Shown: in pieces, positions 1 through 64,000 of the stretch | How positions within the stretch are numbered: position 1 is the stretch's first letter | Layout: each line of letters begins with the position of its first letter | NCBI GenBank assembly: GCA_964636235.1 | Contig: CAZWQV010000002.1 | Coordinates: 37,607 to 101,606 of the forward strand | DNA length: 64,000 nt | Direction: 5' to 3' | From: an uncultured Thermoplasmatales archaeon | GTDB lineage: Archaea > Thermoplasmatota > E2 > DHVEG-1 | Translations under genes and position numbers: made by a program | The notes under the pieces: generated by a model | Told to the model about the DNA's origin: nothing | Database searches by the model: none | The model's input: only the letters and a program-made list of their open reading frames with translations

Positions 1-303
1 GATTCATCTCGCATTGAAAGCAAGGGTGAATATATTATTAATATTGAATCTGATGATTTAGAACAGTTACTTGTGGATTGGCTTTCTGAATTATTATTTT
101 TACAAAGTTCAAGAAATATAGTTTTTGGAGAATTTCACGTGAATATAGATCAAAATAAAAGCAGTTTATCATCAACTGTATTTGGTGAAGAATTTGATAC
201 TTCAAAACATAAAAGTGGTGTTGAAATTAAGGCCGTAACATATCATATGCTTGCAATAAGTCAACATGAACCATATTATGTTCAAGTATTATTTGATATA
301 TAA
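1..303 (+). CDS. archease (C-terminal part, 5' truncated by window edge)
   Basis: Frame 1 is open from position 1. The C-terminal motif KAVTYHML...VLFDI resembles the archease family C-terminus. Confidence 0.55.
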   Translation, partial: DSSRIESKGEYIINIESDDLEQLLVDWLSELLFLQSSRNIVFGEFHVNIDQNKSSLSSTVFGEEFDTSKHKSGVEIKAVTYHMLAISQHEPYYVQVLFDI

Positions 304-464
304 TCAGTAAATTTTTTTAATTATGAAGTAAAAAATACTTTCGCTCTTCTCACTTTTTCATTCAAATAGTATAGTTGATATTTCTGTATTGCATCGATCA
401 TCCGGACGGTTTTTCTTCCATTCTCCTCTCCGGTAAGCCCCGTCCGGTTCTTCTCATCTTTATA

Positions 465-1913
465 TCATATAGCTTGTTTTATTTTTCTTAATCGATTGAC
501 ATATAATTTTCCCCAAACAAATGTAATACTTGATCCAATTAAGTTTGCGATCACAAGTCCCCACCAGATTCCAGAGATTCCCATATTAAAAACAAATGTA
601 AATAATAAGCTCAGGGCAACAGTTAAAATGATAGTTCGTAGTAAGGTTGCGATAAGCGCATATAATCCTTTACCTGTTCCTTGAAACGTGGCTGATGTTA
701 CAATACCGAGTGCAGCTCCCGGATAAAATAAACAAGTGATTTTAAGAAATGTTAGCAGATACTCCTTCAATTGCACTGCATCTGCTGTAGAAGTAAATAC
801 TGAGGCGATATACGGTGCAAGAATAAATATTAAGATAGCACTTATGGTTTCAACAGCAAGACCTATTTTTGCTGCGTACATATATGCAGTATTTAATTTT
901 TCATATGATTTTGAACCATAGGCTGCACCTGTAACAGTTGTAACTGCTGTTGCCATACCAAGAAGGGGAAGAATGGAAACCATGACAACTCTCCATCCAG
1001 TGTTATATGCGGCAACACCGATTTCATTTCCATTCGTCATATTGATGATGATTATAATGATCAGCATGGTAAATGACATGGATAATTGTTGTATCGAAGC
1101 AGGCAATCCAACCCTGAAAATATCTTTTAAGATGTCTTTATTAAAAGAAAATGATTTAAATTTAAATGAAACGTATGTATCCTTTCGTAAAAATAGCCAA
1201 TAAACCAATACCATGGACGTAATAGCCATAGAAAGGATAGTTGCATATGCTGCACCTGCAAGTCCCATTTCAAATGTATAAATAAAAATCGGATCCAGAA
1301 TAATATTTAAACCTGCACCGAACATCATCGCATACATCGCTCTATTTGCATCACCTTCTGCTCGAAGGATAGAATAAGCAACTTGGTTGAAAAATAAAAA
1401 GATACTTCCTCCAAAGATTATTTTCCCATAAATTATTGCTAGACTAGCTGATTCTTTGGCTCCAATAGCGGTGAAAATATTTCCGCCGGTAAAAAAGAGG
1501 CTGATTGTAAATATAATTGCAATAATGACTATGAGGATAATGGAATGAATAGCAACATTGTCCGCTCCTGATTTATCTTTTCCTCCTATTCTTCTTGATA
1601 TGGCTGATCCTCCGCCAATGCCAATTCCAGTTGATATAGCAATAACCATCATGTAAAGAGGCATGACAAATCCAACTGCGGCTAATGCATTTGGTCCAAT
1701 TCCATCTACTATTTTATTGGTGAAAATATCCTGACCAAAACCAGAGACCCATAATGCGTCTACAAGATTGTATATGGTTTGTGCAGACATAGCCAATATC
1801 ATTGGAATGGAAAGTTTTATGATGGCTTTTTTTGGTCCACCGAGCAACAATTCAACGCCTTTTGTTTTCTTTGCTTTTAATGATTTTTTCTGTTCTGTTT
1901 GAATGTTACGCAC
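465..1913 (-). CDS. MATE family multidrug/oligosaccharidyl-lipid efflux transporter
   Basis: 482 aa with about 12 predicted TM helices and NorM/DinF-like sequence features throughout. Confidence 0.85.
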   Translation of the reverse strand: MRNIQTEQKKSLKAKKTKGVELLLGGPKKAIIKLSIPMILAMSAQTIYNLVDALWVSGFGQDIFTNKIVDGIGPNALAAVGFVMPLYMMVIAISTGIGIGGGSAISRRIGGKDKSGADNVAIHSIILIVIIAIIFTISLFFTGGNIFTAIGAKESASLAIIYGKIIFGGSIFLFFNQVAYSILRAEGDANRAMYAMMFGAGLNIILDPIFIYTFEMGLAGAAYATILSMAITSMVLVYWLFLRKDTYVSFKFKSFSFNKDILKDIFRVGLPASIQQLSMSFTMLIIIIIINMTNGNEIGVAAYNTGWRVVMVSILPLLGMATAVTTVTGAAYGSKSYEKLNTAYMYAAKIGLAVETISAILIFILAPYIASVFTSTADAVQLKEYLLTFLKITCLFYPGAALGIVTSATFQGTGKGLYALIATLLRTIILTVALSLLFTFVFNMGISGIWWGLVIANLIGSSITFVWGKLYVNRLRKIKQAI

Positions 1914-1918
1914 CCCGT

Positions 1919-2347
1919 TTAGATTAAATGTGTCGCGTTTTTTGAAATTCTTTCTAAGTATTCAAAGAACTGATCTTCCTCATTTTTAGAAAAACCGTTT
2001 AGTAATTGTCTTGAAGAATTCTTTAATATTGATCGTAATATTGGTTTTAATTCCATCGCTTTTTTTGTTAGATGTAGTTGATACGATCTTTTGTCTGAAG
2101 GATTTTTTTGACGTGTAACAAACCCATGGTCAATAAGTTTTTTTACCGCTCTTGCGCAAGTTGCTTTATCGATATTTATGATTTCAGCGAGTGTTTCTTG
2201 GTTAATCCCATCATTATTATATAGAATCATAATAAGATGTAATTGACCACTTCCAAGTTCATATTTTTCTAAATGGTGATGAAGATATGAATGGATGTTT
2301 CGATGGATACATGAAACTAATCGACCAACTGATTTTTGTTTTTTCAT
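1919..2347 (-). CDS. MarR family transcriptional regulator
   Basis: 142 aa winged-HTH protein; the MarR signature region runs from ETLAEI to GFV..Q..P.DKR..QLHLT. Confidence 0.8.
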   Translation of the reverse strand: MKKQKSVGRLVSCIHRNIHSYLHHHLEKYELGSGQLHLIMILYNNDGINQETLAEIINIDKATCARAVKKLIDHGFVTRQKNPSDKRSYQLHLTKKAMELKPILRSILKNSSRQLLNGFSKNEEDQFFEYLERISKNATHLI

Positions 2348-2380
2348 ACTATCACTTTATTATATTAAATACAATAAAAT

Positions 2381-2440
2381 AGTTGCTAATGCAACTATGC
2401 CGAATTATTACTTACCTATATAAAAGTTGCGTATGCAACT
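2381..2440. promoter_or_regulatory. Two perfect 6-4-6 palindromes (AGTTGC-N4-GCAACT) in the divergent MarR/DUF1858 promoter; candidate MarR operators plus a TATA-like box
   Basis: AGTTGCtaatGCAACT at 2381-2396 and AGTTGCgtatGCAACT at 2425-2440 (centres 44 bp apart). A TATA-like tatataaaag lies at 2415-2424, immediately upstream of the second site. Confidence 0.5.
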
Positions 2441-2506
2441 AATTTATCGGTTAAAAGAAAATATTATATACTTATTCATAGGTATCTTCGATTAATTAGT
2501 CTATAG

Positions 2507-2722
2507 GTGTACGTTATGTCCGATGATAAAATAAATGCAGATATGAATATTAGAGAAGTATTAGAAAAATATCCTGAAACCGTTTCTGTATTTGCTAAAT
2601 ATAATATGGGTTGTGTTGGTTGTATCGCAGCATCTTTTGAAAAAATAAAAGATATCGCTGCGGTTCATGGAACTGATGTTGATTCCTTTGTGAAAGATTT
2701 AAATGCAGCAATCCAATCATAA
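2507..2722 (+). CDS. DUF1858-type small redox-disulfide protein (hybrid-cluster-protein-associated family)
   Basis: 71 aa with a C-V-G-C motif and family-like N-terminus (DMNIREVLEKYPET..VF). The track start is GTG at 2507; an ATG at 2516 is a likely alternative start. Confidence 0.5.
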   Translation: MYVMSDDKINADMNIREVLEKYPETVSVFAKYNMGCVGCIAASFEKIKDIAAVHGTDVDSFVKDLNAAIQS

Positions 2723-2727
2723 TTATT

Positions 2728-3141
2728 TTAAAATGAACTTGTTGTTATAACAAGTTCGCCATGTTTAATTCCTTTTAATGATTTTATCGAATCTGAAAGT
2801 TGTTGAATATTTTTTATTTTTCCCTCTAAAACAAGTACTTCAAGGCAATTATCATGATCAATATGGACGTGCGTCGTTGTGAGAATTTCATTCGTATGAT
2901 CATGCTGGATTTGTAATAATTTATTTGTTAAATTTCCGGTATGATGATCATAAACCATTGTAAGTGTACCAATTGCATTTTTGTTTATATCTTTTTGTTT
3001 TTCAACAATTAGATTTTTACGAATAAGATCCCTAATTGCTTCACTCCGATTTGCATATCCTTCTTTTTTAATTAATGCATCAAATTTTTTAAGCAGTTCT
3101 GGTTCAACACTTACCCCAAATCGAGTAATTCTATCCGCCAT
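2728..3141 (-). CDS. nikR: nickel-responsive transcriptional regulator NikR
   Basis: N-terminal ribbon-helix-helix (RFGVSVEPELLKKFDALIKKEGYANRSEAIRDLIR) followed by a C-terminal ACT-like domain with H/C-rich metal-site residues (HHTGN, HVHIDHDNC). Confidence 0.8.
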   Translation of the reverse strand: MADRITRFGVSVEPELLKKFDALIKKEGYANRSEAIRDLIRKNLIVEKQKDINKNAIGTLTMVYDHHTGNLTNKLLQIQHDHTNEILTTTHVHIDHDNCLEVLVLEGKIKNIQQLSDSIKSLKGIKHGELVITTSSF

Positions 3142-3142
3142 A

Positions 3143-3248
3143 GTAACACGATATCAATGTAAAGATAGCACGAATATAAATTTTTTGTTACCAAAAGAAT
3201 TAAAAATAAAAAAACTATCTGGTGTTACTAAAATAAAATTAATGTTAC
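3143..3248. promoter_or_regulatory. Divergent nikR / ABC-transporter promoter with four copies of the hexamer TGTTAC (one inverted); candidate NikR operator
   Basis: GTAACAC at 3143-3149 is the reverse complement of GTGTTAC at 3222-3228. Further GTTAC copies sit at 3187-3191 and 3244-3248. About 0.1 copies would be expected by chance in a 120-bp AT-rich spacer. An SD aaggag lies at 3250-3255. Confidence 0.35.
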
Positions 3249-3260
3249 GAAGGAGTATTT

Positions 3261-4352
3261 ATGCAAATAAGTAGATTTCGAATTAAAATATTCACTGTTG
3301 GATGTATTCTAGTTCTTTTATTTTTAAATACCGGCTGCGTACAGCAAGGAACAACTATTCAAGAAAATGCTGTTAAAATAACAGATATGCTTGGAAGGGT
3401 AGTTGCAATACCGGAAAATATAGACAACGTTGTTGGTATTGAAGCAGGCTCATTACGATTACTCGTTTACTTACAATGTACTGATATGGTTGTAGGAATT
3501 GAAGATATTGAATTGGACGGAGGAAAACCGTATAATTTCGCTCATCCTGAACTTACCGAACTTCCTCTTATTGGACCTATACATGGGGGCGATCAAGAAT
3601 TAATCATGAAACAAGGCCCTGATATTATCTTTTGGACGTATACAACTGTAGGAGAAGCAGATGAACTACAGGAAAAAACAGGTATCCCTGTTGTAGCTTT
3701 AATTTATGGGGATTTAGATGATAATTTAAACGTCCTTTTTGAATCTTTACGATTGATGGGTAGCATTTTGAACAAGGAAGATAGAGCAGAAGAACTGATT
3801 GAATATATAAACACCGTAATAACTGATTTAACAAATCGTACAATAAACATTTCAAATGATCAGAAACTAAAAACATATGTTGGTGGAATTTCCAGTAGAG
3901 GTGCTCATGGTATTTTATCAACAGAACCAGCATATGCACCTTTTTTATTTGTTAACTCAAAAAATGTTGCAAGTGAACTTGGAATGGAACATGCATTTAT
4001 TGACAAAGAAAAATTAATTGAATGGGACCCAGAAGTAATTTTTATAGATGAAGGTGGTTATTCATTAACGGTTGAGGATTTAAAAGATAATTCTTATCAA
4101 TCCATTGATGCCATAAAAGATGACAATATCTATGGAGTACTGCCCTATAATTATTATACAACAAATTTTGGAACAGTACTTGCTAATTCATATTATATTG
4201 GAAGTATTCTTTTCCCTGATGAATTCAAAGATATCATACCCGAAGAGAAAGCAGATGATATCTATCAGAAATTTGTTGGTAAATGCGTGTACGAGGATAT
4301 GAAAGCATTGTATGGAGGATTCAATAGTTTCGAATTAAACGATATAGATTAA
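3261..4352 (+). CDS. ABC transporter periplasmic-type substrate-binding lipoprotein (BtuF/FecB class, cluster A-2)
   Basis: Signal peptide plus lipobox-like LNTGC. Resembles the siderophore/cobalamin/heme-binding protein fold family and is first in an operon with a FecCD permease and an ATPase. Confidence 0.75.
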   Translation: MQISRFRIKIFTVGCILVLLFLNTGCVQQGTTIQENAVKITDMLGRVVAIPENIDNVVGIEAGSLRLLVYLQCTDMVVGIEDIELDGGKPYNFAHPELTELPLIGPIHGGDQELIMKQGPDIIFWTYTTVGEADELQEKTGIPVVALIYGDLDDNLNVLFESLRLMGSILNKEDRAEELIEYINTVITDLTNRTINISNDQKLKTYVGGISSRGAHGILSTEPAYAPFLFVNSKNVASELGMEHAFIDKEKLIEWDPEVIFIDEGGYSLTVEDLKDNSYQSIDAIKDDNIYGVLPYNYYTTNFGTVLANSYYIGSILFPDEFKDIIPEEKADDIYQKFVGKCVYEDMKALYGGFNSFELNDID

Positions 4353-4366
4353 GGATATTACCCATT

Positions 4367-5434
4367 ATGATAGATCATAAATATATATTAGATTCATACA
4401 AAAAACATACTCATAAAAAATTTCTCTTTCTTATTATCTCAATACTTATTTTGATTTTATTAGTTCTAATTTCTATTAGCATAGGTTCTTATCAAATTGA
4501 TATATTTAAGGTAATACATACAGTAATCTTTGGTGGAACGGACTCAATCGCAACAGTTATTTGGCAAATTCGAATTCCTCGAGTTTTAACAGCTATTGTA
4601 GGTGGAATGGGGCTAGCAATTTCAGGTGTAGCAATGCAGAGTATTTTAAGAAACCCTCTTGGATCACCTTTTACGCTGGGAATATCTCATACATCTGCAT
4701 TTGGTGCAGCTTTCTCAATAGTATTCCTTGGTGCAGGATCTATTCAAAGCAGTAGTGTTGATGCAGTTATTCAAAACAACCCATTTATTGTTACTATATG
4801 TGCATTTTTATTTTCATTATTAGCAACTATAATCATTATTGCTTTAGCAAAATATAAGGGTGCAACTCCCGAATCGATGATACTAACTGGTGTAGCATTA
4901 GGGTCACTGGCTTTAGCAGGAACAACTGCAATTGAATATTTTGCGGATGATATACAGCTTTCTTCTATTGTTTTTTGGACATTTGGTGATTTAGGAAGGA
5001 CTTCTTGGAATGAAGTTTTAATTATTACAGTTGTTGTGATTCCAGCAATTGCATATTTTTTTTATAATATATGGAATTACAATGCATTGCAAAGTGGAGA
5101 AGAATCTGCAAAAAGCCTTGGAACAAATATAGAAATGGTACGAATTGGTGGAATGCTGGTTGCATCGTTGGTAACTGCATTAATAGTATCCTTTGTAGGC
5201 ATTATTGGATTCATTGGACTTGTTGTTCCCCATATTGTTCGAAAGATTATAGGAGGAGATGCACGTTTTCTCTTACCCTCTTCATGCATTGTAGGTTCTA
5301 TATTGTTATTATCTTCGGATACCATAGCTAGAACAATTATATCGCCAGTCGTTTTACCGGTAGGTATTTTAACTTCATTTATCGGAGCACCGCTTTTTAT
5401 TTATTTAGTAGTAAGGGGGAGGAAATATTGGTGA
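4367..5434 (+). CDS. ABC transporter permease, FecCD/BtuC family
   Basis: 355 aa polytopic membrane protein with FecCD signature regions (RIPRVL.A...G..LA.SG..MQ). Confidence 0.85.
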   Translation: MIDHKYILDSYKKHTHKKFLFLIISILILILLVLISISIGSYQIDIFKVIHTVIFGGTDSIATVIWQIRIPRVLTAIVGGMGLAISGVAMQSILRNPLGSPFTLGISHTSAFGAAFSIVFLGAGSIQSSSVDAVIQNNPFIVTICAFLFSLLATIIIIALAKYKGATPESMILTGVALGSLALAGTTAIEYFADDIQLSSIVFWTFGDLGRTSWNEVLIITVVVIPAIAYFFYNIWNYNALQSGEESAKSLGTNIEMVRIGGMLVASLVTALIVSFVGIIGFIGLVVPHIVRKIIGGDARFLLPSSCIVGSILLLSSDTIARTIISPVVLPVGILTSFIGAPLFIYLVVRGRKYW

Positions 5435-6189
5435 TAATGCAACTAAAAAACGTATCGTTTAGTTATGATAAAAAATCAGTATTACATAATATTAATTTTA
5501 ATCTTAATGAAGGTGAGATTCTCGCGATAGTTGGTCCAAATGGTTCTGGCAAAAGCACTCTGTTAAAATGCATCGATCAGATTTTAAAACCACAAAAAGG
5601 AGTCATATTATTAGATCATCAAGATATCATGAAATTAAAACCTGAAGAAATAGCAAAAAAAATTGGTTACGTTCCCCAAAATAATGGGAGAAGCTTTCCT
5701 ACAACGGTATTTGATTCAATATTGATGGGAAGAAAACCGTATATTAAATGGGCTCCAACAAACAATGATTTGAAAAAAGTTACAAATGTGATTGAAAAGT
5801 TAAGAATACAGCATCTTGTTTTACGTGATATCAACGAATTAAGTGGTGGACAAAAACAAAAGGTGATTATTGGTAGGGCTCTGGCTCAGGAGCCAAAGAT
5901 ACTTTTATTAGATGAACCGACATCAAATTTAGATTTAAAACATCAATTAGAGGTTTTAAATTTAATAAAAGAACAAACAAAAGATAACGTATCAGCTGTT
6001 ATTGCAATACATGATTTGAATTTAGCATTACGATTTTGTGATAAAATTGTAATGTTACATAAAGGAAGGGTTTTTGCAGCAGGTGATTTAAATGTTCTTA
6101 CTGCTGAAAATATCGAAAAGGTTTACGATGTCAAGGTAAAAATAATTATGGAATCAGATAGGTTTTATGTTATTCCTGAAGAAAACTGA
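5428..6189 (+). CDS. ABC transporter ATP-binding protein (FecE/BtuD-like)
   Basis: Walker A GPNGSGKST, ABC signature LSGGQKQ, Walker B LLLDEPTS. Overlaps the permease gene by 7 nt, indicating an operon. Confidence 0.9.
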   Translation: MVIMQLKNVSFSYDKKSVLHNINFNLNEGEILAIVGPNGSGKSTLLKCIDQILKPQKGVILLDHQDIMKLKPEEIAKKIGYVPQNNGRSFPTTVFDSILMGRKPYIKWAPTNNDLKKVTNVIEKLRIQHLVLRDINELSGGQKQKVIIGRALAQEPKILLLDEPTSNLDLKHQLEVLNLIKEQTKDNVSAVIAIHDLNLALRFCDKIVMLHKGRVFAAGDLNVLTAENIEKVYDVKVKIIMESDRFYVIPEEN

Positions 6190-6200
6190 GGTAATGTAAA

Positions 6201-7310
6201 ATGGTTGAAATGAAACCGATTGGTGTAGTAAAAAATAAGTTTAATACTAAAACAGATCTCAATGATATTCGACAAAATGAAAGTATTATAGTTATTGATA
6301 AAGATTATGAAGAAGGACTTTTTCAGATTGATGGAATAGGTTACCTCCAAATAATTTTTAACTTTCATCTCAGTAAAAATCAACAATTGAAAGGACCAAT
6401 TTATAATGGAAAAGTGAAAGGTGTTTTCGCATCAAGAAGCCCTAAAAGACCAAATGGGATAGGAATTACAACTGTCCAGTTAATTGAAAGGAAAGGAAGA
6501 AAATTACGAGTAAAAGGACTCGATGCTTTAAATGGAACTCCTGTTCTAGATATAAAACCATATACACCTTTTTTAGATGAAAACAAGCAAATAGAATTCA
6601 TAGAAAATAATAAAAAATTGAATCCCCGATCAGATATACATAAATGGATTCTAAGAGAAAATTACCAACACTTATTATTGAATGCAGGTGAATTGCATGG
6701 GCATTATTGTCCTGGATTAAGTTTAGGGGTTCTTGCAGGTTCATATGCATTAAAAACAAAGAATTTTTTTTCTGATGGGATGGAAAAAGTAATTGCTATT
6801 GTAGAAACAAATAATTGCTTTAGCGATGGAATTCAATATGCTACGGGTTGTACTTTTGGAAATAATTCCTTAATATTTAGAGACTTTGGAAAAACAGCTG
6901 TTACGGTGTCAAAAAGAGATGGTAATGGATTAAGAATATCGGTAAAAAATAATGCAAATAACCTATGGCAAAAGAATCATCCAGAAGCAGAAGATCTCTT
7001 TCAAAAAGTGGTTACTGAACGAAAAGGTAATGATGAAGATACAAGGAATCTTATGAACCTATTTAAGCAAATCTCGTTTGAAATAATTGAATTTAATATT
7101 AATGATCTTTTTAATATAAAAAATGTAAAAATTAAAATCCCTGATTATGCTCCAATTCATGAGAATATATTATGTAGTAACTGTAAAGAGAATATTATGG
7201 GTTCAAGAGTAATTCATAAGGAATCAAAAAATCTATGCATCCCCTGTTCAAAATCAGAATTTTTTGAGTTGGATGGAAGTGGAATAAAAAAGCATTCTTC
7301 AATTGATTAA
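6201..7310 (+). CDS. Fusion protein: TsaA/YaeB (TrmO-like, UPF0066) N-domain + FmdE/FwdE-family domain + C-terminal CxxC...CxxC zinc ribbon
   Basis: The N-terminal 140 aa carry the TsaA signature (SRSPKRPNGIGITTVQLIERKG..L.V.GLDALNGTPVLDIKPY). The middle carries the FmdE signature HGHYCPGLSLG. The C-terminus has CSNC...CIPC. Confidence 0.65.
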   Translation: MVEMKPIGVVKNKFNTKTDLNDIRQNESIIVIDKDYEEGLFQIDGIGYLQIIFNFHLSKNQQLKGPIYNGKVKGVFASRSPKRPNGIGITTVQLIERKGRKLRVKGLDALNGTPVLDIKPYTPFLDENKQIEFIENNKKLNPRSDIHKWILRENYQHLLLNAGELHGHYCPGLSLGVLAGSYALKTKNFFSDGMEKVIAIVETNNCFSDGIQYATGCTFGNNSLIFRDFGKTAVTVSKRDGNGLRISVKNNANNLWQKNHPEAEDLFQKVVTERKGNDEDTRNLMNLFKQISFEIIEFNINDLFNIKNVKIKIPDYAPIHENILCSNCKENIMGSRVIHKESKNLCIPCSKSEFFELDGSGIKKHSSID

Positions 7311-7325
7311 CTATGATAATTAATA

Positions 7326-8048
7326 TTACCATTCAGCTAACTCGCCAATAATAATCCTCAATAATGGCGGGATAGAGCCTTCGGTTTTACCACAACCATA
7401 ACCAATACGCTCAATATGCATAGGTGGCATAGATTGAAATCGATCAGCAATAGTTGATATAACTGCAGCACCAGTTGGTGTTACTAATTCTTGCATTCTA
7501 TCTGTTTGATAGACTGGTACATTTTTTAATAGTTCAATGGTTGCGGGGGCTGGAATAGGAATGACGCCATGAGAACACTTGATAAATCCTGTTCCAAGAG
7601 GAAGTGGAGAACAATAGATGTGGTCAATACCAAGTTTTTTAATACCGATTACTGAGCCAACAATATCAATAATAGAATCAATTGCTCCGACTTCATGAAA
7701 ATGTACTTGTTCATAATCGATATTATGTATTTTTCCTTCTACCTTTGCTAGTTTTAAAAAAATTTTTTGACTTAGCTTTTTAATTTCCTCATCAAGACCA
7801 CTTTCTTGTATCATTTCTTTAATTTCTTGATAGCTTCGATGAGGCTGTTTTTCTATGACTGCAATCTTTACATCTTTTGCTTTGATATGATTTTTTTCAA
7901 TATCATTTACTTCAATATTATATCCTGAAATAGCAAGCTTTTTGATTTCATTTTTAAAATAAGTTACATCAAGACCTAGATCAAAAAGAGCACCAAGGAT
8001 CATATCACCACATATGCCAGAAAAACAATCAAAAAATGCAACTGTCAA
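7326..8048 (-). CDS. larC: LarC family nickel-insertion protein, N-terminal (LarC1) domain only
   Basis: 240 aa matching the N-terminal half of lactate-racemase nickel-pincer maturation protein LarC (FDCFSGICGDMILGAL, HFHEVGAIDSI.DIVG, PAPAT.ELL). The C-terminal CTP-binding half is not present here. Confidence 0.75.
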   Translation of the reverse strand: MTVAFFDCFSGICGDMILGALFDLGLDVTYFKNEIKKLAISGYNIEVNDIEKNHIKAKDVKIAVIEKQPHRSYQEIKEMIQESGLDEEIKKLSQKIFLKLAKVEGKIHNIDYEQVHFHEVGAIDSIIDIVGSVIGIKKLGIDHIYCSPLPLGTGFIKCSHGVIPIPAPATIELLKNVPVYQTDRMQELVTPTGAAVISTIADRFQSMPPMHIERIGYGCGKTEGSIPPLLRIIIGELAEW

Positions 8049-8054
8049 ATTTTA

Positions 8055-8828
8055 TCACCTGTTTATAATACTTGCAAAATATCCAGCACCAAAACCATTA
8101 TCAATATTTACTACAACCACACCTTCAGCACAACTATTAAGCATGGTAAGAAGTGGTGCAATACCTTTAAAACTTGCGCCGTATCCGATGCTTGTTGGAA
8201 CAGCGATTACAGGCGTTGATGTAAGACCACCGACCAAACTTGCAAGTGCTCCTTCCATACCTGCAATGACAATGATGACATTTGCATCAAATATTTTCTC
8301 TTTTATATCAAATAATCGATGAACACCTGCCACTCCGACATCATATGATTTTTCAACACAATTTCCCATGATTTCTGCTGTTACTGTTGCTTCTTCAGCA
8401 ACAGGGATATCTGATGTTCCAGCGGTAATAATGAGGATTTTACCTGGTTTTTTCTTTTTCTTTTTGTTTTCAATTACTATTGTTTTTGCCAGTTCATTAT
8501 ACTGGGCATATGGAAATTTCTTTACAACTTTTTCAAAAATAGTTTTATTTGCTTTTGTTGCAAGAATATTTTGATCTGGATCAAATGATTCAATGATTTT
8601 AATGATCTGATCTATTGTTTTTCCTTTACAAAAAATGGTTTCAGGAAATCCTTTCCGAAGTGCTCTATGGGTGTCAATTTTTACAAAATCTAAATCTTTA
8701 TATGGAAGCGTTTTTATTTTCGATAAAACCTTTTCTAAACTGATTTTCCCTTCTTTGAATTCCTGTAGTATCTTTTCCATTTTATAAAACCTCATCAAGG
8801 CTTCCAGATCGATATCCTTCGATATCAA
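8055..8828 (-). CDS. larB: LarB (PurE-like nickel-pincer nucleotide carboxylase/hydrolase)
   Basis: AIR-carboxylase-like fold motifs (IITAGTSD.PVAEEA, GVAGVHRL, VIAGMEGALAS.VGGL, GYGAS). Lies between larC and larE on the same strand. Confidence 0.75.
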   Translation of the reverse strand: MISKDIDLEALMRFYKMEKILQEFKEGKISLEKVLSKIKTLPYKDLDFVKIDTHRALRKGFPETIFCKGKTIDQIIKIIESFDPDQNILATKANKTIFEKVVKKFPYAQYNELAKTIVIENKKKKKKPGKILIITAGTSDIPVAEEATVTAEIMGNCVEKSYDVGVAGVHRLFDIKEKIFDANVIIVIAGMEGALASLVGGLTSTPVIAVPTSIGYGASFKGIAPLLTMLNSCAEGVVVVNIDNGFGAGYFASIINR

Positions 8829-9585
8829 TGGTAATATATTTGAATCCTAATTTTTTGAATGACTTAATTATATTATCAGCTGATGATAGAATTTTTTTCA
8901 TATCATCTTTTTTCACTTCTATTCGAGCTATTTCATGATGATATCTTACTCTAGATTGCTTTATTCCCAATGAATACAATACATTTTCTGCCTTTTCAAT
9001 TTGATTTAGGATATCTTCTGATATTCTAGTATTGTATGGTATTCTTGTTGCTAAACAAGGATTTGCAGGTTTGTCCCATGTTGATAAATGAAACTGTTTT
9101 GAAAGAGATCTGATGTCCTGCTTTGTTAAATTTGCTTGAACCAATGGACTTAATATCCCTAATTCTTTTAAAGCTTTTAAACCCGGGCGATACTGGTCTA
9201 AATCATCCAAGTTGCTACCCTCCAAAACTGATGAAATATTATGGGATTTGACAAAGTCTATTATTGTTGAGAACATGTATTTTTTACAATGATAACATCT
9301 ATCTGAAGGGTTTTCATAAAATCTTTTCATTTTTGTCATATCGATTTTTAATAGATGATGTGGAATTGAAAAAGAATTAGCAATTAATTTTGCTTCATTT
9401 ATTTCTTTCTTGGAATGAGCAGATGTTTGAAGAGTAACGGCAATGCAATTATTGCCAAGGACCTTCGATGTAATCTTTAATAGAAATGTACTGTCTACAC
9501 CTCCTGAAAAGGCAACTACTGCTGTTTTAAGTTTTTTAATGTTGTTTTCCAATATATCAATTTTATCTTGTAACTCTTTGTCCAC
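8782..9585 (-). CDS. larE: LarE (ATP-dependent sulfur transferase, PP-loop ATPase)
   Basis: PP-loop motif VAFSGGVDSTFLL and the conserved sacrificial-cysteine motif ANPCLATRIPY. Confidence 0.8.
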   Translation of the reverse strand: MDKELQDKIDILENNIKKLKTAVVAFSGGVDSTFLLKITSKVLGNNCIAVTLQTSAHSKKEINEAKLIANSFSIPHHLLKIDMTKMKRFYENPSDRCYHCKKYMFSTIIDFVKSHNISSVLEGSNLDDLDQYRPGLKALKELGILSPLVQANLTKQDIRSLSKQFHLSTWDKPANPCLATRIPYNTRISEDILNQIEKAENVLYSLGIKQSRVRYHHEIARIEVKKDDMKKILSSADNIIKSFKKLGFKYITIDIEGYRSGSLDEVL

Positions 9586-9632
9586 ACTAATTAAAAAATG
9601 ATTTATTATATATAAATTTGCTATTGACCTAG

Positions 9633-10496
9633 TTATTGTTTAATTTGTGATTCTACGTATTCTGCGCCAGAAGAAGTTAACTCTAAAGTATCATCGGATA
9701 CATATTTGATCATTTCCATGTTTGACAGTTTTTTTATCATTTGGATGAGTTCTTCTTTTGACACTTTTAATATACGGATTGCAGTATCAGCATCCATATC
9801 CTGCTTATGCATCAATTCGAGAAGATTATATTCTTTCTCGAAAATTTTTGTTTTTTTCTGAAGAGATTCCGGGTCATCAGATATTTCACCTGATAAAGTT
9901 TCAACATAATTTTGAATGATGCTATCTAAATTTAATCGATCTAATACATTTCCTTTATCATCGTATAGGGTACAAAATTTACTACCTTCCTCATGTTGCC
10001 ATGAGGAAACTTTTTTCCAGTTATAACCTAATTTATTTTCCCCAGGGCTGCCATCTTTTTTCTTTTTCTTTTTTAATCTTCGTTCAAAAACATGATGCTG
10101 TTCAAGCTGTATCTGATCCAGGTCAATACCATTATTTTCTATGTCCTGTGTTAATTGTTTACCAAATTTTTCTTTCAGTTCAGTGATAAAATAGAGTCCT
10201 GCTTCCTCATTAAGTTCATCATAAACCATTCTAATAAGTGATTCAATACAGCGAACAATGCGTTGTTTATCGATCTTATTTATGATATCTGAATGAATTA
10301 GGATTATTTTTTCTTTATCATCTGTTTGATGGTTTGTAAACGTGACATCCTTTAAGAACTCATATTTAGTTGAAAGGCTGAGCAAACAAGCTTTTATAGT
10401 ATCATCTGCGAATCTCTCGGATGTTCTTCTTCCAGCTACTTTATAAACAGATTGAATTGCTGTTTTCATCAGTTCTGAATTCTTTTTATTAACCAT
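9633..10496 (-). CDS. Uncharacterised two-domain protein: N-terminal unknown domain + C-terminal winged-HTH (paralog of 29839..30663)
   Basis: Shares AGRRTS..FA, GLYF..E.KE..GK, ENGIDL, LD.LNLD..I, EYELL and a C-terminal wHTH-like segment with the protein at 29839..30663. Confidence 0.4.
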   Translation of the reverse strand: MVNKKNSELMKTAIQSVYKVAGRRTSERFADDTIKACLLSLSTKYEFLKDVTFTNHQTDDKEKIILIHSDIINKIDKQRIVRCIESLIRMVYDELNEEAGLYFITELKEKFGKQLTQDIENNGIDLDQIQLEQHHVFERRLKKKKKKDGSPGENKLGYNWKKVSSWQHEEGSKFCTLYDDKGNVLDRLNLDSIIQNYVETLSGEISDDPESLQKKTKIFEKEYNLLELMHKQDMDADTAIRILKVSKEELIQMIKKLSNMEMIKYVSDDTLELTSSGAEYVESQIKQ

Positions 10497-10960
10497 CTTC
10501 CTTCACAGACGCTTCAAGGTTAATTGGCTCTTATAATATAATATCGTAGGTTTTTTTAAAAGTTTACTAATTTTTATGAATTATATCGTATTAATAAATA
10601 TTTTGTAAATGATGTATTTTATTAAATTACTAATAAAATTCCTAATAGATATCATTATATATATTATAACGAATAATTTTATAGTTATTTATTTTTATTT
10701 AACAAATATGGGCCATGTAGTTAGAGAGAGATACTCTATAACATCAAACCGACTCTTTGTTAAACCGTTGAATTGATCATCTCATTATATAAAATTTTTA
10801 TATATGGGTGATATCTGTTGAAATATATATGCTATATAGAATAGCCTTATAAATCCATAGTCATTAAAACCTCACATGAGGATTTGCTTTTAAAAGAGGG
10901 GAATACCATTTTTATTTCATCGCATCCTCTTTCTCCTCTCCAGTTCTAATTAAATAAATG

Positions 10961-11428
10961 TTAAAGCTTGTGTTTTTCAAAATAATCTTGATGGTATCCT
11001 TCAGCAGGATAAAAGGTAGATGCGGGCATTATTTCTGTTACAATTTTTTTATCGTAATTGCCTGATTTTTCAAGAAGCTTTAATGATTTTTCAGCGATTT
11101 GTTTTTGTTCATTTGTAGAATAATAAATAACAGAACGATATTGATAACCAATATCAACTCCTTGTCCATCAGATTGAGTTGGATTGTGTATCTTCCAAAA
11201 GATATCAAGCAGATCTGCAAAAGAAATTATAGTAGGATCATAGAGAATTTGTACTACTTCTGCATGACCAGTTTTACTAGAACAAACATCCTTATAGGTA
11301 GGATTTTTCATGTTTCCACCCATATAACCGACTGTTGTTTCGATAACACCAGGTTCATGTTTAAATGCTTCCTCAACCCCCCAAAAACATCCTGCGCCAA
11401 AAGTAATTTTTTCAACCATATGCTTCAC
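10961..11428 (-). CDS. msrA: peptide methionine sulfoxide reductase MsrA
   Basis: Active-site motif FGAGCFWGVE and family-typical length of 155 aa. Confidence 0.9.
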   Translation of the reverse strand: MKHMVEKITFGAGCFWGVEEAFKHEPGVIETTVGYMGGNMKNPTYKDVCSSKTGHAEVVQILYDPTIISFADLLDIFWKIHNPTQSDGQGVDIGYQYRSVIYYSTNEQKQIAEKSLKLLEKSGNYDKKIVTEIMPASTFYPAEGYHQDYFEKHKL

Positions 11429-11435
11429 TTTATAA

Positions 11436-12140
11436 TTAACATTGTTTTTTTACTAATCTTTTTTGTATCTTCTCACTTTTTAGTTCAGTTAATGCATTAT
11501 TTGCAATCCATTGAGCACTTTTTGTATTGTTTCTTTTTATTGACTCAGCGATCTGAATTGCTTTTAAATTTAATTCAAGATTTCTTTTACCAATCTGTCT
11601 CAGAGCCCAATTAACTGCTTTTTTAACAAAATTTCTGTCATCATTACATTCACGAATGATACAATCAAAAAAAATATCGAATTGGATATTTTCCATTTGC
11701 TTATTATGAACCGATAGACAAGCCATTAATACAAATCCTGCCCTTTTTACAAACGTATCTTTACAAGCACTCCATTCAAGAGCCTTAGAGATTGCATAAG
11801 GAGTTTTATCAAATAAGTTGCTACAACATTGATCACAGATATCCCAAGAATCAAAATCTTTAACCCATGCTTCCATTTGATCACTAGTAACACAATTTGC
11901 TTCATCAATCAAACAGGCAAGAAGTCGTGCTTCATGTATTTTGCTTTGCCATAATTGTTGAGCTAAGGAGTGGCTCTTTCCAATTTCTTTTGCATATGAT
12001 CGTAATTGATAAATAGAAATCCCAATCGCATCTGAAGCATTGATATTAACTCTTTTCATATCATGAATTCTTTTTTCTGAAGCTATTGAATGCAAATGAG
12101 TTAAAATGTCCTGTACTTTCATCAAGAAAGAGATATCCAT
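11436..12140 (-). CDS. DNA alkylation repair enzyme family protein (AlkD/AlkC-like HEAT-like repeats)
   Basis: 234 aa all-helical protein. Its repeat architecture and motifs (WA.KDF..W.ICD) resemble the DNA_alkylation family. Confidence 0.55.
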   Translation of the reverse strand: MDISFLMKVQDILTHLHSIASEKRIHDMKRVNINASDAIGISIYQLRSYAKEIGKSHSLAQQLWQSKIHEARLLACLIDEANCVTSDQMEAWVKDFDSWDICDQCCSNLFDKTPYAISKALEWSACKDTFVKRAGFVLMACLSVHNKQMENIQFDIFFDCIIRECNDDRNFVKKAVNWALRQIGKRNLELNLKAIQIAESIKRNNTKSAQWIANNALTELKSEKIQKRLVKKQC

Positions 12141-12260
12141 ACTTATCTATATCAAACATACTGTTGATAGGGAAAAACCAAGGTTCATTAAAAGAAAATT
12201 TTTTTAAACTGGTTAATACATTATTCAGATGAAAAAAAATACAATAAAAAGTGATTAACA

Positions 12261-12437
12261 GTGAACGAAGATGATAAGAAAGCATTCCTTGAAGATTTCA
12301 AAAATAGAGACATCAATCAAAAATTAGACATGTGGTTTTATGCACTTGATCAAGGTGGAATTTGGGAAGAATTACTTGCTGAAATGTCTAATATTGCAAC
12401 TGTCGAACAGATGAAACAGATGAAGAATAAAGCCTAA
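12261..12437 (+). CDS. Small hypothetical protein (58 aa, GTG start), paralog of downstream ORF
   Basis: Not in the ORF track (<60 aa). Supported by clear paralogy with 12460..12663 (KKAF.EDFK....LDMW.YAL.Q..W...L..M..IA). Confidence 0.35.
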   Translation: MNEDDKKAFLEDFKNRDINQKLDMWFYALDQGGIWEELLAEMSNIATVEQMKQMKNKA

Positions 12438-12459
12438 TGAAAGACGCGAAGGGATTATC

Positions 12460-12663
12460 ATGGATGATGAAGGTAAAAAAGAATTTATGAAAGAATTCAA
12501 AGAATCAGATGGATCGACAAGATTAGATATGTGGGATTATGCCTTACAACAACAAGTTCTATGGGATGATATCCTTACACAGATGCAAAAAATCGCTCAT
12601 GAACAAGGAATCGATAAAAAATTAGAAAAATTAATTGATGAGGAAATGAAAAAACAAGAATAA
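12460..12663 (+). CDS. Small hypothetical protein (67 aa), tandem paralog
   Basis: Shares the FKE.D...LDMWDYAL.QQ.W..IL..M..IA motif with the upstream 58-aa ORF. Predicted helical and acidic. Confidence 0.4.
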   Translation: MDDEGKKEFMKEFKESDGSTRLDMWDYALQQQVLWDDILTQMQKIAHEQGIDKKLEKLIDEEMKKQE

Positions 12664-12737
12664 TAAACGCTTTCTTGGTCAAGTCTTCAAACATTTTTAA
12701 ATTCATTATATTATCTGGAAATATAGGTATTAATATT

Positions 12738-13868
12738 CTATTTTCTATAAAGCAATCGTTCATAATACTGTGAAGTTCCAGTGTTGAGTATTTCAGTTAT
12801 TATTTTTTCTGTAACCGGTCCAACACCTTTTATATTCTGCAATTCGAATTTCATTGAAGATAATGGTTGGGTGAGTTGGGAAATCTGATATGATGCGTAA
12901 CCATAAGGGGATTTTTTTCCATTTATTTTATGTAAATAATCAAGTTGATCCAAAATAACAGAAACAGTATCATTTTCGCATAGTATATTGTTAAATAAGG
13001 ATGCAGGAATTCGAATTGGGATGTGATTATTTTTCATTAACGTAATAAATGTTTCATGAATGGAATGAGTATACTCCTTTGTTGCCTGTCCCCAGGTATC
13101 ATTTTTATAGATTATCTCATAATCAGTTAAAAGATGAGGATAATGTTCTTTTAGAGTTTGATAAAAGAATTCTTTTTGTTTTCCTTTTTTTAGAGTCATT
13201 CCCCCAAAAATTACATAATCAATATCCATATCGATAAAATCTTGTATGGTTTTCTTCATACTCGTAACAGTATCGGTGATAAATGGAATCACAGGCATTA
13301 AAAATACTCCTACGGTGAATCCTTTCTTTTTTAATTTTTTCATTGTTTTTAATTTTTCACTTGGAGAAGAAGTTCCCGGTTCAAAAATTGAACAAATATC
13401 ATCATCTGTTGAACAGAAACTAAAATTTAATAATAAATTATTTTTTTCATGTACTTCAGAAAATAAATCTATATCCCGTTCAATCAGAGTTGATTTGGTA
13501 AGAATTGAAATTGGTAAATGATAATGATTAAGCAATTCAAGAGTCTTTCTGGTTAATTGATATGTTTTTTCGATTGGTTGATAACTATCTCCAACGCCTC
13601 CACCTAATAAAATATAGCATTTTTTAAATGATTTTTTCTTTTTTAACAACCGAAGTTCTTTATTAAGTACTTCAATAGCATTGATCTTAACTTCTACATC
13701 TTCTCCAAAACATCCATTAACTTGATATTTCTCAGATCTTCCATCACAATAAACACAATTATGTAAACAACCTCTATACAGATTCATGCCATAACAGGAT
13801 ATAAACCACGAATCCATTCGTTTATAAGTACGAAGAATTGATTTAGCCTTTATTTCCTTAATAGTCAT
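12738..13868 (-). CDS. Radical SAM protein, SplB/DNA-repair-photolyase-like (COG1533) with C-terminal helix-hairpin-helix
   Basis: CxxxCxxC motif CLHNCVYC near the N-terminus. The C-terminus carries an HhH-like IKGVGPVTEKII. Confidence 0.55.
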   Translation of the reverse strand: MTIKEIKAKSILRTYKRMDSWFISCYGMNLYRGCLHNCVYCDGRSEKYQVNGCFGEDVEVKINAIEVLNKELRLLKKKKSFKKCYILLGGGVGDSYQPIEKTYQLTRKTLELLNHYHLPISILTKSTLIERDIDLFSEVHEKNNLLLNFSFCSTDDDICSIFEPGTSSPSEKLKTMKKLKKKGFTVGVFLMPVIPFITDTVTSMKKTIQDFIDMDIDYVIFGGMTLKKGKQKEFFYQTLKEHYPHLLTDYEIIYKNDTWGQATKEYTHSIHETFITLMKNNHIPIRIPASLFNNILCENDTVSVILDQLDYLHKINGKKSPYGYASYQISQLTQPLSSMKFELQNIKGVGPVTEKIITEILNTGTSQYYERLLYRK

Positions 13869-14068
13869 ACAGAAAGTATGAATTAGAAATATTGCTTAAA
13901 CATTTTCTTCCATGATTGGTTTAAATTTTAATGAGAAGTGAACTAATACAAATAAGTTAGTTATTTTATCATATCTATAGAAAGTAAACAGTATTTATTT
14001 AAATGATTATAGTAATTTGCTTTAATTGTTTATTATCAATTTATTACTTTTCAATATTGGAGGAGAAT

Positions 14069-16267
14069 ATGCCAACAAAACATCAAATGGAATATGAGGA
14101 TCTTGAAACATTAATTGATACTTATCCTGGAGGTATGTGTCTAACTAATCTTGAAGGACATGTTTATGCGATCAATGATTATTTCACTCATGTTTTAAAC
14201 ATTTCAAGAGAAGAACTGGTTGGAAAAAAGGGATGGCATCTTATTGAAAAATTCTCCAGTGAAATACGAAAAAAAGAATTTCAAAAAGCGATTGAAAATA
14301 AAAAATCTGTTGAGTTTGTTGATTATGAGCGAGGAAGATGGTGGAAGACAACTGCAACTCCCATTGTAAATGAACATATTCAAGAAATAAAACTAGCTGT
14401 GTTTGTTAATGATATTAGTAGTGAAATGAAGAATGAGGAAAAAAAATTACTCAACCAAGAACATTATTTTTTATCACTTATAGAAAACACAATGGACATT
14501 ATCACTGTTATTGATAATGATGGAACAATCCTATATCAAAGTCCATCGTTGACAAAAATCTTAGGATATAAATTAAAAGAACGAATTGGTAAACACTTCT
14601 TTGATTTGATTCATGATGAAGATGTACCTGAAATGAAGAATTTTTTTAATCAGATATTAACAAAATCCGGTATAACAAAAAAAATCTCATATAGAATCAA
14701 AGATAAAAATGGTTCCTATCGATATTTTGAATCCATTGGATATAACCAACTGCAGAATCGATTAATTAAAGGAGTAATAATTAATTCGAGAGATATGACT
14801 GATAGGATAAATGCAGAGTCTAAATTACTACAAAGTGAATTGAAAAGTGCTGCTATTTTAGAAGCAATACCTGATCTTATGTTTACAATTGATGCTGATG
14901 GAACTTTTATTGATTATCATGCAAAAAGGGACATTTTATATGAAAAACCTGACTTCTTTATGGGTAAAAATATTAATGAAATATTACCCTCAGATATATC
15001 CAAAAAAGCACTTGAATGTATTAAAAGAACAATTAACACAGGTAAATTACAAAAATTTGAATATTCTTTAAAACTAAAAGGAAAAGAGCGTTGGTTTGAA
15101 GGAAGATTCGTTCTCAAGGGAGATAAAGAAGTCCTGATCATTTCAAGGGAAGTTACTAATGCCCATAAATCAAATGAACAAATAAAAAGGACCAAAGAGT
15201 ATCTTCAAAAAATTATTGACAATACATCCGAATTAATTTTTACAGTTGGATCAGATTTTAAGATAAGAACATGGAATGATACTGCTACACAAATAACTGG
15301 TATTAAAAGAAAACAAGCTTTGAATAGCGATATACGAACGTTTCAAGACATTGAAAATATTGAGGAACTTGTTCAATATATGAAAAAGGTTTTTCGTGAA
15401 AGACCTGCAATGATTAAGTATATAAATATTAAAACAAGATTTAACACAAAACGACTATTTAGAGTATCTGCTTCTATAATAAGAAATAATGCAAAAGTAA
15501 TCACTGATATTGTATTTCTTTGCCATGATGTAACTTTTATGGAAATTGCTAATTCTCAGTTGATCTCTGGCCTTGGTTATCTTGTTATTAATGAATCTTC
15601 TGAATATGTTAATAATATTACCTCAGGATTGATTCAGGATGGAAGAGAGGGGTTATTCTTTACAAGAAATATGATAAAAGAAGGATTAGAACATATCCAA
15701 CATGAAAAATTGCATTTTTCATTTTATTCCGAAAGCCCCGATTTTGATATTTCTGGCATTAAAAGTTTGGATGATATTTATAAACAAACCTCTGATTTTG
15801 TTAAACATCATGACCATGGATTTATATGTATCAATAGAATTGATTATCTAGTCATTCGTTTTGATTTCAAATCTGTCATGAATCTCTTTTATGAAATTCA
15901 TGATTTAATTCATCAACATGATATTTTATTTTTAATTTGTTTTAACGAAGATATGTTCACATCAAAAGAACTAGCACTTTTCTATCAAGAATTCAACCGG
16001 TTGCCTTCTCAAAAAATTACAGATATTTATCTCGATGCTAATTTATTTGAAATGCTTGAATTCATTTATATGGAAAATAATATCAATCGTATTGTTACTC
16101 AAATGAAGATTTGTAGATATCTATCGATATCAAAAGTTACTTCACAGAAGAGAATTAAAGAACTACTTTCAAAAAAACTGATTACATCGAAAAATGTAGG
16201 AAGAGCAAATCATTTATTTATAACAGAAAAAGGAAAAGAGTTATTAAAGCATTGGAAAAAACCATAG
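14069..16267 (+). CDS. Multi-PAS sensor / DUF835-like domain / C-terminal winged-HTH one-component regulator
   Basis: Three PAS-like repeats (starting ~res 30, 150, 280) and a later region resembling DUF835 (FICINRIDYLVIRFDF...ILFLICFNEDMF). The C-terminal wHTH is ICRYLSISKVTSQKRIKELLSKKLI. Start chosen at the ATG at 14069, preceded by ggaggag. Confidence 0.6.
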   Translation: MPTKHQMEYEDLETLIDTYPGGMCLTNLEGHVYAINDYFTHVLNISREELVGKKGWHLIEKFSSEIRKKEFQKAIENKKSVEFVDYERGRWWKTTATPIVNEHIQEIKLAVFVNDISSEMKNEEKKLLNQEHYFLSLIENTMDIITVIDNDGTILYQSPSLTKILGYKLKERIGKHFFDLIHDEDVPEMKNFFNQILTKSGITKKISYRIKDKNGSYRYFESIGYNQLQNRLIKGVIINSRDMTDRINAESKLLQSELKSAAILEAIPDLMFTIDADGTFIDYHAKRDILYEKPDFFMGKNINEILPSDISKKALECIKRTINTGKLQKFEYSLKLKGKERWFEGRFVLKGDKEVLIISREVTNAHKSNEQIKRTKEYLQKIIDNTSELIFTVGSDFKIRTWNDTATQITGIKRKQALNSDIRTFQDIENIEELVQYMKKVFRERPAMIKYINIKTRFNTKRLFRVSASIIRNNAKVITDIVFLCHDVTFMEIANSQLISGLGYLVINESSEYVNNITSGLIQDGREGLFFTRNMIKEGLEHIQHEKLHFSFYSESPDFDISGIKSLDDIYKQTSDFVKHHDHGFICINRIDYLVIRFDFKSVMNLFYEIHDLIHQHDILFLICFNEDMFTSKELALFYQEFNRLPSQKITDIYLDANLFEMLEFIYMENNINRIVTQMKICRYLSISKVTSQKRIKELLSKKLITSKNVGRANHLFITEKGKELLKHWKKP

Positions 16268-16313
16268 CTTTTTTGTAATATATTTTACCATATGGTGAAA
16301 ATGAGGAAAGCAA

Positions 16314-16577
16314 ATGAATCCAATAATTAAAAGACCAACTGAAAAAGAAAAAGCTGGTGCTCAAAAATGGCCAATATGGGAAAAAGAAATCTCAACATTT
16401 CCCTGGGAATATACGAGTCAAGAGACTTGTTTATTATTAGAAGGGGACGTAATCGTTACTAACGAATTAGGAAGAACATTTCATTTTGGAACAGGAGATT
16501 ATGTTGTTTTTCCTAAAGGAATGAAATGTATGTGGGATATTAAAAAACCGGTTCGTAAGCATTATAATTTAAAATAA
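16314..16577 (+). CDS. cupin-domain small protein (DUF861/cupin_3-like)
   Basis: 87 aa with beta-barrel cupin-like motifs (LLLEGDVIVTNE.G..FHFGTGDYVVFPKG). Confidence 0.45.
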   Translation: MNPIIKRPTEKEKAGAQKWPIWEKEISTFPWEYTSQETCLLLEGDVIVTNELGRTFHFGTGDYVVFPKGMKCMWDIKKPVRKHYNLK

Positions 16578-16585
16578 AAAAAGAT

Positions 16586-16607
16586 AAAAAATCGAATTCG
16601 ATTTTTT
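16586..16607. terminator. Perfect 22-nt palindrome (aaaaaatcgaattcgatttttt) between convergent genes; bidirectional terminator candidate
   Basis: Self-complementary sequence flanked by A- and T-runs. Lies exactly between the cupin gene (+, ends 16577) and asnA (-, ends 16610). Confidence 0.5.
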
Positions 16608-16609
16608 AT

Positions 16610-17746
16610 TTATTGTAATACATGTATGTTTTTCTTTTCGCAAATATCCTTTAGTTGCTGAGGCCAGACTGTATTGCTGACTTCACCAAGATGAGCTTTT
16701 TTCAAAAGAAGCATAAATGTTCGTTCTTGACCTATACCACCACCGATACTCAAAGGAATTTCATTATTCATAATCATTTTATGATAAGGAAGTTTTAGAG
16801 AATCAAGTTGATTGCTCATCTCAAGTTGTTTCTTTAATGTTTCAGGTGTGACTCGAATTCCCATTGAAGTAAGTTCATGCCGTCTTTCTGTCACTGGATT
16901 CCAAACCAAGATATCACCGTTTAAACCATGGTATGTTTCACCATTTTTCGTTACGGTTTCAGTTACCCAATCATCATAATCTGCAGCTCTCATTTCATGA
17001 GGATATCCATCCTTCAAAGGCCAACCAATACCAATAATAAATATTGCTGGATGTTCTTGAATAATTTTAGTCTCTCTTTGTTTTCTGGGAAGATTTGGGT
17101 ACATGTCTAAGATCTCTTCAGCATGGAAAAATTCTAATTTATCAGGAAGACCAGGATATTTAGAACTTTCAAGAACAGGATAATTATCAAGAGTGTATTT
17201 TTCTGCTCCTTTCAACACTTTCCAGATTTTCTGAACAGTATTTTTAAGATAATCCAAGGTTCTATCTTCTTTTATAATTACTTTTTCCCAGTCCCATTGT
17301 CCAACATAACTACTATGATCATGGTCTAAAAAGTAATCTTTTCGTACTGCACGCATATCTGTGCACAAACCCTCACCGTTATCCATGCCGTATTGTTTTA
17401 ATGCAAACCGTTTCCATTTGGTAACTGCTTGAACAATTTGTGCATCGATTCTTTTTGGAATGCCCAGTCCACAGGGAAATGATACAGGAGTTCTTGACCC
17501 ATCACGGTCAAGCATGTCGTTAAATCCACTTTCTTTATCAACAATCAGCGGACAGGTGACCATCATAAGATTAAGTTCTTTACAGAGATTTTTTTCAATA
17601 TAATGTTTAACGTCCCAAAGGGCTCTTTGTGTTTCATTTTTATTAAGTAAGGAGTTATAATTTGATGGAAGAATTTTTTCGACTTCCTCATAAGTACTAA
17701 TTCCTGGACCTGCAAGATCAGCTTTTTTGTCGTTCATATCTATCAC
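16610..17746 (-). CDS. asnA: aspartate--ammonia ligase (AsnA-type asparagine synthetase)
   Basis: Strong similarity to AsnA across the protein (SSYVGQWDWEKVI, GIGWPLKDGYPHEMRAADYDDW, GLNGDILVWNPV, SMGIRV, SIGGGIGQERT). Confidence 0.85.
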   Translation of the reverse strand: MIDMNDKKADLAGPGISTYEEVEKILPSNYNSLLNKNETQRALWDVKHYIEKNLCKELNLMMVTCPLIVDKESGFNDMLDRDGSRTPVSFPCGLGIPKRIDAQIVQAVTKWKRFALKQYGMDNGEGLCTDMRAVRKDYFLDHDHSSYVGQWDWEKVIIKEDRTLDYLKNTVQKIWKVLKGAEKYTLDNYPVLESSKYPGLPDKLEFFHAEEILDMYPNLPRKQRETKIIQEHPAIFIIGIGWPLKDGYPHEMRAADYDDWVTETVTKNGETYHGLNGDILVWNPVTERRHELTSMGIRVTPETLKKQLEMSNQLDSLKLPYHKMIMNNEIPLSIGGGIGQERTFMLLLKKAHLGEVSNTVWPQQLKDICEKKNIHVLQ

Positions 17747-17922
17747 TCCGGGTTTTATTTGAGGTGCATATCAAAGTAGAATATTTAAATCTTTTATAGC
17801 AAATATTGTACAATAATGGATAAATGGTAAAAAAATTGAATAAAAATAATCAATTATTCGATTTACGTATCCGTCAATCTAATTTTTATTTTAACAATAC
17901 TTTATAAATATATTCAATGAAG

Positions 17923-17994
17923 CAGCCCTGACCAGATTCGAACTGGTGTCGCTGGCTCCAAAGGCCAGAATGTTAACCACTACACCACAGGGCC
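17923..17994 (-). tRNA. tRNA-Gln (anticodon TTG)
   Basis: The reverse complement gives a cloverleaf: acceptor GGCCCUG/CAGGGCU, D-arm GUGGUGUAGUGGUUAAC, anticodon stem CUGGC/GCCAG with loop CUUUGGA (anticodon UUG), T-arm GGUUCGAAUCUGGUC. CCA is not encoded. Confidence 0.8.
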
Positions 17995-18120
17995 ATACAC
18001 GTTTGGACCCTAGGATACAGATTTACATATTTAACTTTTTCATGTAAAATATAGTGATACAATTCAAATTTGTTAATTTTTATTGCATATGCCTCTTTTT
18101 CTCTTTTAATGATTTCAATC

Positions 18121-18888
18121 TTATCTATACATGTTTAAAGGTATTGCTGATGGATTTGGTGCAGTTGGTTTTGATTGTTCCATGAATTGTTTGATTTGTT
18201 TTTCAATTTCTTCTGCACTTTCATATAATGGTTTCGGATCGATCTTAATTCCTGGTAGCATAATATCTAATTTTTCAACAATTGCTGCTGCTGCTCGAGA
18301 ATCAGGATAGTTTTCATGGGCTGCAGCCAATAAACACAATGCATCTTGCTTTTCTAAAGCAGCAGAATAGAGCATTACTCCTGTTACACCAGTAATCATT
18401 CCCTCCTCAAAATACTTGATATCATATTTTTCAAGTGTTTCTTTTAGGCTGTCTTGACTGATAACTCCAAATAATGCTGGCTTGGTATCTTTTTCTGCTT
18501 CTTCCGCGTGAGTTCCTTCAAGGCCAATAACAAAACGACATTTTTTCTTTTTAGCCCATGATAGAATACTATCGACAAGAGGTTTTATTAATTCAAAGGG
18601 GGGTAAAAATTCTGACATGATAACAGCGATTTGATCACAGGCATCATCTGGCCCACAGATCTTTTTTCCGGCATAGATTCTGACAGGGGGTAATGGTTTT
18701 CCATTTTGAATAACAGTTGTGGGCATGAATTTATCAGAGATGATAGCTCCAATCTCCTCTAATTTTAGGGATTGAACGATATGGTGGCCTGCTATTGAAC
18801 TGATCAATCCAACAGTTGGAAATGCAACAAGGAGTAATGAATTGGCAAGATCGATTTCATTATGTTCTATAATAGTTATTTTTTCCAT
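18121..18888 (-). CDS. PAC2 family protein (archaeal proteasome assembly chaperone homolog, COG1938)
   Basis: 255 aa. The motif VAFPTVGLISSIAGHHI and overall pattern match archaeal PAC2/PbaA-PbaB-like proteins. Confidence 0.55.
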   Translation of the reverse strand: MEKITIIEHNEIDLANSLLLVAFPTVGLISSIAGHHIVQSLKLEEIGAIISDKFMPTTVIQNGKPLPPVRIYAGKKICGPDDACDQIAVIMSEFLPPFELIKPLVDSILSWAKKKKCRFVIGLEGTHAEEAEKDTKPALFGVISQDSLKETLEKYDIKYFEEGMITGVTGVMLYSAALEKQDALCLLAAAHENYPDSRAAAAIVEKLDIMLPGIKIDPKPLYESAEEIEKQIKQFMEQSKPTAPNPSAIPLNMYR

Positions 18889-18977
18889 AATATCATGGAT
18901 GTGAATTGAAAAAGGGCAATTAAATGTAACGATTAATAAATTGACACGGGATTAGAATAACCTTTAAAATAATTAAA

Positions 18978-19388
18978 TTGCTTACCATTTTGGAGGTGTT
19001 ATATATTTCAGATCTTGTAACAGTCAGTGATGCAAGTTGGAATGAGATTGTTATTGAATCAAAAAAACCAGTTTTTGTGATGTTTTATAGCCCCACCTGT
19101 CCTCATTGCCAAAATATTAAGCCGTTTGTTGAAAAATATGCAGAAGAATTTGAAAAAGAGGTACTTTTTGCACAATTAAATGTTGCAGAAAATCAGATCA
19201 TTGCTTCAAATTATAGTGTGATGGGCACGCCTACTTTTTTATTCTTTTGTAAAGGAAAACCTGTTAATAGTATTGTTGGAGCAGTCTATCCTGCCTTATT
19301 GAAAAAAACAATTGAGGATGGCATTCAATTTGGTGAAGATTGCAGATCAAAGACAACCTGGATTGATCCAAATACAGGTTATGCATAA
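18978..19388 (+). CDS. trx: thioredoxin
   Basis: Active site YSPTCPHCQ, thioredoxin fold and length. TTG start as given by the track; the true start may lie a few codons downstream (GTG). Confidence 0.8.
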   Translation: MLTILEVLYISDLVTVSDASWNEIVIESKKPVFVMFYSPTCPHCQNIKPFVEKYAEEFEKEVLFAQLNVAENQIIASNYSVMGTPTFLFFCKGKPVNSIVGAVYPALLKKTIEDGIQFGEDCRSKTTWIDPNTGYA

Positions 19389-19505
19389 ATTAGTTTGAAA
19401 AACTAAATGAAATTAATCATACTTCATTCATATTTAACTAGTTTTTTAGTAAGTTATAAATTATAATAAACCGATGGACTATACGAAAATCAGAGGTTTT
19501 TAACA

Positions 19506-19946
19506 ATGCCTAAACAACAAAGTATTTTATCATTAATGATTAAGGATCATGAAGATATTGAGCTATTAATTAAGAAATTGGATGAAAGTATTGATAAAGA
19601 TTACGAAACAATGAAAAATGCATTTGAAATGTTTGAATGGAAACTGGAAAAGCACCTCTTCGTTGAAGAGAAAGCGATTTATACTTTTTATGAACCAACT
19701 GATATTGTGAATGGATATGAAATGTTACCTATTATTATGAAGCAACATAACTATATTCTTAACACACTTTCCATAATGAGGCGACAAGTACAGAATGGGA
19801 AAAAACCGGAAGATCATCTGCAATTGAAATCATTTCTTCATAAACATAAAAATTATGAAGAACGTGAAGTATATCCTAAATTGGATGAATCATTAAATGC
19901 ATCACAGAAAAAACAAGTAATTGATAGGATAAACGAATTCACATAA
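19506..19946 (+). CDS. hemerythrin-like (HHE cation-binding domain) protein
   Basis: Helical 146-aa protein with spaced H...E/H motifs (IKDHEDIE, LEKHLFVEE, HKHKNYEEREVYPKLDE). Confidence 0.45.
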   Translation: MPKQQSILSLMIKDHEDIELLIKKLDESIDKDYETMKNAFEMFEWKLEKHLFVEEKAIYTFYEPTDIVNGYEMLPIIMKQHNYILNTLSIMRRQVQNGKKPEDHLQLKSFLHKHKNYEEREVYPKLDESLNASQKKQVIDRINEFT

Positions 19947-19962
19947 TATTCTCAAACTATTA

Positions 19963-20244
19963 TTACTCTAATAGTTCCTTTATTTCTTGTTCTTTAAAAC
20001 CTGTAATACATGTTTTATTGCGAAAGACAATAGTTGGGAAAGAGACTCGAGGATTCCATTTTTCGATTTCATCCATTACTTCTTCTTTTTTCTCTCCATC
20101 TAGTTGATCAACGTAGATATAATCATAGGCAACGTTCATTGAATCAAGAAGTTTTTTTGTTTTACGACACCATATACACGTACTTAATGCAAATAGCCGA
20201 ATTGAGCCCTTATCGTTTCCGTCAATATGTTCCATTTCAATCAT
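19963..20244 (-). CDS. glutaredoxin-like / thioredoxin-fold small protein
   Basis: 93 aa with CxxC motif (STCIWC) in glutaredoxin-like context. Overlaps the nitroreductase gene by 8 nt, indicating an operon. Confidence 0.55.
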   Translation of the reverse strand: MIEMEHIDGNDKGSIRLFALSTCIWCRKTKKLLDSMNVAYDYIYVDQLDGEKKEEVMDEIEKWNPRVSFPTIVFRNKTCITGFKEQEIKELLE

Positions 20245-20809
20245 TGTTTTCCTCCAATTTAAACATATTATGATAGATAAAGCTCTTTAATGGTTTTCGG
20301 CTGGGCCTTTTTGTTTCCCTCTTCTTTTGTTTTTCACTTAAAATTGGATTAATTTTATCTGTATGTTTTCCAACAATGATCAATGTGATCACATTAAACT
20401 GATCAGGAATTTTCAGAATTTCGCGTACTTTTTTTGGGCTGTATCCTGCTATTGGATGAGCAACCAGTCCTAATTCAGTTGCTTGTAATATGATAAATCC
20501 AACAGCAATGCCTGTATCAAAAAGATAATACTCCCTATCATAAATTACACAGTCGTCATCTTTTTTTGCACAAGTAGCAATGATCAATGATGCATCATAG
20601 GCCCATTTGTTCCCTTTGGATAAAGCCTCATGCATCTCCGTTAATTTTTTCTTGTTTGAAACGAATATAAAATGCCAGGGTTGATTATTAAAACATGAAG
20701 GAGCTAACTGTGCTGCATGAGTGAGTTTATCTATGATTTCATCAGTAATTTTTACCGGTATAAGTGATCGATATGCTCTTCTTTTTTTTATTATTTGATC
20801 AACATTCAT
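20237..20809 (-). CDS. nitroreductase family protein
   Basis: Typical N-terminus R..RS......I.DE.I..L..AA.LAPS..N.QPWHFI.V. Confidence 0.75.
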   Translation of the reverse strand: MNVDQIIKKRRAYRSLIPVKITDEIIDKLTHAAQLAPSCFNNQPWHFIFVSNKKKLTEMHEALSKGNKWAYDASLIIATCAKKDDDCVIYDREYYLFDTGIAVGFIILQATELGLVAHPIAGYSPKKVREILKIPDQFNVITLIIVGKHTDKINPILSEKQKKRETKRPSRKPLKSFIYHNMFKLEENND

Positions 20810-20862
20810 AATGACACACCCAATTCATTATAGTATTAAGCATAAATATTTTTAGATATAAG

Positions 20863-21693
20863 TTATTTATAATCATTTCTTCTATACACATTAGTTTTAT
20901 ATCTAAATTTATCAATTTGTAGTAAATCCATTACCTTTATTGGTTGGTTTTTCACAAGATTTCTACATGCTCTATACGCAATCCAATATGAATGCTTATT
21001 GCCCGATTCAGCTAGCTTTTGAACGATTTGAAAAATTAATTCAGGATTTTTCTTTGCCAAATCACTGAGGTTATTTCCAACTGATGTTCTTGGATAGGCA
21101 TTTGATTCTTGAAACATATTCTGAAGAATAGAAAGGGAGTAAGAAGGATTTTTATGAATCCATTTATTCTCAGAAACAGGTCTTAATGTTTCACTTGTAA
21201 ATCTTCTTATATACGGATCTTTAGATGTTGAAAAATCGTTTAAATATTCTTTCATTTCATGAGGATAAGCTTTAATTAATTTCTTAAAAAATGAGGCAGC
21301 ATTTTCCCTTGTTTCCCAGTTCTTTTCAGAAGCAAATTGTATGAAAAGAGGAATAATTCTTGATAATTGCTTTTTATCATTAAATCCGTAATGTGAAACA
21401 ATACCAAGACTTACACTTCTTACTCGATAATCAGTTGTACTTTCCAATGAATTAATAACAAAATCATATATTGGTACCTCTTCGTTTTTTAACAAATCGT
21501 AAAGGTGTTTTGCTAACATTTTAATGGTATAATATCTACCATATGAAATTCTTTTTTCATTAGGAATGTTTTTATATAAATCATCTAAAACATCACTCAA
21601 TACCGATGTAAAATCCGTGTAGTTTTGCACCTTTTTTAATTGATGTAATGATTCTAGAATTGTTGTTCTAATTTCTTTGTTGAAAAGATCCAT
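20863..21693 (-). CDS. HEAT-like repeat protein, possibly second DNA alkylation repair (AlkD-like) paralog
   Basis: 276 aa all-helical with a repeat pattern. Weak resemblance to the 11436..12140 family. Confidence 0.3.
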   Translation of the reverse strand: MDLFNKEIRTTILESLHQLKKVQNYTDFTSVLSDVLDDLYKNIPNEKRISYGRYYTIKMLAKHLYDLLKNEEVPIYDFVINSLESTTDYRVRSVSLGIVSHYGFNDKKQLSRIIPLFIQFASEKNWETRENAASFFKKLIKAYPHEMKEYLNDFSTSKDPYIRRFTSETLRPVSENKWIHKNPSYSLSILQNMFQESNAYPRTSVGNNLSDLAKKNPELIFQIVQKLAESGNKHSYWIAYRACRNLVKNQPIKVMDLLQIDKFRYKTNVYRRNDYK

Positions 21694-21891
21694 TTTTTGC
21701 CCAGCTTAATTCTATATTAAAATTAAGAAATTTATTTTTTTTTGATCATGTAAAATTCCAATTATCCATTTGATATGTTCTTTCATTTTGATTGCCGCCC
21801 TCAAATTTTTATAATAAAACGATAGTAAAAATTATAATACTTATAGATTTTATTATTTTTTATTAGATAAGTGAAATTATTGTGATAAATA

Positions 21892-22428
21892 ATGTTACAA
21901 TGTGATGAACATGATAAAATATTTGTTGGCGATACGATTCTAGCTGAATTTTGGAATTGTAGGGATTGCGGAATCTGTTGCAGGTCTTTTGAAGAATTAC
22001 CCATGTATATAGATGAAGCAAAACAAATGGCTACAAATCTCGGAATCTCCTTTAAAACATTCAAAGAAACTTATACTAATAAAGATCATAAGAAAAAGGA
22101 TGAAATCTCATTGAAAAGTCCATGTCCATTTTTAAAACATAATTCATGTAGTATCTATTCCATTAGAGGATTTATATGTAAAACATTTCCACTTTGTATT
22201 AATTTGAGCACGAATCAAGCAGTATTATCCGGCATTTATTTCTGCCCACAAGCAACACAATTCTATGAAGGATTACTCGATTTTTTATATAAAAATTATC
22301 TAACAATCTACTATAAATTACTTCAAAAAGAAAAAGAATTGCTCGTTGATGAATTGGGAATGAAACTACAAGGAACCGCTGATATTTTTACTGCATATCT
22401 TGATTGGATATATGATAATAATAAATAG
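21892..22428 (+). CDS. YkgJ-family (UPF0153) cysteine-cluster zinc/iron-chelating domain protein
   Basis: CxxCGxCC motif (CRDCGICCRS) near the N-terminus and a downstream CPFL...C motif. Confidence 0.5.
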   Translation: MLQCDEHDKIFVGDTILAEFWNCRDCGICCRSFEELPMYIDEAKQMATNLGISFKTFKETYTNKDHKKKDEISLKSPCPFLKHNSCSIYSIRGFICKTFPLCINLSTNQAVLSGIYFCPQATQFYEGLLDFLYKNYLTIYYKLLQKEKELLVDELGMKLQGTADIFTAYLDWIYDNNK

Positions 22429-22430
22429 AT

Positions 22431-23464
22431 ATGGTGAAAATGGAACAATTCGCAAATGATTTACAAAAACAATTTCATTTTGATGCTATTAATGGATTAT
22501 TAGCAATGAAAAACGAGGCGATTACCTATTTTGTTCAAAGAAATTTTTTATGCAAACGAGTTGAACCCATTCAATCAATATGGCAATTAAAAGAAGTCAA
22601 AACGCTCTTACAAAAACAGCAAGATGACGGGTCATGGAACAATCCTGGAAAAAAGATACATCAATATCCATCACATCATTATCCTCTTTTAGAAACATGG
22701 AAACGATTTCGTATACTAGTAAATCAATATCAATTTAATAAACAACAGATCCCTATTAAAAAAGCAGCAGAATTTTTATTTTCTTGTCAAACTGATACAG
22801 GGGACTTCCGAGGAATGATTGGAGATCAATATGTGACCTATTATACCGGTGCTTTTTTGGCCGCACTAATCCGTTCAGGATACAGCGCTGATGATAGAAT
22901 AGAAAAGGGTTTTAAATGGCTCTTATCCATGCGTCAAAATGATGGAGGATGGACAATTCCGATCCTTACCACTCATTTGATAGAAAAACCAGTTATTATT
23001 TAACTTCATCACCATGTGATCCTGTTGAACCTGATAAAAACAAACCTTTTTCTCATAATTGGACAGATATGGTATTACGAGCATTCGCTGCCCATCCAAA
23101 ATATAGAAAATCAAAAGAAGCATTCACAGCTGCTCTTCTTTTAAAATCACGATTTTTCAAAAAAGATGTATATCATTCTTATGAATCCAAACATAACTGG
23201 ACTCGATTTGCTTTCTGGTGGCCAAATATTTTAACTTCCCTGGAATCGCTTGCTTTGATGGGTTTTTCAAAAAATGATCCTGATATCAAGAGAGGTCTCC
23301 AGTGGTTTATTGATAATCAACAACAAGATGGTCTTTGGCTTGTTAATTATTGGCCCGGAAAAAAACAGCAGGATTCAAGGAAAATTACAATTCAAAAAGG
23401 GTGGATAAGCCTGCGAGTTTGTAATTTATTTAAAATTTTTAATAATAACAATGATGTAATATAA
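22431..23464 (+). pseudogene. Prenyltransferase/terpene-cyclase-like alpha-alpha toroid repeat protein, split by a frameshift near 22975
   Basis: Two overlapping ORFs (22431..23003 frame 0; 22949..23464 frame 2) both carry QxxDGxW repeats (QQDDGSWNN, RQNDGGWT, QQQDGLWL). The frame switch coincides with an A5 homopolymer in ttgatagaaaaacc. Confidence 0.5.
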
Positions 23465-24367
23465 TTGGGTAATTTAATAATTAATCATTTAGAAAAACTT
23501 TTAATGAAGAAGAGTTTATCGGAAAAAAATAATGGGGAGATGATTATGGCTTTTGAAATAGCTGGAATTAGTTTAGAAGACAAATTACCCTTAATTGGTG
23601 TAAGTTTATGGAATATTATCTTAGCAATATGTACACTAATTATTGGTTTTATCGTTGTAAGAATTATATCAAGCTCTGTCCGAAAATGGATGTTGCGTGG
23701 AAATATTGATAAAATTTTAGCAGATTTTTCAGTAAGAATCATTCGAATAATTTTGTATATCTTTGTACTTGGAATTGCACTTGCATTTTTTGGAATAGAA
23801 ATTGGTGCAGCTCTTGTAAGTGTATCTGTAGTTCTTGGTTTCGTTCTTGGATTTGCTATGGGTGAAACACTCAGCAATATTGCATCTGGATTTATGATTG
23901 CCATCACTAAACCCTTTAAAGCAGGAGATTATGTTGACGTAAACGGGGAGAGTGGAACAATTAAAAATGTTGGTATAAGTGTCACAGAATTAGACACTGT
24001 GGATAATAAACATATCATCATTCCAAATAAATCTGTATGGGGCAGCAATATTATCAATTATACCCGAAATTCAATCCGGCGTGTAGACATGGAAATGGGG
24101 GTTGGATATAATGATGATCTTGACAAGGTAATTAAAGTCACTATGGATTTATTAAAAAACGATGGGCATGTGCTTTCAGATCCTACCCCACAAGTTGCGG
24201 TAAAAGAATTTGCCGATTCAGCTGTTGTTCTGGTCATTCGTCCATGGGTTAAAACAAATGATTATTGGAATTTTTTCTTTGATTTTAATAAAGCTCTCAA
24301 ACAAAAATATGATCAGGAAGGAATAAACATCCCATATCCACAGATGGATGTTCATTTGGATAAATAA
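23465..24367 (+). CDS. mechanosensitive ion channel, MscS family
   Basis: Three N-terminal TM helices followed by the MscS beta-domain signature (GDYVDVNGESGTIKNVGISVTELDTVDNKHIIIPNKSVW). Confidence 0.8.
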   Translation: MGNLIINHLEKLLMKKSLSEKNNGEMIMAFEIAGISLEDKLPLIGVSLWNIILAICTLIIGFIVVRIISSSVRKWMLRGNIDKILADFSVRIIRIILYIFVLGIALAFFGIEIGAALVSVSVVLGFVLGFAMGETLSNIASGFMIAITKPFKAGDYVDVNGESGTIKNVGISVTELDTVDNKHIIIPNKSVWGSNIINYTRNSIRRVDMEMGVGYNDDLDKVIKVTMDLLKNDGHVLSDPTPQVAVKEFADSAVVLVIRPWVKTNDYWNFFFDFNKALKQKYDQEGINIPYPQMDVHLDK

Positions 24368-24435
24368 CATCTCATCCTTTTTTTTCTTTTTTATTTTGGA
24401 AATATTGTAATATCAATGAAGCATAACTGACATCG

Positions 24436-25293
24436 ATGAACATTAATGAAATTAATGATCCATATGGTTTTTATGATCTTCTTCTTACTAAGTTTAATAA
24501 TTTTCCTGAAAAAAGTGCCTTTATTCAAGGTCTAGCCTCTTCATTATGTAATGATCCAAGTCAATATAAGCAGGAGCCATTATTGGCATTTCTAGAAGAA
24601 AATGGCAAAATTAAAATCGCTATCTTCATGACTGCCCCATGGCCAATAGTTCTTTATTCTGAAAAAAATGTCTCTGAAACCGAAATAGAGTTTATTTGTG
24701 ATTTTTTAATTGAAAAAAAATTAAAAATACCTGCAATAAATGCACCCGTTACTTTATCAGAATTATTTTCTGAAATATGGTGTAAAAAAAATCACTGTTC
24801 AAAAGAAAAAAATATAGAGATGATTCTTTATTGTCTTGAAGAAATAAAATTAATTGAATCGACTACAGGTTTTTTACAAATAGCAGATAGCTCAATGAAA
24901 AATATTTTAATTGAATGGTCAGAAAAATTCAATCAAGATTTACGTCTTCATATGGAAAAATCATATATTGAGCATCATGTTGATTTTGTCATTAAAAATA
25001 AACATGCATTTGTTTGGATGGATAATAACGTTCCAGTTAGTATGACATTTTATGAAAGACCATTTGATCAAGGGGTATTTATTGGTTATGTCTATACGCC
25101 ACCTCAGTATAGAAGAAAAGGATATGCTACGAATTGTGTTTATCAGGTAAGTAAAAATTGTCTGGAAAAAAAATATTCTTTTTGTTCATTATTTACTGAT
25201 AAAAAAAATCCAACCACAAATGACATTTATCAGCGAATTGGGTATCAGCCTATTACAGAATATATTAATTATAATTTTTTATATGACAAATAA
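24436..25293 (+). CDS. hypothetical protein with C-terminal GNAT-like acetyltransferase domain
   Basis: The C-terminal ~90 aa (FIGYVYTPPQYRRKGYATNCVYQV...IYQRIGY) resemble the GNAT core. The N-terminal part was not recognised. Confidence 0.35.
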   Translation: MNINEINDPYGFYDLLLTKFNNFPEKSAFIQGLASSLCNDPSQYKQEPLLAFLEENGKIKIAIFMTAPWPIVLYSEKNVSETEIEFICDFLIEKKLKIPAINAPVTLSELFSEIWCKKNHCSKEKNIEMILYCLEEIKLIESTTGFLQIADSSMKNILIEWSEKFNQDLRLHMEKSYIEHHVDFVIKNKHAFVWMDNNVPVSMTFYERPFDQGVFIGYVYTPPQYRRKGYATNCVYQVSKNCLEKKYSFCSLFTDKKNPTTNDIYQRIGYQPITEYINYNFLYDK

Positions 25294-25360
25294 TTTTTAT
25301 AAAATTCAATGAAATAGAAATTTTATTAGGTATTATTTTTTACCTACATCCATGTCAACA

Positions 25361-26182
25361 ATGAAAAAAACAATCTTTATAACTGGGTCTTCTTCAGGAA
25401 TTGGAAAAGAAACTGCACTTTATTTTGCCAAGCAAAATTGGCAAGTTATTGCATCTATGGGACATCCTGAAAAACGTAACACTGGCTAGGAGCAATTTAA
25501 AAATATTGATACTGTTCATCTTGATGTAACTGATGGTAAATCGATTGAAAAAGCAATAAACCATGCAATAAAAACAAATGGATCGATTGATGTATTGGTC
25601 AATAATGCTGGCTATGCGCTTTTTGGTGCTTTTGAAGCTTCAACAAGCCAATCAGTTAAAAATCAATATGAAACAAATGTTTTAGGTTTGATGGATGTAA
25701 CAAGAGAAATTATTCCATTTTTTAGAAAACAAAAGCAGGGCGTTATTATCAATGTTTCTTCGGTTGCTGGAAAAATGACCTTTCCTTTTTACAGTATTTA
25801 TAATAGCACAAAATGGGCAGTTGAAGGGTTTTCAGAAGCATTACAATTTGAACTTAAAGATTTGAATATAAAAGTAAAAATTATTGAACCGGGAATAATA
25901 AAAACAGACTTTTATGGCCGTTCAAAAGATGTTGTAAATAAAAGAGGTTTGCATGTTTATGATGACAATTTAAATAAATTAATCTCTTATGAAGAAAATA
26001 ATATCAAAAAAGAGCATTACTCTTTTCCTATTGTCGTCGCCGAAGAAATTTATAATGCTGCTACTGACAACTCATGGAAATTGCGTTATCCGGTTGGTAA
26101 ATATTCAGGTTTAATACTTTGGCTGAGAAGATTACTTCCTGAGAGAACATTTTTAGGATTGATGAGAAGGATGACATTATGA
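25361..26182 (+). pseudogene. Short-chain dehydrogenase/reductase (SDR) interrupted by an in-frame TAG at 25487-25489
   Basis: ATG at 25361 gives TGSSSGIGKET (Rossmann motif) ...RNTG*EQF..., continuing in the same frame into NNAG and the YxxxK region (YNSTKWAVEG). Total 274 codons, typical SDR length. Confidence 0.6.
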
Positions 26183-26207
26183 TATACATCTATTCAAAAA
26201 AATTCAA

Positions 26208-27329
26208 ATGTTCAAAAGTATATACAATCCTATGAATATTTGTGATATTGATATTTTTGATTGGTTAGTTCATAATCATAAAAAAGCTCAGTACATCATG
26301 GCATTCAGTAACTCTTTTGATTTTTCTTATGATGAGTATCAAAAAATAACTAATTTTAATTTGCCTTCAGATGTCCTTTTGAATTATAATAATTCGACTT
26401 ATGCTGAACATTTAAAGCAAGTCTTCGCTGATTATTATAAATGTAAAAATGAAAATGTTGTATTGACTTGCGGTGGTACTGAATCAAATTTTCTTGTTTT
26501 TCAATCATTGTTGTCAAAAGATGATGAAGTAATAGTGGAACAACCTGGATATGGTCCATTATGGTTGACACCAAAAATGTTAGGAGCACGTATTAGTTTT
26601 TTTACACGTTCTTTTGAACAGCAATTCAAATTAGATGCATCCGTTTTTGAAAATCTGTTAACAAAGAAAACAAAACTAGTGGTATTGACCAATCTGCACA
26701 ACCCCAGTGGTATCTATGTAAAAAAAGAAGAAATGAAAGAAATAGCTGATATCGCTCAGGACCATGGAGTATTTATTTTAATAGATGAAATTTTTTTAGA
26801 TGGATGTTTTCACACGTTTGAAAGTTCATATGGATTACCAAATGTTATTGTCACATCAAGTGTAACAAAAATATACGGGCTGGGTGGATTGCGATTTGGA
26901 TGGATTGTTGCACCGAAGAATATAGCTTTGAAATGTAATAAATTAAAATCTCATACCAACTCTTTGATATCAGAAGTCTCTTTATTAATGGTTTTACAAG
27001 GTTTTATGAAAGGAAAAGAAGCATTAAGAAACAGATTTATTACTTCCGCAAAAACAAATATGGCTATCGTTGATAAGTGGATACAACAAAACAATCATCT
27101 TGTTGAATATGTAAAACCATCTGGAGGAATTATCTGTTTTCCAAAATATAAAAGTTCTATTTCTTCACGAGATCTTTGTCAACAATTACTTAATGAGTAT
27201 AACGTATTAGTTAATCCAGGTCAATTATTTAATTATGAAGGTCATTTTCGATTAAGCTGTAATATTGATGAAGACCTCTTAAAAGAGGGTCTTACTATCC
27301 TAAGAGATGGATTAGAAGTGCTACTATGA
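26208..27329 (+). CDS. PLP-dependent aminotransferase, class I/II
   Basis: Fold-type I pattern with the SVTKIYGLGGLRFGW lysine region. 373 aa. Confidence 0.7.
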   Translation: MFKSIYNPMNICDIDIFDWLVHNHKKAQYIMAFSNSFDFSYDEYQKITNFNLPSDVLLNYNNSTYAEHLKQVFADYYKCKNENVVLTCGGTESNFLVFQSLLSKDDEVIVEQPGYGPLWLTPKMLGARISFFTRSFEQQFKLDASVFENLLTKKTKLVVLTNLHNPSGIYVKKEEMKEIADIAQDHGVFILIDEIFLDGCFHTFESSYGLPNVIVTSSVTKIYGLGGLRFGWIVAPKNIALKCNKLKSHTNSLISEVSLLMVLQGFMKGKEALRNRFITSAKTNMAIVDKWIQQNNHLVEYVKPSGGIICFPKYKSSISSRDLCQQLLNEYNVLVNPGQLFNYEGHFRLSCNIDEDLLKEGLTILRDGLEVLL

Positions 27330-27747
27330 TTTTATTATTATAATATCATGCAAATGATGCTAATTAATATGCCTTAAAAAATTAGCGAATCTGTAATAAT
27401 TTCAGATCATATTAATAGGGCATAGATATGATGAATAGGAAATTAGATTTATTTAATAAGAATCGATTATTTTTATTTAGTTGATGGATTTTTATATCTA
27501 ACTATTTTTTAATATTTTCATTTATTAATACTTAAAGTAAATAGTAAAAAATAAGTATAAATTAGGATTAATTGTTGAAGGAACAATAAGGAACAGTTTG
27601 ATAATATTTTTTTCGATACAAATATAAATGATTTCGATATTTTGAACCGTAGTAAATAGTTTGGAATGGGATGATGAATAAAAGCACATGAAAAAAGTAA
27701 TCTTTTTTCATTATTATTTCGCAATAAATTGGAAATAAAAACAATAA

Positions 27748-29799
27748 TTGATGATTAACATGTCTGAAGAATGTATTATGGAAAAATCTGATGTATTGGA
27801 TACTTCTCAGCATGATTCATGTGAACCAAGACATGATACTTCGCATAATCTTAATCAAATCATCAATTCCACAGATCAAATTCCTGCTATTATTGTTATC
27901 ACAGATGCCACTGGTATCATTCAATATGTAAATAGGAAATTTACAGAAATAACTGGATATTCTAATATTGAAGTTATTGGAAAGACACCAGCAATTCTCA
28001 AGTCTGGATATCATCCAGATGAATTCTATCGACATATGTGGAACACTATTTCATCTAAAAAAATGTGGGCTGGTGAATTCTACAATAAAAAGAAAACTGG
28101 TGAACTTTATTGGGAACATGCAACTATTTCACCCGCATTTGATGCGCAACGGAATATTACTAATTTTATCGCTGTAAAACAAGAAATAACGAATAGAAAA
28201 GAAATGGAATACAATTTAAAAATAAAGGAAAATGCATTATTGTCTTCCATAAATGCAATTGTTCTAACTGACTTAAATGGAAATATCACCTATGTAAACC
28301 CATCCTTTTTAGGAATGTGGAATTTTGATTCTGAGCAAAGAATATTACAAAAACCTGTTTTCAGTCTCTGGAAAAAAGGAGGTCAATACGTAAATATCAT
28401 TGATCAAATCCTTAGGGATGGAGGCTGGTTTGGAGAAGTAATCGCTAAAGGAAATGATGGTCGATTGTTTCCGGTGCAAATGTCTGCCAGTATGGTCAAA
28501 GATGAATTTGATAAATTACTTTGTATCATGGCATCTTTTGTTGATGTAACCAAACAGAAAAGACTTGAGAAGAAATACAAGCGATTTAAAACCATTTCAG
28601 ATGAAGCTGATTACGGTGCTATTATCCATGATATGGATGGAACTATATTGTATGTTAACAAATCCTTTGCTTTTATACACGGCTATTACCCCCAAGATAT
28701 TATTGGTAAAAATCTTTCCATATTTTATGCTGAAGATAAGGCACAAGATTATACAACTATGATTAATGAATTAAAAACAGTTGGTAATGTAGTAGGAAAA
28801 GAATTATATCATATAACAAAAAATGGGGATACTATTCCTTTATTAATGACCTCCACAGTGATTAAAGAAACTGATTACCAAAACCCGTATGTTGCAGGAA
28901 CTGTCATTGATATCACAGAAAGAAAAGAATCTGAAAAAAAGATTTTGGAACATACAGAGGTCCTCCGTGAAATGAACAATGAACTACAGGTCGCAAGAGA
29001 ACAATTATCAACTTTAAATCAAAATCTAGAAATAGAAGTAGAACAGAGAACGCAGAAGATTAGAAAATTGGTTGAACAGAAAGATGGATTTATCACACAA
29101 TTAAGTCATGATTTAAAAACACCGTTAACGCCCATAATGGCATTATTGCCAATTCTTAAAGATTCACTTCGAACAGAGAAAGAAAAAGAGATTTTAGATG
29201 TTATTATAAAAAATACATATTTTATGAAGGACCTTGTGGAAAAAACCATCGATTTGGCCAAATTCAACTCAGATAGAATTGATATACCTATTGAAACAAT
29301 TGAGTTAAAATCAATCATGGATAAAATCTTGACAAATAACAAAGTTATGTTCGAAGAAAAAAATATAAAGATTGAAAATGGCATAGCTGATGGTTTATAT
29401 ATAAAGGGAAATGAGTTAAGACTTTATGAAGTTTTTAATAATATATTAACAAACTCAGTTAAATACATAGGTGAAAATGAAAAAAGAATCACTATCCAAG
29501 CAACAAAAGAACAAGACATGGTACAGATTTCATTCAGTGATTCAGGCATTGGTATGACACAAGAGCAAATAGATCGTATTTTTGATGAGTTTTATAAGGC
29601 AGATTCATCAAGACATGATCATAATTCAACAGGACTTGGGCTTTCAATTACCAAGAAAATTGTTGAAAAGCATGGCGGTGTCATCTGGGCAGAAAGTCAA
29701 GGACTTGGGGGCGGAAGTACTTTTTTTATTCGTCTTAAAGCGGCTGATAATAAAGATGAATTAAAGAAGAGTGCAGATGAATCAGAAATTTATGGATAA
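27748..29799 (+). CDS. multi-PAS sensor histidine kinase
   Basis: Three or four PAS/PAC repeats, a coiled-coil linker, HisKA H-box LSHDLKTPLTPI, and HATPase_c N/G boxes (NNILTNSVKY, DSGIGM, GLGLSITKKIVEKHGG). Confidence 0.85.
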   Translation: MMINMSEECIMEKSDVLDTSQHDSCEPRHDTSHNLNQIINSTDQIPAIIVITDATGIIQYVNRKFTEITGYSNIEVIGKTPAILKSGYHPDEFYRHMWNTISSKKMWAGEFYNKKKTGELYWEHATISPAFDAQRNITNFIAVKQEITNRKEMEYNLKIKENALLSSINAIVLTDLNGNITYVNPSFLGMWNFDSEQRILQKPVFSLWKKGGQYVNIIDQILRDGGWFGEVIAKGNDGRLFPVQMSASMVKDEFDKLLCIMASFVDVTKQKRLEKKYKRFKTISDEADYGAIIHDMDGTILYVNKSFAFIHGYYPQDIIGKNLSIFYAEDKAQDYTTMINELKTVGNVVGKELYHITKNGDTIPLLMTSTVIKETDYQNPYVAGTVIDITERKESEKKILEHTEVLREMNNELQVAREQLSTLNQNLEIEVEQRTQKIRKLVEQKDGFITQLSHDLKTPLTPIMALLPILKDSLRTEKEKEILDVIIKNTYFMKDLVEKTIDLAKFNSDRIDIPIETIELKSIMDKILTNNKVMFEEKNIKIENGIADGLYIKGNELRLYEVFNNILTNSVKYIGENEKRITIQATKEQDMVQISFSDSGIGMTQEQIDRIFDEFYKADSSRHDHNSTGLGLSITKKIVEKHGGVIWAESQGLGGGSTFFIRLKAADNKDELKKSADESEIYG

Positions 29800-29838
29800 T
29801 GAGCAAGATATCATTTAAAGAATATAGGGGAAAACATA

Positions 29839-30663
29839 ATGGATATAAAAAATGCAAGTATAGTACATAATTCACTACAGGCATTATGCAGTATTGCTGG
29901 AAGAAGAACGACAAGTAATTTTGCAGTTAAGGTTATGAATACCATAATGACCACGTTGCGTGATCGATATGATTTTTTAAAATATGTTGAAATTCATGAT
30001 GAGCATAACATTCAAGTAGCTTCTCAAATAAATGAGATTTCCTCATCTGAGATATGTAAAGCAATTGAAACAGCCATTCGAATTGTCTATATGGACCTGC
30101 AAGATAATGGTGGCCTTTATTTTATGAAAGAATTTAAAGAAATAATTGGGAAAGAAACCATTCATGCATTGGAAGAAAATGGGATTGATTTAAACATCAT
30201 TGAAATGGAACAGAAACATTCGTTTAACCATCGAAACAAGGTAAATAAAATTGCGGGAGATGCAAGTATTTTAGGATATATATGGTCGGATGTGTCAAAT
30301 TGGAAATATGATGATCATAATAAAGTCTGCATCCTCTATAATAAAGATGATAAAATACTGGATAAACTTAATTTAGATGTTATTATAAAAGAGCACATTG
30401 ACAAATTAACCGGTTCTGATGATATTGATATATCTCAAGACCTTCAAACCGAAAGATATCAAAAAGAATATGAGCTTTTGACTATGCTGCAATCAAAGGA
30501 CTTGGATATTGATACAGCATTAACCCTCCTTCAGATATCTGATGAGGAATTGGAACATATTGTGAAAAGACTGATGGGTTTAGGGTTTTTAGAATATGTG
30601 GATGTTGATGTAGTAAAAATTAGTGAAAAAGGATTGCAATATATCTCGAATCCTGTGAAATAA
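29839..30663 (+). CDS. Uncharacterised two-domain protein: unknown N-domain + C-terminal wHTH (paralog of 9633..10496)
   Basis: Paralog of 9633..10496 with shared motifs. Starts 40 nt after the histidine-kinase stop on the same strand. Confidence 0.45.
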   Translation: MDIKNASIVHNSLQALCSIAGRRTTSNFAVKVMNTIMTTLRDRYDFLKYVEIHDEHNIQVASQINEISSSEICKAIETAIRIVYMDLQDNGGLYFMKEFKEIIGKETIHALEENGIDLNIIEMEQKHSFNHRNKVNKIAGDASILGYIWSDVSNWKYDDHNKVCILYNKDDKILDKLNLDVIIKEHIDKLTGSDDIDISQDLQTERYQKEYELLTMLQSKDLDIDTALTLLQISDEELEHIVKRLMGLGFLEYVDVDVVKISEKGLQYISNPVK

Positions 30664-30670
30664 TTTGTAC

Positions 30671-31639
30671 CTATTTGAAAATAATATTATGATGTTTTTC
30701 AGTAGAAACCTTTGGAAATTTGGGAACAAAATCTTTCCTGATTTCTTCATCATACTTTTTTTCACCACCTTTCTCTTCCAAGATCTTCTTCCCTTTTTCA
30801 ATCATAAGAAGGGTATTTGCATTAACAGCATCAATTGTTCCCGGTGCAATTTTGATGAGCAGTCGCAAGGTAAGGCCAATTCCGTAAGGAATAGACTCAG
30901 ATGTGAAAATAGTGCCAGGGATTGCATCGAACCAAATACCTATCGCTTCTTCTCCAACAGTGGTTATGGGTATATTCATCGCAGCTTGTCTCTCTGGTGT
31001 TGGTCCGGCATGGGCGACCATCCATTTTCCGTTTATGAAAGCTTCCATATCTCCTTCAATGGAAAAATAACCAAGCGCGTCATACCATTTACGCGTCATT
31101 GAATCAAACATCTCGTTATATGCTGCTTGACTTGTGATTGCTGCAAATAATTTATATCGGGCTTTTATCCCCGCACAGCGGCAAAGAGCAACTAGAACAT
31201 TATTGATATGAATACAGGTACCAGTTCCTCGTTTCAACGTTTCCTCCACTGAATCCATTTGAACGATTTCTAAGGTAATATTTCTTTTTACCCAATCAAA
31301 AGCTGCATCAACAAATTCTTTATCTGATTTTTTATAAGCTCCTAAATGATTTGCAAGTGCAATGACTTCTTTACTAAAAGTATTACACCAAAGTGTTGGT
31401 CGAAGATATTTTTCATTTGAGCTGCAATACTGCATATCTTTTTTGTAGCTTGGTACTTCATATCGTGGTTTCGGCCGAATATATAATCGTTTTTTTGAAG
31501 ATATTCCAGTAATTTTTTTAAAATCTTTAAAATTTGTTAAAAAAATATAGATAAATGATACAACTCCTTTAATCAACATTCGTAGATATGTCAAGTTCGG
31601 TATGTATTCCCTTTGTTTCATTTCGCGAAGTGAAGTCAT
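30671..31639 (-). CDS. transglutaminase-like cysteine-protease domain protein, membrane-anchored
   Basis: N-terminal TM helix. Transglutaminase core motif GTGTCIHINNVLVALCRCAGIKARY with the catalytic Cys context. Confidence 0.6.
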   Translation of the reverse strand: MTSLREMKQREYIPNLTYLRMLIKGVVSFIYIFLTNFKDFKKITGISSKKRLYIRPKPRYEVPSYKKDMQYCSSNEKYLRPTLWCNTFSKEVIALANHLGAYKKSDKEFVDAAFDWVKRNITLEIVQMDSVEETLKRGTGTCIHINNVLVALCRCAGIKARYKLFAAITSQAAYNEMFDSMTRKWYDALGYFSIEGDMEAFINGKWMVAHAGPTPERQAAMNIPITTVGEEAIGIWFDAIPGTIFTSESIPYGIGLTLRLLIKIAPGTIDAVNANTLLMIEKGKKILEEKGGEKKYDEEIRKDFVPKFPKVSTEKHHNIIFK

Positions 31640-31746
31640 TTCTTATCAACTATCAATATTATTATTTATTATATAAATATTAATGTATTTAACAAAAAAA
31701 TAATTATTCATTTTTCCGGTCTTTACTATAACCTGTTGCATAATCA

Positions 31747-32280
31747 ATGTTATGGGGAATAGCTTTAATACTTTTCATCGTATTGTCATTTTTTATGCAA
31801 ACGGGCAAAGTACGAATTAAAGTCAATGATTTTGAAATTGAAGTTGAGGGAACGGAAAAATTTATTGACGCCTATTTAGAAAAAACCTTGGGCACATCAC
31901 TTTCGCAATTACCTTTTCAATTAGAGAACAAAAAAGGTGTTAATAAAAAGAAGCAAACTAAAATTATTCAAAATGAAATCAAAAAAAAGCAAGAAACATT
32001 TGCATCTTTAGTTAAGAAAATGAAGGTTAAGAACATTCAAGATCTCATTATTGCGTCAGCATATTATTGGTCAGTTATCAAAAAAATAAAGACTTGTCCA
32101 GAACATGATTTATATAAAACTGTAACTATGGACAAACAATTATTTAAGAAATATGGGGGAAATTTTAAAGAGCCCTTTTCTAAATTAATTGAGAGCGGTA
32201 AGATTAAAAAGACAAACGGCCAATATGAATTATCTCAGGAACTTATCGAAGAAATTACCCAGAAAATAGGGAAAAAATAA
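31747..32280 (+). CDS. hypothetical N-terminally membrane-anchored lysine-rich protein
   Basis: A single N-terminal hydrophobic helix followed by a charged helical region. Confidence 0.3.
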   Translation: MLWGIALILFIVLSFFMQTGKVRIKVNDFEIEVEGTEKFIDAYLEKTLGTSLSQLPFQLENKKGVNKKKQTKIIQNEIKKKQETFASLVKKMKVKNIQDLIIASAYYWSVIKKIKTCPEHDLYKTVTMDKQLFKKYGGNFKEPFSKLIESGKIKKTNGQYELSQELIEEITQKIGKK

Positions 32281-32368
32281 CATTTTATTGATATTAAAAT
32301 TATATATTTTTTTTTAAATTCATCTAGAAAAATTATTAAAGTCTTGATAAGTTCAATTATTTGATAGA

Positions 32369-34438
32369 ATGAAAAAAAATGCTTTGTTACTAGTCTCATC
32401 TGTCATTTTTTTATTAATAACTCCTCTTTCATTGGCAGCAATTACCAATGTAAATAGTATCAAACTAAGCTCGAATAACCCCTTCTTTCCACTTTATTCA
32501 AAAGATACCTATATGGTGGAAATGAGAGATGGTATTCATCTAGCAACCGATATCTATTTTCCTGATAATACAACAAAACAAATGGGAAGTATATTGATTC
32601 GAACTCCATATAATAAAAAAAATATGAATATGGGCGATTGGGCCGATGCCGGATGGCCAACCATTGTTCAAGATATGCGAGGACGATATGAATCTGAAAG
32701 CGCGGATACTGTTTTTAGAAATGCTCATACTGATGGTCCCGATACATTAGAATGGATTGCTTCACAGTCATGGTCAAATGGTAAAATTGCAACCTATGGC
32801 GGATCGGCTCTTGGGATAAATCAATACTATATGGCGGGTGCAAATCCAGAAAATCTTGCCTGTCAATACATACAAGTTGCCACACCAAATTTACATAATC
32901 ATGCTGTATTTCAAGGTGGTCAATTTCGCCTAGCAATGATTGAAGGCTGGTTAAAAGGTCAAAACAGTCTTTTTGTCTTACCAGAACTTATTTCCCATGA
33001 AAATTATACAATGGATTATTGGACCAACACATCACTTGAAGATAATTGGTCAGATATCCATGTACCCGCGATTCATAGTGGAGGTTGGTATGATTGTTTT
33101 ACTCAAGGAACTCTTAATGGATTTATGGGGTATCAATATTTAGGTGGTATTGGTGCCAAAGGGCAATCAAAGCTTATCATGGGACCTTGGACTCATGGGG
33201 CAAGTCTGCAAGCCGGCGAATTGCAATATCCTGAAAATGCATTACCTGATTTTCCATTTGAATTATTTGTAGATATGATCTATACATTTACGGAAAACGG
33301 AGAATATAATGGTCCTATAGATTATCAGAAATGGCCTGCGGTTTCATATTATGTTATGGGTGATGTAGAAGATTTTGACGCTCCAGGAAATGAATGGAGA
33401 TTTTCAGATAAATGGCCTATAGCATCAAATGAGCAACCATGGTATTTTCATAATGATGGTAGTTTATCCATTGACCGATCTATATCAAATGAAGATTTAA
33501 CATATTTATATGATCCTACCGATCCGGTTCTAACAGTTGGTGGACAAAACTTGAATCTTCCACGTGGCCCCTATGATCAACGATCAGTCGAAAATCGAGA
33601 GGATGTCCTTGTATTTTCTAGCTCAATGCTGGAGGAACCTTATGAGGCTACAGGGCCAATTAATGCATCATTATTTGTTTCATCAAATTGCCAAGATACT
33701 GATTTTACAGTAAAATTATGTGATGTATACCCTGATGGCCGATCAATGCTGATAACAGATGGAATACTTCGAATGAGAAATCGTAATGGTTTGGATCATT
33801 GGGAGTTTATGAATCCTGAGGAAATTTATGAAATAAAAGTAAGTCTTTGGAGTACATCATATATATGGAATGTGGGTCATAAGATAAGAGTATCAATTTC
33901 ATCATCAAATTATCCTCGGTTTTTAGCAAATCCAAACACAAAAGATGCGATTAAAGGAAACAATACCTATAAGGTGGCAGAAAATACATTGTACATTGGA
34001 GATGCTTATCCTTCATGTATCATACTTCCTACAATTGAAAAACAATCGAGCAATCCCCCCAATAAGCCTTTACCTGCTGATGGCCCTGTATCTGGAAAAT
34101 ATTTCACTGAATACATCTATGAATCCAATAGTATTGATCCTGACGGGGATAAAGTATATTTACTTTTTGATTGGGGTGATGGATCACGGAGTGGTTGGGT
34201 TGGCCCATTTCTATCTGGTGAAATAGGATCGGCCTCACATATCTGGTCAGGTTTTGGTGAAAAATCATATCAAATAAGAGTAAAAGCAAAAGATACCCAT
34301 GATGTTGTAAGTGATTGGTCTGAATCGATTACCATAACCCTTCCAAAAAATAAGGAATTTCAATTTCTCCATGATTTATTTGTGCGTTTATTTAATGATA
34401 AAATTCAGCATTTAAACCTAATAGAACTTTTAACATAA
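32369..34438 (+). CDS. secreted CocE/NonD-family (X-Pro dipeptidyl-peptidase, S15) hydrolase with C-terminal PKD domain
   Basis: Signal peptide. Alpha/beta hydrolase region with the GGSALG nucleophile elbow and a CocE/NonD C-terminal beta-sandwich. C-terminal PKD-like FDWGDGS...Y.I.V.A.D. Confidence 0.65.
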   Translation: MKKNALLLVSSVIFLLITPLSLAAITNVNSIKLSSNNPFFPLYSKDTYMVEMRDGIHLATDIYFPDNTTKQMGSILIRTPYNKKNMNMGDWADAGWPTIVQDMRGRYESESADTVFRNAHTDGPDTLEWIASQSWSNGKIATYGGSALGINQYYMAGANPENLACQYIQVATPNLHNHAVFQGGQFRLAMIEGWLKGQNSLFVLPELISHENYTMDYWTNTSLEDNWSDIHVPAIHSGGWYDCFTQGTLNGFMGYQYLGGIGAKGQSKLIMGPWTHGASLQAGELQYPENALPDFPFELFVDMIYTFTENGEYNGPIDYQKWPAVSYYVMGDVEDFDAPGNEWRFSDKWPIASNEQPWYFHNDGSLSIDRSISNEDLTYLYDPTDPVLTVGGQNLNLPRGPYDQRSVENREDVLVFSSSMLEEPYEATGPINASLFVSSNCQDTDFTVKLCDVYPDGRSMLITDGILRMRNRNGLDHWEFMNPEEIYEIKVSLWSTSYIWNVGHKIRVSISSSNYPRFLANPNTKDAIKGNNTYKVAENTLYIGDAYPSCIILPTIEKQSSNPPNKPLPADGPVSGKYFTEYIYESNSIDPDGDKVYLLFDWGDGSRSGWVGPFLSGEIGSASHIWSGFGEKSYQIRVKAKDTHDVVSDWSESITITLPKNKEFQFLHDLFVRLFNDKIQHLNLIELLT

Positions 34439-34505
34439 AGTAAGAAAATATCTGAAATAAATAGGATAACTTTAATATGAGTCTCACTAAATACTCTTCA
34501 ACTAT

Positions 34506-35174
34506 ATGAAAAAGATGACCATTCAAATATCTCTTAATCCCTTTTTTTATAATTTAATAAAAAGTATAGCACCAATTGATATTATTGAAAATACAGAAGT
34601 ATTAGATATTTTAAAAATTGATTTTGAGAAAATATATAAAATCATTCTTGTGAAAATGATCATAAAACCAGGTCATACTGTTAAGGAACTGGAAGCTTCA
34701 AAAAGTGTTAAAATTCTTTCTACATTAGAAGAAGATGAACGATCAATTACATGCATAATGCAAGGTCGTCCACCAATTCATATTTTTTCAAAGCTAGGTG
34801 AAATCACCAAACATTTCGATGTTGATGTTATTTGGGATACGCCTTCAAGAATGCAAGGTCGGCATGTTGTTTTTAGTGCTATCGGATCGGAAAAAGCGCT
34901 CAATAAAATTGCTGTCTCTTGTAAATTAATTGGAAATGTTGAAAAATTAAGTTTTACTAATACTTTTTTACAGGAAATTGATTTGTTGAACTGTTTAACC
35001 GATAAACAAAAACAGATACTTGTTACCGCAAAACAAAGAGGATATTATGAGTATCCAAGGAAAATATCAACGGATATTCTTTCCAAACATGTCGGATTAA
35101 GTAAAGCAACAACGGTGGAACATTTAAGAAAAGCTGAAAATAGACTTATGTCACAATTGCTGGTTGGATATTAA
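34506..35174 (+). CDS. HTH_10 (Bat/bacterio-opsin-activator-type) DNA-binding regulator
   Basis: C-terminal motif LTDKQKQILVTAKQRGYYEYPRKIS...LSKHVGLSKATTVEHLRKAENRLM is the archaeal HTH_10 signature. Confidence 0.55.
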   Translation: MKKMTIQISLNPFFYNLIKSIAPIDIIENTEVLDILKIDFEKIYKIILVKMIIKPGHTVKELEASKSVKILSTLEEDERSITCIMQGRPPIHIFSKLGEITKHFDVDVIWDTPSRMQGRHVVFSAIGSEKALNKIAVSCKLIGNVEKLSFTNTFLQEIDLLNCLTDKQKQILVTAKQRGYYEYPRKISTDILSKHVGLSKATTVEHLRKAENRLMSQLLVGY

Positions 35175-35307
35175 AAATTAAACAATAAATACTTAATTGC
35201 CTTTTTTAATTAAAACATTTGTAATAATAATATTTAATTATTTAATTAACTATAGAAAAATATATATTCTAGTAACTATTATTAAATTACTATTGGGAGG
35301 TAGACCA

Positions 35308-35958
35308 ATGATAATGAAGGGCAAAATATTATTTTTTGTACTGCTGGTGCTGCTAAGTACTGCAATATTGCCGTTTCCTGTCATTGCTGGTGATGAGCAG
35401 AATCCTGAAATAGTAGATACAGTGGAAGATGCAAGATCGTATTTAGATATTGAAAAAGCATGGTTTTTTGAAGAAGAATCAACTCCAAATTATCTCTATA
35501 CAACCATAAAGTTACGAAATAGTAATGTGATGATGCCAAAGCAACATCTTACTGTTCATTGGAAGATGGATGATGAAATCTATTGGACCATTTGCTCAGT
35601 AGGTTATGAGGCTGGGCAATGGATACATTTTAATTTTGGCATTGGAATTGATTACTGGTATGATAGGGCAGAAGTATTTGACATTGAGGAAGAATTTGAT
35701 ACGGAATCAGGAACAGTAATATGTAAAATACCAAAATCATTATTAAATGATCCTGAACCAGGTACAATTCTAAAAGATACTTCATAAGAAGGTTTTGAAC
35801 GATTTGGCTTTTTCGGTCGATTGGGTTTCAGTCCAAAAATGAGAAGCATTCTTTTTTATAAACTTGGACTTCCAGAGTTACAAGTACAGGATTTTGCACC
35901 AAATATAATCCCTGGTGAAGAAAGAGAATATGGAAAGGATTATATTATACAATACTAG
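35308..35958 (+). pseudogene. Secreted protein, tandem-family member 1, interrupted by in-frame TAA at 35785-35787
   Basis: Signal peptide and AGDE..PEIVD motif. After the TAA the same frame continues FERFGFFGRLGF...GKDYIIQY*, matching the conserved C-terminus of members 2-4. Confidence 0.5.
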
Positions 35959-35971
35959 GGGGAATAATGAA

Positions 35972-36583
35972 ATGAAAAAATGTATATGTATTTTTGTTAT
36001 GGCGCTGTTTCTCACAACGATTTTGCCAATAACAGTAACTGCGGGTGATGAATCTGATCCAGAGATTGTTGATGGTGAAGACACGGCAGTATTTGATTAC
36101 TTGGATATTATATCTGCTTGGTTCTATGAAAAAGAAAATGAACCAGATTATCTTTATACTGCACTTAAATTAAAGGAAATCAATACGCTTAAATTTAAAC
36201 AACACCTGACTGTTCATTGGGAGCATAATGGAGTTGAATGCGCATCTTCGCTGGTGATAGGATATGGTGAACCATGGTATGCATTTATAGCAGGTTATGG
36301 TCATGGATTTTGGTTTCAAGAGCATTATGTTGAAATTGAGGGCAACTTTGATACTGAAACAGGTATTATTACCTGTAAAATCCCTAAAAGTATCATAAAT
36401 AATCCACAAATAGGTGATGTATTAACAAAAACAAAAGCACTTACCTTCCAACGGTTTGGATTTATTGGAAGATTAGGATTCGATCGTTTTTGGTTTTCAG
36501 GTTTAGTATCACTGATCACTGGAAAGGTTCCGTGGGATGGAGCACCATATGAGTATGGGAGAGATTATATTATTCAATATTAA
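35972..36583 (+). CDS. Secreted protein, tandem-family member 2 (unknown family)
   Basis: Signal peptide and AGDESDPEIVD. Conserved Y.DI...F.E....P.YLY, HLTVHW, GxITCKIPK, FQRFGFIGRLGF and C-terminal DYIIQY. Start chosen at ATG 35972. Confidence 0.5.
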   Translation: MKKCICIFVMALFLTTILPITVTAGDESDPEIVDGEDTAVFDYLDIISAWFYEKENEPDYLYTALKLKEINTLKFKQHLTVHWEHNGVECASSLVIGYGEPWYAFIAGYGHGFWFQEHYVEIEGNFDTETGIITCKIPKSIINNPQIGDVLTKTKALTFQRFGFIGRLGFDRFWFSGLVSLITGKVPWDGAPYEYGRDYIIQY

Positions 36584-36595
36584 AAGAGGGAAAAA

Positions 36596-37213
36596 ATGAA
36601 AAGAAAATTAATTGGAATATATATTGTTTTTATATTTATAAGCACAAGTATGTCAACCATGTTTGTGTTAGCTGATGAGCCAGAACCGCAAATAACTGAT
36701 CCAACTAGAGATGCATTTGGCTATATCGATATTGTGGATATTTTTTTTGAAAAACAAGAAACCCCTGAATTTCTTTGTGTATCAATGAAAATAAGTGAAC
36801 CATCTTTTTCAACATTTCAGCAAACATTTGCTGTTTTCTGGAAATATGATAAAGTTCAATATTCTTGTGGCCTTCATCTAGGATTCAGACCAAAGGATTG
36901 GGAAGCATATAATGCAGGTAAATATGAACGTGGAAAACGAAATCAGGATCTCCAAGATATCGAAGGCGACTATGATTTTGAAGATGGTGTCATTACATGG
37001 ACTATTCCAAAAGAACTTATTGGAAGTCCATCAAAAGGTGATGTATTATATGATACCTGGTCAAATGCGTTTAGACGGCTCGGTTTTATTGGAAGAATTG
37101 GTTTTACTCGCATTATCCTTGATAAAATTATCTTAAATGTATTTGATAATAACATGTGGGATTATGCGCCAGCAGAAGGAAGCTATGGTGATAATTATAC
37201 AATTCAATATTAA
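36596..37213 (+). CDS. Secreted protein, tandem-family member 3
   Basis: Signal peptide. Shares family motifs and C-terminal AFRRLGFIGRIGFTR ... DNYTIQY. Highly similar at the nucleotide level to member 4. Confidence 0.5.
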   Translation: MKRKLIGIYIVFIFISTSMSTMFVLADEPEPQITDPTRDAFGYIDIVDIFFEKQETPEFLCVSMKISEPSFSTFQQTFAVFWKYDKVQYSCGLHLGFRPKDWEAYNAGKYERGKRNQDLQDIEGDYDFEDGVITWTIPKELIGSPSKGDVLYDTWSNAFRRLGFIGRIGFTRIILDKIILNVFDNNMWDYAPAEGSYGDNYTIQY

Positions 37214-37246
37214 AAATAGTATATATGGAAAAATTGAGGTGAATAA

Positions 37247-37855
37247 ATGAGAAGAAAATTAATTGGAATATATCTGGTCTTCATATTTATAAGTTCAAGT
37301 ATGTCAACCATGTTTGTGCAAGCTGATGATCAAGAGCCACAGATCACAGATCAAACCGGTGACGCCTTTGGCTATATCGATATTGTGGATATTGAGTTTT
37401 TTGAAAAAGAGGAAGCTCCAGAATATCTTTATGTTTCAATGCAGATTAATGATCCTTCATTTACCACGTTTCAGCAAACCTTTGCTGTTTTTTGGAAACT
37501 CAATGGCACAGAATATTCATGCAGTTTACATAGGGGATTTAGTTTGAAATATTGGGATAGATACACTGCGGGAATAAGCAGAACTCGAAATCATAATGAT
37601 ATAAATGGAACGTACAATATGCAAACCGGTGTTATAACATGGAAGGTTCCAAAAGAATTCATTGGAGATCCTGAAAAAGGGGATGTTTTATATGACACCT
37701 GGTCAAACGCATTTAGAAGATTAGGGTTCATTGGAAGAATAGGTTTTACCCGCTATATCCTTGATGCAGTTATTTTGAAAGTATTTAATAATAACATGTG
37801 GGATTATGCTCCAGGAGAAGATAGTTACGGAGATAACTATATAATTAAATATTAA
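37247..37855 (+). CDS. Secreted protein, tandem-family member 4
   Basis: Near-duplicate of member 3. Followed by a T-rich terminator-like run (tcctgttttttttattctttttc around 37893). Confidence 0.5.
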   Translation: MRRKLIGIYLVFIFISSSMSTMFVQADDQEPQITDQTGDAFGYIDIVDIEFFEKEEAPEYLYVSMQINDPSFTTFQQTFAVFWKLNGTEYSCSLHRGFSLKYWDRYTAGISRTRNHNDINGTYNMQTGVITWKVPKEFIGDPEKGDVLYDTWSNAFRRLGFIGRIGFTRYILDAVILKVFNNNMWDYAPGEDSYGDNYIIKY

Positions 37856-38058
37856 AAAAGAACAACTAAAACCACTCTGATAAAGAAGGATAATAAAAAA
37901 ATCCTGTTTTTTTTATTCTTTTTCTTTTAGTTTCAATTCGTTTACAATCAGATTTGCAATAAAAGGGTTAATTATTATAACAAAACAGGATATATTTAGG
38001 GATACTAAACTAGATTTTTGCTCATGATAAAAACATGAGTGAAAGATTGGAATCCCAT

Positions 38059-38565
38059 TTAACAGTCTGCTGAAAAAAAATCTTTGAGAATTTGCTTTAT
38101 TTGTGGTAATTCGGTATATTCTTTTAAGGTAAAATAAGGAACCTGTTCTTTGGTTATTCCTTGAATCATTGTCGAGAGTTTATTTGGCCAATAATCCGTT
38201 TGATATAAAGCAAGCACAGGAATTGTTGGTAAATTCATGCGAGATCGTAGATATGCATGAGCGATTTCAATGCCGGTTCCAAGACTTGGAGTTGATACTT
38301 CAAAAACTGCTGCGTCAATGTCCCCTTCGATTGCTCCAATCATTTTATTTCTTACATAGATCCGACGTTGCAATCCCTCTAGTGGCAGCTTTCCAATTGA
38401 TTGTTCTAATTTTTTAATGGCTTCCTCATATGTTTTACCGGTGGTATGTTCTGTAACAACTGTATTATCCATATGTTTTATAGCTTCAATAATGAATGCA
38501 TTTACTTCTGCCCTTTGTTTTCTATCCTGTGATCCTTGAATTGCGGATCCATAAAATATTTTCAT
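38059..38565 (-). CDS. hypothetical protein, nucleoside 2-deoxyribosyltransferase-like fold (tentative)
   Basis: 168 aa. The FYGSAIQG ... GTGIEIAHA pattern weakly resembles the Rossmann-like NDT/LOG superfamily. Confidence 0.3.
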   Translation of the reverse strand: MKIFYGSAIQGSQDRKQRAEVNAFIIEAIKHMDNTVVTEHTTGKTYEEAIKKLEQSIGKLPLEGLQRRIYVRNKMIGAIEGDIDAAVFEVSTPSLGTGIEIAHAYLRSRMNLPTIPVLALYQTDYWPNKLSTMIQGITKEQVPYFTLKEYTELPQIKQILKDFFSADC

Positions 38566-38591
38566 AAATGTACCACCAATTAAAAAGAAAA

Positions 38592-39383
38592 TTAATAAAG
38601 TTTCTTAATCTCCGATAATACACTTTTTTTCACATTTTCTTTTGTGAAATCTTCTAGATGACCGGGTACTGTTACAATAGGTATTCCCTTTAATTTTAGA
38701 TATTCTAATGCGGGTACTGTTTTATTCTTGAATTCCTGTAATCTAGATTTTATTTTTTCCTCAGTATCATCTGATCTTTGAATGACATCAACACCGCATT
38801 TCTCACATTTTCCATTAACCGGTGGTTTGTATGTTAAATGATAGACTTTCCCACATTTTGGACAAATTCTTCGTTGAACAGTTCTCTTAATTATCCGTTC
38901 ATCTGAGTTATCAACAAGAACAATAAAATCAATTTTAGATTTTTTCTCATCTAGTAAATTAAGTAAAAATTCAGCTTGATTTAATGTTCGTGGATATCCA
39001 TCAAGAACCTGATTTTTATAGTTCTTTTTAGCAAATGTTGATTCAAATAATGCATTGACAATACTATCGGGGCCAAATAATCCTTGATCGACAAAATATT
39101 TCGCCTTTAATCCAAGAATAATATCTTCATCATTTGTCCCAATTTTCTTCATAATTTCTTCATCAGAAATAAATTGTTTTTTCTCTTTATCATAAAATTC
39201 TGATAGATCATGAGGATAGCCAAATTGGTTAAAAAGTCCCAAATAATGGCGGAAGATATCACCAGTTGATAGTTGTTCAAGATTAAATTCATCAATTAGG
39301 ACATCAATTCTAGGTTGTTTTCCAGCACCACTTTTTCCAGTAACCATAACATTTGTAATTTTATGAGGAATTTTTTCTGACAT
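38592..39383 (-). CDS. adk: adenylate kinase, long bacterial/eukaryal type with zinc-binding LID
   Basis: P-loop VTGKSGAGKQP. LID with CPKCGKVYH...GKCEKCG and R...DD.EE.I..RL motifs. Start chosen at the internal Met (MSEKIPHK). Confidence 0.55.
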   Translation of the reverse strand: MSEKIPHKITNVMVTGKSGAGKQPRIDVLIDEFNLEQLSTGDIFRHYLGLFNQFGYPHDLSEFYDKEKKQFISDEEIMKKIGTNDEDIILGLKAKYFVDQGLFGPDSIVNALFESTFAKKNYKNQVLDGYPRTLNQAEFLLNLLDEKKSKIDFIVLVDNSDERIIKRTVQRRICPKCGKVYHLTYKPPVNGKCEKCGVDVIQRSDDTEEKIKSRLQEFKNKTVPALEYLKLKGIPIVTVPGHLEDFTKENVKKSVLSEIKKLY

Positions 39384-39462
39384 ACCTGGCGGTAATAAAA
39401 AAATACTATATAAATAATTCAGTTCAATCAATAAAATATGATTTATCAACAAGAAAATTAAG

Positions 39463-39909
39463 TTATGTTATAACTGATTCATATATAACATATGATTTCT
39501 TTTTCATGTCTAATGATTCATATACTTTTATTGCATTTTTGTTTTGCTCATGGACATATAATCGAAGTACTTTGACATTATTTTTTTTAGACAACTTTTG
39601 TATATATTCATAAAGAGATCGAAATACTCCTTGTTTTCGAAAAGCCGGATCAACATAAACACTTTGGATCCACCAAATGGTTGTATTTCTCCAATCACTC
39701 CACTCATAAGTGATCATTAGTTGACCAATAATCCTATTATTTTCTTTGATAAGTAAATAGAATCCCTTTTCTGGATTATTAATAAGGTTTTTAACAGCAT
39801 CCAATGCAATGAATTCTGATAAAGAAATTTTTTCTGATTCAAAAGCCATGGCAATATTATTTTTTGCAATATCCTCTGCATCAGATAAAGTCGCTTTTAT
39901 GATATTCAT
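39463..39909 (-). CDS. GNAT family N-acetyltransferase
   Basis: GNAT motifs A and B (IWWIQSVYVDPAFRKQGVFRSLY). Confidence 0.7.
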   Translation of the reverse strand: MNIIKATLSDAEDIAKNNIAMAFESEKISLSEFIALDAVKNLINNPEKGFYLLIKENNRIIGQLMITYEWSDWRNTTIWWIQSVYVDPAFRKQGVFRSLYEYIQKLSKKNNVKVLRLYVHEQNKNAIKVYESLDMKKKSYVIYESVIT

Positions 39910-39943
39910 GATATCATCTAGAATAATTCATTATTTTAATTGG

Positions 39944-40516
39944 TTAATAATTTAAAACCTCGTGAGCAAGTAATTTATCTTTTATCGTATTTGCTGTTTC
40001 TTCTCCTTTTAAATATTCAACTAATTTCAAAGCAAAAGGAATACTTGTGGCAGGACCTTTACTGGTTATTATATGGTCATCTACAACAACAATTTCATTG
40101 GTAATAGTACCACCATATTTTGTTATTTCAGATTCTAATCCTGGATAAATTGTTGCTCTTCTTCCCTTTAGAATATTTGCTTTTGCTAAAACTGATGGAG
40201 AGGCACATATTGCACCAATTAATTTCTTTGCTTGATTTGCTTTTTCTAAAAGGGTTAGTACTTTTTTGTTTTTGCCTAAATTAATGTATCCTGGAGCACC
40301 ACCTGGTAGAAATACTCCATCATAATCCAATATATTGATATTTTCTAGAATGGTATCTGTTTTAATTATAACATTATGAGCACCAGTTACCAGATCCTCT
40401 TCAACACCGACCATATCAACCTGAATATCTGCTCTTCTAAGAATATCAACAATAGTCAATCCTTCGATTTCTTCAAAACCTTTTATAAATAGTACTGCTG
40501 CCTTCATCACATTCAT
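39944..40516 (-). CDS. DJ-1/PfpI family protein
   Basis: Nucleophile-elbow motif AICASP and the overall class I glutamine amidotransferase-like pattern. Confidence 0.75.
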   Translation of the reverse strand: MNVMKAAVLFIKGFEEIEGLTIVDILRRADIQVDMVGVEEDLVTGAHNVIIKTDTILENINILDYDGVFLPGGAPGYINLGKNKKVLTLLEKANQAKKLIGAICASPSVLAKANILKGRRATIYPGLESEITKYGGTITNEIVVVDDHIITSKGPATSIPFALKLVEYLKGEETANTIKDKLLAHEVLNY

Positions 40517-40816
40517 TCACCTTATTTTTTTTATATTTGATGAAATTTGAGATCTCATCTAATAGGGAAATACTATATGGTTACTTATTTTTCTTTCGTA
40601 TAAAAATATATACTTAAAAGAACAATGAGTGCACTCATTAGCCCCAATGGTAATGCACAGAACAATGAAAAAGCAATCGTCGTTCGTAATAGTTCAGCCG
40701 CTATAATTGTAACTAAAATAAACACAACTATAGAAAAGATGATAGCAATTAATATGGGATATTTTCTAAAATTCATTAAGAAATGATAAAAAAAATGAGA
40801 AAAAGAATGTTTTGGT

Positions 40817-41185
40817 TTAAATTTTTGAATGCGAAAATCCTGTGCAGATACCTGCAACTTGGACAACACCTATCTGGCCAGGTTCACTCATATACATTAA
40901 ATTGCTTGGTTTAAATCTCACTTCTTTCAAGCCCATTAATACACCTGAGTCTTTTATAATAAGTCCACGATCATAATATGCAAGAACAATTGCTTTACCT
41001 TGCACATAGTTGCCGACTTCTTTTGGATTTAACAATAATCCCGCGATAAATGTTATACCAATAAGAGACTGTGGCTCTGCAATATCACTTTGTATCATTA
41101 CTTCAGTACTTGCTTGGCTTACTGCAAGTGGTATTGAAGTAAATAATAGCATACACAGGAATCCTGCGATATATATTTTTTTCAT
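40817..41185 (-). CDS. hypothetical secreted protein
   Basis: N-terminal signal peptide; no recognisable domain. Confidence 0.3.
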   Translation of the reverse strand: MKKIYIAGFLCMLLFTSIPLAVSQASTEVMIQSDIAEPQSLIGITFIAGLLLNPKEVGNYVQGKAIVLAYYDRGLIIKDSGVLMGLKEVRFKPSNLMYMSEPGQIGVVQVAGICTGFSHSKI

Positions 41186-41375
41186 TCTGTCACCTCGTTA
41201 GGTTTATTATATAGTTGTTTTCATATTTTAATAACTTTTCCCTCAAATTATAGTATTTTTATAAAATATCAATAATTTTATTAAAGATTTTTTATTCAAT
41301 CTAGGTTTGCTTTGGAACAATACCAAATGTTAATACTTATGGTATTTCTATCTGATAAAATAGTGTTGATAAGGT

Positions 41376-41807
41376 ATGTTTTTAAGCAATTTTAATAATA
41401 CGGAAGTAATGAAAGGATCATACATTCTTCTTATGCAGTTAGATTCAGATTTAGAAATAAATATTGGTAGAATTGGTACTATTTCTTTTAAGAAGGGTTA
41501 TTATGCGTACGTTGGGTCAGGGTTAAACAGTCTTGATTCAAGAATAAAAAGGCATCTAAAATCTGAAAAAAAGATACATTGGCATATTGATTATTTTTTA
41601 CTTGATGCAAAAATATCTGATGTTTATTATAAGGAAGGAAATAAAAGAGAAGAATGTGATTTGGCCACTTATCTTTCATCTAATTTTTCATCAATTCCCG
41701 ATTTTGGATGTAGTGACTGTAAATGTTCAAGTCATTTATTTTATGGAACTTATGATGATTTTCTTGCATGCATGGATGATATAAAATTAACTCGATTTAT
41801 TAAATAA
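41376..41807 (+). CDS. DUF123 / GIY-YIG (Uri superfamily, COG1833) nuclease-like protein
   Basis: Motif GYYAYVGSG...L..RI.RH characteristic of the archaeal DUF123 GIY-YIG family. The true start is probably the internal Met (MKGSYILL). Confidence 0.45.
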   Translation: MFLSNFNNTEVMKGSYILLMQLDSDLEINIGRIGTISFKKGYYAYVGSGLNSLDSRIKRHLKSEKKIHWHIDYFLLDAKISDVYYKEGNKREECDLATYLSSNFSSIPDFGCSDCKCSSHLFYGTYDDFLACMDDIKLTRFIK

Positions 41808-41838
41808 AATTATATAAGCTTCTATGTAATTCAATTTC

Positions 41839-42162
41839 ATGGGAAATCATATGTTTACTGTGGTCTATAGCACAATTGATGATTTAATAGATGCTAGAAA
41901 GATTGCCCATACATTGGTTGAGGAACAACTGGTCGCTTGTGTAAATGTCATTCCGAATATTGAATCAATTTACAAATGGAAAGGCAAAGTTGAATATGCC
42001 TCTGAAGTGATTTTGATAGCAAAAACAGTTGAAGATAATGTGATAAAAACAATCAGAAGAATCAAAGAATTACACTCATATGAAGTACCTGATATTATTG
42101 TTCTTCCGATTGTTGGGGGGCATAAAGAATACTTGGAATATATAAAACGAGAGACAGAATGA
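41839..42162 (+). CDS. cutA: divalent-cation tolerance protein CutA
   Basis: CutA1 family pattern and length (VVYST.D....A..IA..LVEE.LVACVN..P...SIY.WKG). Confidence 0.8.
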   Translation: MGNHMFTVVYSTIDDLIDARKIAHTLVEEQLVACVNVIPNIESIYKWKGKVEYASEVILIAKTVEDNVIKTIRRIKELHSYEVPDIIVLPIVGGHKEYLEYIKRETE

Positions 42163-42785
42163 ACATAATAGCTTTGCTTTCAAGTGGAATCGATTCACCC
42201 GTTGCAGTCTATCTTTTATCAAATTATATCGATGAAATCATTTTCGTGCATGCTGATGGAAGGCCTTATACCGATGACAAAGAAATTCAAAATTTTATTA
42301 CATTGGCTGATCAGTTACAGACAATTATCCATAATAAGACGAGACGATGTGTATTATCCCATGGAAAGGCACTTGAAGCATATAAGACTAGCAATAATCA
42401 CCCTCGATTTACCTGTATTTTTTGTAAACGAATGATGGTCCGTTATGCAAACGAGCTAGCGAAACGATACAATGCTCATGCTATTGTTATGGGTGATTCA
42501 TTGGGGCAGGTGGCCTCGCAAACGCTTTCTAATATACAAGTTATCGATGATGTTTCAACAATACCTATTCTTCGTCCTTTAATAGGGTATGATAAAGAAG
42601 AGATTGTACAAATAGCAAAAGATATCGGCACGTATGATCTTTCAATTCTTGATTCAATTGGTTGTACTGCAGTTCCTCAAAAACCCGCTACAAGAGCGCA
42701 ACAATCACAGCTTAATTCAATTGAATCGATAATGGAAATTGATTCTTTAATCTACGATGTTGTTGATAATTTAATATGGATTTAG
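42159..42785 (+). CDS. ThiI-like PP-loop ATPase domain protein (tRNA 4-thiouridine/thiamine sulfur-transfer family, no THUMP domain)
   Basis: PP-loop LSSGIDSPVA and a conserved CIFCKR cysteine region. Confidence 0.5.
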   Translation: MNIIALLSSGIDSPVAVYLLSNYIDEIIFVHADGRPYTDDKEIQNFITLADQLQTIIHNKTRRCVLSHGKALEAYKTSNNHPRFTCIFCKRMMVRYANELAKRYNAHAIVMGDSLGQVASQTLSNIQVIDDVSTIPILRPLIGYDKEEIVQIAKDIGTYDLSILDSIGCTAVPQKPATRAQQSQLNSIESIMEIDSLIYDVVDNLIWI

Positions 42786-43010
42786 GAAAAATATTATTGC
42801 ATATTTTAGGAAATTTAGCGATTTTGTTATGATATTGTTTTTTTAATAATTTATAATTTTTATGAACTAAAAATAATACTTTCAATGACAATTTAGATGC
42901 ATTTATATAACATTTTTTTTATTGTGGTTACTCCCAATTTATGAGAATAAATTGGACCATAAAAGTGGGTCATTTTTAGGTATATAGAAAACTTTAATAA
43001 GTACCAATTG

Positions 43011-43067
43011 CATACTATATAATGTATGAGATGTATGAAAAAATACAACATCTTGTATATATTGTGA
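43011..43067. promoter_or_regulatory. Two AT-rich quasi-palindromes upstream of nrdR-nrdDG; candidate NrdR boxes
   Basis: CATACtatataatGTATG at 43011-43028 and cTTGTATATATTGTGa at 43052-43067 (centres 40 bp apart). Both loosely resemble the bacterial NrdR-box consensus acaCwAtATaTwGtgt. A direct repeat TGTATGA x2 also occurs. Confidence 0.3.
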
Positions 43068-43082
43068 GGATAGTGAATAGGG

Positions 43083-43541
43083 ATGCAATGTCCATATTGT
43101 GATCATGAAAACACAAAAGTCACTGACTCTCGAGATACTGGAGTTTATTCAATTCGGAGGCGTCGTGAGTGTCTTAATTGTCGACGACGGTTTACCACGT
43201 ATGAACATATTGAGCTAAGCCCTATTTATGTCATTAAAAAAGACGGAAAACGCGAACCATACGACAAACAGAAAATTAAAAAAGGTGTGATGAAAGCTCT
43301 TGAAAAACGGCCAATATCTCAAGAACAAATTGAAACAGTTCTTGAGAATATTGAAGAAAAAATACGGCGTGCCGGTCAAGAAGAAATTCAAAGTAATATA
43401 ATTGGAGAATATGTAATGAACGAACTCAAAGAGCTGGATCAAGTCGCATATATTCGATTTGCATCAGTATATAGATCATTTGCTGACATCACATTCTTCG
43501 AAGAAGAAGTAAAAAAACTAACAAAACAACCTTTAAAATGA
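43083..43541 (+). CDS. nrdR: transcriptional repressor NrdR (zinc ribbon + ATP-cone)
   Basis: N-terminus MQCPYCDHENTKVTDSRDTGVYSIRRRRECLNCRRRFTTYE matches the NrdR zinc-ribbon signature; an ATP-cone follows. Confidence 0.85.
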   Translation: MQCPYCDHENTKVTDSRDTGVYSIRRRRECLNCRRRFTTYEHIELSPIYVIKKDGKREPYDKQKIKKGVMKALEKRPISQEQIETVLENIEEKIRRAGQEEIQSNIIGEYVMNELKELDQVAYIRFASVYRSFADITFFEEEVKKLTKQPLK

Positions 43542-43555
43542 GGAGAGATAAATAA

Positions 43556-45742
43556 ATGATTCGAAAAATAAGAAAAAGAGATGGAAAAATAGATGATTTC
43601 AATCCATTCCGTATAACAAATGCTATTTGGAAAGCAGCACAAGCAGTGGGTGGAAAAGATCATCGGCGTGCAACAGAGATAACTGATAGAGTTATTGAGG
43701 AGATCGAAAAAAATAAAAAACCAGGTGAAATCCCCTCTGTTGAATTAGTCCAAGATCTTGTAGAAAAGATCCTCATTGAAGGGGGGCATGCAAAAACAGC
43801 GAAAGCCTATATTCTTTATAGAAAACAACATGAAGAAATCCGTGAAATAGGTGGTTTATTAAAAGATATAGATGTTGTTGATGGATATCTATCTATGATG
43901 GATTGGAAGGTAAATGAAAACAGTAATATGAGTTACTCTCTTCAAGGATTAAATGTTTATGCTACAGAAAACATCATTTCACATTATTGGTTAAATAAGA
44001 TTTACCCACCAGAGATTGGTGACGCTCATACAAATGGTGATTTTCATATCCATGATTTAGGAACGCTAGGAGCTTATTGTGTAGGATGGGATTTACAGGA
44101 TATTCTACTAAAAGGATTTTGTGGTGTTTCTGGAAAAATAGAAAGCAATCCTGCAAAACACTTTGGAACAGCACTGATGCAAATTGTTAATTATTTGTAT
44201 ACGCTCCAGGGGGAAGCGGCGGGTGCACAAGCATTATCCAATTTTGATACCCTTCTGGCACCATTCATCCGCCATGATGATTTATCATATGAAGAAGTTA
44301 AACAAGAAATGCAGAAATTCTTGTATAATATGAACGTTCCAACTAGAGTTGGTTTTCAAAGTCCATTTACCAATATAACCATGGATTTAACCGTTCCAGA
44401 ATACATGGCAGAAGAGCCAGTTATTATTGGCGGAGAACTCATGGATACCAAGTATAAAGAATATACCAAAGAAATGAACATGATTAATGAGGCATTTGCA
44501 GAAATTATGATCGCAGGTGATGCAAAGGGAAGGCCCTTTACGTTTCCAATTCCAACCTATAATATCACCAAGGACTTTGATTGGGATACTGAAAAACTTG
44601 ACTCATTATGGGAAATGACTGCAAAGTACGGTATTCCTTACTTTAGTAATTTTATCAATAGTGATATGAAACCAGATGATGCCCGTTCTATGTGTTGCAG
44701 ACTTCGTCTTGATAACAGAGAATTACGGAAAAGAGGTGGCGGCCTGTTTGGTGCTAATCCAAAAACAGGATCCATAGGTGTTGTAACTATTAATCTACCT
44801 CGTATTGGTTATTTAGCACAAAATGAAGAGGATTTTCTCGATCGATTAGATGAAATATTGGATCTAGCCAAAGAAAGCCTTATAATAAAAAGAGAGGTCA
44901 TTGAAAATCTTACCGCAAGTGGTCTTCATCCCTATTCTAAATATTATCTTTCAGATGTAAAAGAAACCTATGGACAATACTGGAAAAATCATTTTTCAAC
45001 CATTGGAATCATTGGTATGAACGATGCCATGCTTAATTTCATGAATAAAAGTATTGCAGATCCGAAAGGAAAAGCATTTTCTGAAAAAGTAATGGATCAC
45101 ATTCGAGAAAAAATGCTAGCCTATCAAGAGGAAACAGGAGACATATTCAATTTAGAAGCAACTCCTGCAGAAGGAGCAACATATCGATTGGCACGAATTG
45201 ATAAGAAACGTTATCCTGATATACGCATGTATAATCAAGAGTTTTATCGTGGCAAAATAGGTGGAGAAATCGAACCATATTACACAAACTCAACTCAGCT
45301 ACCCGTTGGTTTTACCACTGATGTATTTAAAGCACTTGATTTACAAGATTCACTGCAAACAAAATATACTGGCGGAACGGTTCTTCATATATTTTTAGGT
45401 GAAAATAATCCAAATCCACAATCAGTCAAACAATTAGTGAAAAAAATAGCTGAAAACTATCATTTACCATACTATACCATTACTCCAACCTTTAGTATCT
45501 GTCCGGAACATGATTATATCGCTGGGGAGCATGAACTCTGCCCACTCTGTGAAAAGGATGGAAAAACCACCTCCTGTGAAGTATATTCCCGTGTTGTTGG
45601 CTATTTGCGGCCGGTTAATCAATGGAACAAAGGTAAACAAAGAGAATTTAATGATCGAACTGTTTTCACTCCATTCAATGATGAAACACTGGAATCTGGG
45701 AGAAAATTAAGCGAGGAAAAAGAAATCGTGGTTTCCACATGA
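43556..45742 (+). CDS. nrdD: anaerobic ribonucleoside-triphosphate reductase (class III) NrdD
   Basis: N-terminal ATP-cone; C-terminal Zn site C...CPLC...C; glycyl-radical motif SRVVGYLRP. Confidence 0.9.
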   Translation: MIRKIRKRDGKIDDFNPFRITNAIWKAAQAVGGKDHRRATEITDRVIEEIEKNKKPGEIPSVELVQDLVEKILIEGGHAKTAKAYILYRKQHEEIREIGGLLKDIDVVDGYLSMMDWKVNENSNMSYSLQGLNVYATENIISHYWLNKIYPPEIGDAHTNGDFHIHDLGTLGAYCVGWDLQDILLKGFCGVSGKIESNPAKHFGTALMQIVNYLYTLQGEAAGAQALSNFDTLLAPFIRHDDLSYEEVKQEMQKFLYNMNVPTRVGFQSPFTNITMDLTVPEYMAEEPVIIGGELMDTKYKEYTKEMNMINEAFAEIMIAGDAKGRPFTFPIPTYNITKDFDWDTEKLDSLWEMTAKYGIPYFSNFINSDMKPDDARSMCCRLRLDNRELRKRGGGLFGANPKTGSIGVVTINLPRIGYLAQNEEDFLDRLDEILDLAKESLIIKREVIENLTASGLHPYSKYYLSDVKETYGQYWKNHFSTIGIIGMNDAMLNFMNKSIADPKGKAFSEKVMDHIREKMLAYQEETGDIFNLEATPAEGATYRLARIDKKRYPDIRMYNQEFYRGKIGGEIEPYYTNSTQLPVGFTTDVFKALDLQDSLQTKYTGGTVLHIFLGENNPNPQSVKQLVKKIAENYHLPYYTITPTFSICPEHDYIAGEHELCPLCEKDGKTTSCEVYSRVVGYLRPVNQWNKGKQREFNDRTVFTPFNDETLESGRKLSEEKEIVVST

Positions 45743-46431
45743 AGATAGGAGGATTTCAAGAAATCTCGCTTCTTGATTACCCTGGAAAAATTGCTACAAT
45801 TATATGGACAACGGGATGTAATTTTCGTTGTCCATTCTGTTACAACAGGGATCTTGTACTTGATCAAACTGAGCTGATTCCTGTTGATGTTATTTTTTCC
45901 TTTTTAGATGAAAGAAATGGTAAAATTGATGCAGTTTCCATTTCAGGTGGGGAACCATTTTTACAAAAAGATTTATATGATTTTGTCTCAACCATAAAGC
46001 ACAAAGGATTTCTGGTAAAGATTGATACAAACGGCTCATTTCCAAAAAAATTAGAACAAATGATAGATGATGGATTAATAGATTATGTTTCCATGGATGT
46101 GAAAGCACCAAAAAGCTCGTATGAAAAAGTAACAAACACTTCAGTCAATATAGAAAACATTGATTCATCAATACATATAATAAGGAAGAAAGCACCAGAT
46201 TATGAATTTAAAACAACCGTTATCCCACGATTTCACAAGGAGGAAGATATTATCAGAATTGCTCAATGGATAAAAGGGTCAAAAAAGTACTATCTTCAAC
46301 AGTTCAAACATGAATCAACACTTCTTTCTGAAATATTTAAACAAGAGAAATCATATACAAAAGAAGAATTAGAAATGATGTGTCAGAAGATTAATCCATT
46401 TTTTGATACTTGCAAGGTAAGAGGAATATAA
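45739..46431 (+). CDS. nrdG: anaerobic ribonucleotide reductase activating protein NrdG (radical SAM)
   Basis: CxxxCxxC motif CNFRCPFC and family-typical length. Overlaps nrdD by 4 nt. Confidence 0.85.
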   Translation: MKIGGFQEISLLDYPGKIATIIWTTGCNFRCPFCYNRDLVLDQTELIPVDVIFSFLDERNGKIDAVSISGGEPFLQKDLYDFVSTIKHKGFLVKIDTNGSFPKKLEQMIDDGLIDYVSMDVKAPKSSYEKVTNTSVNIENIDSSIHIIRKKAPDYEFKTTVIPRFHKEEDIIRIAQWIKGSKKYYLQQFKHESTLLSEIFKQEKSYTKEELEMMCQKINPFFDTCKVRGI

Positions 46432-46883
46432 TGGTTTCACATGAAATAATTGAAGAAATAAGTGTTGTACAAACATATATGCAAGATCATGACGTGTTTG
46501 CAGTTATCCACCATCAAAGAAAACCAATTGGGTTCATAAAAGAAAATGATTTCGTTTCATTTTTCAATCTCATAAAAGATGCAGACAGTGATTATTTTGA
46601 CTGCTATATTGGAATAAAATATCTTGGTAAACCAGAGGCATTGCTCTGCAGATACATAGAAGCGAAAGGAGTTTTTATTCACAAAGGAACCATGAAGGGA
46701 ATCGCCACACTCATTGTTGGAAACATCCCCCATCAAATCGAAATGCTTGTCAAACAGGGTATTGAAACAACTGAGAATCAAAATGAACAGTTAAGAGAAA
46801 GCATAATGCATGTTGATGATCCAACAAAAGCATATGATATATTAAACCAAAAGATATTACAGATGACAATACATTCAGGATAA
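46431..46883 (+). CDS. hypothetical protein
   Basis: ORF overlapping the nrdG stop (taATGg). No confident domain; possibly CBS-like. Confidence 0.3.
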   Translation: MVSHEIIEEISVVQTYMQDHDVFAVIHHQRKPIGFIKENDFVSFFNLIKDADSDYFDCYIGIKYLGKPEALLCRYIEAKGVFIHKGTMKGIATLIVGNIPHQIEMLVKQGIETTENQNEQLRESIMHVDDPTKAYDILNQKILQMTIHSG

Positions 46884-46907
46884 AAGTATCTAACTATGTG
46901 ATATGTT

Positions 46908-47831
46908 ATGGATTACGAACTTGCGATCATTGGAGCAGGCCCTGCAGGTTGTTCAGCTGGTATTTATGCAGTAAGAGCAGGCATTAAAGCGACAATTTTT
47001 GATACCGGTGCGGGTGGAGGTCTTGCATCTATTGCTCCAAATATTGAGAATTATGCTGGTTTTCAAAGTATTACCGGGGCCGAACTAACTGAGAAAATGA
47101 AACAGCATGCAGCACAATATGCTGAATTCCATTTTTATGAACAAGTAATTGATATCGAAAAAAAAGATAAACAATTCATCATAAAGACAAGTGAAGAAAA
47201 AACATATACTGCTGGGGCAATCCTGCTTGCAATGGGAACGGAACATAGAAGATTAAACGTTCCTGGTGCAGATACGTTAATTGGGAAAGGAGTTAGTTAT
47301 TGTGCTACTTGTGATGGATTCTTTTTTAAAGACAAAAAAGTAGCGGTTGTGGGCGGGGGTAATTCTGCCCTCATTGAAGCAATTTATTTAAAACAAATCG
47401 GCTGTAAAAAAGTATATTTAATTCACAGAAGAGATCAACTCAGAGCAGAAGAAGCATATGAAAAGGATGCCAAAGATGCTGGAGTAGAATTTATTCTCGA
47501 TCATGTTGTTGAAGAAATTAAGGGAACAGAAAAAGTAGAATCCCTTATTTTGAAAAATAATGCTGATCAATCAACAAAGAATGTCAATGTTGATGGTATT
47601 TTTATTTCCATTGGCGTTATTCCACAAAATGAACTTGCCAAAAAATTACAGGTTGAATTGTGTGAAACTGGTTATATTAATGTTGATAAACAAATGAGAA
47701 CAAATATAAAAGGAGTATATGCAGCAGGCGATATTCGTGGAGGTCTTAGGCAAATTATCACTGCTGCAGCTGATGGCGCGATTGCAGCGTTGACTTCTAC
47801 TGAAGTGCTAGGAAAACAGTATCCCTATTAG
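46908..47831 (+). CDS. trxB: thioredoxin-disulfide reductase (TrxB-like FAD/NAD(P) oxidoreductase)
   Basis: FAD motif GAGPAGCSAG; redox-active CATCDG; NAD(P) motif VVGGGNSA. Confidence 0.8.
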   Translation: MDYELAIIGAGPAGCSAGIYAVRAGIKATIFDTGAGGGLASIAPNIENYAGFQSITGAELTEKMKQHAAQYAEFHFYEQVIDIEKKDKQFIIKTSEEKTYTAGAILLAMGTEHRRLNVPGADTLIGKGVSYCATCDGFFFKDKKVAVVGGGNSALIEAIYLKQIGCKKVYLIHRRDQLRAEEAYEKDAKDAGVEFILDHVVEEIKGTEKVESLILKNNADQSTKNVNVDGIFISIGVIPQNELAKKLQVELCETGYINVDKQMRTNIKGVYAAGDIRGGLRQIITAAADGAIAALTSTEVLGKQYPY

Positions 47832-47872
47832 ATTTTTTTGTTCATTCAAAATAATTAAATCATATCAAAGCT

Positions 47873-48301
47873 ATGATGAAGTTGATGGTTGAACAAATTT
47901 CTTTTAAAAAAATAGACAATTGGATTATTTCTGAGATCGTTGAATTATACAAAGCAGGTGGATGGTGGAAGGAGACCTATGATCCCTCCCATCTTCCTGA
48001 CTTAATAAAAGGAAGTTTTATTTTTATTTTAGCAATTGATGATAAAACTGGAAATGCAGTTGGCATGGGAAGAGTTATTTCGGACGGTATTTCGGATGGA
48101 TACATTCAGGATGTGGTCGTATTGCCATCCTATAGAAAGAAAGGAATCGGAAAAAAAATTATCAATGAATTAATCGACTTTTGTACCGCAAAAGGAGTAA
48201 CTTGGGTTGCTCTTATCAGTGAACCTGGACAGAGTGGGTTTTATAAACCTCTTGGTTTTAACGAAATGAAACAATACGTTCCGATGAAATATGACCTGTG
48301 A
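47873..48301 (+). CDS. GNAT family N-acetyltransferase
   Basis: GNAT core (VVLPSYRKKGIGKKII). Confidence 0.6.
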   Translation: MMKLMVEQISFKKIDNWIISEIVELYKAGGWWKETYDPSHLPDLIKGSFIFILAIDDKTGNAVGMGRVISDGISDGYIQDVVVLPSYRKKGIGKKIINELIDFCTAKGVTWVALISEPGQSGFYKPLGFNEMKQYVPMKYDL

Positions 48302-48310
48302 TTTGATTTT

Positions 48311-49201
48311 ATGCTATCTATCGATGATTTTAAACCTATAACGATGCAGTCAAAACCTTTCTTTGATAGCCATTATGAAATGTATCCTCCCATTCATAGT
48401 GATAATGTTTTTACCACTCTAGTTGGTTGGCAAGATTATGCACATTATACCTATGCTCTCATTGATGATGTATTATTTATAAGAGCAACAGTAAATGATT
48501 TCAATTATTTCCGTCCCCCAAGTGGAACCTATAAAAAAGAACTATTTGATGAGTTGTTAGAACTAAATAATTCTTTACAACCACAGTCACAAATTTCAAT
48601 GATAACAGAAAATGTCAAGCAATGGATGGAAAATACATATCATTCGTATACCTTTAAACCACTTCCTGAATATGCTGACTATGTATATCGAGCAGAAGAT
48701 TTAGCTCAATTACAGGGATCTGATTATCGGAAAATTCGGAATCGATTAAATAAATTTGTAAAAAATATAACCTATAAAAAAGAAATGATAACGGAAGAAA
48801 ACATTCCAGAGGTAAAAAAATTTCTTAAAAGATGGTGTATCTGGAGAGATTGTGAAGACGATCCATTACTACAGTATGAAAAAAAAGCGATCATGTTTTC
48901 AATAGATCATTTCAAAGACCTTGGATTATCTGGAATTGCGATTAGAGTAAATGATAAGATTGAAGCAGTTTGCATGTTTGAAAAAATGAACCCTGATACC
49001 ATTGTGGTTCATTTTGAAAAAGGATCTCCATATTATGATGGGATCTATAAATTAATTAATAGAGAAACAGCAGAACTTGTCAAAAATAATGTGACCTATA
49101 TCAATCGTGAATCTGATATGGGAAATCCTGGATTACGAAAGGCTAAGGAATCCTATCGACCGGATCACATGATCAACGTGTATCAGTTAATAAAAAAATA
49201 A
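48311..49201 (+). CDS. hypothetical protein, possibly DUF2156 (lysyl-PG-synthase C-terminal-like acyltransferase fold)
   Basis: Weak resemblance only. Located directly after a GNAT gene. Confidence 0.3.
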   Translation: MLSIDDFKPITMQSKPFFDSHYEMYPPIHSDNVFTTLVGWQDYAHYTYALIDDVLFIRATVNDFNYFRPPSGTYKKELFDELLELNNSLQPQSQISMITENVKQWMENTYHSYTFKPLPEYADYVYRAEDLAQLQGSDYRKIRNRLNKFVKNITYKKEMITEENIPEVKKFLKRWCIWRDCEDDPLLQYEKKAIMFSIDHFKDLGLSGIAIRVNDKIEAVCMFEKMNPDTIVVHFEKGSPYYDGIYKLINRETAELVKNNVTYINRESDMGNPGLRKAKESYRPDHMINVYQLIKK

Positions 49202-49406
49202 AGAGATATACGTCCCTCATTTTTTTCAATTGTTTCATTAGCTTGCAATCATCCCGCCAATTAAAAATGGATATATTACAAAGCAAATAATAAATTCCTT
49301 CATAAGTAGAATATTAATTATGTATCAAAAATATTGAGATAAAATAATCATTTATTTCAATAAATAATGAACATTTTTTTCTCTTTTTGACAAAAAGATG
49401 GTTCTT

Positions 49407-49883
49407 TTAATTAAAAGTGATTGAAATCCATGTTCCGATAAGGTAAGATGCTACAATTACTAATAGAGTTAGAGAAATGTGCTCAATGATAACTTTTACA
49501 GGAGATATTTTTTGTTTTCTAGCTAAAAATATACTATTTGCAAATATAAAATAAATACTAATTATTATACTGATTATAACTGCCTTTTCAAGTGAAAATA
49601 AAAGTGTAGGGATTATGAAAAATGATGAAAAAATAAATTTACATACAAATGTCGCATACGTTGCCTCCCAAATTTCTTTTTTTGTATGGCGATTCTGAGA
49701 TTCAACAGCGGTATGCATACCAATTGAATCGGAAAGCGCATCAGCTAGAGCAATGGTTAGAATCCCTCCAATAACAATTGGTTTTGAATTAGTACTTGAA
49801 TAAAGACCTACCATCAATCCAAGTGTGGTAATAATGCCTGATGTAAGGCCAAAGTTAAATCCTGCCCGTATTGATCTCTTCAT
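49407..49883 (-). CDS. small VIT1/CCC1-like membrane protein (tentative)
   Basis: The N-terminus RAGFNFGLTSGIITTLGLMVGL resembles the VIT-family GANDGLVS helix. Four TM helices. Confidence 0.4.
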   Translation of the reverse strand: MKRSIRAGFNFGLTSGIITTLGLMVGLYSSTNSKPIVIGGILTIALADALSDSIGMHTAVESQNRHTKKEIWEATYATFVCKFIFSSFFIIPTLLFSLEKAVIISIIISIYFIFANSIFLARKQKISPVKVIIEHISLTLLVIVASYLIGTWISITFN

Positions 49884-49999
49884 TTCAAACCAATGATAAC
49901 AATGTTAATTTTAAATATTATAAACTTTTTTATATTAATAATTAAAAGTATAATGTATCAATTTATGTTAAAATAACCATGTTAATTTTAATAATTGAT

Positions 50000-50446
50000 T
50001 TATTCTAAACGCTTAATTAAAGAAAATTCTTCATTTTTAAAAATTTCAATTAATTTTAATGCGTTTTTTTTTACTATTCTTGTCATATCTCCATCCATCT
50101 TTTGTGGTTGAATTCCAATAATTGCTATTTTTGAGATATATTGAGAAAGATAATTAACAAAAACTGACAGAGGTATGCCATGAGTACTTACGTGCATTAA
50201 TCCTATTTTTTCCTTGGGAACAATCCTAATTTCACCAGGATTCAGATTCATATCAATAGCATCAATTAAATATAATATATCTGGTTTTTTTTGTTTAATA
50301 ACTCCGGTATAATTTTCAAGATACGTTTCAACATTGAGAACTTCAATATCATTTAATTTTATATTGCCTAGTTCATCAGCAATGAATGGCCCAACTGCGT
50401 CATCGCCCCCATCTCGATTACCAATACAAACAAGTAAATATTTCAA
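50000..50446 (-). CDS. hycI: [NiFe]-hydrogenase maturation endopeptidase (HycI/HyaD family)
   Basis: Motif LLVCIGNRDGGDDAVG and a 148-aa length typical of HycI. Confidence 0.7.
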   Translation of the reverse strand: MKYLLVCIGNRDGGDDAVGPFIADELGNIKLNDIEVLNVETYLENYTGVIKQKKPDILYLIDAIDMNLNPGEIRIVPKEKIGLMHVSTHGIPLSVFVNYLSQYISKIAIIGIQPQKMDGDMTRIVKKNALKLIEIFKNEEFSLIKRLE

Positions 50447-50612
50447 TGTGAAACCTCAGGAAATGTATTATGTAGAATCGCTATAAAATTTAATAATTTT
50501 CTCTAAAAAACCATCTTTTCACATTCTCGTTGTTTTCCACAACATTTTAATACTTTTTAGGATTACCAATGAACCAAATTTATTAGATATATACTACCGG
50601 AGGTACTCTTCA

Positions 50613-51047
50613 ATGTCCAAAGGACTTCCTAAAGCCTTTAAAAAAGCACTATGGGTTTATCACATAAACTCTGGATCCTGTAATGGATGTGATATTGAAA
50701 TCATTGCTGCTCTCTGTCCGAGATATGATGCAGAAAGATTTGGTATTAAACTTGTTGGATCCCCACGTCACGCAGATGTTTTACTTGTTACTGGGCCGGT
50801 TACTCGGCAATTGGTTGAAAAAGTTAAACGTGCATATGAGCAGATGCCCGATCCAAAAGCAGTTCTCTGCGTTGGGAATTGTGGTAATACCGGAGATGTG
50901 TTTTATGAAGCATATAACCTTGTTGGACCAATTGATAACGTTCTTCCTGTCGATGTTTATGTTATTGGATGTCCCCCACGACCTGAGAATATTATAATGG
51001 GTGTTGTAAAAGCCTGGACAAAACTTGAAACATTGGAGGCGAAATAA
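50613..51047 (+). CDS. group 4 [NiFe]-hydrogenase small subunit (NuoB/HycG/MbhJ-like)
   Basis: Four conserved Cys (CNGC, GNCG, GCPPRP) of the proximal [4Fe-4S] cluster. 144 aa. Confidence 0.8.
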   Translation: MSKGLPKAFKKALWVYHINSGSCNGCDIEIIAALCPRYDAERFGIKLVGSPRHADVLLVTGPVTRQLVEKVKRAYEQMPDPKAVLCVGNCGNTGDVFYEAYNLVGPIDNVLPVDVYVIGCPPRPENIIMGVVKAWTKLETLEAK

Positions 51048-51589
51048 TGGCTTCTAAAAACATTTTAACACCTGATGAAATAGTCAAATCGTTTAAAGAT
51101 GCTTTTTCAAAGGATATTATAGATGCTCGAGTGGAAAAGCATGTTAGAGGTTTGAAAAAAAATGAGTTCTTTCACATCTGGCTAAAGATTGATAAAAAGA
51201 TTTATCATGATGTGGTTGAACATCTTTTTACTTTCGAAAAACATCCTCATTTTGCCGTTTCTTCAGGATATGACCTTGGAAAAACAATTGAAATTGTACA
51301 TCATTTTTCATTGTATTCTGGCGAAAAATTAAGAGAAATTTCGATAAATATCACAACTCCTCTTCCAAAAACAGATCTTACTATTGATACGATAACTGAT
51401 CTTATTCCTGGTGCATTAATTGCAGAACAAGAAAAACAAGAAATGCTTGGAATAAAGGTCGTTGGCATTCCAAAAGATGAACGAGTATTCATCCCTAATG
51501 AGTTTCCTGAAGGAATGTATCCATGGAGAAGAGATGAAAAAAACGCTGATAAAATGGTTCGGAATTTACATGATGAGGTGAAAAAATGA
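51047..51589 (+). CDS. NuoC/HycE-N-terminal-like subunit (MbhK-like)
   Basis: 30-kDa-subunit-like fold. Translationally coupled to its neighbours (ATG overlaps the upstream stop). Confidence 0.65.
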   Translation: MASKNILTPDEIVKSFKDAFSKDIIDARVEKHVRGLKKNEFFHIWLKIDKKIYHDVVEHLFTFEKHPHFAVSSGYDLGKTIEIVHHFSLYSGEKLREISINITTPLPKTDLTIDTITDLIPGALIAEQEKQEMLGIKVVGIPKDERVFIPNEFPEGMYPWRRDEKNADKMVRNLHDEVKK

Positions 51590-52815
51590 CCACAAAAACT
51601 ATGAAAACTTCATATCAAATACCAATTGGCCCTATTCATCCAGCACTGAAGGAACCTGTGAAATTTAATTTTGAAATTGAAGGAGAAAAAATTGTTGATG
51701 TTGGGGTTGAGCTAGGACATGTTCACCGATCAATTGAATGGGCAGGAACTCGTAGGAATCCTGTTCAAATTTTATATCTTGCAGAACGTATATGTGGTAT
51801 TTGTTCCTATTGCCATCCGATGGCGTTTGCTCTCGCAAGTGAAAGAGTTGCTGGAATAGATGTTCCAGAACGTGCTCAATATCTTCGGGTTGTTCATCAA
51901 GAACTTGAACGTATCTGTTCTCATGTATTATGGGCTGGTGTTGCCGCTCATGAACTTGGCTTTGATACTGTTTTATTTTTAACATGGCAGATTCGAGAAG
52001 CTGCTCTTGATCTCACAGAATATCTCTGTGGAAACAGAGTCACAAAAGCAATCACTCAAATTGGTGGTGTCCGTAGAGACATCACAGCAGATATGCTTCC
52101 GACGATTAATAAATCATTAGATGCTGTGAAAGCGAATTGGGAGAAATTACGAAAAATATATCTTGAAGATAAAACGTTTAAACTTCGTAGTCAAGGATGC
52201 GGGGTGTTAACAAAAGAAGATGCTTTGAAACTCTGTGCTGTTGGTCCTACGACTCGTGCCTCGGGAGTAAAAAAAGATGTCCGTATTGACCAACCTTATT
52301 TTGCATTTGGTGATCTTGATTTTGATTATATGACCCCTGATATTGTAACTGGAGAAGTCAATGGTGATGTGTATGATAGAATCATTGTCCGTTTACTCGA
52401 GGTAAAACAATCAGTTGAATTGATTGAAGAAGCAATTAAAAATATGCCCGAAGGAGAGATTTTGGCAGAACCAAAAGTTGCAAAAATCCTAAATATTATG
52501 AAAAAAGCTGAAGGCGAAGGAATCGGTAGAATGGAAGCACCACGTGGAGAAGTATTTCACTATGTGAAATATGTTGGCGAACCCTCACCGTATTCATGGA
52601 AGGTTCGAGCACCAACTTATTCTAATATTTTACCTTGGATACCAATGCTGATGGGTGAACAAATCGCAGATATTCCTATTGTTGCTGCATCAACAGATCC
52701 TTGTATGAGTTGTACAAATCGCGTGGGTATAGTTGAAAAAAATCATTCATATGAATTAACTGGTGAAGATTTGCATAGAATGTGTGTGGAAAAGACAAGG
52801 AGGCTTATGAAATGA
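51586..52815 (+). CDS. group 4 [NiFe]-hydrogenase large subunit (NuoD/HycE/MbhL-like) with intact Ni-binding motifs
   Basis: N-terminal RICGICSYCH (L1: RxCGxCxxxH) and C-terminal DPCMSCTNR (L2: DPCxxCxxR). Confidence 0.85.
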   Translation: MTTKTMKTSYQIPIGPIHPALKEPVKFNFEIEGEKIVDVGVELGHVHRSIEWAGTRRNPVQILYLAERICGICSYCHPMAFALASERVAGIDVPERAQYLRVVHQELERICSHVLWAGVAAHELGFDTVLFLTWQIREAALDLTEYLCGNRVTKAITQIGGVRRDITADMLPTINKSLDAVKANWEKLRKIYLEDKTFKLRSQGCGVLTKEDALKLCAVGPTTRASGVKKDVRIDQPYFAFGDLDFDYMTPDIVTGEVNGDVYDRIIVRLLEVKQSVELIEEAIKNMPEGEILAEPKVAKILNIMKKAEGEGIGRMEAPRGEVFHYVKYVGEPSPYSWKVRAPTYSNILPWIPMLMGEQIADIPIVAASTDPCMSCTNRVGIVEKNHSYELTGEDLHRMCVEKTRRLMK

Positions 52816-53213
52816 AACTGGTCATGATACCAAAAGCATTTACTCAAATGTTTAAAAAACCATTTACCAATAAATTTCCAGCAAAATATGCACCAGGAAA
52901 TGTCAGTGGTTTTTTAAAAGCCGTTGGTGAAGGAAAAGCATCTATTAATCCACCAGTGAAAACCCCTCCGAATTTTCGAGGGAAAATAACCTATAACAAA
53001 GAAACCTGTATCGGATGCAAGCTTTGCATTAAGGTATGCCCAACAGAAGCAATTGAGTTCAAGGAAGATGAAAAGAAAATAAAAATATATCTGTCCCGTT
53101 GTTGTTTCTGTGCTCAGTGTAATGAGATTTGTCCAAAAGATTGCCTTGCAATGAGTGATGAATTTTTACTAGTGGATACTGATAAATATTCGAAGGATTT
53201 AATTGTAGAATAA
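52812..53213 (+). CDS. 2x[4Fe-4S] ferredoxin subunit (NuoI/HycF/MbhN-like)
   Basis: CIGCKLCIKVCP and CCFCAQCNEICP motifs. ATG at 52812 overlaps the large-subunit stop. Confidence 0.7.
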   Translation: MKLVMIPKAFTQMFKKPFTNKFPAKYAPGNVSGFLKAVGEGKASINPPVKTPPNFRGKITYNKETCIGCKLCIKVCPTEAIEFKEDEKKIKIYLSRCCFCAQCNEICPKDCLAMSDEFLLVDTDKYSKDLIVE

Positions 53214-53225
53214 ATCCTCATTTTT

Positions 53226-54341
53226 TTATTTATCATGTTGTAACAGCCAATTATGGATAACCGGATAAACTTCATTTTTTGCATGAATTCCTAAATTAAG
53301 ATCAAGATGACCATAATTTGCCTTGTATCCTTTATCTTTTGAAAAAAGATGATAGGTTTTATCCTTGCTTTTCACTCGGTTTACTGTTTCTTTTACATCT
53401 TCTGGTGGCGCTGCCTTATCTGCTTTTCCCGCAATGGCAAGTAAAGGATGAGTAAATCGATAAAGATATTTTTTATAATCATATGTAATGAAAAATGATG
53501 ACGTTACTGAAGTATGACCAAAAATATCATATAACCAGGGATAGCGAGGATACTTACAAAAAGTATTATGTCTAAAAAACACTGAAAAATGATTAAAAAT
53601 TTTTGATGAAATCAAATTATTCATGCCAATTTTAAGATAAAGTTCAAAGATGTCTGGTTTTATATTTTCAGGATCAACACCAAATGTTTTAAATGCAGTA
53701 TCGATTTCCGGGATCCTCTGAATAAGTTCAGATATGTTCACAGGAAAAGCAATATTTCTAGGAGCGATTCTTGTTATTAATTCAAGAAGTGGATTTTTAT
53801 ATTCAAATATTGCTGGTGATCCAATAGTAATAACTCCCTGTATAGTCCGATGAGAAGCGGGTGTCTGTCCATATGCATAGACGATCATTCCACCCATACT
53901 TTTCCCAACCCAATGAATTTTTATGTTTCTTTGCTGCTCTTTTTGATAATACGTTTGAATGAATTTCAAAATTGTTGGTATATCTTTTTCTACATAATCA
54001 TCAAAGCACCAAATGTATTTTTTAGGATGATCCTTAGGATTAAATGTAAGATTTTTTCCTCTGCCCCTTAATTGAATCACCCAAACATCATGAGATATTT
54101 TATCCTTATCATACCCTTGAGAAAGATATGCTGCCAGACTGTATTGTTCCCATTCCTTACTTTGTATATCACCAAAATCGCAACTATTTTTATTTGCAGC
54201 TAAACCATGACATAAAACAACTGGAGTACTTGTCTTTTTTTTCGTGTTTGCAGGGTAATGTAATAATTGCAGCTTCCACCCATCTGAAGTTGGCTGTGTT
54301 TTAAACGTTTGACAAAGTTCTTTTTTCATAGTATCAATCAA
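53226..54341 (-). CDS. alpha/beta hydrolase (lipase/esterase-like)
   Basis: Nucleophile elbow HWVGKSMGG (GxSxG) and alpha/beta-fold pattern. Confidence 0.55.
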   Translation of the reverse strand: MIDTMKKELCQTFKTQPTSDGWKLQLLHYPANTKKKTSTPVVLCHGLAANKNSCDFGDIQSKEWEQYSLAAYLSQGYDKDKISHDVWVIQLRGRGKNLTFNPKDHPKKYIWCFDDYVEKDIPTILKFIQTYYQKEQQRNIKIHWVGKSMGGMIVYAYGQTPASHRTIQGVITIGSPAIFEYKNPLLELITRIAPRNIAFPVNISELIQRIPEIDTAFKTFGVDPENIKPDIFELYLKIGMNNLISSKIFNHFSVFFRHNTFCKYPRYPWLYDIFGHTSVTSSFFITYDYKKYLYRFTHPLLAIAGKADKAAPPEDVKETVNRVKSKDKTYHLFSKDKGYKANYGHLDLNLGIHAKNEVYPVIHNWLLQHDK

Positions 54342-54565
54342 ATGTTAAGATAATGATTTTTGTTTAAATTTCTAGATGAAATACATTCATATATTATGTT
54401 ATTTTCTAAAGATAACGTATTGATTTATTTTTTAGATTAACAAATACTTAAATATGGACAATTGTTTTATTTCATGAAAATTTTATCGGTGGGTAAAGGA
54501 AAAGATCTTTGATTATACACATTTAATAAACACTAATAACTGTAATTATAAGGAGGTATAGTAAA

Positions 54566-55897
54566 ATGAAGCATATTCAATTCTCAACTGATCATTCTGG
54601 AATTGATGATCATAAGATAGCAGATATCAAAAAAAATATTGATGATGAAATTATCAATATGAACCAAGCTTCAGAGAAAGGTTATGATGATGATCGAGCA
54701 TCAATAAATTTACCTTTTGATATGAAAAACATGCAGATTAATATTGATACTATTGAGGAAAAAAAAGAGCTTTCTGCGGATTATCTTCTTGTGGTAGGTA
54801 TAGGAGGAAGTAACCTTGGGACAATTGCTGTTCAAGAGGCAGTGTTAGGTAAATTATATAATCAACTAGGGCCACAGATGCATATCTTATATGCTGATAC
54901 TGTTGATTCTGATTTATTATATGCCATTAGGACAATTATCAAAAAAGCGTTACAACAAGATAAAAAGGTCATTATAAATGGAGTAAGTAAAAGTGGGAGT
55001 ACAACAGAAACAATCGCTAATTTACAAACTCTAATCAGTCTACTTAAGAAATACCAACCTTCTTATCAAGATTATGTAGTAATTACAACTGATAAGGAAT
55101 CTAAATTTTGGCATCATGCCCAACAACATGGTTATACCGCCTTAGAAATTCCAAAAAAAGTAGGAGGGCGATATTCTGTTTTCTCATCAGTTGGCTTGTT
55201 TCCGCTTGGCATGATTGGAGTCAACATCAACGAATTGTTAAAAGGAGCAAGCATGATGCGAAATCAATGTCTTGATCAGGATTTAAATCAAAATATAGCT
55301 GCAAAAAGCGCTGCCCAAATTTATCTTCATAGACTGCAAGGAAAATGCATTAACGATCTTTTCTTGTTTAGTACTGATCTAGAATCAATTGGAAAATGGT
55401 ATCGACAACTCATGGCTGAAAGCATTGGAAAAGAATATGATATTGAAGGAAAACAGATTTTCAATGGAGTCACTCCAACTGTTTCAATTGGATCTACTGA
55501 TCTACATTCCATGGCTCAACTATATCTTGGAGGGCCTTATGATAAATTCACTACTTTTGTAAAAATTAAACAAAATAAACATGATATATCAATACCACAT
55601 CAATCAGATTTTGAATCATTAGTACCTGTGATTCAAGACAAATCATTACAAGAAATCATGCATGCAATTTTACATGGGACACAAACAGCTTTTATGAAAA
55701 ATAATAGACCTTTTGTAACCATTACTCTTCCAGATAAATCAGAAGAATTAATAGGGCAATTTCTACAATTTAAAATGATGGAAATGATGTATTTAGGCTC
55801 ATTAATGAAAGTGAATCCATTCGATCAACCAAATGTTGAATCATATAAAATCGAAACAAAAAAAATTCTGACAAACAAGCAGATTATAAATGAATAA
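54566..55897 (+). CDS. pgi: glucose-6-phosphate isomerase (PGI family)
   Basis: SIS-domain signatures VVGIGGSNLG and GGRYSVFSSVG. 443 aa. Confidence 0.75.
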   Translation: MKHIQFSTDHSGIDDHKIADIKKNIDDEIINMNQASEKGYDDDRASINLPFDMKNMQINIDTIEEKKELSADYLLVVGIGGSNLGTIAVQEAVLGKLYNQLGPQMHILYADTVDSDLLYAIRTIIKKALQQDKKVIINGVSKSGSTTETIANLQTLISLLKKYQPSYQDYVVITTDKESKFWHHAQQHGYTALEIPKKVGGRYSVFSSVGLFPLGMIGVNINELLKGASMMRNQCLDQDLNQNIAAKSAAQIYLHRLQGKCINDLFLFSTDLESIGKWYRQLMAESIGKEYDIEGKQIFNGVTPTVSIGSTDLHSMAQLYLGGPYDKFTTFVKIKQNKHDISIPHQSDFESLVPVIQDKSLQEIMHAILHGTQTAFMKNNRPFVTITLPDKSEELIGQFLQFKMMEMMYLGSLMKVNPFDQPNVESYKIETKKILTNKQIINE

Positions 55898-55900
55898 TAC

Positions 55901-56545
55901 GTGATAGCAATGCAAGGAAAAAAAGAAATAATACCGGCGATTATTGCCAAAAGTCAAAAAGAATTAGATGAAAGTATAGCAAAGGTTGCTGATTATGTTC
56001 ATACTATACAACTCGATATAATGGATGATAATTTCGTTCCAAATACATCTCTTTTTTTTGATTTTTCACTACCATATACAAACTGTGTGTATGAAGCTCA
56101 TTTAATGGTTTCAGATCCTTTAAAATGGATAAAGCATTTTGGTGAAAAAGTAGATACCATCCTTATTCATCATGAATCAAAATATGAACCAGAATCATTA
56201 ATTCCTTATGTAAAAGATCTTGGAAAAAGAGTGGGGCTTGTATTAAACCCTGAAACACCAATCAGTGAGATTGAAACTTATTTAGATTCTATAGATCAAG
56301 TGTTAATAATGACGGTTAAACCAGGTTTTTATGGAAGTTCATTTTTACCAGATATGATTGATAAAATTTCGGATCTTAGATCAATGAAACCAGATCTTGA
56401 TATTGAAGTTGATGGTGGAATTACAGATAAGACCATAAAGAAAGTTTATGCAGCAGGTGCAAATATGTTTGTTTCAGGATCATATATTCTTAAAGCAAAT
56501 AATGTTCAAGCTTCAATTAAAACTCTAGAAGAATTAGTAATATAG
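55901..56545 (+). CDS. rpe: ribulose-phosphate 3-epimerase
   Basis: Motifs LDIMDDNFVPN, EAHLMV.DP, VKPGF.G..F, VDGGI. Confidence 0.85.
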   Translation: MIAMQGKKEIIPAIIAKSQKELDESIAKVADYVHTIQLDIMDDNFVPNTSLFFDFSLPYTNCVYEAHLMVSDPLKWIKHFGEKVDTILIHHESKYEPESLIPYVKDLGKRVGLVLNPETPISEIETYLDSIDQVLIMTVKPGFYGSSFLPDMIDKISDLRSMKPDLDIEVDGGITDKTIKKVYAAGANMFVSGSYILKANNVQASIKTLEELVI

Positions 56546-57051
56546 CAATGTGCAACAAGATTAATTAGAAATTTATTTTCATTTTTTGTCATCTGTAAGA
56601 GAATCTTTTAAAAGATGTTTTATTATGTAGATTCTATATGCCAAAACATAAAGATCTTATCATCATTTTAAGTATTGTACTATTTGGAATGTTCATTCCT
56701 TTTCTAGGGTCTTTGATACTTTCGTTTCATTTGAATATAACAACTATAGGAGATCTATATCTTATTGGATCCACATTTGGATGGTTTCTTTTAATTTTTG
56801 GTATAGAATTAGGATGTGTCTATTTTTATTTTTCAATTACTAATAAAATTGCCCAAAGAAAAATTGATAAAAATGCATTATTAAAAGAAAAATGAAGATA
56901 GTGCATATTAAAACATATATTGCCTGTTATAACATCTTATTTGGATTGTTATCCAAGGAAATTATTAAAAATCTTAACATTTTTTTCCCCTAATATTTAA
57001 TTACAAATAGGATTTCATTCATTATAGGATGATCTTAAGATGGGATAGAGT

Positions 57052-57213
57052 ATGTTCAAACAAATTCCGAGAATAAATATTATCAGAAGGCATAAACAGC
57101 TTACATGTTCACTTTGTGGAAAAAAGATAACCGATAATGTATATGATTTATATTGTATGGAATGTGAGAAAAAAGAATTAAAAAAACTCTTTAAACATAA
57201 TAATTTTGTTTAA
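57052..57213 (+). CDS. small zinc-ribbon protein (~53 aa, not in ORF track)
   Basis: CSLCGKK...CMECEKK pair of CxxC motifs. An ATG start without an obvious SD, so speculative. Confidence 0.25.
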   Translation: MFKQIPRINIIRRHKQLTCSLCGKKITDNVYDLYCMECEKKELKKLFKHNNFV

Positions 57214-57357
57214 TAGATCAACTTTGAGAACTGTATTTTATGGATGCAAAAGTACCAGTAAAGCATAAAAGTAATGTAAAAAAACCAAAACGAAGCGTTC
57301 ATCAAAAGGTTCTTGGAAAAAGAACCAAAGGAAAATGATAAGGCCGCATTACCAAAT

Positions 57358-58560
57358 TCACCGAATAAAATGAAGATTTGCTTGTAAATAGTGTTTTACC
57401 AGTTTCCATCTTAATTCATAAGCACTTTTTTTCCCCATCATAATTGAATAAATCAATTCTGCAAAGTCGGCATCTTTTTTCATTAAATTGATAAGTTTGT
57501 CTCCTTCTTTTCCCCATTGATTTTTTGAATGAGAAAATAATTTTATTTCTTTTCCAAATTCTTGATTCCATCTTTTTTGATATATTGATAAAAATCGTTC
57601 GCTGGTATCATGGTTTTGTATAGCTTCTGCAGCAGTATTTCCAGCGATTTCTCCAGAAACCAATGCATAATATATCCCTTCTCCGCTTACTGGATTAATT
57701 AATCCTGCTGCATCGCCACAAAGAAGTGTGCGATTTGCATATGTTTTATGTAAAGGTTCAACTGGTAATAAGCCACCTTTTAGATGTGAGCTTTTAACAT
57801 CTGATGGGAGAATCTGGGACTTTTTAAGATAGGTAAGATATTCATTAAAAATATTTTTAATATTTTTTTTATCTTTTTCATCAATTTTTTTTAATTTATA
57901 TGATACTATTCCAACATTAATATCATTCTTTTTTGGAAACACCCATCCATATCCCTTAATTCCATTGTATTTACTATATATATGACAGAAATGATGTTCA
58001 GTATAATAATTTGTAATAATATCTGGTGATAATGGAAAATCTTCCAAAACACAAACACCAAAATGTTTATGGTTTTTTAATAGACCAGTTTTTTTTGCTA
58101 CCGTGCTAAGAAATCCATCAGCGCCGATAACTAGATCTGTTGTCATATTTGTCCCATCCGAAAAGGTAACTTGTGTATCATACAATTTTATATCAATATC
58201 TTTTACTTTTTTATTATCTTTGAACACAGCTCCTTTTTCAACTGCAAGATCAACAAGTGCTTTATCAAAATGTTTTCTCTGAACCATTGCAATGACTGGC
58301 TCTTGTTTTCTTATTTCTACAAAGTTCTTTAGAGATGGAGAATGTAGTGAACCACCGTATGAATAATTATCTATTACATCCAATTCTTTAATATATGGAT
58401 ATCGTTCAAGGGTGCGTAAAGGCAGTCCTCCACCACAGGGCTTACTACGAGGAAATTTTTCTTTATCAACAATGAGAACTTTTATTCCTTGACTTGCGAG
58501 GTATTTTGCTGCTGTCGAACCACTTGGCCCTGCACCTACGACAACCACATCGAATTTCAT
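57358..58560 (-). CDS. geranylgeranyl reductase family protein (digeranylgeranylglycerophospholipid reductase-like)
   Basis: FAD motif VVVVGAGPSGSTAAKYLA and GDAAG. 400 aa, typical of archaeal GGR. Confidence 0.8.
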   Translation of the reverse strand: MKFDVVVVGAGPSGSTAAKYLASQGIKVLIVDKEKFPRSKPCGGGLPLRTLERYPYIKELDVIDNYSYGGSLHSPSLKNFVEIRKQEPVIAMVQRKHFDKALVDLAVEKGAVFKDNKKVKDIDIKLYDTQVTFSDGTNMTTDLVIGADGFLSTVAKKTGLLKNHKHFGVCVLEDFPLSPDIITNYYTEHHFCHIYSKYNGIKGYGWVFPKKNDINVGIVSYKLKKIDEKDKKNIKNIFNEYLTYLKKSQILPSDVKSSHLKGGLLPVEPLHKTYANRTLLCGDAAGLINPVSGEGIYYALVSGEIAGNTAAEAIQNHDTSERFLSIYQKRWNQEFGKEIKLFSHSKNQWGKEGDKLINLMKKDADFAELIYSIMMGKKSAYELRWKLVKHYLQANLHFIR

Positions 58561-59134
58561 GATGTTCCTCCCTATTTATTGGTATAATTATAATCATATA
58601 AATAATTTTCATATATTAATATTTTATTTTTGAAAATTGAATAGAATTTTATTAAAAAAGAAACAAATAGTTTAATAGAATACAAATAATCCATATTCTT
58701 TTGTTTTGAATAAAAAGAAGAATTAGACGAATCTTTATAATTTGAAAGCAATATTGCAACACTTTTTTTCATTACCAAGTATCTCTTGACTCTGTTTCAT
58801 AGTCGTCATAAATGCTGATTTCTTCTTTTTCATCATCATTATATTTTTTCTTCGATTTTTTTGGGGGCATTAGATACCTCTTTTTTCGATTTAATTCTCA
58901 ACTTGAAATTAAATATATTAATTAAATTAATAGTTCTTGGGCTTGCTAAATAGTTAAAAACTGAGAAATAATCAAAAAAAATAAGATTTTAATGTAAATA
59001 AATTCTAAAAACAAACTTGAAATTATTTGATGCCTTGTATTTCATGATGCGTCACTTTTCTCTTATTTGCTTTTTAAATATAATAAAAAAATTCATTTAC
59101 ATATATTTATCAATTATTACGTAATGCCCTTCAT

Positions 59135-59920
59135 ATGATGCAATTTCTCTATCAGAGTATTCTTCCCTTTATTTTATCTGCATTAGTTGTTATTATCATC
59201 ATGTTTATTGCTGAAAGATATGGCTCAAAAGTAGGGGGCATCCTTGGAACCCTTCCATCCACTATTGTAGTAGCTTTTGTTTTTATAGCGATTACTAAAG
59301 GTGATAACTTTGCATCGGACGCAGCAGCTGTTGTTCCAGCAGAACTTGGATTTAATGTCATTTTTCTTTTTATCTTTGCTCTTCTTATTCATAGATCTAC
59401 ATTGTTTGCATTCATTTCTGCATTTACTATTTGGACGTTTTTATCTTCCCTCCTGATTCTTTTTGAAATCACTAATATTTTCATCTCATTAGGAATATAT
59501 GTTATATGCTTGGTTTCAACATTTCTCATTCTTGAACATAAAAAGAAGATCATTTCAATTGGGCAGGTAAAGGTTCATTATACCTTAAAAAAAATAGTAA
59601 CCCGGGGGATTTTAGCAGGAATTGTTATAGCAATAGCAGTTTCACTTTCAAATGTAAATAGTATTATAAGTGGCATTTTTTCTGTATTTCCTGCAATACT
59701 AACATCCACCATGGTAATTTGCGTTCGCGATCATGGCCCAAATTTTGCAGCAGGAATGGCAAAAACAATGTCCATTGGTATATCAAGTGTTGCTCTCTAT
59801 GCCACAGTCATTCATTTTTTATATCCTACCTATGGAATAGTAATTGGCTCACTGGTTGCATATCTCTTATCATTTTCTTTAACCATGATTATATTCATAA
59901 CTAGAAATAAGATTAAATAG
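59135..59920 (+). CDS. hypothetical integral membrane protein (~8 TM)
   Basis: Hydrophobic throughout; no recognisable family. Confidence 0.35.
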   Translation: MMQFLYQSILPFILSALVVIIIMFIAERYGSKVGGILGTLPSTIVVAFVFIAITKGDNFASDAAAVVPAELGFNVIFLFIFALLIHRSTLFAFISAFTIWTFLSSLLILFEITNIFISLGIYVICLVSTFLILEHKKKIISIGQVKVHYTLKKIVTRGILAGIVIAIAVSLSNVNSIISGIFSVFPAILTSTMVICVRDHGPNFAAGMAKTMSIGISSVALYATVIHFLYPTYGIVIGSLVAYLLSFSLTMIIFITRNKIK

Positions 59921-60247
59921 AAATTAAAATAAAAAAATGAGGAAACTATTTCCCCCTTTCCTTTTGAAATTGCCTCCTAATATAATATATGTTGGCGTAC
60001 TATATTTGTAATCTATAGAAATAACATTGATAAGCGATTTATTTATATACTAATTGAGGAAAGTGAAATGGTAAAAATGAAAGTATATTATTTTGTCACT
60101 GTTAGCTCAGGAAAAACTGAGAGTGAGGTCTTTGATGAATACCCAGATGAACTTGTTTATAATACAAAAGATAAAAAAATAAAGCTCATTAAAGATACTA
60201 TTGAAGTGGTATCAGAAGATATTGAATATGGTGAAGGGTAGCATTTT

Positions 60248-60553
60248 ATGATAGAGTTTCAGGATATTAAATTAAAATCTGGATTGATAACGGCAGTTAA
60301 AATTAATTTTGAACATGTTCCATTGATAGTTTTTGGTTGCCCAGAATGTTTTGTCATGTGTGGATATCTTGATATGAATGCAGCAAATAAACTTGGAGAT
60401 ATCGCAGCTAAGGTTACCAATGTGAAAACAATATCATCAGCACTTGATGCACCTATTGTTGCATTATCCGAAGAAGCAAAAAAGTTTGATGTAGAAATCG
60501 GAATGAGTGCAAGGAACTTTCTAAATATTGTGTTGAAGCAAATTAAGCATTAA
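60248..60553 (+). CDS. hypothetical protein
   Basis: 101 aa with conserved-looking CPEC...C motif. Function unknown. Confidence 0.3.
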   Translation: MIEFQDIKLKSGLITAVKINFEHVPLIVFGCPECFVMCGYLDMNAANKLGDIAAKVTNVKTISSALDAPIVALSEEAKKFDVEIGMSARNFLNIVLKQIKH

Positions 60554-60575
60554 GATCTCATGTATGATTTAACTT

Positions 60576-61640
60576 CTAAACCCATTTTTTATGTTTGAAA
60601 TAACCGAAAAGGGTCAAACCTATTCCAATAAAAATAGCCCAAACTAGGGGATATGCCCATGGAATTGAAAGCTCCGGCATATAATCAAAGTTCATACCAT
60701 AAATTCCCGCAATAAATGTTAAGGGAATGAAAATAGCTGCAAAAATAGTAAGCACTTTCATTACTTCATTCATTTTATTGCTAATGCTGCTCATATAAAT
60801 ATCTAATAAGCCAGATATCATATCTCTATAGGTTTCAACAGTATCCATTACTTGAATTGTATGATCATAAATATCTCGTAAAAAAATAATAGTTGTCTTT
60901 TTAATTAGTTTTGATTCATTTTTTTGAAGATTGTTAATTACTTCTCTTAATGGCCAGACAGACTTTCTTAAAAAAAGCATTTCTCGTTTTAATCTATGAA
61001 TTGTTTGTACTATCTCTGGACGTGGATTACTTATGACTTCTTCTTCTAGTTCCTCAATTTTTTCTCCAACTTTTTCTAAAATTAAAAAATAATTATCAAC
61101 AATCGCATCGATTAGCGAATAGGTAAGATAATCTGTCCCCAGCTTTCGTATTCGTCCCTTTCCACCTCTAATACGGTCTCTTATCGGATTGAAGACATCG
61201 CCTTCCATTTCTTGAAATGAAATTACATAATTTTCAGTTAAAATAACACTGATTTGTTCAGTGATAATTTGTTCCGTTTTTTCATCATAACGAAGCATTT
61301 TCAAAACAATAAAAATATACTTGTCAAATTCGTCGTATTTCGGTCGCTGATCAGTATAGAGTATGTCCTCTAATACTAATGGATGAATTTCAAAAATTTG
61401 ACCGATTTTCTCAATAACAGATATATCATGAAGTCCCGTGATATTGATCCAACTGACTGTTGGAGTTTTTTTTAAATTTACACATTCTGATATATTATCA
61501 ATTGTTTTTTCTTCTAATACATCCTTATCATAATCAAAAATAGTAATAGTTGATTTATCTGTTTTTTTTTCACCAATATGAATAAGAGATCCAGGAGGTA
61601 AACCACTTTTATTTGAAGATTTTTTCATAAATCTAGTCAT
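60576..61640 (-). CDS. corA: magnesium/cobalt transporter CorA
   Basis: Two C-terminal TM helices with the YGMNFDYMPEL signature (GMN motif). Confidence 0.85.
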   Translation of the reverse strand: MTRFMKKSSNKSGLPPGSLIHIGEKKTDKSTITIFDYDKDVLEEKTIDNISECVNLKKTPTVSWINITGLHDISVIEKIGQIFEIHPLVLEDILYTDQRPKYDEFDKYIFIVLKMLRYDEKTEQIITEQISVILTENYVISFQEMEGDVFNPIRDRIRGGKGRIRKLGTDYLTYSLIDAIVDNYFLILEKVGEKIEELEEEVISNPRPEIVQTIHRLKREMLFLRKSVWPLREVINNLQKNESKLIKKTTIIFLRDIYDHTIQVMDTVETYRDMISGLLDIYMSSISNKMNEVMKVLTIFAAIFIPLTFIAGIYGMNFDYMPELSIPWAYPLVWAIFIGIGLTLFGYFKHKKWV

Positions 61641-61691
61641 ATTACTCTTCTCACATTTTTTCTCATTAATTTCTTATATCATTGCTTTAAA

Positions 61692-62666
61692 TTAATCGTA
61701 TTCATCTTTGATATCACCAAAGATTTCCTCAATGAGATCTTCCAAAGTTACAATTCCAATAACTGCACCATTTTTCTTTTTAACAACTGCCATATGCACT
61801 CTTTTTTTCTGCATTTTCCGTAAAACATCATCAGTTTTCATATGTTGCTGAACAATTAGAACATCCTTCATGATTTCTTTAACTTTGATATCTTCATTTT
61901 TCAATAATGCATCCTTAACATGTACAATTCCTACAATATCTTTTTTATTTTTTTTAATAATTGGAAATCGCGAATGTCCTGTTTCCAATGCTTTTTGTTT
62001 TAATTGCTTTAATGAGTCATCTTCATGTAAGAAATGTACATTATCAATAGGGATAAATACTTCTTTTGTTTCAGTTTCATCAAAATCAAAAATCTCATTT
62101 ACCATCCGTTTCTCATCAGTATATATTGTTCCATCCTGTACCCCTAAATCAAGCATAATTCTAATCTCTTCTTCCGTAACAACTGCTCTGCTACTGCTTT
62201 CTTTTCCTACAATTTTTAAAAAAATGTTTGATAGCGCTGATAAACCTCTGGCAACAGGAGAGAACATAATGGTTAGAATATTAATGTACGTTGCTGCTTT
62301 AAATGCAAATTTATCATTATGAATTCCATATGCTTTGGGAATTGATTCACCAAACACAACAATGAGCAGCGTCATCACCGCTGTGGCAATACCCACTCCG
62401 ACATTCCCAAAATAATACGTTATCAGCCCACCGGCCAGAATTGATGAAGTAATATTCACTACATTATTACAAATAACAATAGCGCTTACCACTTCATTTG
62501 GTTTTGTCAATAGCTTTTCTAAAATCTTGGCGTTTTTCTCACCAGCATTTGATTTTTTTCTCACCCCTATTCTATTTACAGATACAAATGCCATTTCTGA
62601 TGCAGCAAAAAATGAAGAAAGAAAAATTAGTAAACCGATGATACAAATTGTTACTATCCAAATCAT
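61692..62666 (-). CDS. CNNM/CorC/HlyC family transporter (DUF21 + CBS pair)
   Basis: N-terminal DUF21 membrane domain followed by tandem CBS domains. Confidence 0.7.
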   Translation of the reverse strand: MIWIVTICIIGLLIFLSSFFAASEMAFVSVNRIGVRKKSNAGEKNAKILEKLLTKPNEVVSAIVICNNVVNITSSILAGGLITYYFGNVGVGIATAVMTLLIVVFGESIPKAYGIHNDKFAFKAATYINILTIMFSPVARGLSALSNIFLKIVGKESSSRAVVTEEEIRIMLDLGVQDGTIYTDEKRMVNEIFDFDETETKEVFIPIDNVHFLHEDDSLKQLKQKALETGHSRFPIIKKNKKDIVGIVHVKDALLKNEDIKVKEIMKDVLIVQQHMKTDDVLRKMQKKRVHMAVVKKKNGAVIGIVTLEDLIEEIFGDIKDEYD

Positions 62667-62679
62667 TCTTTTCCAACTG

Positions 62680-63711
62680 TTATTTCATATTATATATTTT
62701 TCTAATCGGCCATGAAATCTCTATACCTTCTTGATCAAATCGTTTTTTCAGTTTTTTAATAAACTCATTTTTTACCACAAAACGTTTCGTGGATTCTTCA
62801 ACTCGAAGAATAGCAATAAAATCAATATTTGATTCTCCAAATTCTCTAAATCTAAATAATGGTTCAAAATCCTTAAACGCACCTGGATAATTTTGTTGAA
62901 TTTCTCTTGCCACTTCAAGGGTAACTTCTTCCACTTTTTGAAGATCTGATTCATATGCCACCCCGCAGGGAACCCAAATAATCATGTCTTGTTTTGGCAG
63001 CGAATAATTTAGTATGATGCTATCTGCAAGCTTCCCATTTGGAACAATAATCAAATTATCAGTCATTGTTTTAATTCTTGTAGATCGCCATCCAATATCT
63101 TCCACAAACCCTGCATTATCTTTGTCTAATTCAATAAAATCACCAACTCGAATGGGCTGATCTGAGATAATATGCAATCCTGCAAAAAAATTAGCAAGCG
63201 TGCTTTGTAATGCAAGGCCAATGGCAAGAGCACCAACACCAACACCAGCAATTAAAGGAGTGATATCTAATTGAAAGTAACCAAGAATTATAACAACGCC
63301 GATGATATAAATAATAATTGAAAAAAATGTACTTATCAGGTTTGGAGTTCGCTCCAATCCTCTCTTCATTTTTAAAAAAGTACCTAAGGCAATATTACCA
63401 ATTCTAGCTATAATTGCTGCAATAAGTAAGGTAATGATAATGAAGAAAATACCATTAATCTCTTGATGAAAATTTTCAAGCATAATCAATTGATGTAATG
63501 AGGAATATAAACCAACTAGAAAAATAACTAAGAAAATTGGCAAACCCAATTTTTTAAAAAGATGCTTGGTAAATGACTTTTTCTTTCCTCCAATTCTTTT
63601 GAATATGATTCTTAAAATGATATAAGTTATTCCAAGGAAGATTAAGGTAGTAATCATAGTAAAGAAAAATCGAAATAACTCATTTGAAAACAAATCAATA
63701 AGATAAGCCAT
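62680..63711 (-). CDS. mechanosensitive ion channel, MscS family
   Basis: TM region plus the MscS beta-domain (GDFIELDKDNAGFVEDIGWRSTRIKTMTDNLIIVPNGKL). Confidence 0.75.
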   Translation of the reverse strand: MAYLIDLFSNELFRFFFTMITTLIFLGITYIILRIIFKRIGGKKKSFTKHLFKKLGLPIFLVIFLVGLYSSLHQLIMLENFHQEINGIFFIIITLLIAAIIARIGNIALGTFLKMKRGLERTPNLISTFFSIIIYIIGVVIILGYFQLDITPLIAGVGVGALAIGLALQSTLANFFAGLHIISDQPIRVGDFIELDKDNAGFVEDIGWRSTRIKTMTDNLIIVPNGKLADSIILNYSLPKQDMIIWVPCGVAYESDLQKVEEVTLEVAREIQQNYPGAFKDFEPLFRFREFGESNIDFIAILRVEESTKRFVVKNEFIKKLKKRFDQEGIEISWPIRKIYNMK

Positions 63712-63814
63712 GTATACTCAAAGAGGCAAACATATCATGTATCTTTTTAACATTATTGTTTTAATAAAGAATATGTTTTTACCTGTTTTTATTTCAATCA
63801 AATTTATAAATAAC

Positions 63815-64000
63815 GGCTGGGAATACTGCGCGGACTGAAGTTAAACGAAAGGCCCGCAGATGAAAAGCCGTATCACTTTTTAATGAGCTACCTGATATTT
63901 TTTTCCGTTGCACGCGGCACACCACAAGGGTGTGCCCTAAAAAGGTGCAACAGGAATGTGCTAATTTTGAAAAAGATAACTAGCGGTAGCTCTAAAAAGA
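63815..64000 (+). ncRNA. rnpB: GC-rich structured RNA, probable RNase P RNA (5' portion, truncated by window end)
   Basis: An abrupt GC rise with nested helices: gagctacc/ggtagctc enclosing gttgcac/gtgcaac, which encloses ggcacacc-acaag-ggtgtgcc. GAAAGgCCcGC resembles the P4 5' strand (GAAAGUCCGGGC). GUGCAACAGGAA matches the conserved J11/12 GUGCAACAG(A) element of E. coli RNase P RNA. A TATA-like tttataaata lies at 63803-63812. Confidence 0.35.

Follow-up and report, generated by a model that had tools for sequence, protein, structure and literature searches.

The DNA analysed here, hereafter the window, is a 64,000-nucleotide stretch from an uncultured Thermoplasmatales archaeon. It carries a nikR gene oriented divergently from the genes of an ABC importer and a TrmO_N-FmdE fusion protein, and the opposite-strand genes larC1, larB and larE converge on this transporter-FmdE operon (Table 1). 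ORF, Pfam and NCBIfam searches proved the gene list of the earlier sequence-only reading right gene for gene, and its divergent arrangement of nikR and the importer genes was confirmed. Because there is a single FecCD gene, the permease is presumably a homodimer.

Table 1. Features of the locus in window coordinates.
Feature	Position	Strand	Description
nikR	2728-3141	-	137 aa; nickel-responsive ribbon-helix-helix repressor; RHH_1 + NikR_C (Pfam)
Divergent promoter/operator spacer	3142-3260		119 bp, between nikR and the binding-protein gene
Half-site GTAACAC	3143-3149		within the spacer
Half-site ATAGCAC	3165-3171		within the spacer
Half-site TTGTTAC	3185-3191		within the spacer
Half-site GTGTTAC	3222-3228		within the spacer
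Half-site ATGTTAC	3242-3248		within the spacer
Class-III substrate-binding protein	3261-4352	+	Peripla_BP_2 (Pfam); probable lipoprotein, Cys26
FecCD/BtuC-type permease	4367-5434	+	355 aa; Pfam FecCD over the full profile (1-311 of 311), 298 bits
ABC ATPase	5428-6189 (start 5437 in public gene calls)	+	250-253 aa; Pfam ABC_tran
TrmO_N-FmdE fusion	6201-7310	+	Pfam TrmO_N residues 24-126, FmdE 165-304; C-terminal Cys4 zinc ribbon
larC1 (only the N-terminal part of LarC)	7326-8048	-	Pfam Ni_insertion positions 2-235 of 375; TIGR00299.2 218 bits
larB	8055-8828 (8055-8780 in public gene calls)	-	NF033503 293 bits vs cutoff 175
larE	8782-9585	-	TIGR00268 318 bits vs cutoff 150; PP-loop SGGVDS + CXXC...C motif

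The gene block is not a chance juxtaposition, because it is retained in its entirety in a relative (L004/L005) with a binding protein 72% identical to that of the window, and because its core of nikR, transporter and FmdE recurs across phyla. We collected 479 relatives of the binding protein from 185,579 species genomes and analysed the best 80 loci. The 81 loci of the family are drawn from many phyla, and the module seems to be a member of a widespread, uncharacterised family in anaerobic archaea and bacteria. Among the best 80 of the 479 relatives, nikR adjoins the module at 25 of 67 loci, which come from at least seven phyla (Thermoplasmatota, Hadarchaeota, Bipolaricaulota, Thermotogae, Aenigmatarchaeota, Woesearchaeota and Bacillota).

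The NikR of the window scores 182 bits against NCBIfam NF003381 (cutoff 105), and its best solved relative is Pyrococcus horikoshii NikR (PhNikR, 2BJ1; E 5e-38). Its QH...HxH...C ligand pattern aligns with those of PhNikR and HpNikR with the four canonical nickel-ligand positions intact, giving the same square-planar ligand set as in EcNikR, HpNikR and PhNikR. The published NikR box is GTGTTAC-N13/14-GTAACAC (PMC545781). No perfect palindrome of this kind was found in the 119-bp spacer, where the best inverted pair, ATAGCAC-N13-TTGTTAC (3165-3191), has three mismatches to the consensus. The spacer contains four exact TGTTAC/GTAACA hexamers, compared with 35 across the 64 kb and about 0.065 expected. 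All five half-sites are conserved blocks in the comparison with L004, whereas the flanking spacer sequence is variable, and they fit the family-wide half-site GTARCAC(GA). Within the best 80 of the 479 relatives, the NikR box in either orientation with at most two mismatches was found in 28 of 68 upstream regions, where about 0.25 would be expected, whether the background is taken from randomly placed windows in these loci or from shuffled sequence. This enrichment upstream of the operons is about 100-fold, with the loci counted as independent though they are phylogenetically related. Half of these loci (14/28) have no adjacent nikR gene, and two (L020 and L028) have perfect matches. About 40% of the family loci in the same sample (best 80 of 479) have neither a nikR gene nor a NikR box. 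No cobalamin riboswitch was found upstream of these operons.

The sequence-only reading had called for a structure prediction of the binding protein with CeuE as a comparison. The AlphaFold2 model (pLDDT 91.3) has two lobes joined by a single long helix (residues 173-194). Foldseek placed TM0189 (2ETV) nearest, with 46% identity and TM scores of 0.85-0.90, and HpCeuE/NiuB is only 18% identical. The window protein carries the sequence IGPIHGG and thus belongs to the GPxHGG subtype. NikR linkage is confined to this GPxHGG/H244 subtype, which occurs at 40 of 41 NikR-linked loci versus 25 of 41 unlinked ones (Fisher p = 5e-5, related loci being treated as independent); the distribution of H108 and of H244 follows that of the NikR link. 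An ordinary iron-chelate, heme or corrinoid importer with NikR as a coincidental neighbour would agree with the public annotation of the transporter as an 'iron complex transport system', with its similarity to the FhuD, SstD, IsdE, BtuC and FecD models of NCBIfam, which is family-level and in all cases far below the equivalog cutoffs, and with the presence of YiuA, a binding protein for Fe or Fe-chelate, among the structural neighbours. However, the heme-, corrinoid- and FecE-type matches of the ATPase also lie below the equivalog cutoffs, and no equivalog model reaches its cutoff. Together with nikR adjacency in at least seven phyla, NikR boxes enriched even at loci lacking nikR, and the absence of a B12 riboswitch, this makes an iron, heme or corrinoid importer very unlikely.

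The fusion protein had been noted as lying directly downstream of the importer, which is correct as to position but understates the association: no other gene accompanies the transporter as constantly as FmdE, which is present within 52 of 58 complete modules (best 80 of 479 relatives). Its PDB relatives are 2NV4, 2GVI and 3D00, and its TrmO_N part (UPF0066) is a SAM-binding barrel. Of the 57 FmdE proteins encoded in modules, 56 retain H166, 56 H168, and likewise 56 each of C170, C206 and the cysteines C325/C328/C346/C349. The equivalent of the His2Cys2 site held mixed Zn/Ni, mainly zinc, in the crystal of Desulfitobacterium hafniense FmdE, and most PF02663 genes lie next to metal-ion transporter genes (PMC2954224). 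We propose that TrmO_N-FmdE is a cytoplasmic metal acceptor or processor.

Two other substrates have to be weighed at this point. Among homologues of known function, the one nearest to the binding protein is MolA (HI1472, 3PSA; E 7e-20, 22% identity), whose ligand is molybdate/tungstate. A MolABC-type importer with FmdE as a Mo/W-related factor could also draw on the name FmdE, which derives from the Mo-formylmethanofuran dehydrogenase operon, and on NifX-like Nitro_FeMo-Co genes near the module in six loci. We nevertheless regard this as highly improbable: the regulator is NikR and the operator a NikR box, ModE-type families are absent among the recurrent neighbours of the module, the His2Cys2 site of FmdE is a cation site that held Zn/Ni, the catalytic fmd/fwd genes are not adjacent, and the sole cofactor genes interleaved with the module are the nickel-dependent lar genes of L049. 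Alternatively, the system might import another divalent cation (Zn or Co) or a broad range of them, with NikR sensing the same metal and FmdE acting as a zinc chaperone. The mainly zinc-filled FmdE site is in line with this, as is a NikR homologue adjoining the ZnuABC system of Methanothermobacter, which has been suggested to be a zinc sensor (PMC3087415). Against it, the window NikR keeps the exact square-planar nickel ligands, the operator is the box of the nickel regulon, the Lar link is nickel-specific, and the B12 riboswitch expected for cobalt in bacteria is absent; we judge an importer of zinc, of cobalt or of a broad range of cations unlikely.

The lar genes led the sequence-only reading to consider the importer dedicated to Lar-type cofactor production, that is, to feeding LarC for synthesis of the nickel-pincer cofactor. 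The physical adjacency in the window, L004/L005 and L007 speaks for this, as does L049 (Halanaerobiales), in which the order larB-gntR-SBP-permease-ATPase-larE-larC on a single strand places the transporter inside the lar cluster. Yet Lar dedication is not supported, because lar genes lie beside the module in only 3 of 81 loci (the clade of the window with L004, L007 and L049), which represent two or three lineages, the constant partners being FmdE and NikR. The lar genes of the window are convergent with the operon, not co-transcribed with it, and have no NikR box at three or fewer mismatches in 9500-11000. The earlier statement that larA is missing from the window holds, in that no LarA domain occurs among its ORFs of at least 340 aa. 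Likewise, larC had rightly been called as an N-terminal part, but it had been missed that the CTP-binding C-terminal half, LarC2, is absent: phmmer with full-length LarC found no such domain in the whole window, and larC1 is the His-rich nickel-insertion half. The CXXC...C motif of LarE is read as being of the [4Fe-4S] type, on the basis of PMC9283937. Moreover, nickel is also needed elsewhere in the window, by a group-4 [NiFe]-hydrogenase encoded together with its HycI protease (50000-53213). The distribution of the module largely refutes a Lar-dedicated supply, which we judge improbable.

We therefore favour, with reasonable though not high confidence, a nickel-repressed, high-affinity nickel uptake module that is not Lar-specific. 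The proposal of a class-III importer of nickel under NikR control is supported as probable: the cross-phylum synteny, the NikR-box enrichment and the intact nickel-ligand set of NikR suggest that nickel is probably the substrate of this BtuF/FecB-fold importer. With enough Ni(II) in the cytoplasm, NikR would bind the GTARCAC-type half-sites of the spacer and repress both nikR and the operon of binding protein, permease, ATPase and TrmO-FmdE. Under nickel scarcity, the lipid-anchored binding protein would take up nickel, probably in the form of a small chelate for which His108 and His244 are candidate ligands, and, judging from family membership, would dock on the FecCD homodimer powered by the ATPase. 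More speculatively, the exposed His2Cys2 site of cytoplasmic FmdE might accept the metal or free it from its carrier, and the fused TrmO_N might add a SAM-dependent step of unspecified kind. The imported nickel would then supply all cellular nickel enzymes, including the Lar maturases and the [NiFe]-hydrogenase of the window. The module seems to represent a general route of nickel uptake that has been overlooked, not one kept for the neighbouring lar genes.

Several known systems resemble parts of this module. The lar cluster of Lactiplantibacillus plantarum contains an ECF-type nickel transporter, Lar(MN)QO, and so places a nickel importer beside the larB/C/E maturases; the independent Lar link in L049 mirrors this arrangement and supports nickel as the substrate. 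In contrast to Lar(MN)QO, the window system is a binding-protein-dependent type-II ABC importer, and lar linkage is exceptional within its family. Of the solved structures, the closest (rmsd 1.5-1.7 Å) is that of TM0189 of Thermotoga maritima, labelled 'putative Fe(III) ABC transporter' by structural genomics; the protein belongs to the same family, but its loop GPGGPGKLPD, in place of GPIHGGDQE in the window protein, represents the subtype without NikR linkage. Our literature search found no publication on TM0189, and 2ETV has no known ligand or function. MolABC of Haemophilus influenzae (HI1470-1472) is likewise a type-II importer with a class-III binding protein, but MolA binds an oxyanion, whereas the window system has NikR, a NikR box and a cation-binding FmdE partner. 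FmdE/FwdE (PF02663; 2GLZ, 2GVI, 3D00) shares with the fusion protein the domain, the HGHxC...C metal site and the C-terminal treble-clef Cys4 ribbon; unlike the FmdE/FwdE of formylmethanofuran dehydrogenase operons, the window protein has no fmd/fwd neighbours, is fused to TrmO_N and lies inside a transporter operon. The sequence-only reading had grouped CeuE with NikZ, wrongly, as NikZ is a NikA/OppA-type binding protein. It had also regarded the nickel route as atypical; the class-III system is indeed present, but there is a precedent in NiuBDE (CeuE/FecDE) of gastric Helicobacter, which imports nickel, reportedly taken by NiuB as a histidine complex, and whose promoter is a NikR target (PMC5140060). 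Like the window system, NiuBDE combines a class-III (Peripla_BP_2) binding protein with a FecCD-type permease and an ATPase. The two binding proteins are distant: HpCeuE (4LS3) ranked 30th in the fold search (TM 0.60-0.70) and was not recovered by phmmer with the window protein at E ≤ 1. NiuBDE is limited to Helicobacter and lacks an FmdE or SAM-transferase partner, whereas the window module has both, and these FmdE and SAM-methyltransferase partners are new with respect to the Helicobacter precedent.

All genes that the sequence-only reading had named in this region were recovered in the ORF list and in the Pfam and NCBIfam scans, and their identities and order are direct observations (see table). 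The binding-protein, permease, ATPase and TrmO_N-FmdE genes form one forward-strand operon, on which the lar genes of the opposite strand converge; according to the ORF and Pfam scans, the permease and ATPase genes follow the binding-protein gene with an intergenic gap of 14 bp or an overlap. With a Peripla_BP_2 protein, a FecCD permease and a cognate ATPase all present, the locus encodes an ABC importer of the type-II kind with a class-III binding protein. We consider that this importer probably takes up nickel under repression by NikR. Copies of the locus, either identical or 72% identical, were found only on metagenomic contigs, where genes for eRF1, archease, diphthamide synthase and archaeal pilin also occur, which identifies the source as archaeal and uncultured; the G+C content of the window is about 31%. 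MatE, MarR and DUF1858 genes lie directly upstream of nikR, and their order is the same in the 72% relative (L004). The 287-aa ORF downstream of larE is conserved only in this close relative (489 bits).

Features of the nikR-transporter-lar locus and of the hydrogenase module in the window
Feature	Position	Strand	Details
MatE efflux gene	465-1913	-	
MarR regulator gene	1919-2347	-	
DUF1858 / hybrid-cluster-protein-associated redox-disulfide gene	2507-2722	+	
nikR	2728-3141	-	N-terminal ribbon-helix-helix RHH_1 (PF01402) and C-terminal, ACT-like NikR_C (PF08753); NF003381 182 bits (cutoff 105)
Divergent spacer, nikR / binding-protein gene	3142-3260		119 bp
Half-site GTAACAC	3143-3149		
Best inverted pair ATAGCAC-N13-TTGTTAC	3165-3191		3 mismatches
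Half-site ATAGCAC	3165-3171		
Half-site TTGTTAC	3185-3191		
Half-site GTGTTAC	3222-3228		
Half-site ATGTTAC	3242-3248		
Binding protein	3261-4352	+	Peripla_BP_2 (PF01497)
FecCD permease	4367-5434	+	PF01032, 298 bits
ABC ATPase	5428/5437-6189	+	PF00005, 128 bits
TrmO_N-FmdE fusion	6201-7310	+	369 aa; PF01980 100.8 bits; PF02663 118 bits
larC1	7326-8048	-	240 aa; Ni_insertion profile positions 2-235 of 375
larB	8055-8780/8828	-	LarB carboxylase/hydrolase; NF033503 293 bits (cutoff 175)
larE	8782-9585	-	PP-loop sulfur transferase; TIGR00268 318 bits (cutoff 150); SGGVDS and CXXC...C motifs
Family-less ORF	9633-10496	-	287 aa; no Pfam or NCBIfam match
HycI maturation protease gene	50000-50446		divergent from, and adjoining, the hydrogenase module
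Group-4 membrane-type [NiFe]-hydrogenase	50613-53213		Oxidored_q6, Complex1_30kDa, large subunit, Fer4

The regulator is a NikR, with the Pyrococcus horikoshii protein (2BJ1, E 5e-38) as its best solved relative. The segment IQH...THVHIDHDNC of the window protein aligns with LQH...LHVHMDEHNC of P. horikoshii NikR and IQH...THIHMDEHNC of Helicobacter pylori NikR, so that the pattern QH...HxH...C is kept, which corresponds to H76'/H87/H89/C95, the residues of the square-planar nickel site in the E. coli protein. The NikR signal GTGTTAC-[N13/14]-GTAACAC, together with its reversed form, was derived by Rodionov et al. 2004 (PMC545781). We scanned 300 bp around each operon start of the window and related loci for either form with at most two mismatches. 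Such a box was present in 28 of the 68 upstream regions, two of them carrying a perfect one, and only about 0.25 regions would be expected from either 1,359 windows drawn at random from these loci or 1,360 shuffles. Half of the box-bearing loci (14/28) have no adjacent nikR gene, which ties the box to the transporter operon itself. The half-site derived across the family is GTARCAC(GA), mostly with a spacer of 13 bp.

In the window itself, the spacer between nikR and the binding-protein gene contains no perfect NikR palindrome, and the best matches have three mismatches. The case for an operator here was therefore built on the clustering of half-sites, their conservation and the family-wide enrichment. 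The 119-bp spacer holds four exact TGTTAC/GTAACA hexamers against about 0.065 expected, 35 being found in the whole 64 kb, and in the alignment with the 72% relative the half-sites stand out as conserved blocks separated by variable sequence. Two promoter-proximal half-sites lie 13-39 bp upstream of the ATG of the binding-protein gene, a position from which a bound repressor would be expected to block an archaeal promoter. Matches to the box with at most two mismatches occur at just two places in the window, 18996 and 38432, neither of which was counted as a regulon member.

To which ligand class the binding protein belongs is less readily read from homology. An AlphaFold model built on 31 homologues (pLDDT 91.3) has two alpha/beta lobes joined by a single long helix (residues 173-194), which is the class-III architecture, and all Foldseek matches in the PDB were class-III proteins, in agreement with the BtuF/FecB fold assigned from the sequence. 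The nearest structure is Thermotoga maritima TM0189 (2ETV; 46% identity, TM 0.85-0.90), for which no ligand is known and on which a literature search found nothing. More distant are MolA (3PSA; molybdate/tungstate; 22%, TM 0.67-0.73), YiuA (Fe or Fe-chelate; about 19%, TM 0.60-0.70) and, at rank 30, H. pylori CeuE/NiuB with bound nickel-histidine (4LS3; 18%, TM 0.60-0.70); phmmer gave no match to the latter at E <= 1. Homology thus assigns the predicted pocket to no known ligand class. The similarity to MolA would fit a molybdate/tungstate importer, but only 22% of residues are identical, NikR is the regulator found here, and the recurrent neighbours include no ModE-like family, making this explanation less likely. 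The same holds for an importer of iron, heme or corrinoid, for which YiuA is a precedent on the iron side; a search of the window and of nine bacterial loci revealed no cobalamin riboswitch. Import of a different cation also appears less likely than that of nickel.

We used the homologue alignment to scan one genome per prokaryotic species and obtained 479 relatives, the best 80 of which were fetched. ORFs were called in these loci and searched with the window proteins, giving 81 non-redundant loci including the 72% relative. A nikR gene lies at most 1.5 kb upstream in 25 of the 67 loci with enough upstream sequence, and such loci come from Thermoplasmatota, Hadarchaeota, Bipolaricaulota, Thermotogae, Aenigmatarchaeota, Woesearchaeota and Bacillota. 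We then aligned 82 binding proteins and regarded as NikR-linked those whose locus has a nikR gene or whose operon is preceded by a box. His108 and His244 occur together in 40 of the 41 NikR-linked proteins versus 25 of the 41 unlinked ones (Fisher p = 5e-5, a value that is indicative only, because the loci are phylogenetically non-independent). The window protein belongs to this GPxHGG subtype, with His108 in the loop IGPIHGG. The proteins without His108/His244 fall into four loop subtypes, all essentially unlinked to NikR: GPGGPGKLPD, also the TM0189 loop by sequence alignment, GxGGPxPVPH in Archaeoglobales, GGK-TG in Methanomicrobiales and GEYRGN in Methanosarcinales. Topology places both histidines in loops at the C-terminal ends of beta-strands, where the cleft site of class-III proteins lies, and from this we infer that His108 and His244 are candidate nickel ligands. 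The pair would thereby provide a signature dividing probable nickel binders from TM0189-like relatives.

The most constant partner of the transporter is the FmdE-type protein, found in the module in 52 of the 58 loci complete on both sides. It is encoded by a gene of its own that immediately precedes that of the binding protein or, in 15 loci, by a TrmO_N-FmdE fusion gene that immediately follows that of the ATPase. Its core carries an HGHxC...C metal site, and the protein ends in a zinc ribbon. H166, H168, C170 and C206, like the four ribbon cysteines, are each present in 56 of 57 module FmdE proteins, and C217 in 55; C170, C206, C217 and the ribbon together account for all cysteines of the window fusion protein. 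The equivalent His2Cys2 site of a D. hafniense protein is solvent-exposed and contained mixed zinc and nickel, and the same study noted that genes for metal-ion transporters lie beside most PF02663 genes (PMC2954224). No fmd/fwd catalytic-subunit genes were found in the window region or in related modules. The FmdE-domain protein may act as a cytoplasmic acceptor or processor of the imported metal.

The N-terminal half of the fusion is a TrmO_N SAM-binding barrel (TIGR00104 107.5 bits, cutoff 93.25; closest structure 2NV4). TrmO is a tRNA m6t6A37 methyltransferase, and its family features a C-terminal domain and a stand-alone tRNA-modifying context. In contrast, the window protein has FmdE as its C-terminal half, and its gene sits in a transporter operon. 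Genes for SAM-dependent transferases of three unrelated folds occur inside or directly beside many of the operons: TrmO_N, fused or separate, in 22 loci, Methyltransf_2 in 9, often between the binding-protein and permease genes, and Methyltransf_11 in 8 (examples are L070 12964-14067, L054 10255-11300, L034 3650-4300 and L063 9125-9571). The three folds mostly exclude one another. Such frequent association hints at a SAM-dependent step as part of the transporter system. Other recurrent neighbours are a short-chain dehydrogenase, beside the module in 14 loci, and, in several phyla, a set of DUF134, NifX-like Nitro_FeMo-Co, Mrp/NUBPL ATPase, MinD-type ATPase with Fer4 domains and a small metallo-beta-lactamase-fold protein (for example L013 13076-17135, L023 14011-19500 and L045 1375-3900). 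In an Eubacteriales MAG (L020), a group II intron domain (RF02003, 96 bits; 3852-3993, minus strand) lies about 6 kb upstream of the transporter.

The sequence-only reading had proposed an importer dedicated to Lar-type cofactor production. The adjacency of the lar genes is in favor of such a supply, their convergent orientation is against it, and Lar genes do recur near the module, although in three groups only among the 81 loci: the window clade, a MAG labelled Clostridia (L007, binding protein 63% identical) and a Halanaerobiales locus (L049). The last, with the order larB-gntR-SBP-permease-ATPase-larE-larC on one strand (1-5293), a GntR/FCD regulator and no FmdE, is an independent recruitment of the transporter family to a lar cluster. 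No NikR box with at most three mismatches was found upstream of the window lar genes (9500-11000). The window also encodes a [NiFe]-hydrogenase, whose large subunit has the motifs RICGICSYCH and DPCMSC, and therefore the cell has nickel consumers other than Lar; the hydrogenase module is likewise preceded by no NikR box. A dedicated Lar supply is thus less likely, and the importer would instead serve the nickel enzymes of the cell in general.

As had been noted, larA is missing from the window, the LarA domain being absent from all ORFs of at least 340 aa. LarC is represented by its nickel-binding LarC1 half only, and the LarC2 CTP-binding domain has no match anywhere in the window. The larC gene of the 72% relative is just as reduced (225 aa), whereas the LarC of L007 is full-length (405 aa). 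Complete LarC comprises both domains, and a 2026 cryo-EM study found that activity requires LarC2 and the interdomain linker (PMC13510736). Unless a separate LarC2 is encoded at another site in the genome, the pathway would therefore be incomplete. From its motif RCYHC...NPC, LarE is predicted to be of the [4Fe-4S]-dependent, non-sacrificial type described for T. maritima (CXXC...C; PMC9283937); the NCBIfam model that it matches is nonetheless named "sacrificial sulfur transferase". For the Lar field, the loci provide a second kind of transporter that lar clusters have recruited, along with a LarC1 that is split naturally.

Taken further, the module might represent a widespread and hitherto undescribed pathway of nickel acquisition in anaerobes, in which an organic nickel complex would be bound by the GPxHGG class-III protein and, in the cytoplasm, be released or handed on by the FmdE metalloprotein together with a SAM-dependent transferase, with TrmO_N, Methyltransf_2 and Methyltransf_11 interchangeable in the operons. 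We regard this extended scheme as speculative and rather unlikely in full. If true, it would imply a SAM-dependent step in nickel trafficking and give first, testable functions to two orphan families, FmdE proteins outside the Fmd operon and archaeal TrmO_N/UPF0066 proteins.

The concept of such an importer is not new. Lar(MN)QO of L. plantarum is a nickel transporter inside a lar cluster. NiuBDE (CeuE/FecDE) of Helicobacter is a NikR-linked class-III nickel importer (PMC5140060). The proposal of an atypical uptake route is accordingly only partly upheld: NiuBDE is a precedent for the type of system, whereas the binding-protein family differs, the window protein not being orthologous to NiuB/CeuE. 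A literature search for NikR with FmdE in this context returned none bar one unrelated co-mention, and the accessible part of a 2024 metallostasis review contained nothing relevant. As far as the searched literature shows, three aspects appear to be new: the distinct binding-protein family, widespread in anaerobic archaea and bacteria; the constant coupling to FmdE and the frequent one to SAM-dependent transferases; and the sequence signature setting apart the NikR-linked subtype. Anaerobes need much nickel for hydrogenases, CO dehydrogenase/acetyl-CoA synthase, F430 and nickel-pincer enzymes. A 2009 census by the group that defined the NikR regulons listed only Nik/CbiMNQO, NikABCDE and NiCoT as archaeal nickel routes (PMC2667541). 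With a class-III ABC system under NikR control in hundreds of species, a fourth major nickel route would join these three, and the widespread annotation as "iron complex transport" would be corrected.

Follow-up and report, generated by a model that had tools for sequence, protein, structure and literature searches.

A lineage-specific protein family linked to histidine kinases in uncultured Thermoplasmatota is a candidate partner in archaeal two-component signaling

Results

The 64,000-nucleotide stretch of DNA analyzed here (the window) carries a gene for a sensor histidine kinase that is directly followed by a second gene, designated X (Table 1). An earlier, sequence-only reading of this DNA had described the kinase as a PAS protein with complete HisKA and HATPase domains, and Pfam placed both in the protein (HisKA, PF00512, 1.3e-11; HATPase_c, PF02518, 3.6e-27), together with PAS matches (PAS_9, 1.4e-47). 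The H-box, SHDLKTP, is present, and the predicted phospho-acceptor is His454 (positions 29107..29109). The start of the kinase is ambiguous by 1 to 4 codons (TTG at 27748, then ATG at 27751 and 27760). Pfam found no REC domain in the kinase itself. The absence of a REC regulator near the kinase, also noted earlier, holds for the whole window: a REC HMM built in this analysis matched none of its ORFs of at least 60 aa.

X lies just downstream of the kinase on the same strand, as had been read from the sequence, and a GGGG Shine-Dalgarno-like motif stands 9 nt ahead of its ATG. The order of the two genes is kept in orthologs (53 to 79% identity) with otherwise different flanking genes, and the gap in orthologous pairs ranges from an overlap up to 113 nt. 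The kinase and X are likely cotranscribed as a predicted two-gene operon.

The window also encodes a paralog of X, designated Y, which aligns with X over its full length (36% identity, E 4e-60). This paralog had been recognized by shared motifs, and four of these (AGRRT, GLYF, NGIDL, and LD.LNLD) fall in invariant columns of the 61-member family alignment; the fifth, EYELL, is not common to both proteins (KEYELL in X, KEYNLL in Y). Y has its own orthologous clade, whose genes are not kinase-linked and have no conserved neighbor. The position of Y beside a lar/nickel cluster, to which attention had been drawn, is not conserved either, and a functional link to that cluster was rejected, as other Y-type loci share no neighbor from the window except by synteny in close relatives. 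Neither X nor Y matched any Pfam or NCBIfam family. We refer to their family as F and to its parts as the N module, the beta subdomain, and the acidic winged helix.

Table 1. Positions of the kinase, X, and Y features in the window
Feature	Position	Strand	Basis
Cytoplasmic sensor histidine kinase, 683 aa	27748..29799	+	Listed ORF, Pfam
Kinase sensor region, three PAS domains, aa ~37-394	27856..28929	+	Pfam PAS, PAS_9, PAS_4 (three stretches each)
Kinase HisKA (DHp), aa 445-507	29080..29268	+	Pfam
Kinase HATPase_c catalytic domain, C-terminal to HisKA, aa 554-665	29407..29742	+	Pfam
Kinase-X spacer, 39 nt, with GGGG Shine-Dalgarno-like motif	29800..29838	+	Read from sequence
X, F family member, 274 aa, next gene after kinase	29839..30663	+	ORF listing
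X N module, aa 1-138	29839..30252	+	AF2 (pLDDT 83), alignments, profile search
X beta subdomain, three strands and helix, aa 147-191	30277..30411	+	AF2, alignment
X acidic linker, predicted disordered, aa 192-204	30412..30450	+	pLDDT <50
X winged-helix domain, C-terminal, aa 205-270, net charge -7	30451..30648	+	AF2, Foldseek
Y, paralog of X, 287 aa, same architecture, no adjacent kinase	9633..10496	-	Sequence comparison

The N-terminal part of X, first taken for an unrecognized domain of ~180 aa, did go unrecognized in all searches but is not a single domain. In the AF2 model it is a composite: a helical domain of ~130 aa with one beta hairpin (the N module) is joined by a short basic linker to a beta subdomain of three strands and ~45 aa. 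The hallmark motifs of the N module are GRRT(S/T), Y.FLKY, GL(Y/F)F..E.K, and G(V/I)(D/N)L. A basic stretch of 20 to 30 aa (RSRERKK...) precedes the beta subdomain, in which Y147, W155, C164, and D175 (motif LD.LNLD) are invariant; R22, R23, T24, D117, and D175 of X are invariant across the 61-member alignment.

The N module is not REC-like. The PF00072 receiver profile did not match X or Y even at E = 1, comparison of the N-terminal part with 13 operon REC proteins gave an hhalign probability of 2.2%, and the AF2 model, made up of helices, a single hairpin, and a three-strand meander, lacks the (beta-alpha)5 fold with its D-D-D-T/S-K site. Traits of HPt domains are likewise missing, with no invariant His among the 61 members and no Pfam Hpt or Foldseek match. 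A REC-like or HPt-like N-domain was thus rejected on the basis of Pfam, alignment, AF2 fold, and hhalign, and none of the comparisons (Pfam, NCBIfam, hhalign, AF2, and Foldseek) assigned it to a known enzyme. Foldseek gave no PDB match to the N module. Judged by its predicted fold, the N module is a new domain, unrelated in sequence and modeled structure to any Pfam family.

The N module is also a separable domain. Proteins of ~400 aa that consist of three tandem N modules (N3 proteins) are encoded in HK-REC-N3(-REC) operons in all three long contigs examined. Most N3 repeats carry Asn at the position of D117, and repeat 2 has a degenerate RRT motif. One apparent multirepeat protein (P0368; 1700 aa, 25 matched stretches) was discarded as a spurious match to an ORF spanning a tandem DNA repeat.

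The linker that follows the beta subdomain had been called acidic, and its charge is -3 to -8 across the family. The C-terminal domain has the topology H-H-H-beta-beta in the AF2 model and gave MarR-type Foldseek matches (probability ~1.0, E 0.07 to 0.3). No DNA-binding HTH family profile matched it significantly, and TcaR in the PDB scored E 0.011; DUF2250 and HTH_45 appeared only below threshold, with weak DUF2250 matches in 13 of 61 members, all under the family cutoffs. The domain is acidic in nearly all members (net charge -3 to -10 per 66 aa), and the wing (LLQYTSYNVIELTE) contains no K or R. Within the same genome, a MarR region carries +2 (best 66-aa window, +11) and an HTH_10 region +6, compared with -7 for X; in the long paralogs of L078-80, the winged helix is positively charged. 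Short F paralogs and the N3 proteins have no winged helix and retain two-component linkage. The fold half of the earlier description as a C-terminal wHTH regulator is thus borne out by AF2 and Foldseek; the regulator half is weakened by the acidic domain and nonbasic wing, and DNA binding by this domain appears doubtful.

The linkage of F to two-component genes was assessed in 72 distinct related loci (87 F genes), all from Thermoplasmatota MAGs; all named family matches likewise belong to Thermoplasmatota. The complete chromosomes CP070712, CP070724, and CP070798 carry the family as well, and metagenomes contain several hundred kinase-F and REC-F pairs. A HisKA/HATPase kinase lies within 800 bp of 70 of the 87 F genes and in 61 of the 72 distinct loci. 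Conversely, all 70 strong kinase matches in 1.15 Mb of locus DNA adjoin F, and only two weak matches do not. Distance matrices of the kinase core and F are strongly correlated (Mantel r 0.88, 0/2000 permutations), and the two trees resolve the same paralogous clades, different ones of which co-occur in one genome; nine assemblies each contain two family or N-module loci. The kinase and F have co-diverged, and with the linkage in other loci this strengthens the initial idea of a kinase-partner family. The sensor parts of the F-linked kinases differ (3 to ~8 PAS domains, HAMP transmembrane, or HisKA_7TM) while F stays constant, which links F to the transmitter rather than the input side.

Across clades, the only conserved neighbors of F are the kinase and stand-alone REC proteins, the latter in 27 loci. 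At least six clade-specific arrangements were found, with otherwise unrelated flanking genes: HK>F, REC>HK>F, F><[Zn-ribbon<HK], HK>F>REC, REC<HK<REC<>F, and F-REC-F-CheW/REC-GHKL. In several operons, a pair of REC proteins surrounds the kinase or F. The operon REC proteins retain D12, D57, S/T87, and K109, and the kinase retains its H-box. At X-type and convergent-type loci, no REC was found within 8 to 10 kb. The receiver-less pairing proposed from the window is therefore not general, as intact stand-alone REC genes occur in REC-HK-F, HK-F-REC, and HK-REC-N3-REC operons of other clades. Because REC shares the operon in those clades, F may act after the HK->REC step as a third component instead of taking the place of REC.

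Two other kinds of neighbor were considered and rejected. PAS-DUF835 proteins neighbor F in no more than two or three distinct contexts, and candidate regulated targets (GcvP, NosD/PKD, radical-SAM, and Zn-ribbon genes) are each confined to one clade.

Discussion

Archaea lack bacterial-type DNA-binding response regulators, their receivers are mostly stand-alone REC proteins, and many of their kinases are orphans (PMC5847659, PMC11784639). We consider it reasonably probable that F is a dedicated partner of the two-component transmitter side in uncultured Thermoplasmatota, an adaptor or effector that would dock on the kinase or on REC. Beyond the linkage and co-divergence, this reading is supported by its fit to published views that archaeal two-component outputs are mainly protein-protein contacts made by stand-alone REC and lineage-specific partner domains (PMC5847659) and that archaeal orphan kinases may signal through as yet unknown partners (PMC11784639). 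F is an undescribed, lineage-specific family in a system of a known type; no account of it turned up in literature searches, which does not prove that there is none.

For the locus in the window, we infer a mechanism in which a cytoplasmic cue would be sensed by the PAS domains and the kinase would autophosphorylate on the predicted His454. X would dock physically, through its N module, with either the DHp/CA core of the kinase or a CheY-like receiver to which the kinase has passed its phosphate, and the phosphorylation state would decide whether X is bound, released, or remodeled. The signal would be relayed by the beta and winged-helix part of X, for which protein contact seems more probable than classical DNA binding.

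F could instead be a classical DNA-binding transcription factor, switched by the kinase directly or via a stand-alone REC protein, and so the missing DNA-binding half of a split response regulator. The MarR-type winged-helix fold (Foldseek ~1.0, E ~0.07; TcaR, E 0.011), the basic stretch before the beta subdomain, and the positive winged helix of the L078-80 long paralogs all point that way, as does the observation that archaea, which lack DNA-binding response regulators, often have HTH genes beside REC genes (PMC5847659). However, the net charge of the winged helix and a wing with no basic residue are difficult to reconcile with this role, particularly next to the positively charged MarR and HTH_10 regulators of the same genome. 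Two-component linkage also persists in N3 and short F paralogs that have no winged helix, and no target gene is conserved beside F across clades. We regard a classical DNA-binding role as rather unlikely.

The partner reading itself is not well distinguished from one in which F modulates the phosphorelay and is not its output, as a connector, scaffold, kinase inhibitor, or REC~P phosphatase or sink; the types with which we compared it are Sda/KipI, CheZ/Rap/Spo0E, and PmrD-type connectors. In such a scheme, more than one N module would allow binding to several transmitter proteins. The N3 proteins, which are three N modules alone flanked by REC genes, would suit this role, as would the operons in which a pair of REC proteins surrounds the kinase or F. 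An all-helical build is common among auxiliary phosphatases and inhibitors, and the N module is helical as well; an acidic winged helix, moreover, need not be an output. Against this, F has no catalytic-looking motif in common with CheZ, Spo0E, or Rap and no Pfam matches, and the added beta subdomain and winged helix suggest an effector function. Taken together, we think a purely modulatory role unlikely.

X might also be a non-REC phospho-acceptor, with the kinase phosphorylating a conserved site in the N module or beta subdomain (e.g., D117, D175, or T24 of GRRT). The X-type and convergent-type loci without nearby REC, the invariance of R22, R23, T24, D117, and D175, and the kinase-F co-divergence are compatible with direct transfer. 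Canonical intact REC proteins nevertheless share the operon in other clades. In N3 proteins, most repeats have Asn in place of D117, and RRT has degenerated in repeat 2. The fold, moreover, has no relation to REC or HPt, and no His is invariant; in addition, no HisKA kinase is known to phosphorylate a non-REC domain. This makes phosphotransfer to X quite improbable. If it did occur, the N module would be a new kind of receiver, with direct phosphorelay in REC-less two-gene modules of the X type and convergent type, and the triple-N proteins would be multisite phosphate acceptors or sinks.

That the adjacency is inherited synteny only and that F has a function unrelated to signaling is very improbable and already disfavored: all loci do come from one phylum and Y-type genes are not kinase-linked, but the arrangements number at least six, with unrelated flanks and only kinase and REC as shared neighbors, and the sampled DNA contains few other kinases.

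The reading of F as a dedicated transmitter-side partner bears on the output route of archaeal two-component systems. Here F provides a concrete candidate partner, and X, from its sequence and gene context, is a good candidate for a downstream partner: essentially every strong kinase match in the sampled Thermoplasmatota loci adjoins an F member. The module that defines F has no Pfam model and no detectable relative of solved structure; it would be a new signaling domain. Several hundred "hypothetical" proteins in a widespread lineage of sediment archaea could also be better annotated.

Comparison with known systems

The closest parallels are the HalOD1 and NitrOD1-5 domains (Galperin et al. 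2018, PMC5847659), which, like F, are lineage restricted and mostly stand-alone, with several paralogs per genome. They also share with F an association with REC and kinase genes, a proposed protein-protein function, and absence from Pfam when first described (PMC5847659). HalOD1 and NitrOD1-5 were defined through REC fusions, whereas no REC fusion to the N module was found among 474 family proteins or in the loci, with coverage of the best 150 of 424 representative hits. The N module differs further in forming triple tandem repeats and in its combination with a beta subdomain and an acidic winged helix.

The Methanosarcinales have Msr-type regulators (wHTH plus DUF1724), encoded beside MsmS and RdmS, as well as FilR1. 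The pairing of MsmS and RdmS with Msr-type regulators was the precedent cited in the sequence-only reading; the Msr proteins are REC-less HTH proteins proposed as kinase partners. The distinction from Msr made in that reading stands, as X and Y do not match DUF1724 (PF08350), and the HTH is N-terminal in Msr but C-terminal in X. The precedent itself had to be revised, since the H-box is missing from MsmS and RdmS, which are no longer regarded as autokinases, and Msr involvement has been preliminarily excluded for the kinase MA4377 (PMC11784639). In contrast, the kinase in the window has a canonical H-box.

Like X, canonical response regulators directly follow a HisKA kinase in the operon and co-diverge with it. 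X differs from them in having no REC domain (Pfam; hhalign, 2%), in being helical rather than (beta-alpha)5, and in that related operons contain a separate intact REC. The winged helices of MarR and DUF2250 have the same fold as aa 205-270 of X, which is set apart by its strong acidity and a wing without basic residues.

Sda, KipI, PmrD, Rap, CheZ, and the archaeal CheY adaptor CheF have no REC domain; they bind either a kinase or a phosphorylated receiver, whose signal they modulate or relay. No sequence or fold similarity between these proteins and F was detected. By analogy, we think that F may act as such connector or adaptor proteins do; compared with what is generally known of connector families, F is larger, multidomain, and far more consistently operon-linked than most.

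A two-gene unit of kinase and X

The sequence-only reading had described a histidine kinase followed by X, a winged-helix protein with a paralog, Y, elsewhere in the window. All three genes are present (see table), the single correction concerning the strand of Y (minus). The kinase has the H-box SH454DLKTP and no receiver domain (REC) at its C terminus. The kinase-X spacer is 39 nt long and contains a GGGG Shine-Dalgarno-like motif. Because the next gene, encoding a transglutaminase-like protein, converges on X, the kinase and X constitute a two-gene unit. Y aligns with X over the full length (36% identity; E = 4e-60), and neither protein matched a Pfam-A or NCBIfam model. A REC profile built here matched no ORF (≥60 aa) in the 64-kb window, which bears out the claim that no REC regulator lies nearby. 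With the three genes in place, no Pfam-A or NCBIfam family for X or Y, and no REC in the window, the original observation was confirmed.

Features of the window and of related loci (L, fetched family loci)
Feature	Position	Strand	Remark
Sensor kinase, cytoplasmic, 683 aa	27748..29799	+	Three PAS, HisKA (aa 445-507), HATPase_c (aa 554-665); ORF call, domain matches
X, 274 aa	29839..30663	+	Directly after kinase
Y, 287 aa	9633..10496	-	X paralog
larE	8782..9585	-	Directly downstream of Y
larB	8055..8828	-	Downstream of Y
larC	7326..8048	-	Downstream of Y
CbiM/Q/O-type nickel/cobalt transporter ORFs	about 4367..7310	+	
NikR-like gene	2728..3141	-	
MarR gene	1919..2347	-	
MatE gene	465..1913	-	
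Radical-SAM/helix-hairpin-helix gene	12738..13868	-	Spore-photoproduct-lyase-like; near Y
PAS-DUF835 protein, 754 aa	14003..16267	+	Three PAS, C-terminal DUF835 (inactive-KaiC-like); 3.5 kb from Y
HTH_10 regulator	34506..35174	+	Region 34506..37855
Four tandem ORFs	35197..35787, 35915..36583, 36596..37213, 37247..37855	+	N-terminal hydrophobic, signal-like segments
Zinc-ribbon protein (L041)	10894..11238	-	3' of kinase, convergent clade
Short F to GHKL cluster (L078)	9995..13926		Also in L079, L080
Tandem F pair (L058)	9239..10882		
Tandem F pair (L065)	9239..10885		REC follows

The lar, transporter, NikR-like, MarR, and MatE genes form a compact island for the nickel-pincer cofactor and for nickel uptake (465..9585); the adjacency of Y to the lar cluster is incidental, as it is not conserved in other genomes. 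The PAS-DUF835 protein is a second cytoplasmic signalling protein of the window, and a similar one lies 1.2 kb 5' of the kinase gene, but only in L006-8 and L020. Homologs of the radical-SAM gene occur within a few kilobases of REC-kinase-F loci of another clade, and its proximity to Y may be a shared-synteny remnant. The four paralogous ORFs (∼200 aa each) after the HTH_10 gene share 28 to 70% identity, and none has a Pfam family.

Architecture and distribution of the family

X and Y define a family, here called F. AF2 models of X, with an alignment of 61 members as input, reached a pLDDT of 78 for the full-length protein and 83 for residues 1 to 192. Models and alignment place a helical module of ∼130 aa with one beta hairpin (N module) in the N region; the invariant residues of the N module are R22-R23-T24 (GRRT), G92/L93/F95/E98 (GL(Y/F)F..E), and D117/L118 (G(V/I)DL). 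It is followed in the models by a short, poorly ordered basic stretch, a beta subdomain of three strands and a helix (aa 147 to 191; invariant Y147, W155, C164, and D175), an acidic disordered linker, and a winged helix (aa 205 to 270). The N-module fold is, as modeled, apparently new.

Searches returned 106 (query X) and 145 (query Y) cluster representatives, all unannotated, and the named matches came from Thermoplasmatota or Thermoplasmatales MAGs only. A profile search of 1.84 billion representatives gave 424 matches at E ≤1e-3 (272 at E ≤1e-10), many of them ∼400-aa proteins of three tandem N modules and nothing else (N3); no Pfam family was found for the N-module and N3 proteins. Among 474 family proteins, one N module was counted in 286, two in 21, and three in 167. 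Aligned with X and Y, the repeats have motifs identical in kind; since tandem N-only proteins keep these motifs, the N module is an autonomous domain. When one genome per GTDB species was scanned, 67 loci were found, every one in Thermoplasmatota; they include SG8-52-3 and SM1-50, members of the Marine Benthic Group D/Thermoprofundales sediment archaea. F is absent from a 2025 Pfam copy and from NCBIfam release 20.0 (June 2026), and literature searches found no published description.

Two metagenomic proteins are unusual fusions. In P0255, the N module and part of the beta subdomain are linked to TPR repeats; in P0327, possibly a gene-call artefact, the beta subdomain and winged helix are attached to a TdeIII-type restriction endonuclease domain. 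A third, P0368 (1,700 aa; 25 matched stretches), was rejected as a spurious match to a translated tandem DNA repeat.

X had been proposed to act as a winged-HTH regulator. The winged-helix fold holds, but output through DNA binding is doubtful. F does contain a basic linker, and in the long paralogs of L078-80 the winged helix is basic; however, nearly all members have a winged-helix net charge between −3 and −10 (−7 in X and −6 in Y), with no basic residue in the wing, whereas the MarR-type and HTH_10 proteins of the same window are positive, and N3 proteins and short paralogs have no winged helix at all. F shares the winged-helix fold with DNA-binding members but has neither their family-level nor their electrostatic signature, and a role in protein contacts seems more likely.

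F genes adjoin histidine kinase genes

ORFs were called in all fetched loci and scanned with HMMs for F, the HisKA-HATPase core, and REC. A kinase gene (HK) lay within 800 bp of 70 of 87 F genes (61 of 72 distinct loci). The fetched DNA, 1.15 Mb in all, contained 70 strong kinase matches, every one of them adjoining F; the only matches that did not adjoin F were two weak GHKL matches. The finding extends beyond the window and is sturdier than the window alone could reveal.

Gene arrangement depended on the clade in a neighbor-joining tree. The X clade is HK>F: the two genes overlap or are up to 113 nt apart, and no REC lies within 8 to 10 kb; flanking genes differ among X-clade orthologs (53 to 79% identity). 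The second clade has the order REC>HK(∼1045 aa)>F, and in the third, F is convergent with HK>double-Zn-ribbon. Smaller clades show HK(HAMP)>F>REC, REC<HK<REC<>F, or F(short)>REC>F>CheW-REC>GHKL. An adjoining kinase is missing only from the Y clade and from a clade of tandem F genes (F-F). In each of the three long contigs examined, the N3 gene belonged to an HK>REC>N3(>REC) operon; the kinases had very unlike sensor parts (HisKA_7TM-HAMP or multi-PAS). When all neighbors were clustered, only the kinase (61 loci) and stand-alone REC proteins (27 loci) were common across clades; the others reflect clade-specific synteny.

The zinc-ribbon protein, at the equivalent position in 23 other loci, has two CxxC...CxxC ribbons in its full form (∼110 aa) and one in ∼60-aa forms, and may belong to the convergent module as an additional component. 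In the clusters of L078-80, found in genomes that also have X-type pairs, the short F lacks the beta subdomain, the CheW-REC protein is CheV-like, and the GHKL ATPase lacks HisKA. The tandem pairs, with no kinase adjoining, consist of a 231- to 232-aa member without a winged helix and then a full-length member.

The receiver-less pairing holds in the X clade but is not general: in several other clades, related operons encode intact REC proteins that retain D12, D57, S/T87, and K109. That F is phosphorylated directly, standing in for REC, is unlikely, because these REC proteins are intact and D117, the candidate acidic residue, is Asn in most N3 repeats.

Kinase cores and F diverged together

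Kinase-core and F distance matrices were correlated (Mantel r = 0.88; 59 non-redundant pairs; reached by 0 of 2,000 permutations), which is support rather than proof, since shared ancestry inflates such correlations. The two trees contain the same paralogous clades. Because distinct clades co-occur within one genome (for example, CAYPUK, L020 and L078; JAGMDE, L028 and L068; CP070712, L041 and L058; DAOVGR, L040 and L065), the co-divergence goes back to duplication of kinase and F together as a module, not to species phylogeny alone.

A proposed partner on the transmitter side

F is a new domain family of a single archaeal lineage, and its link to histidine kinases is nearly obligatory. Since sensor domains vary and F is constant, F is tied to the transmitter side (kinase core and/or receiver), and since the N module by itself retains the linkage, the tie runs through this module. 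In our reading, F would be an adaptor or effector, particular to its lineage, that docks on the kinase/REC pair, in line with the published picture of archaeal two-component systems: bacterial-type DNA-binding regulators are absent, stand-alone REC domains are abundant, and output proceeds via protein-protein contacts, with lineage-specific stand-alone partner domains known (PMC5847659), and there are orphan kinases whose partners are unknown (PMC11784639). The simplest version for the window, as comparative genomics suggests, would be a kinase-X complex whose state is set by phosphorylation of His454; a REC whose gene lies elsewhere may join it. The F system would then be a form of two-component signalling in which an accessory or output partner takes part, and F is better called a third transmitter-side partner than a receiver-less regulator. 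Its C-terminal part is likewise better described as an acidic winged helix than as a wHTH transcription factor.

The precedent invoked for X, pairing of MsmS/RdmS with Msr regulators, is weakened: both kinases lack an H-box and have had their autokinase status withdrawn, and Msr regulators were preliminarily ruled out for another kinase (PMC11784639). F lacks the defining features of REC, HPt, and Msr (DUF1724) proteins. By sequence, it belongs neither to the bacterial connector proteins nor to the stand-alone "output" domains of haloarchaea and thaumarchaea; in its proposed mode of action, it most resembles the latter or, alternatively, the former.

Follow-up and report, generated by a model that had tools for sequence, protein, structure and literature searches.

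CBM9 modules clamp the reducing ends of cellulose or xylan between two tryptophans, and gamma subunits of the EB_dh/NxrC type use Met/Lys or Met/His axial ligands, and their genes share an operon with those of the molybdopterin alpha and FeS beta subunits. Uncultured Thermoplasmatota of the MBG-D/Thermoprofundales and related groups abound in sediments; to our knowledge, next to nothing has been learned about their cell envelope or the means by which they capture substrates. Proteins of the DOMON-like group fold into a sandwich of 10-11 strands with a ligand pocket for haem or sugar (PMC4846438). Glucodextran_C has been assigned to the DOMON_like, CBM9-like proteins, though direct sugar binding by it has not been shown (PMC10074034). 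Our literature searches returned nothing on DOMON in Thermoplasmatota, nor on DOMON, CBM9, haem and sugar jointly. In the window, the whole 64,000-nucleotide stretch of DNA that was analyzed, four consecutive genes encode proteins for which a fold of this type is predicted. Because this is a known ligand-binding beta-sandwich, cell-surface binding modules are their most likely identity, and not a new kind of system. Specifically, we assign a probability of about 0.5 to the reading that they are free-standing copies of a lineage-restricted extracellular DOMON/CBM9-like domain, acting as non-catalytic surface binding modules. The features of the locus are as follows.

35175-35307, + strand: AT-rich spacer of 133 nt, 5' of member 1, with GGGAGG at its end (from sequence)
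35308-35958, + strand: member 1 (subfamily C), pseudogenized in this strain (from sequence, translation and sister-strain comparison)
35972-36583, + strand: member 2 (203 aa, subfamily A), with a signal peptide and a predicted DOMON/CBM9-like sandwich
36596-37213, + strand: member 3 (205 aa, subfamily B; from sequence, translation and profile score)
37247-37855, + strand: member 4 (202 aa, subfamily B; from sequence, translation and profile score)
37907-37929, + strand: T-rich run 3' of member 4, between convergent genes (from sequence)

The tandem array of paralogs proposed in the original prediction is present as four co-directional genes on the + strand (35308-37855) with products of ~200 aa. 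Pairwise protein identity between the members ranges from 30 to 70%, and each open reading frame matched a profile built from homologues at E values of 2.7e-54 to 1.2e-94, a likeness far beyond chance. Members 3 and 4, by comparison, are not the near-identical products of a recent duplication that had been claimed, as they share 75.3% of their DNA and 70.4% of their protein sequence. Gaps of 13 nt (counted from the corrected end of member 1 at 35958), 12 nt and 33 nt separate the genes, and each contains a purine-rich motif ahead of the ATG. The spacer at 35175-35307 presumably contains the promoter and ribosome-binding site serving all four genes, and the T-rich run at 37907-37929 would be an archaeal oligo-T terminator; a bacterial-type promoter/terminator scan is uninformative for archaeal DNA. 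As anticipated, all four members carry a hydrophobic, signal-like N-terminus followed by (A)GDE/ADD-x-PEI/PQI-x-D, and the motifs Y.DI, P.YLY, HLTVHW/FAVFW, ITCK/ITWK-IPK, F.R.GF.GR.GF and terminal DY.I(Q/K)Y were also found. In member 2, the insert comprises RFGFIGRLGF and a helix, and the chain ends in YGRDYIIQY; member 3 is missing one codon at the Trp50 position that is conserved across the family.

Member 1 departs from its description as a single open reading frame starting at 35197 and running through the tail. The upstream start, a TTG, adds a spurious extension, and translation likely begins at the ATG at 35308, behind the GGGAGG motif. The frame is split by an in-frame TAA at 35785-35787, after which the tail (EGFERFGFFGRLGF...DYIIQY) resumes in frame up to a TAG at 35956-35958. 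Base 35786 is A here, whereas two sister assemblies of ~99% identity (L039 and L040), in which the protein is intact, have C (TCA, Ser). Compared with L039, member 1 has eight nonsynonymous differences and one synonymous difference, and one of the changes (G128E) replaces a glycine otherwise invariant in the family. Because the sister assemblies have TCA and nonsynonymous changes prevail eight to one, member 1 is, on this comparison, a decaying pseudogene. A sequencing error at the single base 35786 is conceivable, yet the remaining changes would still need another explanation. The same evidence (TCA in the sister strains, the 8:1 ratio and loss of the invariant glycine) led us to reject recoding or read-through of the stop.

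An exhaustive profile search over 1.84 billion representative proteins recovered only 215 family clusters at 50% identity. All of the named sources are Thermoplasmatota, MBG-D/Thermoprofundales among them, and the family was found only in uncultured sediment archaea in these sequence data. At the sequence level, the claim that the family is unrecognized holds. Pfam gave no match for the four window proteins (E<=1) or for 52 family members (E<=10), NCBIfam yielded none at E<=1, and Pfam annotation is absent from all of several hundred homologues. Searches of the PDB with sequence profiles gave nothing for one alignment (A2) and, for a broader one (A4), only insignificant hits to the SHQ1 CS-domain (E 0.046); a word-index search with the broader alignment returned at E<=1 only unannotated family members. 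Even the Pfam models of the DOMON clan (DOMON, CBM9_1/2, EB_dh, CDH-cyt and Glucodextran_C) matched none of the 52 members at E<=10.

The C-terminal tail had been described as invariant, but across the family it is not. Only the final D.AP..YG.DY.I.Y segment is general, and 182 of the 200 short forms end in [YF]x[IVLMF]x[YF]-COOH, but GF.GR.GF occurs in 118 of the 215 relatives and in three subfamilies only. Conservation computed on 97 sequences, non-redundant at 60%, is high in a set of acidic columns (D45, 96%; D34, 95%; E53, 88%; D39, 86%; E31, 84%) and in lysine and tryptophan columns (K139, 93%; W50, 84%; W83, 80%; K66, 77%). The Met, His and Cys columns of the mature domain are all conserved at 33% or less.

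Both structural models are sandwiches of the DOMON/CBM9/EB_dh/Glucodextran_C type, and at the fold level they have the 10-11-strand Ig-like beta-sandwich of the DOMON-like superfamily. The extracytoplasmic location of that superfamily is matched by signal-like N-termini in the family and by PGF-CTERM or membrane anchors in relatives. In the models, the basic and then hydrophobic N-terminal segment forms a helix that stands apart from the rest, and the linker after it has low confidence. The suggestion that the aromatic C-terminus closes a beta-sandwich agrees with the models, which both render the last 20 residues as short strands with pLDDT ~90; F.R.GF.GR.GF is the least confident region of both monomer models (pLDDT 59-64). 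Foldseek searches of the PDB retrieved nothing below E 1e-3 and only antibody V domains, and the models lacked structural similarity to donor-strand/TasA-like subunits of archaeal surface filaments (threads, bundling pili, cannulae). The fold is already known, and contrary to the earlier proposal of a new protein system, the family does not amount to a novel type of molecular machinery; assignment to a known family, which the original prediction had named as grounds for refutation, largely succeeds at the superfamily level but not at the family level.

We propose that each protein would be exported via a Sec-type signal peptide and fold into a sandwich of ~11 strands, in which the strictly conserved N-terminal (PEI.D..GD...DI) and C-terminal (D.AP..YG.DY.I.Y) segments are modeled as high-confidence short strands. 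The acidic cluster conserved across the family would probably form a structural Ca2+ site, and the domain would act on the cell surface as a non-catalytic binding module. Its likeliest ligand is a glycan or another extracellular polymer, which the two conserved tryptophans and the conserved lysine could hold; probably, the ligand is a glycan and the module Ca-stabilized. A role at the cell surface, as originally suggested, is consistent with distant relatives in which the same domain is followed by an Ig-like domain and by an anchor, either PGF-CTERM or a C-terminal membrane segment. Five of these (P0256, P0249, P0257, P0264 and P0265) combine a signal peptide, the N-terminal family domain, an Ig-like domain and a PGF segment with membrane helix and basic tail, with a Pfam PGF-CTERM match in P0256 (E 2.3e-5), and present the same domain on an Ig-like stalk. 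Modular use is further suggested by one anchored relative whose gene is flanked on both sides by GH3 glycosidase genes that overlap it by 4 nt; two other relatives adjoin ftsZ. Glycosidase context is seen in that single relative only, and the surroundings of the array in the window are rich in peptidases, with no glycoside hydrolase gene nearby; these points count against the glycan-binding reading.

In the forms without an anchor, the window proteins included, the insert (RFGF-IG-RLGF and an amphipathic helix) is longer, with hydrophobic, aromatic and basic residues, and it could tether these forms to the membrane or to a partner. The median insert length is 46 aa in short forms and 30 aa in long forms, and its maximum 11-residue hydropathy is 1.9 and 0.22, respectively (p 7e-4; 7 long forms were set against many short forms related to one another). 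The modeled helix of the insert may simply pack against the sandwich. Tandem duplication and subfamily divergence have given each genome a small variable repertoire, as 31 Thermoplasmatota loci have arrays of 1-4 genes with mixed subfamilies in variable order, and one copy in this strain is already decaying.

The alternative that fares best, although we consider it unlikely, is a structural role, in which the paralogs would assemble together into an extracellular lattice, sheath or filament, with the conserved GF.GR.GF insert and the terminal strands as contacts from subunit to subunit. Distinct subfamilies do stay together in tight operons of divergent genomes, and the low monomer confidence of F.R.GF.GR.GF, the best-conserved subfamily motif, is what would be expected of an interface. 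Also in its favor are the S-layer-glycoprotein-like layout of the anchored relatives and a conserved secreted partner of ~150 aa beside five arrays; neither this partner nor extra family copies were found elsewhere in the window. On the other hand, array order and composition vary, single copies are common among the loci, fusion of the domain to a transglutaminase-like core or to PKD in other distant relatives recalls promiscuous binding modules, and this strain tolerates the loss of one member. Still more doubtful is the specific proposal that, in MBG-D-type Thermoplasmatota, the co-transcribed paralogs and the ~150-aa partner of other genomes form a hetero-oligomeric, membrane-associated surface layer or fiber via the RxGF-xG-RxGF insert and the terminal strands. 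If true, DOMON-like sandwiches would make up a previously undescribed part of the archaeal envelope.

The genes said to lie near the array are indeed there (HTH_10, Peptidase_S15+PepX_C and Transglut_core), and the PKD-like C-terminus attributed to the S15 protein was borne out indirectly. The idea that the array forms one system with HTH_10 and the S15/PKD peptidase fails, because their linkage is limited to near-identical genomes (L001-3, L039-40). More distant genomes (L004, L005) keep the array without the HTH_10/S15 linkage, and another (L006) is without the HTH_10 regulator and has one open reading frame grouped with the S15 peptidase cluster. Because synteny is confined to near-identical genomes, we rejected a regulon of the HTH_10 regulator, S15 peptidase and transglutaminase-like protein.

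We hold it improbable that the proteins are accessories of secreted peptidases (inhibitors, pro-peptide-like chaperones or a means of substrate capture for detrital protein). A secreted S15 peptidase precedes the array, 6 of the 31 loci have Peptidase_C25 genes no more than 5 kb away, C10 and S8 genes occur in L006, and MBG-D archaea have many extracellular peptidases (PMC6461988). Yet there is no consistent linkage with any single peptidase family, the S15/HTH_10 linkage is lost outside near-identical genomes (bar the one L006 frame), and the proteins bear no likeness to known inhibitor folds. Chance proximity is expected because these genomes are peptidase-rich. The protease substrate or inhibitor role once suggested thus has nothing behind it beyond loose co-location with secreted peptidases. 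Weakest of all, haem-b-binding DOMON cytochromes for extracellular electron transfer, comparable to EbdC, NxrC and the cytochrome domain of cellobiose dehydrogenase, are very improbable and were rejected on ligand conservation, because the usual axial ligands are missing when no Met, His or Cys column exceeds 33% and only the two lysines are conserved. In addition, no molybdoenzyme alpha/beta subunit or other redox partner adjoins an array in the window or the 31 loci.

The analysis delineates an unannotated domain family (~215 clusters at 50% identity), for which Pfam and NCBIfam have no model. Its DOMON/CBM9-like fold is recognizable, its hallmark motifs are clear, and it includes free-standing as well as anchored proteins. 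It offers an annotation handle for several hundred "hypothetical proteins" and small soluble targets for experiments on surface binding in these archaea.

Compared with the DOMON-clan Pfam families, the window proteins match no profile, stand free of any glycosidase, have a hydrophobic/basic insert of 46 aa and end exactly at the domain boundary. They share 9-10% identity with a CBM9 module (Thermotoga maritima Xyn10A CBM9-2, PDB 1i82), have no Pfam CBM9 match and, unlike the CBM9 modules of glycoside hydrolases (CAZy), are stand-alone, with one distant relative between GH3 genes. They differ from haem-b EbdC (2ivf_C), NxrC (7b04_C) and the CDH cytochrome domain in that the family is without conserved Met/His/Cys ligands and its genes form paralog arrays, not a redox operon, with no molybdoenzyme partners. 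Only the long distant members resemble the archaeal PGF-CTERM surface (glyco)proteins that are archaeosortase A substrates, whereas the window proteins, without PGF-CTERM, membrane helix or Ig-like domain, end at the conserved tyrosine of ...DY(I/T)I(Q/K)Y.

The four consecutive ORFs of the array (members 1-4) encode products that align end to end and score E 2.7e-54 to 1.2e-94 against a profile built from homologues of other genomes, bearing out the original prediction of tandem paralogues with shared motifs. The array and its features are as follows:

35197-37855, + strand: the four consecutive ORFs
Upstream of member 1: AT-rich spacer of 133 nt, read from sequence
35785-35787, + strand: TAA at which the member 1 ORF ends early
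35956-35958, + strand: TAG closing the remaining member 1 frame
36740-36745, + strand: site of Trp50 loss in member 3
37391-37396, + strand: site of Trp50 loss in member 4
Downstream of member 4: T-run, read from sequence

Each product opens with a basic and then a hydrophobic segment followed by (A)GDE/ADD-x-PEI/PQI-x-D, continues in order with Y.DI, P.(Y/F)L(Y/C), a (T/A)V(H/F)W strand, an I(T/I)(C/W)KIPK strand and F.R.GF.GR.GF, and terminates in D(Y/N)Y.I(Q/K)Y. Member 1, member 2 and members 3/4 share 30-45% protein identity. A profile search of the window returned no further family copies. A purine-rich motif precedes each ATG, and the short intergenic gaps (13 nt from the member 1 end at 35958, then 12 and 33 nt), spacer and T-run suggest that the four genes are likely transcribed as a single unit. 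The observation was genuine but overstated in three details. Members 3 and 4, described as near-identical in DNA, share just 75% of their nucleotides (70% protein identity); the other two details concern the tail and the early stop in member 1.

The members belong to an unannotated family confined to one archaeal lineage. A word-indexed search retrieved 262 clusters at 90% identity, all of ~200-210 aa, all named 'hypothetical' and none with a Pfam domain, and HMMER, run exhaustively over 1.84 billion representatives, retrieved just 215 clusters at E<=1e-3 (137 of them at E<=1e-10). Scanning one genome per GTDB species yielded 31 family loci, whose record titles are nearly all Thermoplasmatota, Thermoplasmata or 'Thermoplasmatales' MAGs; older and more generic names remain on three (Euryarchaeota archaeon UBA346, UBA33 and 'uncultured archaeon'). 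The 31 include SG8-52-3 and M9B1D, which are Thermoprofundales (MBG-D) genomes (PMC6461988). The G+C content of the window is ~31%. Clustering of the copies in loci resolved at least six recurrent subfamilies, which are mixed in arrays of 1-4 genes and in variable order (A-D, A-B, C-B-D, A-D-B and x-E-A; C-A-B-B in the window, where member 1 is type C, member 2 type A and members 3 and 4 type B). Single-copy loci are numerous, and several loci occur together in some genomes. General to the family are only the N-terminal PEI.D..GD...DI, the IPK..IG.P..GD.L strand and the terminal D.AP..YG.DY.I.Y; the GF.GR.GF tail, predicted to be invariant, is present in just 118 of 215 relatives. The pattern [YF]x[IVLMF]x[YF]-COOH ends 182 of 200 short forms, with Tyr as the last residue in 177.

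Beyond its early stop, the remaining tail of member 1 (EGFERFGFFGRLGF...EYGKDYIIQY) continues in frame. Two independent metagenome assemblies ~99% identical to the window (L039 and L040) have TCA (Ser) at this position and an intact protein, and Ser is likewise encoded in P0106, an orthologue belonging to a different species. Relative to L039, member 1 carries 8 nonsynonymous and 1 synonymous substitutions (G128E, at a family-invariant Gly, among the 8), member 2 has 0 and 3, member 3 has 5 and 3 plus a one-codon deletion, and member 4 has 5 and 2. In view of the Ser codons and these substitutions, G128E included, member 1 is a decaying pseudogene in the window strain. Recoding at the TAA was considered and rejected, given Ser in the sister assemblies and the 8 nonsynonymous against 1 synonymous changes. 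The array is in flux beyond member 1. Trp50, 84% conserved in the family, has been lost from both type-B copies, and member 3 is one codon shorter at this site than its L039 orthologue. Elsewhere, two overlapping, frameshifted ORFs replace one family gene (L016 7163-7797; L023 5887-6547), reflecting either recurrent pseudogenization or assembly errors.

In the AlphaFold2 model of member 2 (52-sequence alignment; pLDDT 85, pTM 0.78), the signal peptide forms a detached N-terminal helix, residues 31-160 build a sandwich of ~11 strands, and two helices (163-167 and 171-183) and short terminal strands complete the structure. Member 3, modelled independently (61 sequences, pLDDT 82), shows this arrangement too. 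Published work classes such structures as DOMON-like: sandwiches of 10-11 strands whose ligand pocket accommodates haem in CDH and EBDH and sugar in CBM9 (PMC4846438). Glucodextran_C, a CBM9-like member of the DOMON_like superfamily, is described without direct demonstration of its sugar binding (PMC10074034). The members are very probably exported DOMON/CBM9-like domains. Because a Foldseek structure search returned nothing significant and no DOMON-clan Pfam model matched the family, this assignment holds for the fold or superfamily and not for any family. The fold, an extracellular ligand-binding sandwich, is already known; only the family is new.

Fifteen relatives exceed 260 aa, and all of them close the domain with ...D.AP..GYG.DY.., precisely the point at which the window proteins terminate. 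In five, a PGF motif is accompanied by a membrane helix and basic tail (P0256 matches Pfam PGF-CTERM at E 2.3e-5); two have a plain C-terminal membrane helix. Most anchored forms carry the family domain N-terminally, followed by an Ig-like NPCBM_assoc, FixG_C or DUF11-type domain. The domain is also fused to a transglutaminase-like core (P0227, P0195 and P0270) or a PKD module (P0149). These architectures fit a promiscuous extracellular module, distal on anchored proteins or joined to enzymes. The gene for the anchored P0256 overlaps a GH3 glycosidase gene by 4 nt on either side (L041 1848-7527), the sole direct link to carbohydrate metabolism seen. Two different anchored forms, P0264 and P0268, are each convergent to ftsZ (L043 3325-5608; L044 3467-5757), suggesting a conserved housekeeping neighborhood for this subgroup; the neighbors of P0249 and P0269 are unrelated. 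In the window, the last ~90 residues (34150-34438) of the S15 peptidase (32369-34438) are PKD-like, with 41% identity (E 5e-17) to the PKD module behind the family domain in P0149. Both proteins finish in hydrophobic amphipathic tails that resemble each other (KEFQFLHDLFVRLFNDKIQHLNLIELLT vs. KALRKPIFRVFENHPILYRIINYILKL) and may serve for C-terminal anchoring or sorting specific to the lineage.

The best explanation is that the members would be free-standing binding modules of the cell surface, in a small repertoire that is still evolving. We give a binding module at the cell surface a probability of about 0.5, and a glycan as its ligand a lower one. In free-standing forms, the last sandwich strand is separated from the terminal motif by an insert (median 46 residues) that in types A-C comprises F.R.GF.GR.GF and an amphipathic helix and in other types different aromatic/hydrophobic stretches, whereas in anchored or domain-fused forms it is shorter (median 30) and mostly polar. 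Its maximum 11-residue hydropathy is 1.9 in short and 0.22 in long forms (Mann-Whitney p 7e-4, n=165 vs. 7), a test that is indicative only, given the kinship among the short forms. Residues 161-170 are the lowest-confidence region of both models (pLDDT 59-64). The insert may replace the missing anchor through peripheral membrane attachment or partner contact. An oligomerization role is just as plausible for it, as in a hetero-oligomeric envelope structure, the main rival to surface binding modules and a rather improbable one.

Across the compared loci, the array is not embedded in any conserved multi-gene 'system'. The HTH_10 regulator, S15 peptidase and transglutaminase-like protein, proposed as linked genes, lie beside it only in genomes sharing the entire neighborhood (L001-3, L039-40); more distant genomes (L004, L005 and L006) retain the tandem array in different surroundings. 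A 122-aa secreted protein without Pfam match (window 40817-41185, - strand) is kept in the close relatives L001-3, and L002 has an IS200-type Y1 transposase gene (14523-15017), inserted relative to its otherwise collinear sister L001 downstream of the array neighborhood. A conserved ~150-aa secreted protein (PEL.VG.FGAS...) without Pfam or NCBIfam match, not found in the window, directly adjoins family arrays in five loci (L005 9283-9732; L006 8604-9056; L010 3801-4232; L011 7249-7698; L013 535-1002). Like it, recurrent but non-constant neighbors are secreted NosD/right-handed beta-helix proteins in seven loci (L034 4769-5995, where the ORF overlaps the family gene start; L038 4061-5137; L016 192-2273; also L015, L022, L033 and L036) and Peptidase_C25 in six; a peptidase-accessory role is unlikely.

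Among 97 sequences non-redundant at 60% identity, the most conserved residues are D45 (96%), D34 (95%), K139 (93%), E53 (88%), D39 (86%), W50 (84%), E31 (84%) and W83 (80%), and the terminal G196, Y199 and Y203 are invariant wherever present. In this set, Met, His and Cys stay at or below 33% in every column of the mature domain. The family therefore lacks the usual axial haem ligands of EbdC, NxrC and CDH, which makes haem binding, and with it a role as a haem cytochrome, unlikely. The family presents a cluster of acidic residues that recalls the Asp-rich metal site of the DBH DOMON and, with two conserved Trp, would be consistent with a Ca-stabilized sandwich of the sugar-binding type.

Follow-up and report, generated by a model that had tools for sequence, protein, structure and literature searches.

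Gene content of the locus

In the 64 kb of archaeal DNA analysed here (the window), the open reading frames between positions 50000 and 53213 comprise four consecutive genes, mbhJ, mbhK, mbhL and mbhN, and a hycI-type gene transcribed divergently from them (Table 1). Family assignment with Pfam and NCBIfam profiles agreed with an earlier inspection made without database searches (the sequence-only reading), which had named NuoB-like, NuoC-like, large and NuoI-like subunits together with a divergent HycI protease, and a hydrolase and a VIT-like gene as neighbours on the opposite strand; the two neighbours proved to be an alpha/beta hydrolase gene and VIT1. The position and orientation of hycI are common to 13 related loci, and the dN/dS of this gene was 0.19-0.25.

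Table 1. Coordinates of the features of the hydrogenase locus and of neighbouring genes named in the text
Feature	Position	Strand	Evidence or remark
VIT1 flanking gene	49407-49883	-	
hycI-type hydrogenase maturation endopeptidase, 148 aa	50000..50446	-	PF01750 E 9e-12; TIGR00072 76 bits, cutoff 47
Divergent intergenic region	50447..50612	.	sequence reading
mbhJ, NuoB-like small subunit, 144 aa	50613..51047	+	PF01058 E 1e-30
mbhK, NuoC-like subunit, 180 aa	51047..51589	+	PF00329 E 5e-16
mbhL, [NiFe] large subunit, 409 aa	51586..52815	+	PF00346 E 2e-66 and PF00374
mbhN, NuoI-like 2x[4Fe-4S] subunit, 133 aa	52812..53213	+	NF006221 145 bits, cutoff 124
T-rich tract TCATTTTTTTATTTAT directly 3' of the mbhN stop	53214..53232	+	sequence reading
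Alpha/beta hydrolase flanking gene	53226-54341	-	convergent with mbhN, end at 53226
DUF3147	59135-59920		in relatives, syntenic with mbhJKLN

The translation start of mbhN is most likely the ATG at position 52812, which overlaps the mbhL stop codon as in all relatives (where the protein always has 133 aa), and not the GTG at 52782 chosen by the ORF finder. The N-terminal stretch of MbhN, MKLVMIPKAFTQMFKKPFTNKFP, is kept, and this segment also aligns with chain N of the Pyrococcus furiosus enzyme (6cfw_N). An A/T-rich, TATA-like stretch, TTATTAGATATATA, lies about 20 nt before the mbhJ ATG and is a putative promoter of this gene; the motif GGAGGT is found 7 nt upstream of the same ATG. At the other end of the gene run, the T-rich tract that follows mbhN likely acts as an archaeal oligo-T terminator. 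Family annotation of the open reading frames revealed no hyp genes in the 64 kb window; hypE and hypF flank mbhJKLN in most relatives, and the sublineage of the window lacks both at this place. The 64 kb window holds neither an rRNA gene nor a marker set.

All metal-binding motifs of the J, K, L and N proteins of the window are intact. In MbhL these are RICGICS (C70 and C73) and DPCMSCTNR (C373 and C376), the two Ni-binding CxxC motifs already described as intact by the sequence-only reading; the four cysteines and E23 align with C68/C71, C374/C377 and E21 of P. furiosus MbhL. The window protein extends 30 residues beyond R379 (...CTNR379), the equivalent in the alignment of the arginine at which the mature P. 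furiosus MbhL chain ends, and this tail is presumed to be the substrate of HycI. Thus, a C-terminal extension after the L2 motif and an adjoining endopeptidase gene, as in HycI-type maturation, are both present.

Classification of the hydrogenase

The closest PDB matches of the four proteins were chains J, K, L and N of the P. furiosus Mbh complex (6CFW). The E-values of the top matches of MbhJ and MbhK were 5e-58 (6cfw_J) and 1e-18 (6cfw_K), 6cfw_N was the top match of MbhN, and MbhL scored 1e-104 against 6cfw_L, compared with 3e-66 for HycE and 3e-40 for MbsL. In a neighbor-joining tree of 90 large subunits, built from distances alone and with neither bootstrap values nor HydDB reference sequences, the window MbhL fell in a single Thermoplasmatota clade holding every locus of the split type. 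Complete loci of this clade all read J-K-L-N and lack an mbhM gene between the last two. The clade branches within an assemblage of contiguous A-I,J,K,L,M,N clusters that also includes P. furiosus MbhL, i.e. inside the Mrp-linked group 4d. The NiFe ligands of L1 and L2, the catalytic glutamate, a NuoB-like small subunit bearing a single [4Fe-4S] cluster and the NuoC- and NuoI-like subunits, all features of group 4d, were found in the window. The large-subunit classification proposed as a check by the sequence-only reading therefore gives, from the tree and the PDB scores, a group 4d enzyme of the Mrp-linked Mbh clade. An enzyme of the Ech or FHL type was rejected, as the PDB scores favor MbhL and the tree position differs, and a soluble group 3 hydrogenase was rejected on the basis of the Complex1_49kDa architecture.

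The P. furiosus Mbh has 14 subunits encoded by contiguous mbhA-N genes, and its MbhL is 46% identical to that of the window; the two enzymes share E21, the four NiFe cysteines and the [4Fe-4S] motifs. In contrast to P. furiosus, the split clade lacks mbhM between L and N and its two arms are unlinked, about 20 residues are inserted in the window MbhN, and the N-terminus of the window MbhJ is shorter, the latter being also the case in contiguous relatives. In other Thermoplasmatota and in bacteria, contiguous Mbh clusters (L018-L058) contain the same 14 subunit families in the classical A-I,J,K,L,M,N order in one cluster, and are sister groups in the tree; their MbhL proteins are 45-64% identical to the window MbhL, with 57-64% for the nearest of the clusters listed, which belong to Thermoplasmatota, Atribacterota and Verrucomicrobiota. 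The E. coli Hyc (group 4a, PDB 7Z0S) and Ech-type (group 4e) enzymes share with the window a NuoB/C/D/I-like core and HycI-type processing. They are, however, more distant, as seen in the HycE score given above and in the position of an Ech-like locus (L079) elsewhere in the tree; furthermore, the window lacks a formate dehydrogenase partner, and the type of membrane arm differs.

A split Mbh has been known since 2022, when mbhJKLN and a separate mbhABCDEFGHIM cluster were described in Subgroup E of the Thermoprofundales (MBG-D) (PMC9585477, Mol Biol Evol 2022). The window shares with that system the contiguous mbhJKLN genes, the lack of mbhM between L and N and the lack of adjoining membrane genes; both are of group 4d and come from Thermoplasmatota MAGs, and the loci that we recovered independently reproduce both halves. 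The locus is thus not a new kind of enzyme but one more species-level case of the published arrangement. The view of the sequence-only reading that group-4 operons always include membrane genes is out of date in the light of that report, and the window MbhL falls in a clade with remote membrane genes, putatively that of Thermoprofundales Subgroup E (PMC9585477), the placement which that reading had itself named as speaking against its proposal. Among the matches listed, the MAGs with the closest homologues bear the names Thermoplasmatota, Thermoplasmatales or Thermoplasmata archaeon. Thermoprofundales corresponds to the GTDB class E2, and the window organism is putatively of the Thermoprofundales/MBG-D Subgroup E type. 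Because no protein in a collection of 5.8 billion sequences exceeds 89% identity to its MbhL, we assign it to a further species-level member of the split-MBH group.

The membrane arm

Inspection of all open reading frames of the 64 kb window with at least two predicted transmembrane helices revealed no NuoH, NuoL or Mrp-type gene, which extends to the whole window the earlier remark that no membrane subunit genes adjoin the locus; the window stops 10.8 kb beyond mbhN, and the membrane arm is known from relatives, not from the window genome. By Pfam, the larger multi-helix frames encode MatE, FecCD, DUF3147, MscS (two), CNNM, CorA and VIT1 proteins, and most of the other large frames were annotated, with no hydrogenase or Mrp subunit among them.

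The search for orphan membrane genes suggested by the sequence-only reading was run in relatives and led to an operon of ten genes (mbhA-I plus mbhM) that occurs without mbhJKLN on several contigs, and in which 6cfw_I and 6cfw_M are the top matches of the two final genes. On the JGI contig Ga0374082_0962687 (126,343 bp), mbhJKLN occupies roughly 37.5-40.1 kb and, on the same strand, mbhA-M occupies roughly 98.2-103.7 kb, so that the membrane arm is 58 kb downstream; the genes upstream of mbhJKLN on this contig (DUF123, CutA1, ThiI, NrdR, NrdD, NrdG, TrxB and HycI) are syntenic with those of the window. In MAG GCA_016932245.1, mbhJKLN is on JAFGDG010000003.1 and mbhH-I-M on JAFGDG010000049.1. 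A third layout was found in locus L015, where mbhJKLN is followed about 200 nt later by mbhA-I and mbhM on the same strand. Among the best 120 MbhL and MbhM matches listed, the 126,343-bp contig was the only one in common, and there was none for the mbhJKLN contigs of 560, 307, 266 and 200 kb, a result that has no bearing on the absence of the arm. Of the three options left by the sequence-only reading for the missing membrane subunits, a remotely encoded arm is what we found in relatives, either 58 kb away or on another contig of the MAG.

The genes of both halves are well conserved. In the genes of the locus dN/dS was 0.03-0.2, with synonymous sites near saturation, and in mbhJ it was 0.03-0.05. 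The split clade kept 210 of the 235 positions of J, K, L and N that are conserved across contiguous Mbh enzymes, including 53 of 60 in MbhJ and 26 of 27 in MbhN. On the remote arm, the anchor MbhM (dN/dS 0.06, with 78 of 82 universally conserved positions kept) and the linker MbhI are under strong purifying selection and retain nearly all universal residues, and the per-subunit identity profile of split genomes agrees with that of contiguous genomes of similar divergence. These tests cover whole proteins and not interface residues; they show no relaxed constraint and do not by themselves prove docking.

Discussion

The locus encodes the cytoplasmic MbhJ-K-L-N arm of a group 4d Mbh, and our data suggest that the two gene sets probably build one 14-subunit ion-pumping complex in trans. 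According to this proposal, the ancestral 14-gene mbhA-N operon would have been broken in two, with mbhM relocated behind mbhI and mbhJKLN turned into a separate transcription unit, and the ten membrane genes (mbhA-I and mbhM) would lie tens of kb away, outside the window. After Ni-Fe insertion, HycI would cut the 30-residue C-terminal tail of MbhL. Electrons from reduced ferredoxin would then pass through MbhN and MbhJ to the NiFe site in MbhL, where protons would be converted to H2, while MbhJ and MbhL would be seated on the anchor MbhM and H+ or Na+ would be translocated via MbhH and the Mrp-like subunits. Ferredoxin-dependent H2 evolution with ion translocation is predicted here by homology to the P. 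furiosus Mbh, and we also infer that the window genome carries the remote arm and that the two halves come together, as well as the direction in which catalysis and ion pumping run.

A different interpretation was put forward in the report on Subgroup E, where MbhJKLN would be an autonomous, soluble, non-energy-conserving ferredoxin:proton hydrogenase and the products of mbhA-I and mbhM an independent Na+/H+ antiporter (PMC9585477). In that study, transcripts of the peripheral arm were much more abundant than membrane-arm transcripts, the membrane arm alone conferred Na+ tolerance to E. coli (antiporter complementation), and recombinant MbhL evolved H2; transcript levels and Na+ tolerance were read as a sign of halves that work independently. 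The layout of the window is consistent with this interpretation, since mbhJKLN is self-contained, preceded by an upstream region of its own and followed by a T-rich tract, and modules of hycI and mbhJKLN without mbhM are also present in one Bathyarchaeia MAG and one Thermoproteales MAG. A cytoplasmic subcomplex, MbhJKL, engineered from the P. furiosus enzyme reportedly shows catalytic activity with artificial dyes, which also fits a soluble enzyme. Nevertheless, it is MbhM that anchors the peripheral arm to the membrane, and Mrp antiporters have no equivalent of it (PMC8165549); an antiporter would have no known use for this NuoH-like subunit, yet both MbhM and MbhI are kept. In addition, the constraint on J, K, L and N is unrelaxed, the two blocks adjoin on one strand in L015, and unequal levels of operon mRNA are no proof of independent proteins. 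We therefore regard the separation into two autonomous systems as unlikely, and the soluble option of the sequence-only reading, against which the retained anchor counts, stays at a lower weight. We consider it improbable that MbhJKLN acts, for at least some of the time, as a group-4 hydrogenase that is free in the cytoplasm and not coupled to ion pumping.

In a sister lineage, an intact mbhL gene stands alone among genes for rubrerythrin, superoxide reductase, flavodiiron protein and peroxiredoxin. This gene context hints at a possible recruitment of the module, or of some of its parts, to redox or oxidative-stress functions.

It is also conceivable that mbhJKLN encodes a differently anchored variant that docks on a membrane partner other than the MbhM arm, given that the window has several membrane proteins of unclear role, and that one of them, the DUF3147 protein, is syntenic in relatives. 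We consider this very doubtful, because a NuoH-like or complex-I-type partner near mbhJKLN was found in none of the 18 other split loci, and a bona fide MbhM co-occurs with mbhJKLN in the same genomes. Finally, it is hardly credible that the membrane genes were lost through misassembly, or that the locus is a decaying, pseudogenized remnant. Although mbhN is followed by only about 2 kb of sequence on the contigs of the closest relatives (L001-L003), with an IS200-type transposase gene at that place in L002, the motifs are intact and dN/dS is low. Nor is the layout an assembly artefact, because 18 other contigs, which derive from several assemblers and sources and in some cases have 10 kb of flanking sequence on either side, show the same J-K-L-N block lacking M.

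Assembly in trans is the reading that we favor because the anchor MbhM is retained, constraint is unrelaxed, a variant with adjacent mbhJKLN and mbhA-M exists, and orphan mbhL genes are present in the genomes CAZFFN01 and CAZWYI01. Such lone mbhL genes occur in L009 and L010, and since an intact mbhL is found entirely alone in these loci, their lineage appears to need assembly from separately encoded subunits.

In summary, the question raised by this locus is whether an Mbh encoded by two unlinked operons is one energy-conserving complex or whether its catalytic head has been freed. The published claim of independent function (PMC9585477) rests on indirect evidence, and the comparative data presented here argue for assembly in trans. 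The answer affects models of H2 production and energy conservation in very abundant sediment archaea, as well as the view of complex I as a product of modular evolution; should MbhJKLN be free, it would represent a soluble group-4 enzyme occurring in nature and a present-day counterpart of the hydrogenase module proposed as ancestral.

Gene content of the mbhJKLN unit

Family profiles identified, in a region of about 31-34% G+C, the gene set that the sequence-only reading had proposed, with hycI on the minus strand and four subunit genes on the plus strand. The four ORFs are tightly packed, with start/stop overlaps at 51047 (mbhJ/mbhK), 51586-51589 (mbhK/mbhL) and 52812-52815 (mbhL/mbhN). Translation of mbhN most likely begins at the ATG at 52812 rather than at the GTG at 52782, giving the 133-aa length shared by every relative. 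The mbhJ ATG is preceded by GGAGGT (7 nt before) and a TATA-like stretch (about 20 nt before), and an oligo-T tract lies 3' of the mbhN stop, as does the end of the convergent hydrolase gene; because of these signals and the gene overlaps, mbhJKLN looks like a self-contained transcription unit.

Hydrogenase genes of the window
Gene	Product	Position	Strand	Profile
hycI	HycI-type maturation protease, 148 aa	50000-50446	-	PF01750; TIGR00072 superfamily above cutoff
mbhJ	NuoB-like small subunit	50613-51047	+	PF01058, E 1e-30
mbhK	NuoC-like subunit	51047-51589	+	PF00329
mbhL	Large subunit	51586-52815	+	PF00346 and N-terminal part of PF00374
mbhN	NuoI-like two-cluster ferredoxin subunit, 133 aa	from ATG 52812	+	NF006221 above cutoff

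In an alignment with P. furiosus MbhL, the catalytic Glu (E23, equivalent to E21) and the four NiFe cysteines (C70, C73, C373 and C376) of the window protein are all conserved, bearing out the earlier description of both Ni-binding CxxC motifs as intact. A 30-residue tail extends past R379; since the mature chain in the P. furiosus Mbh structure (6CFW) stops at the equivalent Arg, the tail fits processing by HycI. MbhJ has four cysteines at the proximal cluster ligand positions (alignment with 6CFW chain J), and MbhN has two CxxCxxCxxxCP motifs and the conserved N-terminal segment.

Genes for a GNAT protein, an LPG-synthase C-domain protein and VIT1 lie upstream of the hydrogenase genes (47873-49883), and an alpha/beta hydrolase gene lies downstream of mbhJKLN (53226-54341), as in the closest relatives (loci L001-L003). 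The contigs of these three all end about 2 kb past mbhN, probably because a repeat breaks the assemblies there, as L002 carries an IS200-type (Y1_Tnp) transposase gene (12975-13433) near its contig end. No hyp genes were found in the 64-kb window. Most relatives have hypE between hycI and mbhJ (compared in L004, L005, L008 and L098), several have hypF directly 3' of mbhN, and some have hypC and hypD within 7 kb. The anaerobic ribonucleotide reductase NrdD, encoded upstream of mbhJKLN, contains an intein in L098 (1875-4907; 1010 aa vs 728 aa in the window, 43556-45742).

Elsewhere in the window, a nickel-related neighbourhood (2728-9585) encodes NikR, a periplasmic-binding-protein/FecCD/ABC-ATPase transporter, a TrmO_N-FmdE fusion protein and LarC-like (240 aa, with a match limited to the first 235 of 375 profile positions), LarB-like (AIRC) and LarE-like (PP-loop) proteins, a content indicative of nickel-pincer cofactor synthesis. 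Five ORFs of about 200 aa each follow one another on one strand at 34506-37855, the first with a C-terminal HTH_10 domain and the remaining four without a Pfam match.

Classification of the hydrogenase

For each protein the best solved-structure match was the corresponding 6CFW chain (L, 1e-104; J, 5e-58; N, 1e-24; K, 1e-18), HycE (3e-66) and MbsL (3e-40) being clearly more distant from MbhL. The closest proteins among 5.8 billion were 77-89% identical to the window MbhL, and the named ones among the matches listed all came from Thermoplasmatota MAGs. Species-representative genomes gave at least 80 loci (39-79% identity), in which all 14 Mbh subunit families were labelled with phmmer. In a neighbour-joining distance tree of 90 large subunits, without support values and read for its coarse result only, every J-K-L-N locus without M fell in one clade (the window, L001-L008, L011-L014, L016, L017 and L098), together with L015 and two loci with an orphan mbhL. 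About 40 clusters with the gene order A-I,J,K,L,M,N, the classical one, surround this nested split clade; they come from other Thermoplasmatota, Atribacterota, Verrucomicrobiota, Dehalococcoidia and others. P. furiosus MbhL belongs to the same larger group. By sequence comparison, the window enzyme is classified as Mrp-linked group 4d.

Complete Mbh clusters with an MbhL 55-62% identical to the archaeal one were found in MAGs labelled Atribacterota, Verrucomicrobiota, Lentisphaerae, Planctomycetes (Phycisphaeraceae), Dehalococcoidia and Proteobacteria (L019, L022-L035, L041, L043, L051 and L063). As such bacterial-labelled clusters are interleaved with Thermoplasmatota in the tree, this suggests that the whole cluster passed between domains.

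An analysis of 146 Thermoprofundales (MBG-D) genomes (Mol Biol Evol, 2022) placed their MbhL in group 4d and described, in Subgroup E only, an MBH cluster in which MbhJKLN (peripheral arm) is encoded apart from MbhABCDEFGHIM (membrane arm); in the authors' view the two function independently (PMC9585477). The window is a further instance of this already known arrangement; its MbhL groups with enzymes whose remote membrane genes are published, an outcome that the sequence-only reading had itself named as refuting its proposal. Two more distant group-4 loci (MbhL identity 44-45%) also carry hycI and J-K-L-N without a NuoH-like gene: L062 (9074-11499; Bathyarchaeia MAG, 298 kb contig, with 10 kb of sequence to either side) and L069 (5392-8359; Thermoproteales MAG). 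Because of these loci, M-less four-gene modules are not unique to Subgroup E, contrary to PMC9585477, which modestly qualifies that claim. L062 also has putative hypF, D, E, A and B, for which size and position were the only basis of assignment.

Location of the membrane arm

Every window ORF with at least two predicted TM helices was listed, the larger ones were identified by Pfam (MatE, FecCD, DUF3147, two MscS, CNNM, CorA and VIT1), and most other large ORFs were annotated too. None of the TM and other large ORFs of the 64-kb window was a NuoH-, NuoL/MrpD- or Mrp-type gene, so the reported lack of adjacent membrane subunit genes holds across the window. The window ends 10.8 kb past mbhN, and a membrane arm at the distance seen in relatives would lie outside it.

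In the split-clade locus L015 (JADBLO010000059.1, about 8.9-17.3 kb; MbhL 73% identity), a six-frame reading gave J, K, L and N followed, after about 200 nt on the same strand, by A, B, C, D, E, F, G, H, I and M. This layout is an intermediate or, alternatively, a re-joined state; it shows that the move of mbhM to behind mbhI was independent of the blocks becoming physically separated. A homologue search seeded with the L015 MbhM returned thousands of matches, whose gene contexts were inspected. They revealed a ten-gene operon (MNHE, MrpF, PhaG, MbhD, MbhE, MnhB, Oxidored_q2, Proton_antipo_M, a 111-122 aa protein and NADHdh), the last two genes of which best matched 6cfw_I and 6cfw_M. Its neighbours are thyX/ribD_C at one end and genes for archaeosortase, PS decarboxylase and CDP-alcohol transferase at the other; some loci have about 31-32% G+C, as in the window, and no mbhJKLN was found near it in the contexts inspected.

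An MbhL 81% identical to that of the window (P0019) and an MbhM (P0266) are both encoded on JGI contig Ga0374082_0962687 (126,343 bp), with mbhJKLN at about 37.5-40.1 kb and mbhA-M at about 98.2-103.7 kb, 58 kb apart on the same strand. The genes upstream of its mbhJKLN (DUF123, CutA1, ThiI, NrdR, NrdD, NrdG, TrxB and HycI) follow the window order, and for this reason we consider the two loci orthologous. In MAG GCA_016932245.1, mbhJKLN lies on JAFGDG010000003.1 and mbhH-I-M on JAFGDG010000049.1. The shared contig and the shared MAG imply that both arms belong to one genome, and we infer a membrane arm in the window's own genome. Among the options first raised for the module (soluble, differently anchored, or served by a remote membrane arm), the last is the one seen in these relatives.

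One complex or two independent halves

We think it likely that the split genes encode, in trans, a single 14-subunit, ferredoxin-oxidising, H2-evolving and ion-translocating complex. MbhM is the anchor carrying MbhJ and MbhL and has no counterpart in Mrp antiporters, and MbhI preserves the interface at which the anchored arm meets the ion-translocating module (PMC8165549). Both are kept at the end of the remote operon (dN/dS 0.06 for M and 0.11 for I), where MbhM retains 78/82 and MbhI 11/13 of the positions whose conservation among contiguous Mbh enzymes is at least 90%. Identities between two split genomes (M 74%, I 59%, J 84%, L 77%) gave a profile much like that of contiguous pairs at similar divergence (70/70/85/76 and 71/63/87/83). 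MbhJ, K, L and N are also constrained (dN/dS 0.03-0.2), keeping 53/60, 14/20, 117/128 and 26/27 universally conserved positions, respectively, although such tests concern whole proteins, not interface residues, and do not settle assembly.

In the tree, the window's sublineage has as its sister group two loci with an intact mbhL (L009, CAZFFN010000151.1, 10004-11257; L010, CAZWYI010000018.1, 9992-11224). This mbhL is 77-79% identical to that of the window and keeps every NiFe motif as well as the C-terminal tail, and no mbhJ, K or N was found near it. As a large subunit requires a small subunit, this lineage presumably builds its enzyme from subunits encoded apart from one another. N-terminal sequences, together with Pfam calls for the syntenic block of L098, indicate that the orphan gene lies within an oxidative-stress cluster: upstream are a Fur/PerR-like regulator, flavin reductase, flavodiiron protein, peroxiredoxin, ferritin, hemerythrin-like protein and two rubrerythrins, and downstream a desulfoferrodoxin-like protein and SufC.

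That the two arms are instead independent machines seems to us rather improbable. Unequal transcript levels of the arms, the ability of the membrane arm alone to rescue a Na+-sensitive E. coli strain and dye-linked H2 evolution by a recombinant MbhL fusion (PMC9585477) speak for autonomy, yet none of them demonstrates failed assembly in the native cell, and a pure antiporter has no known need for the MbhM and MbhI retained here. We favour the single complex because of this retention, the constraint on J, K, L and N, the adjacency of both blocks in L015 and the orphan mbhL.
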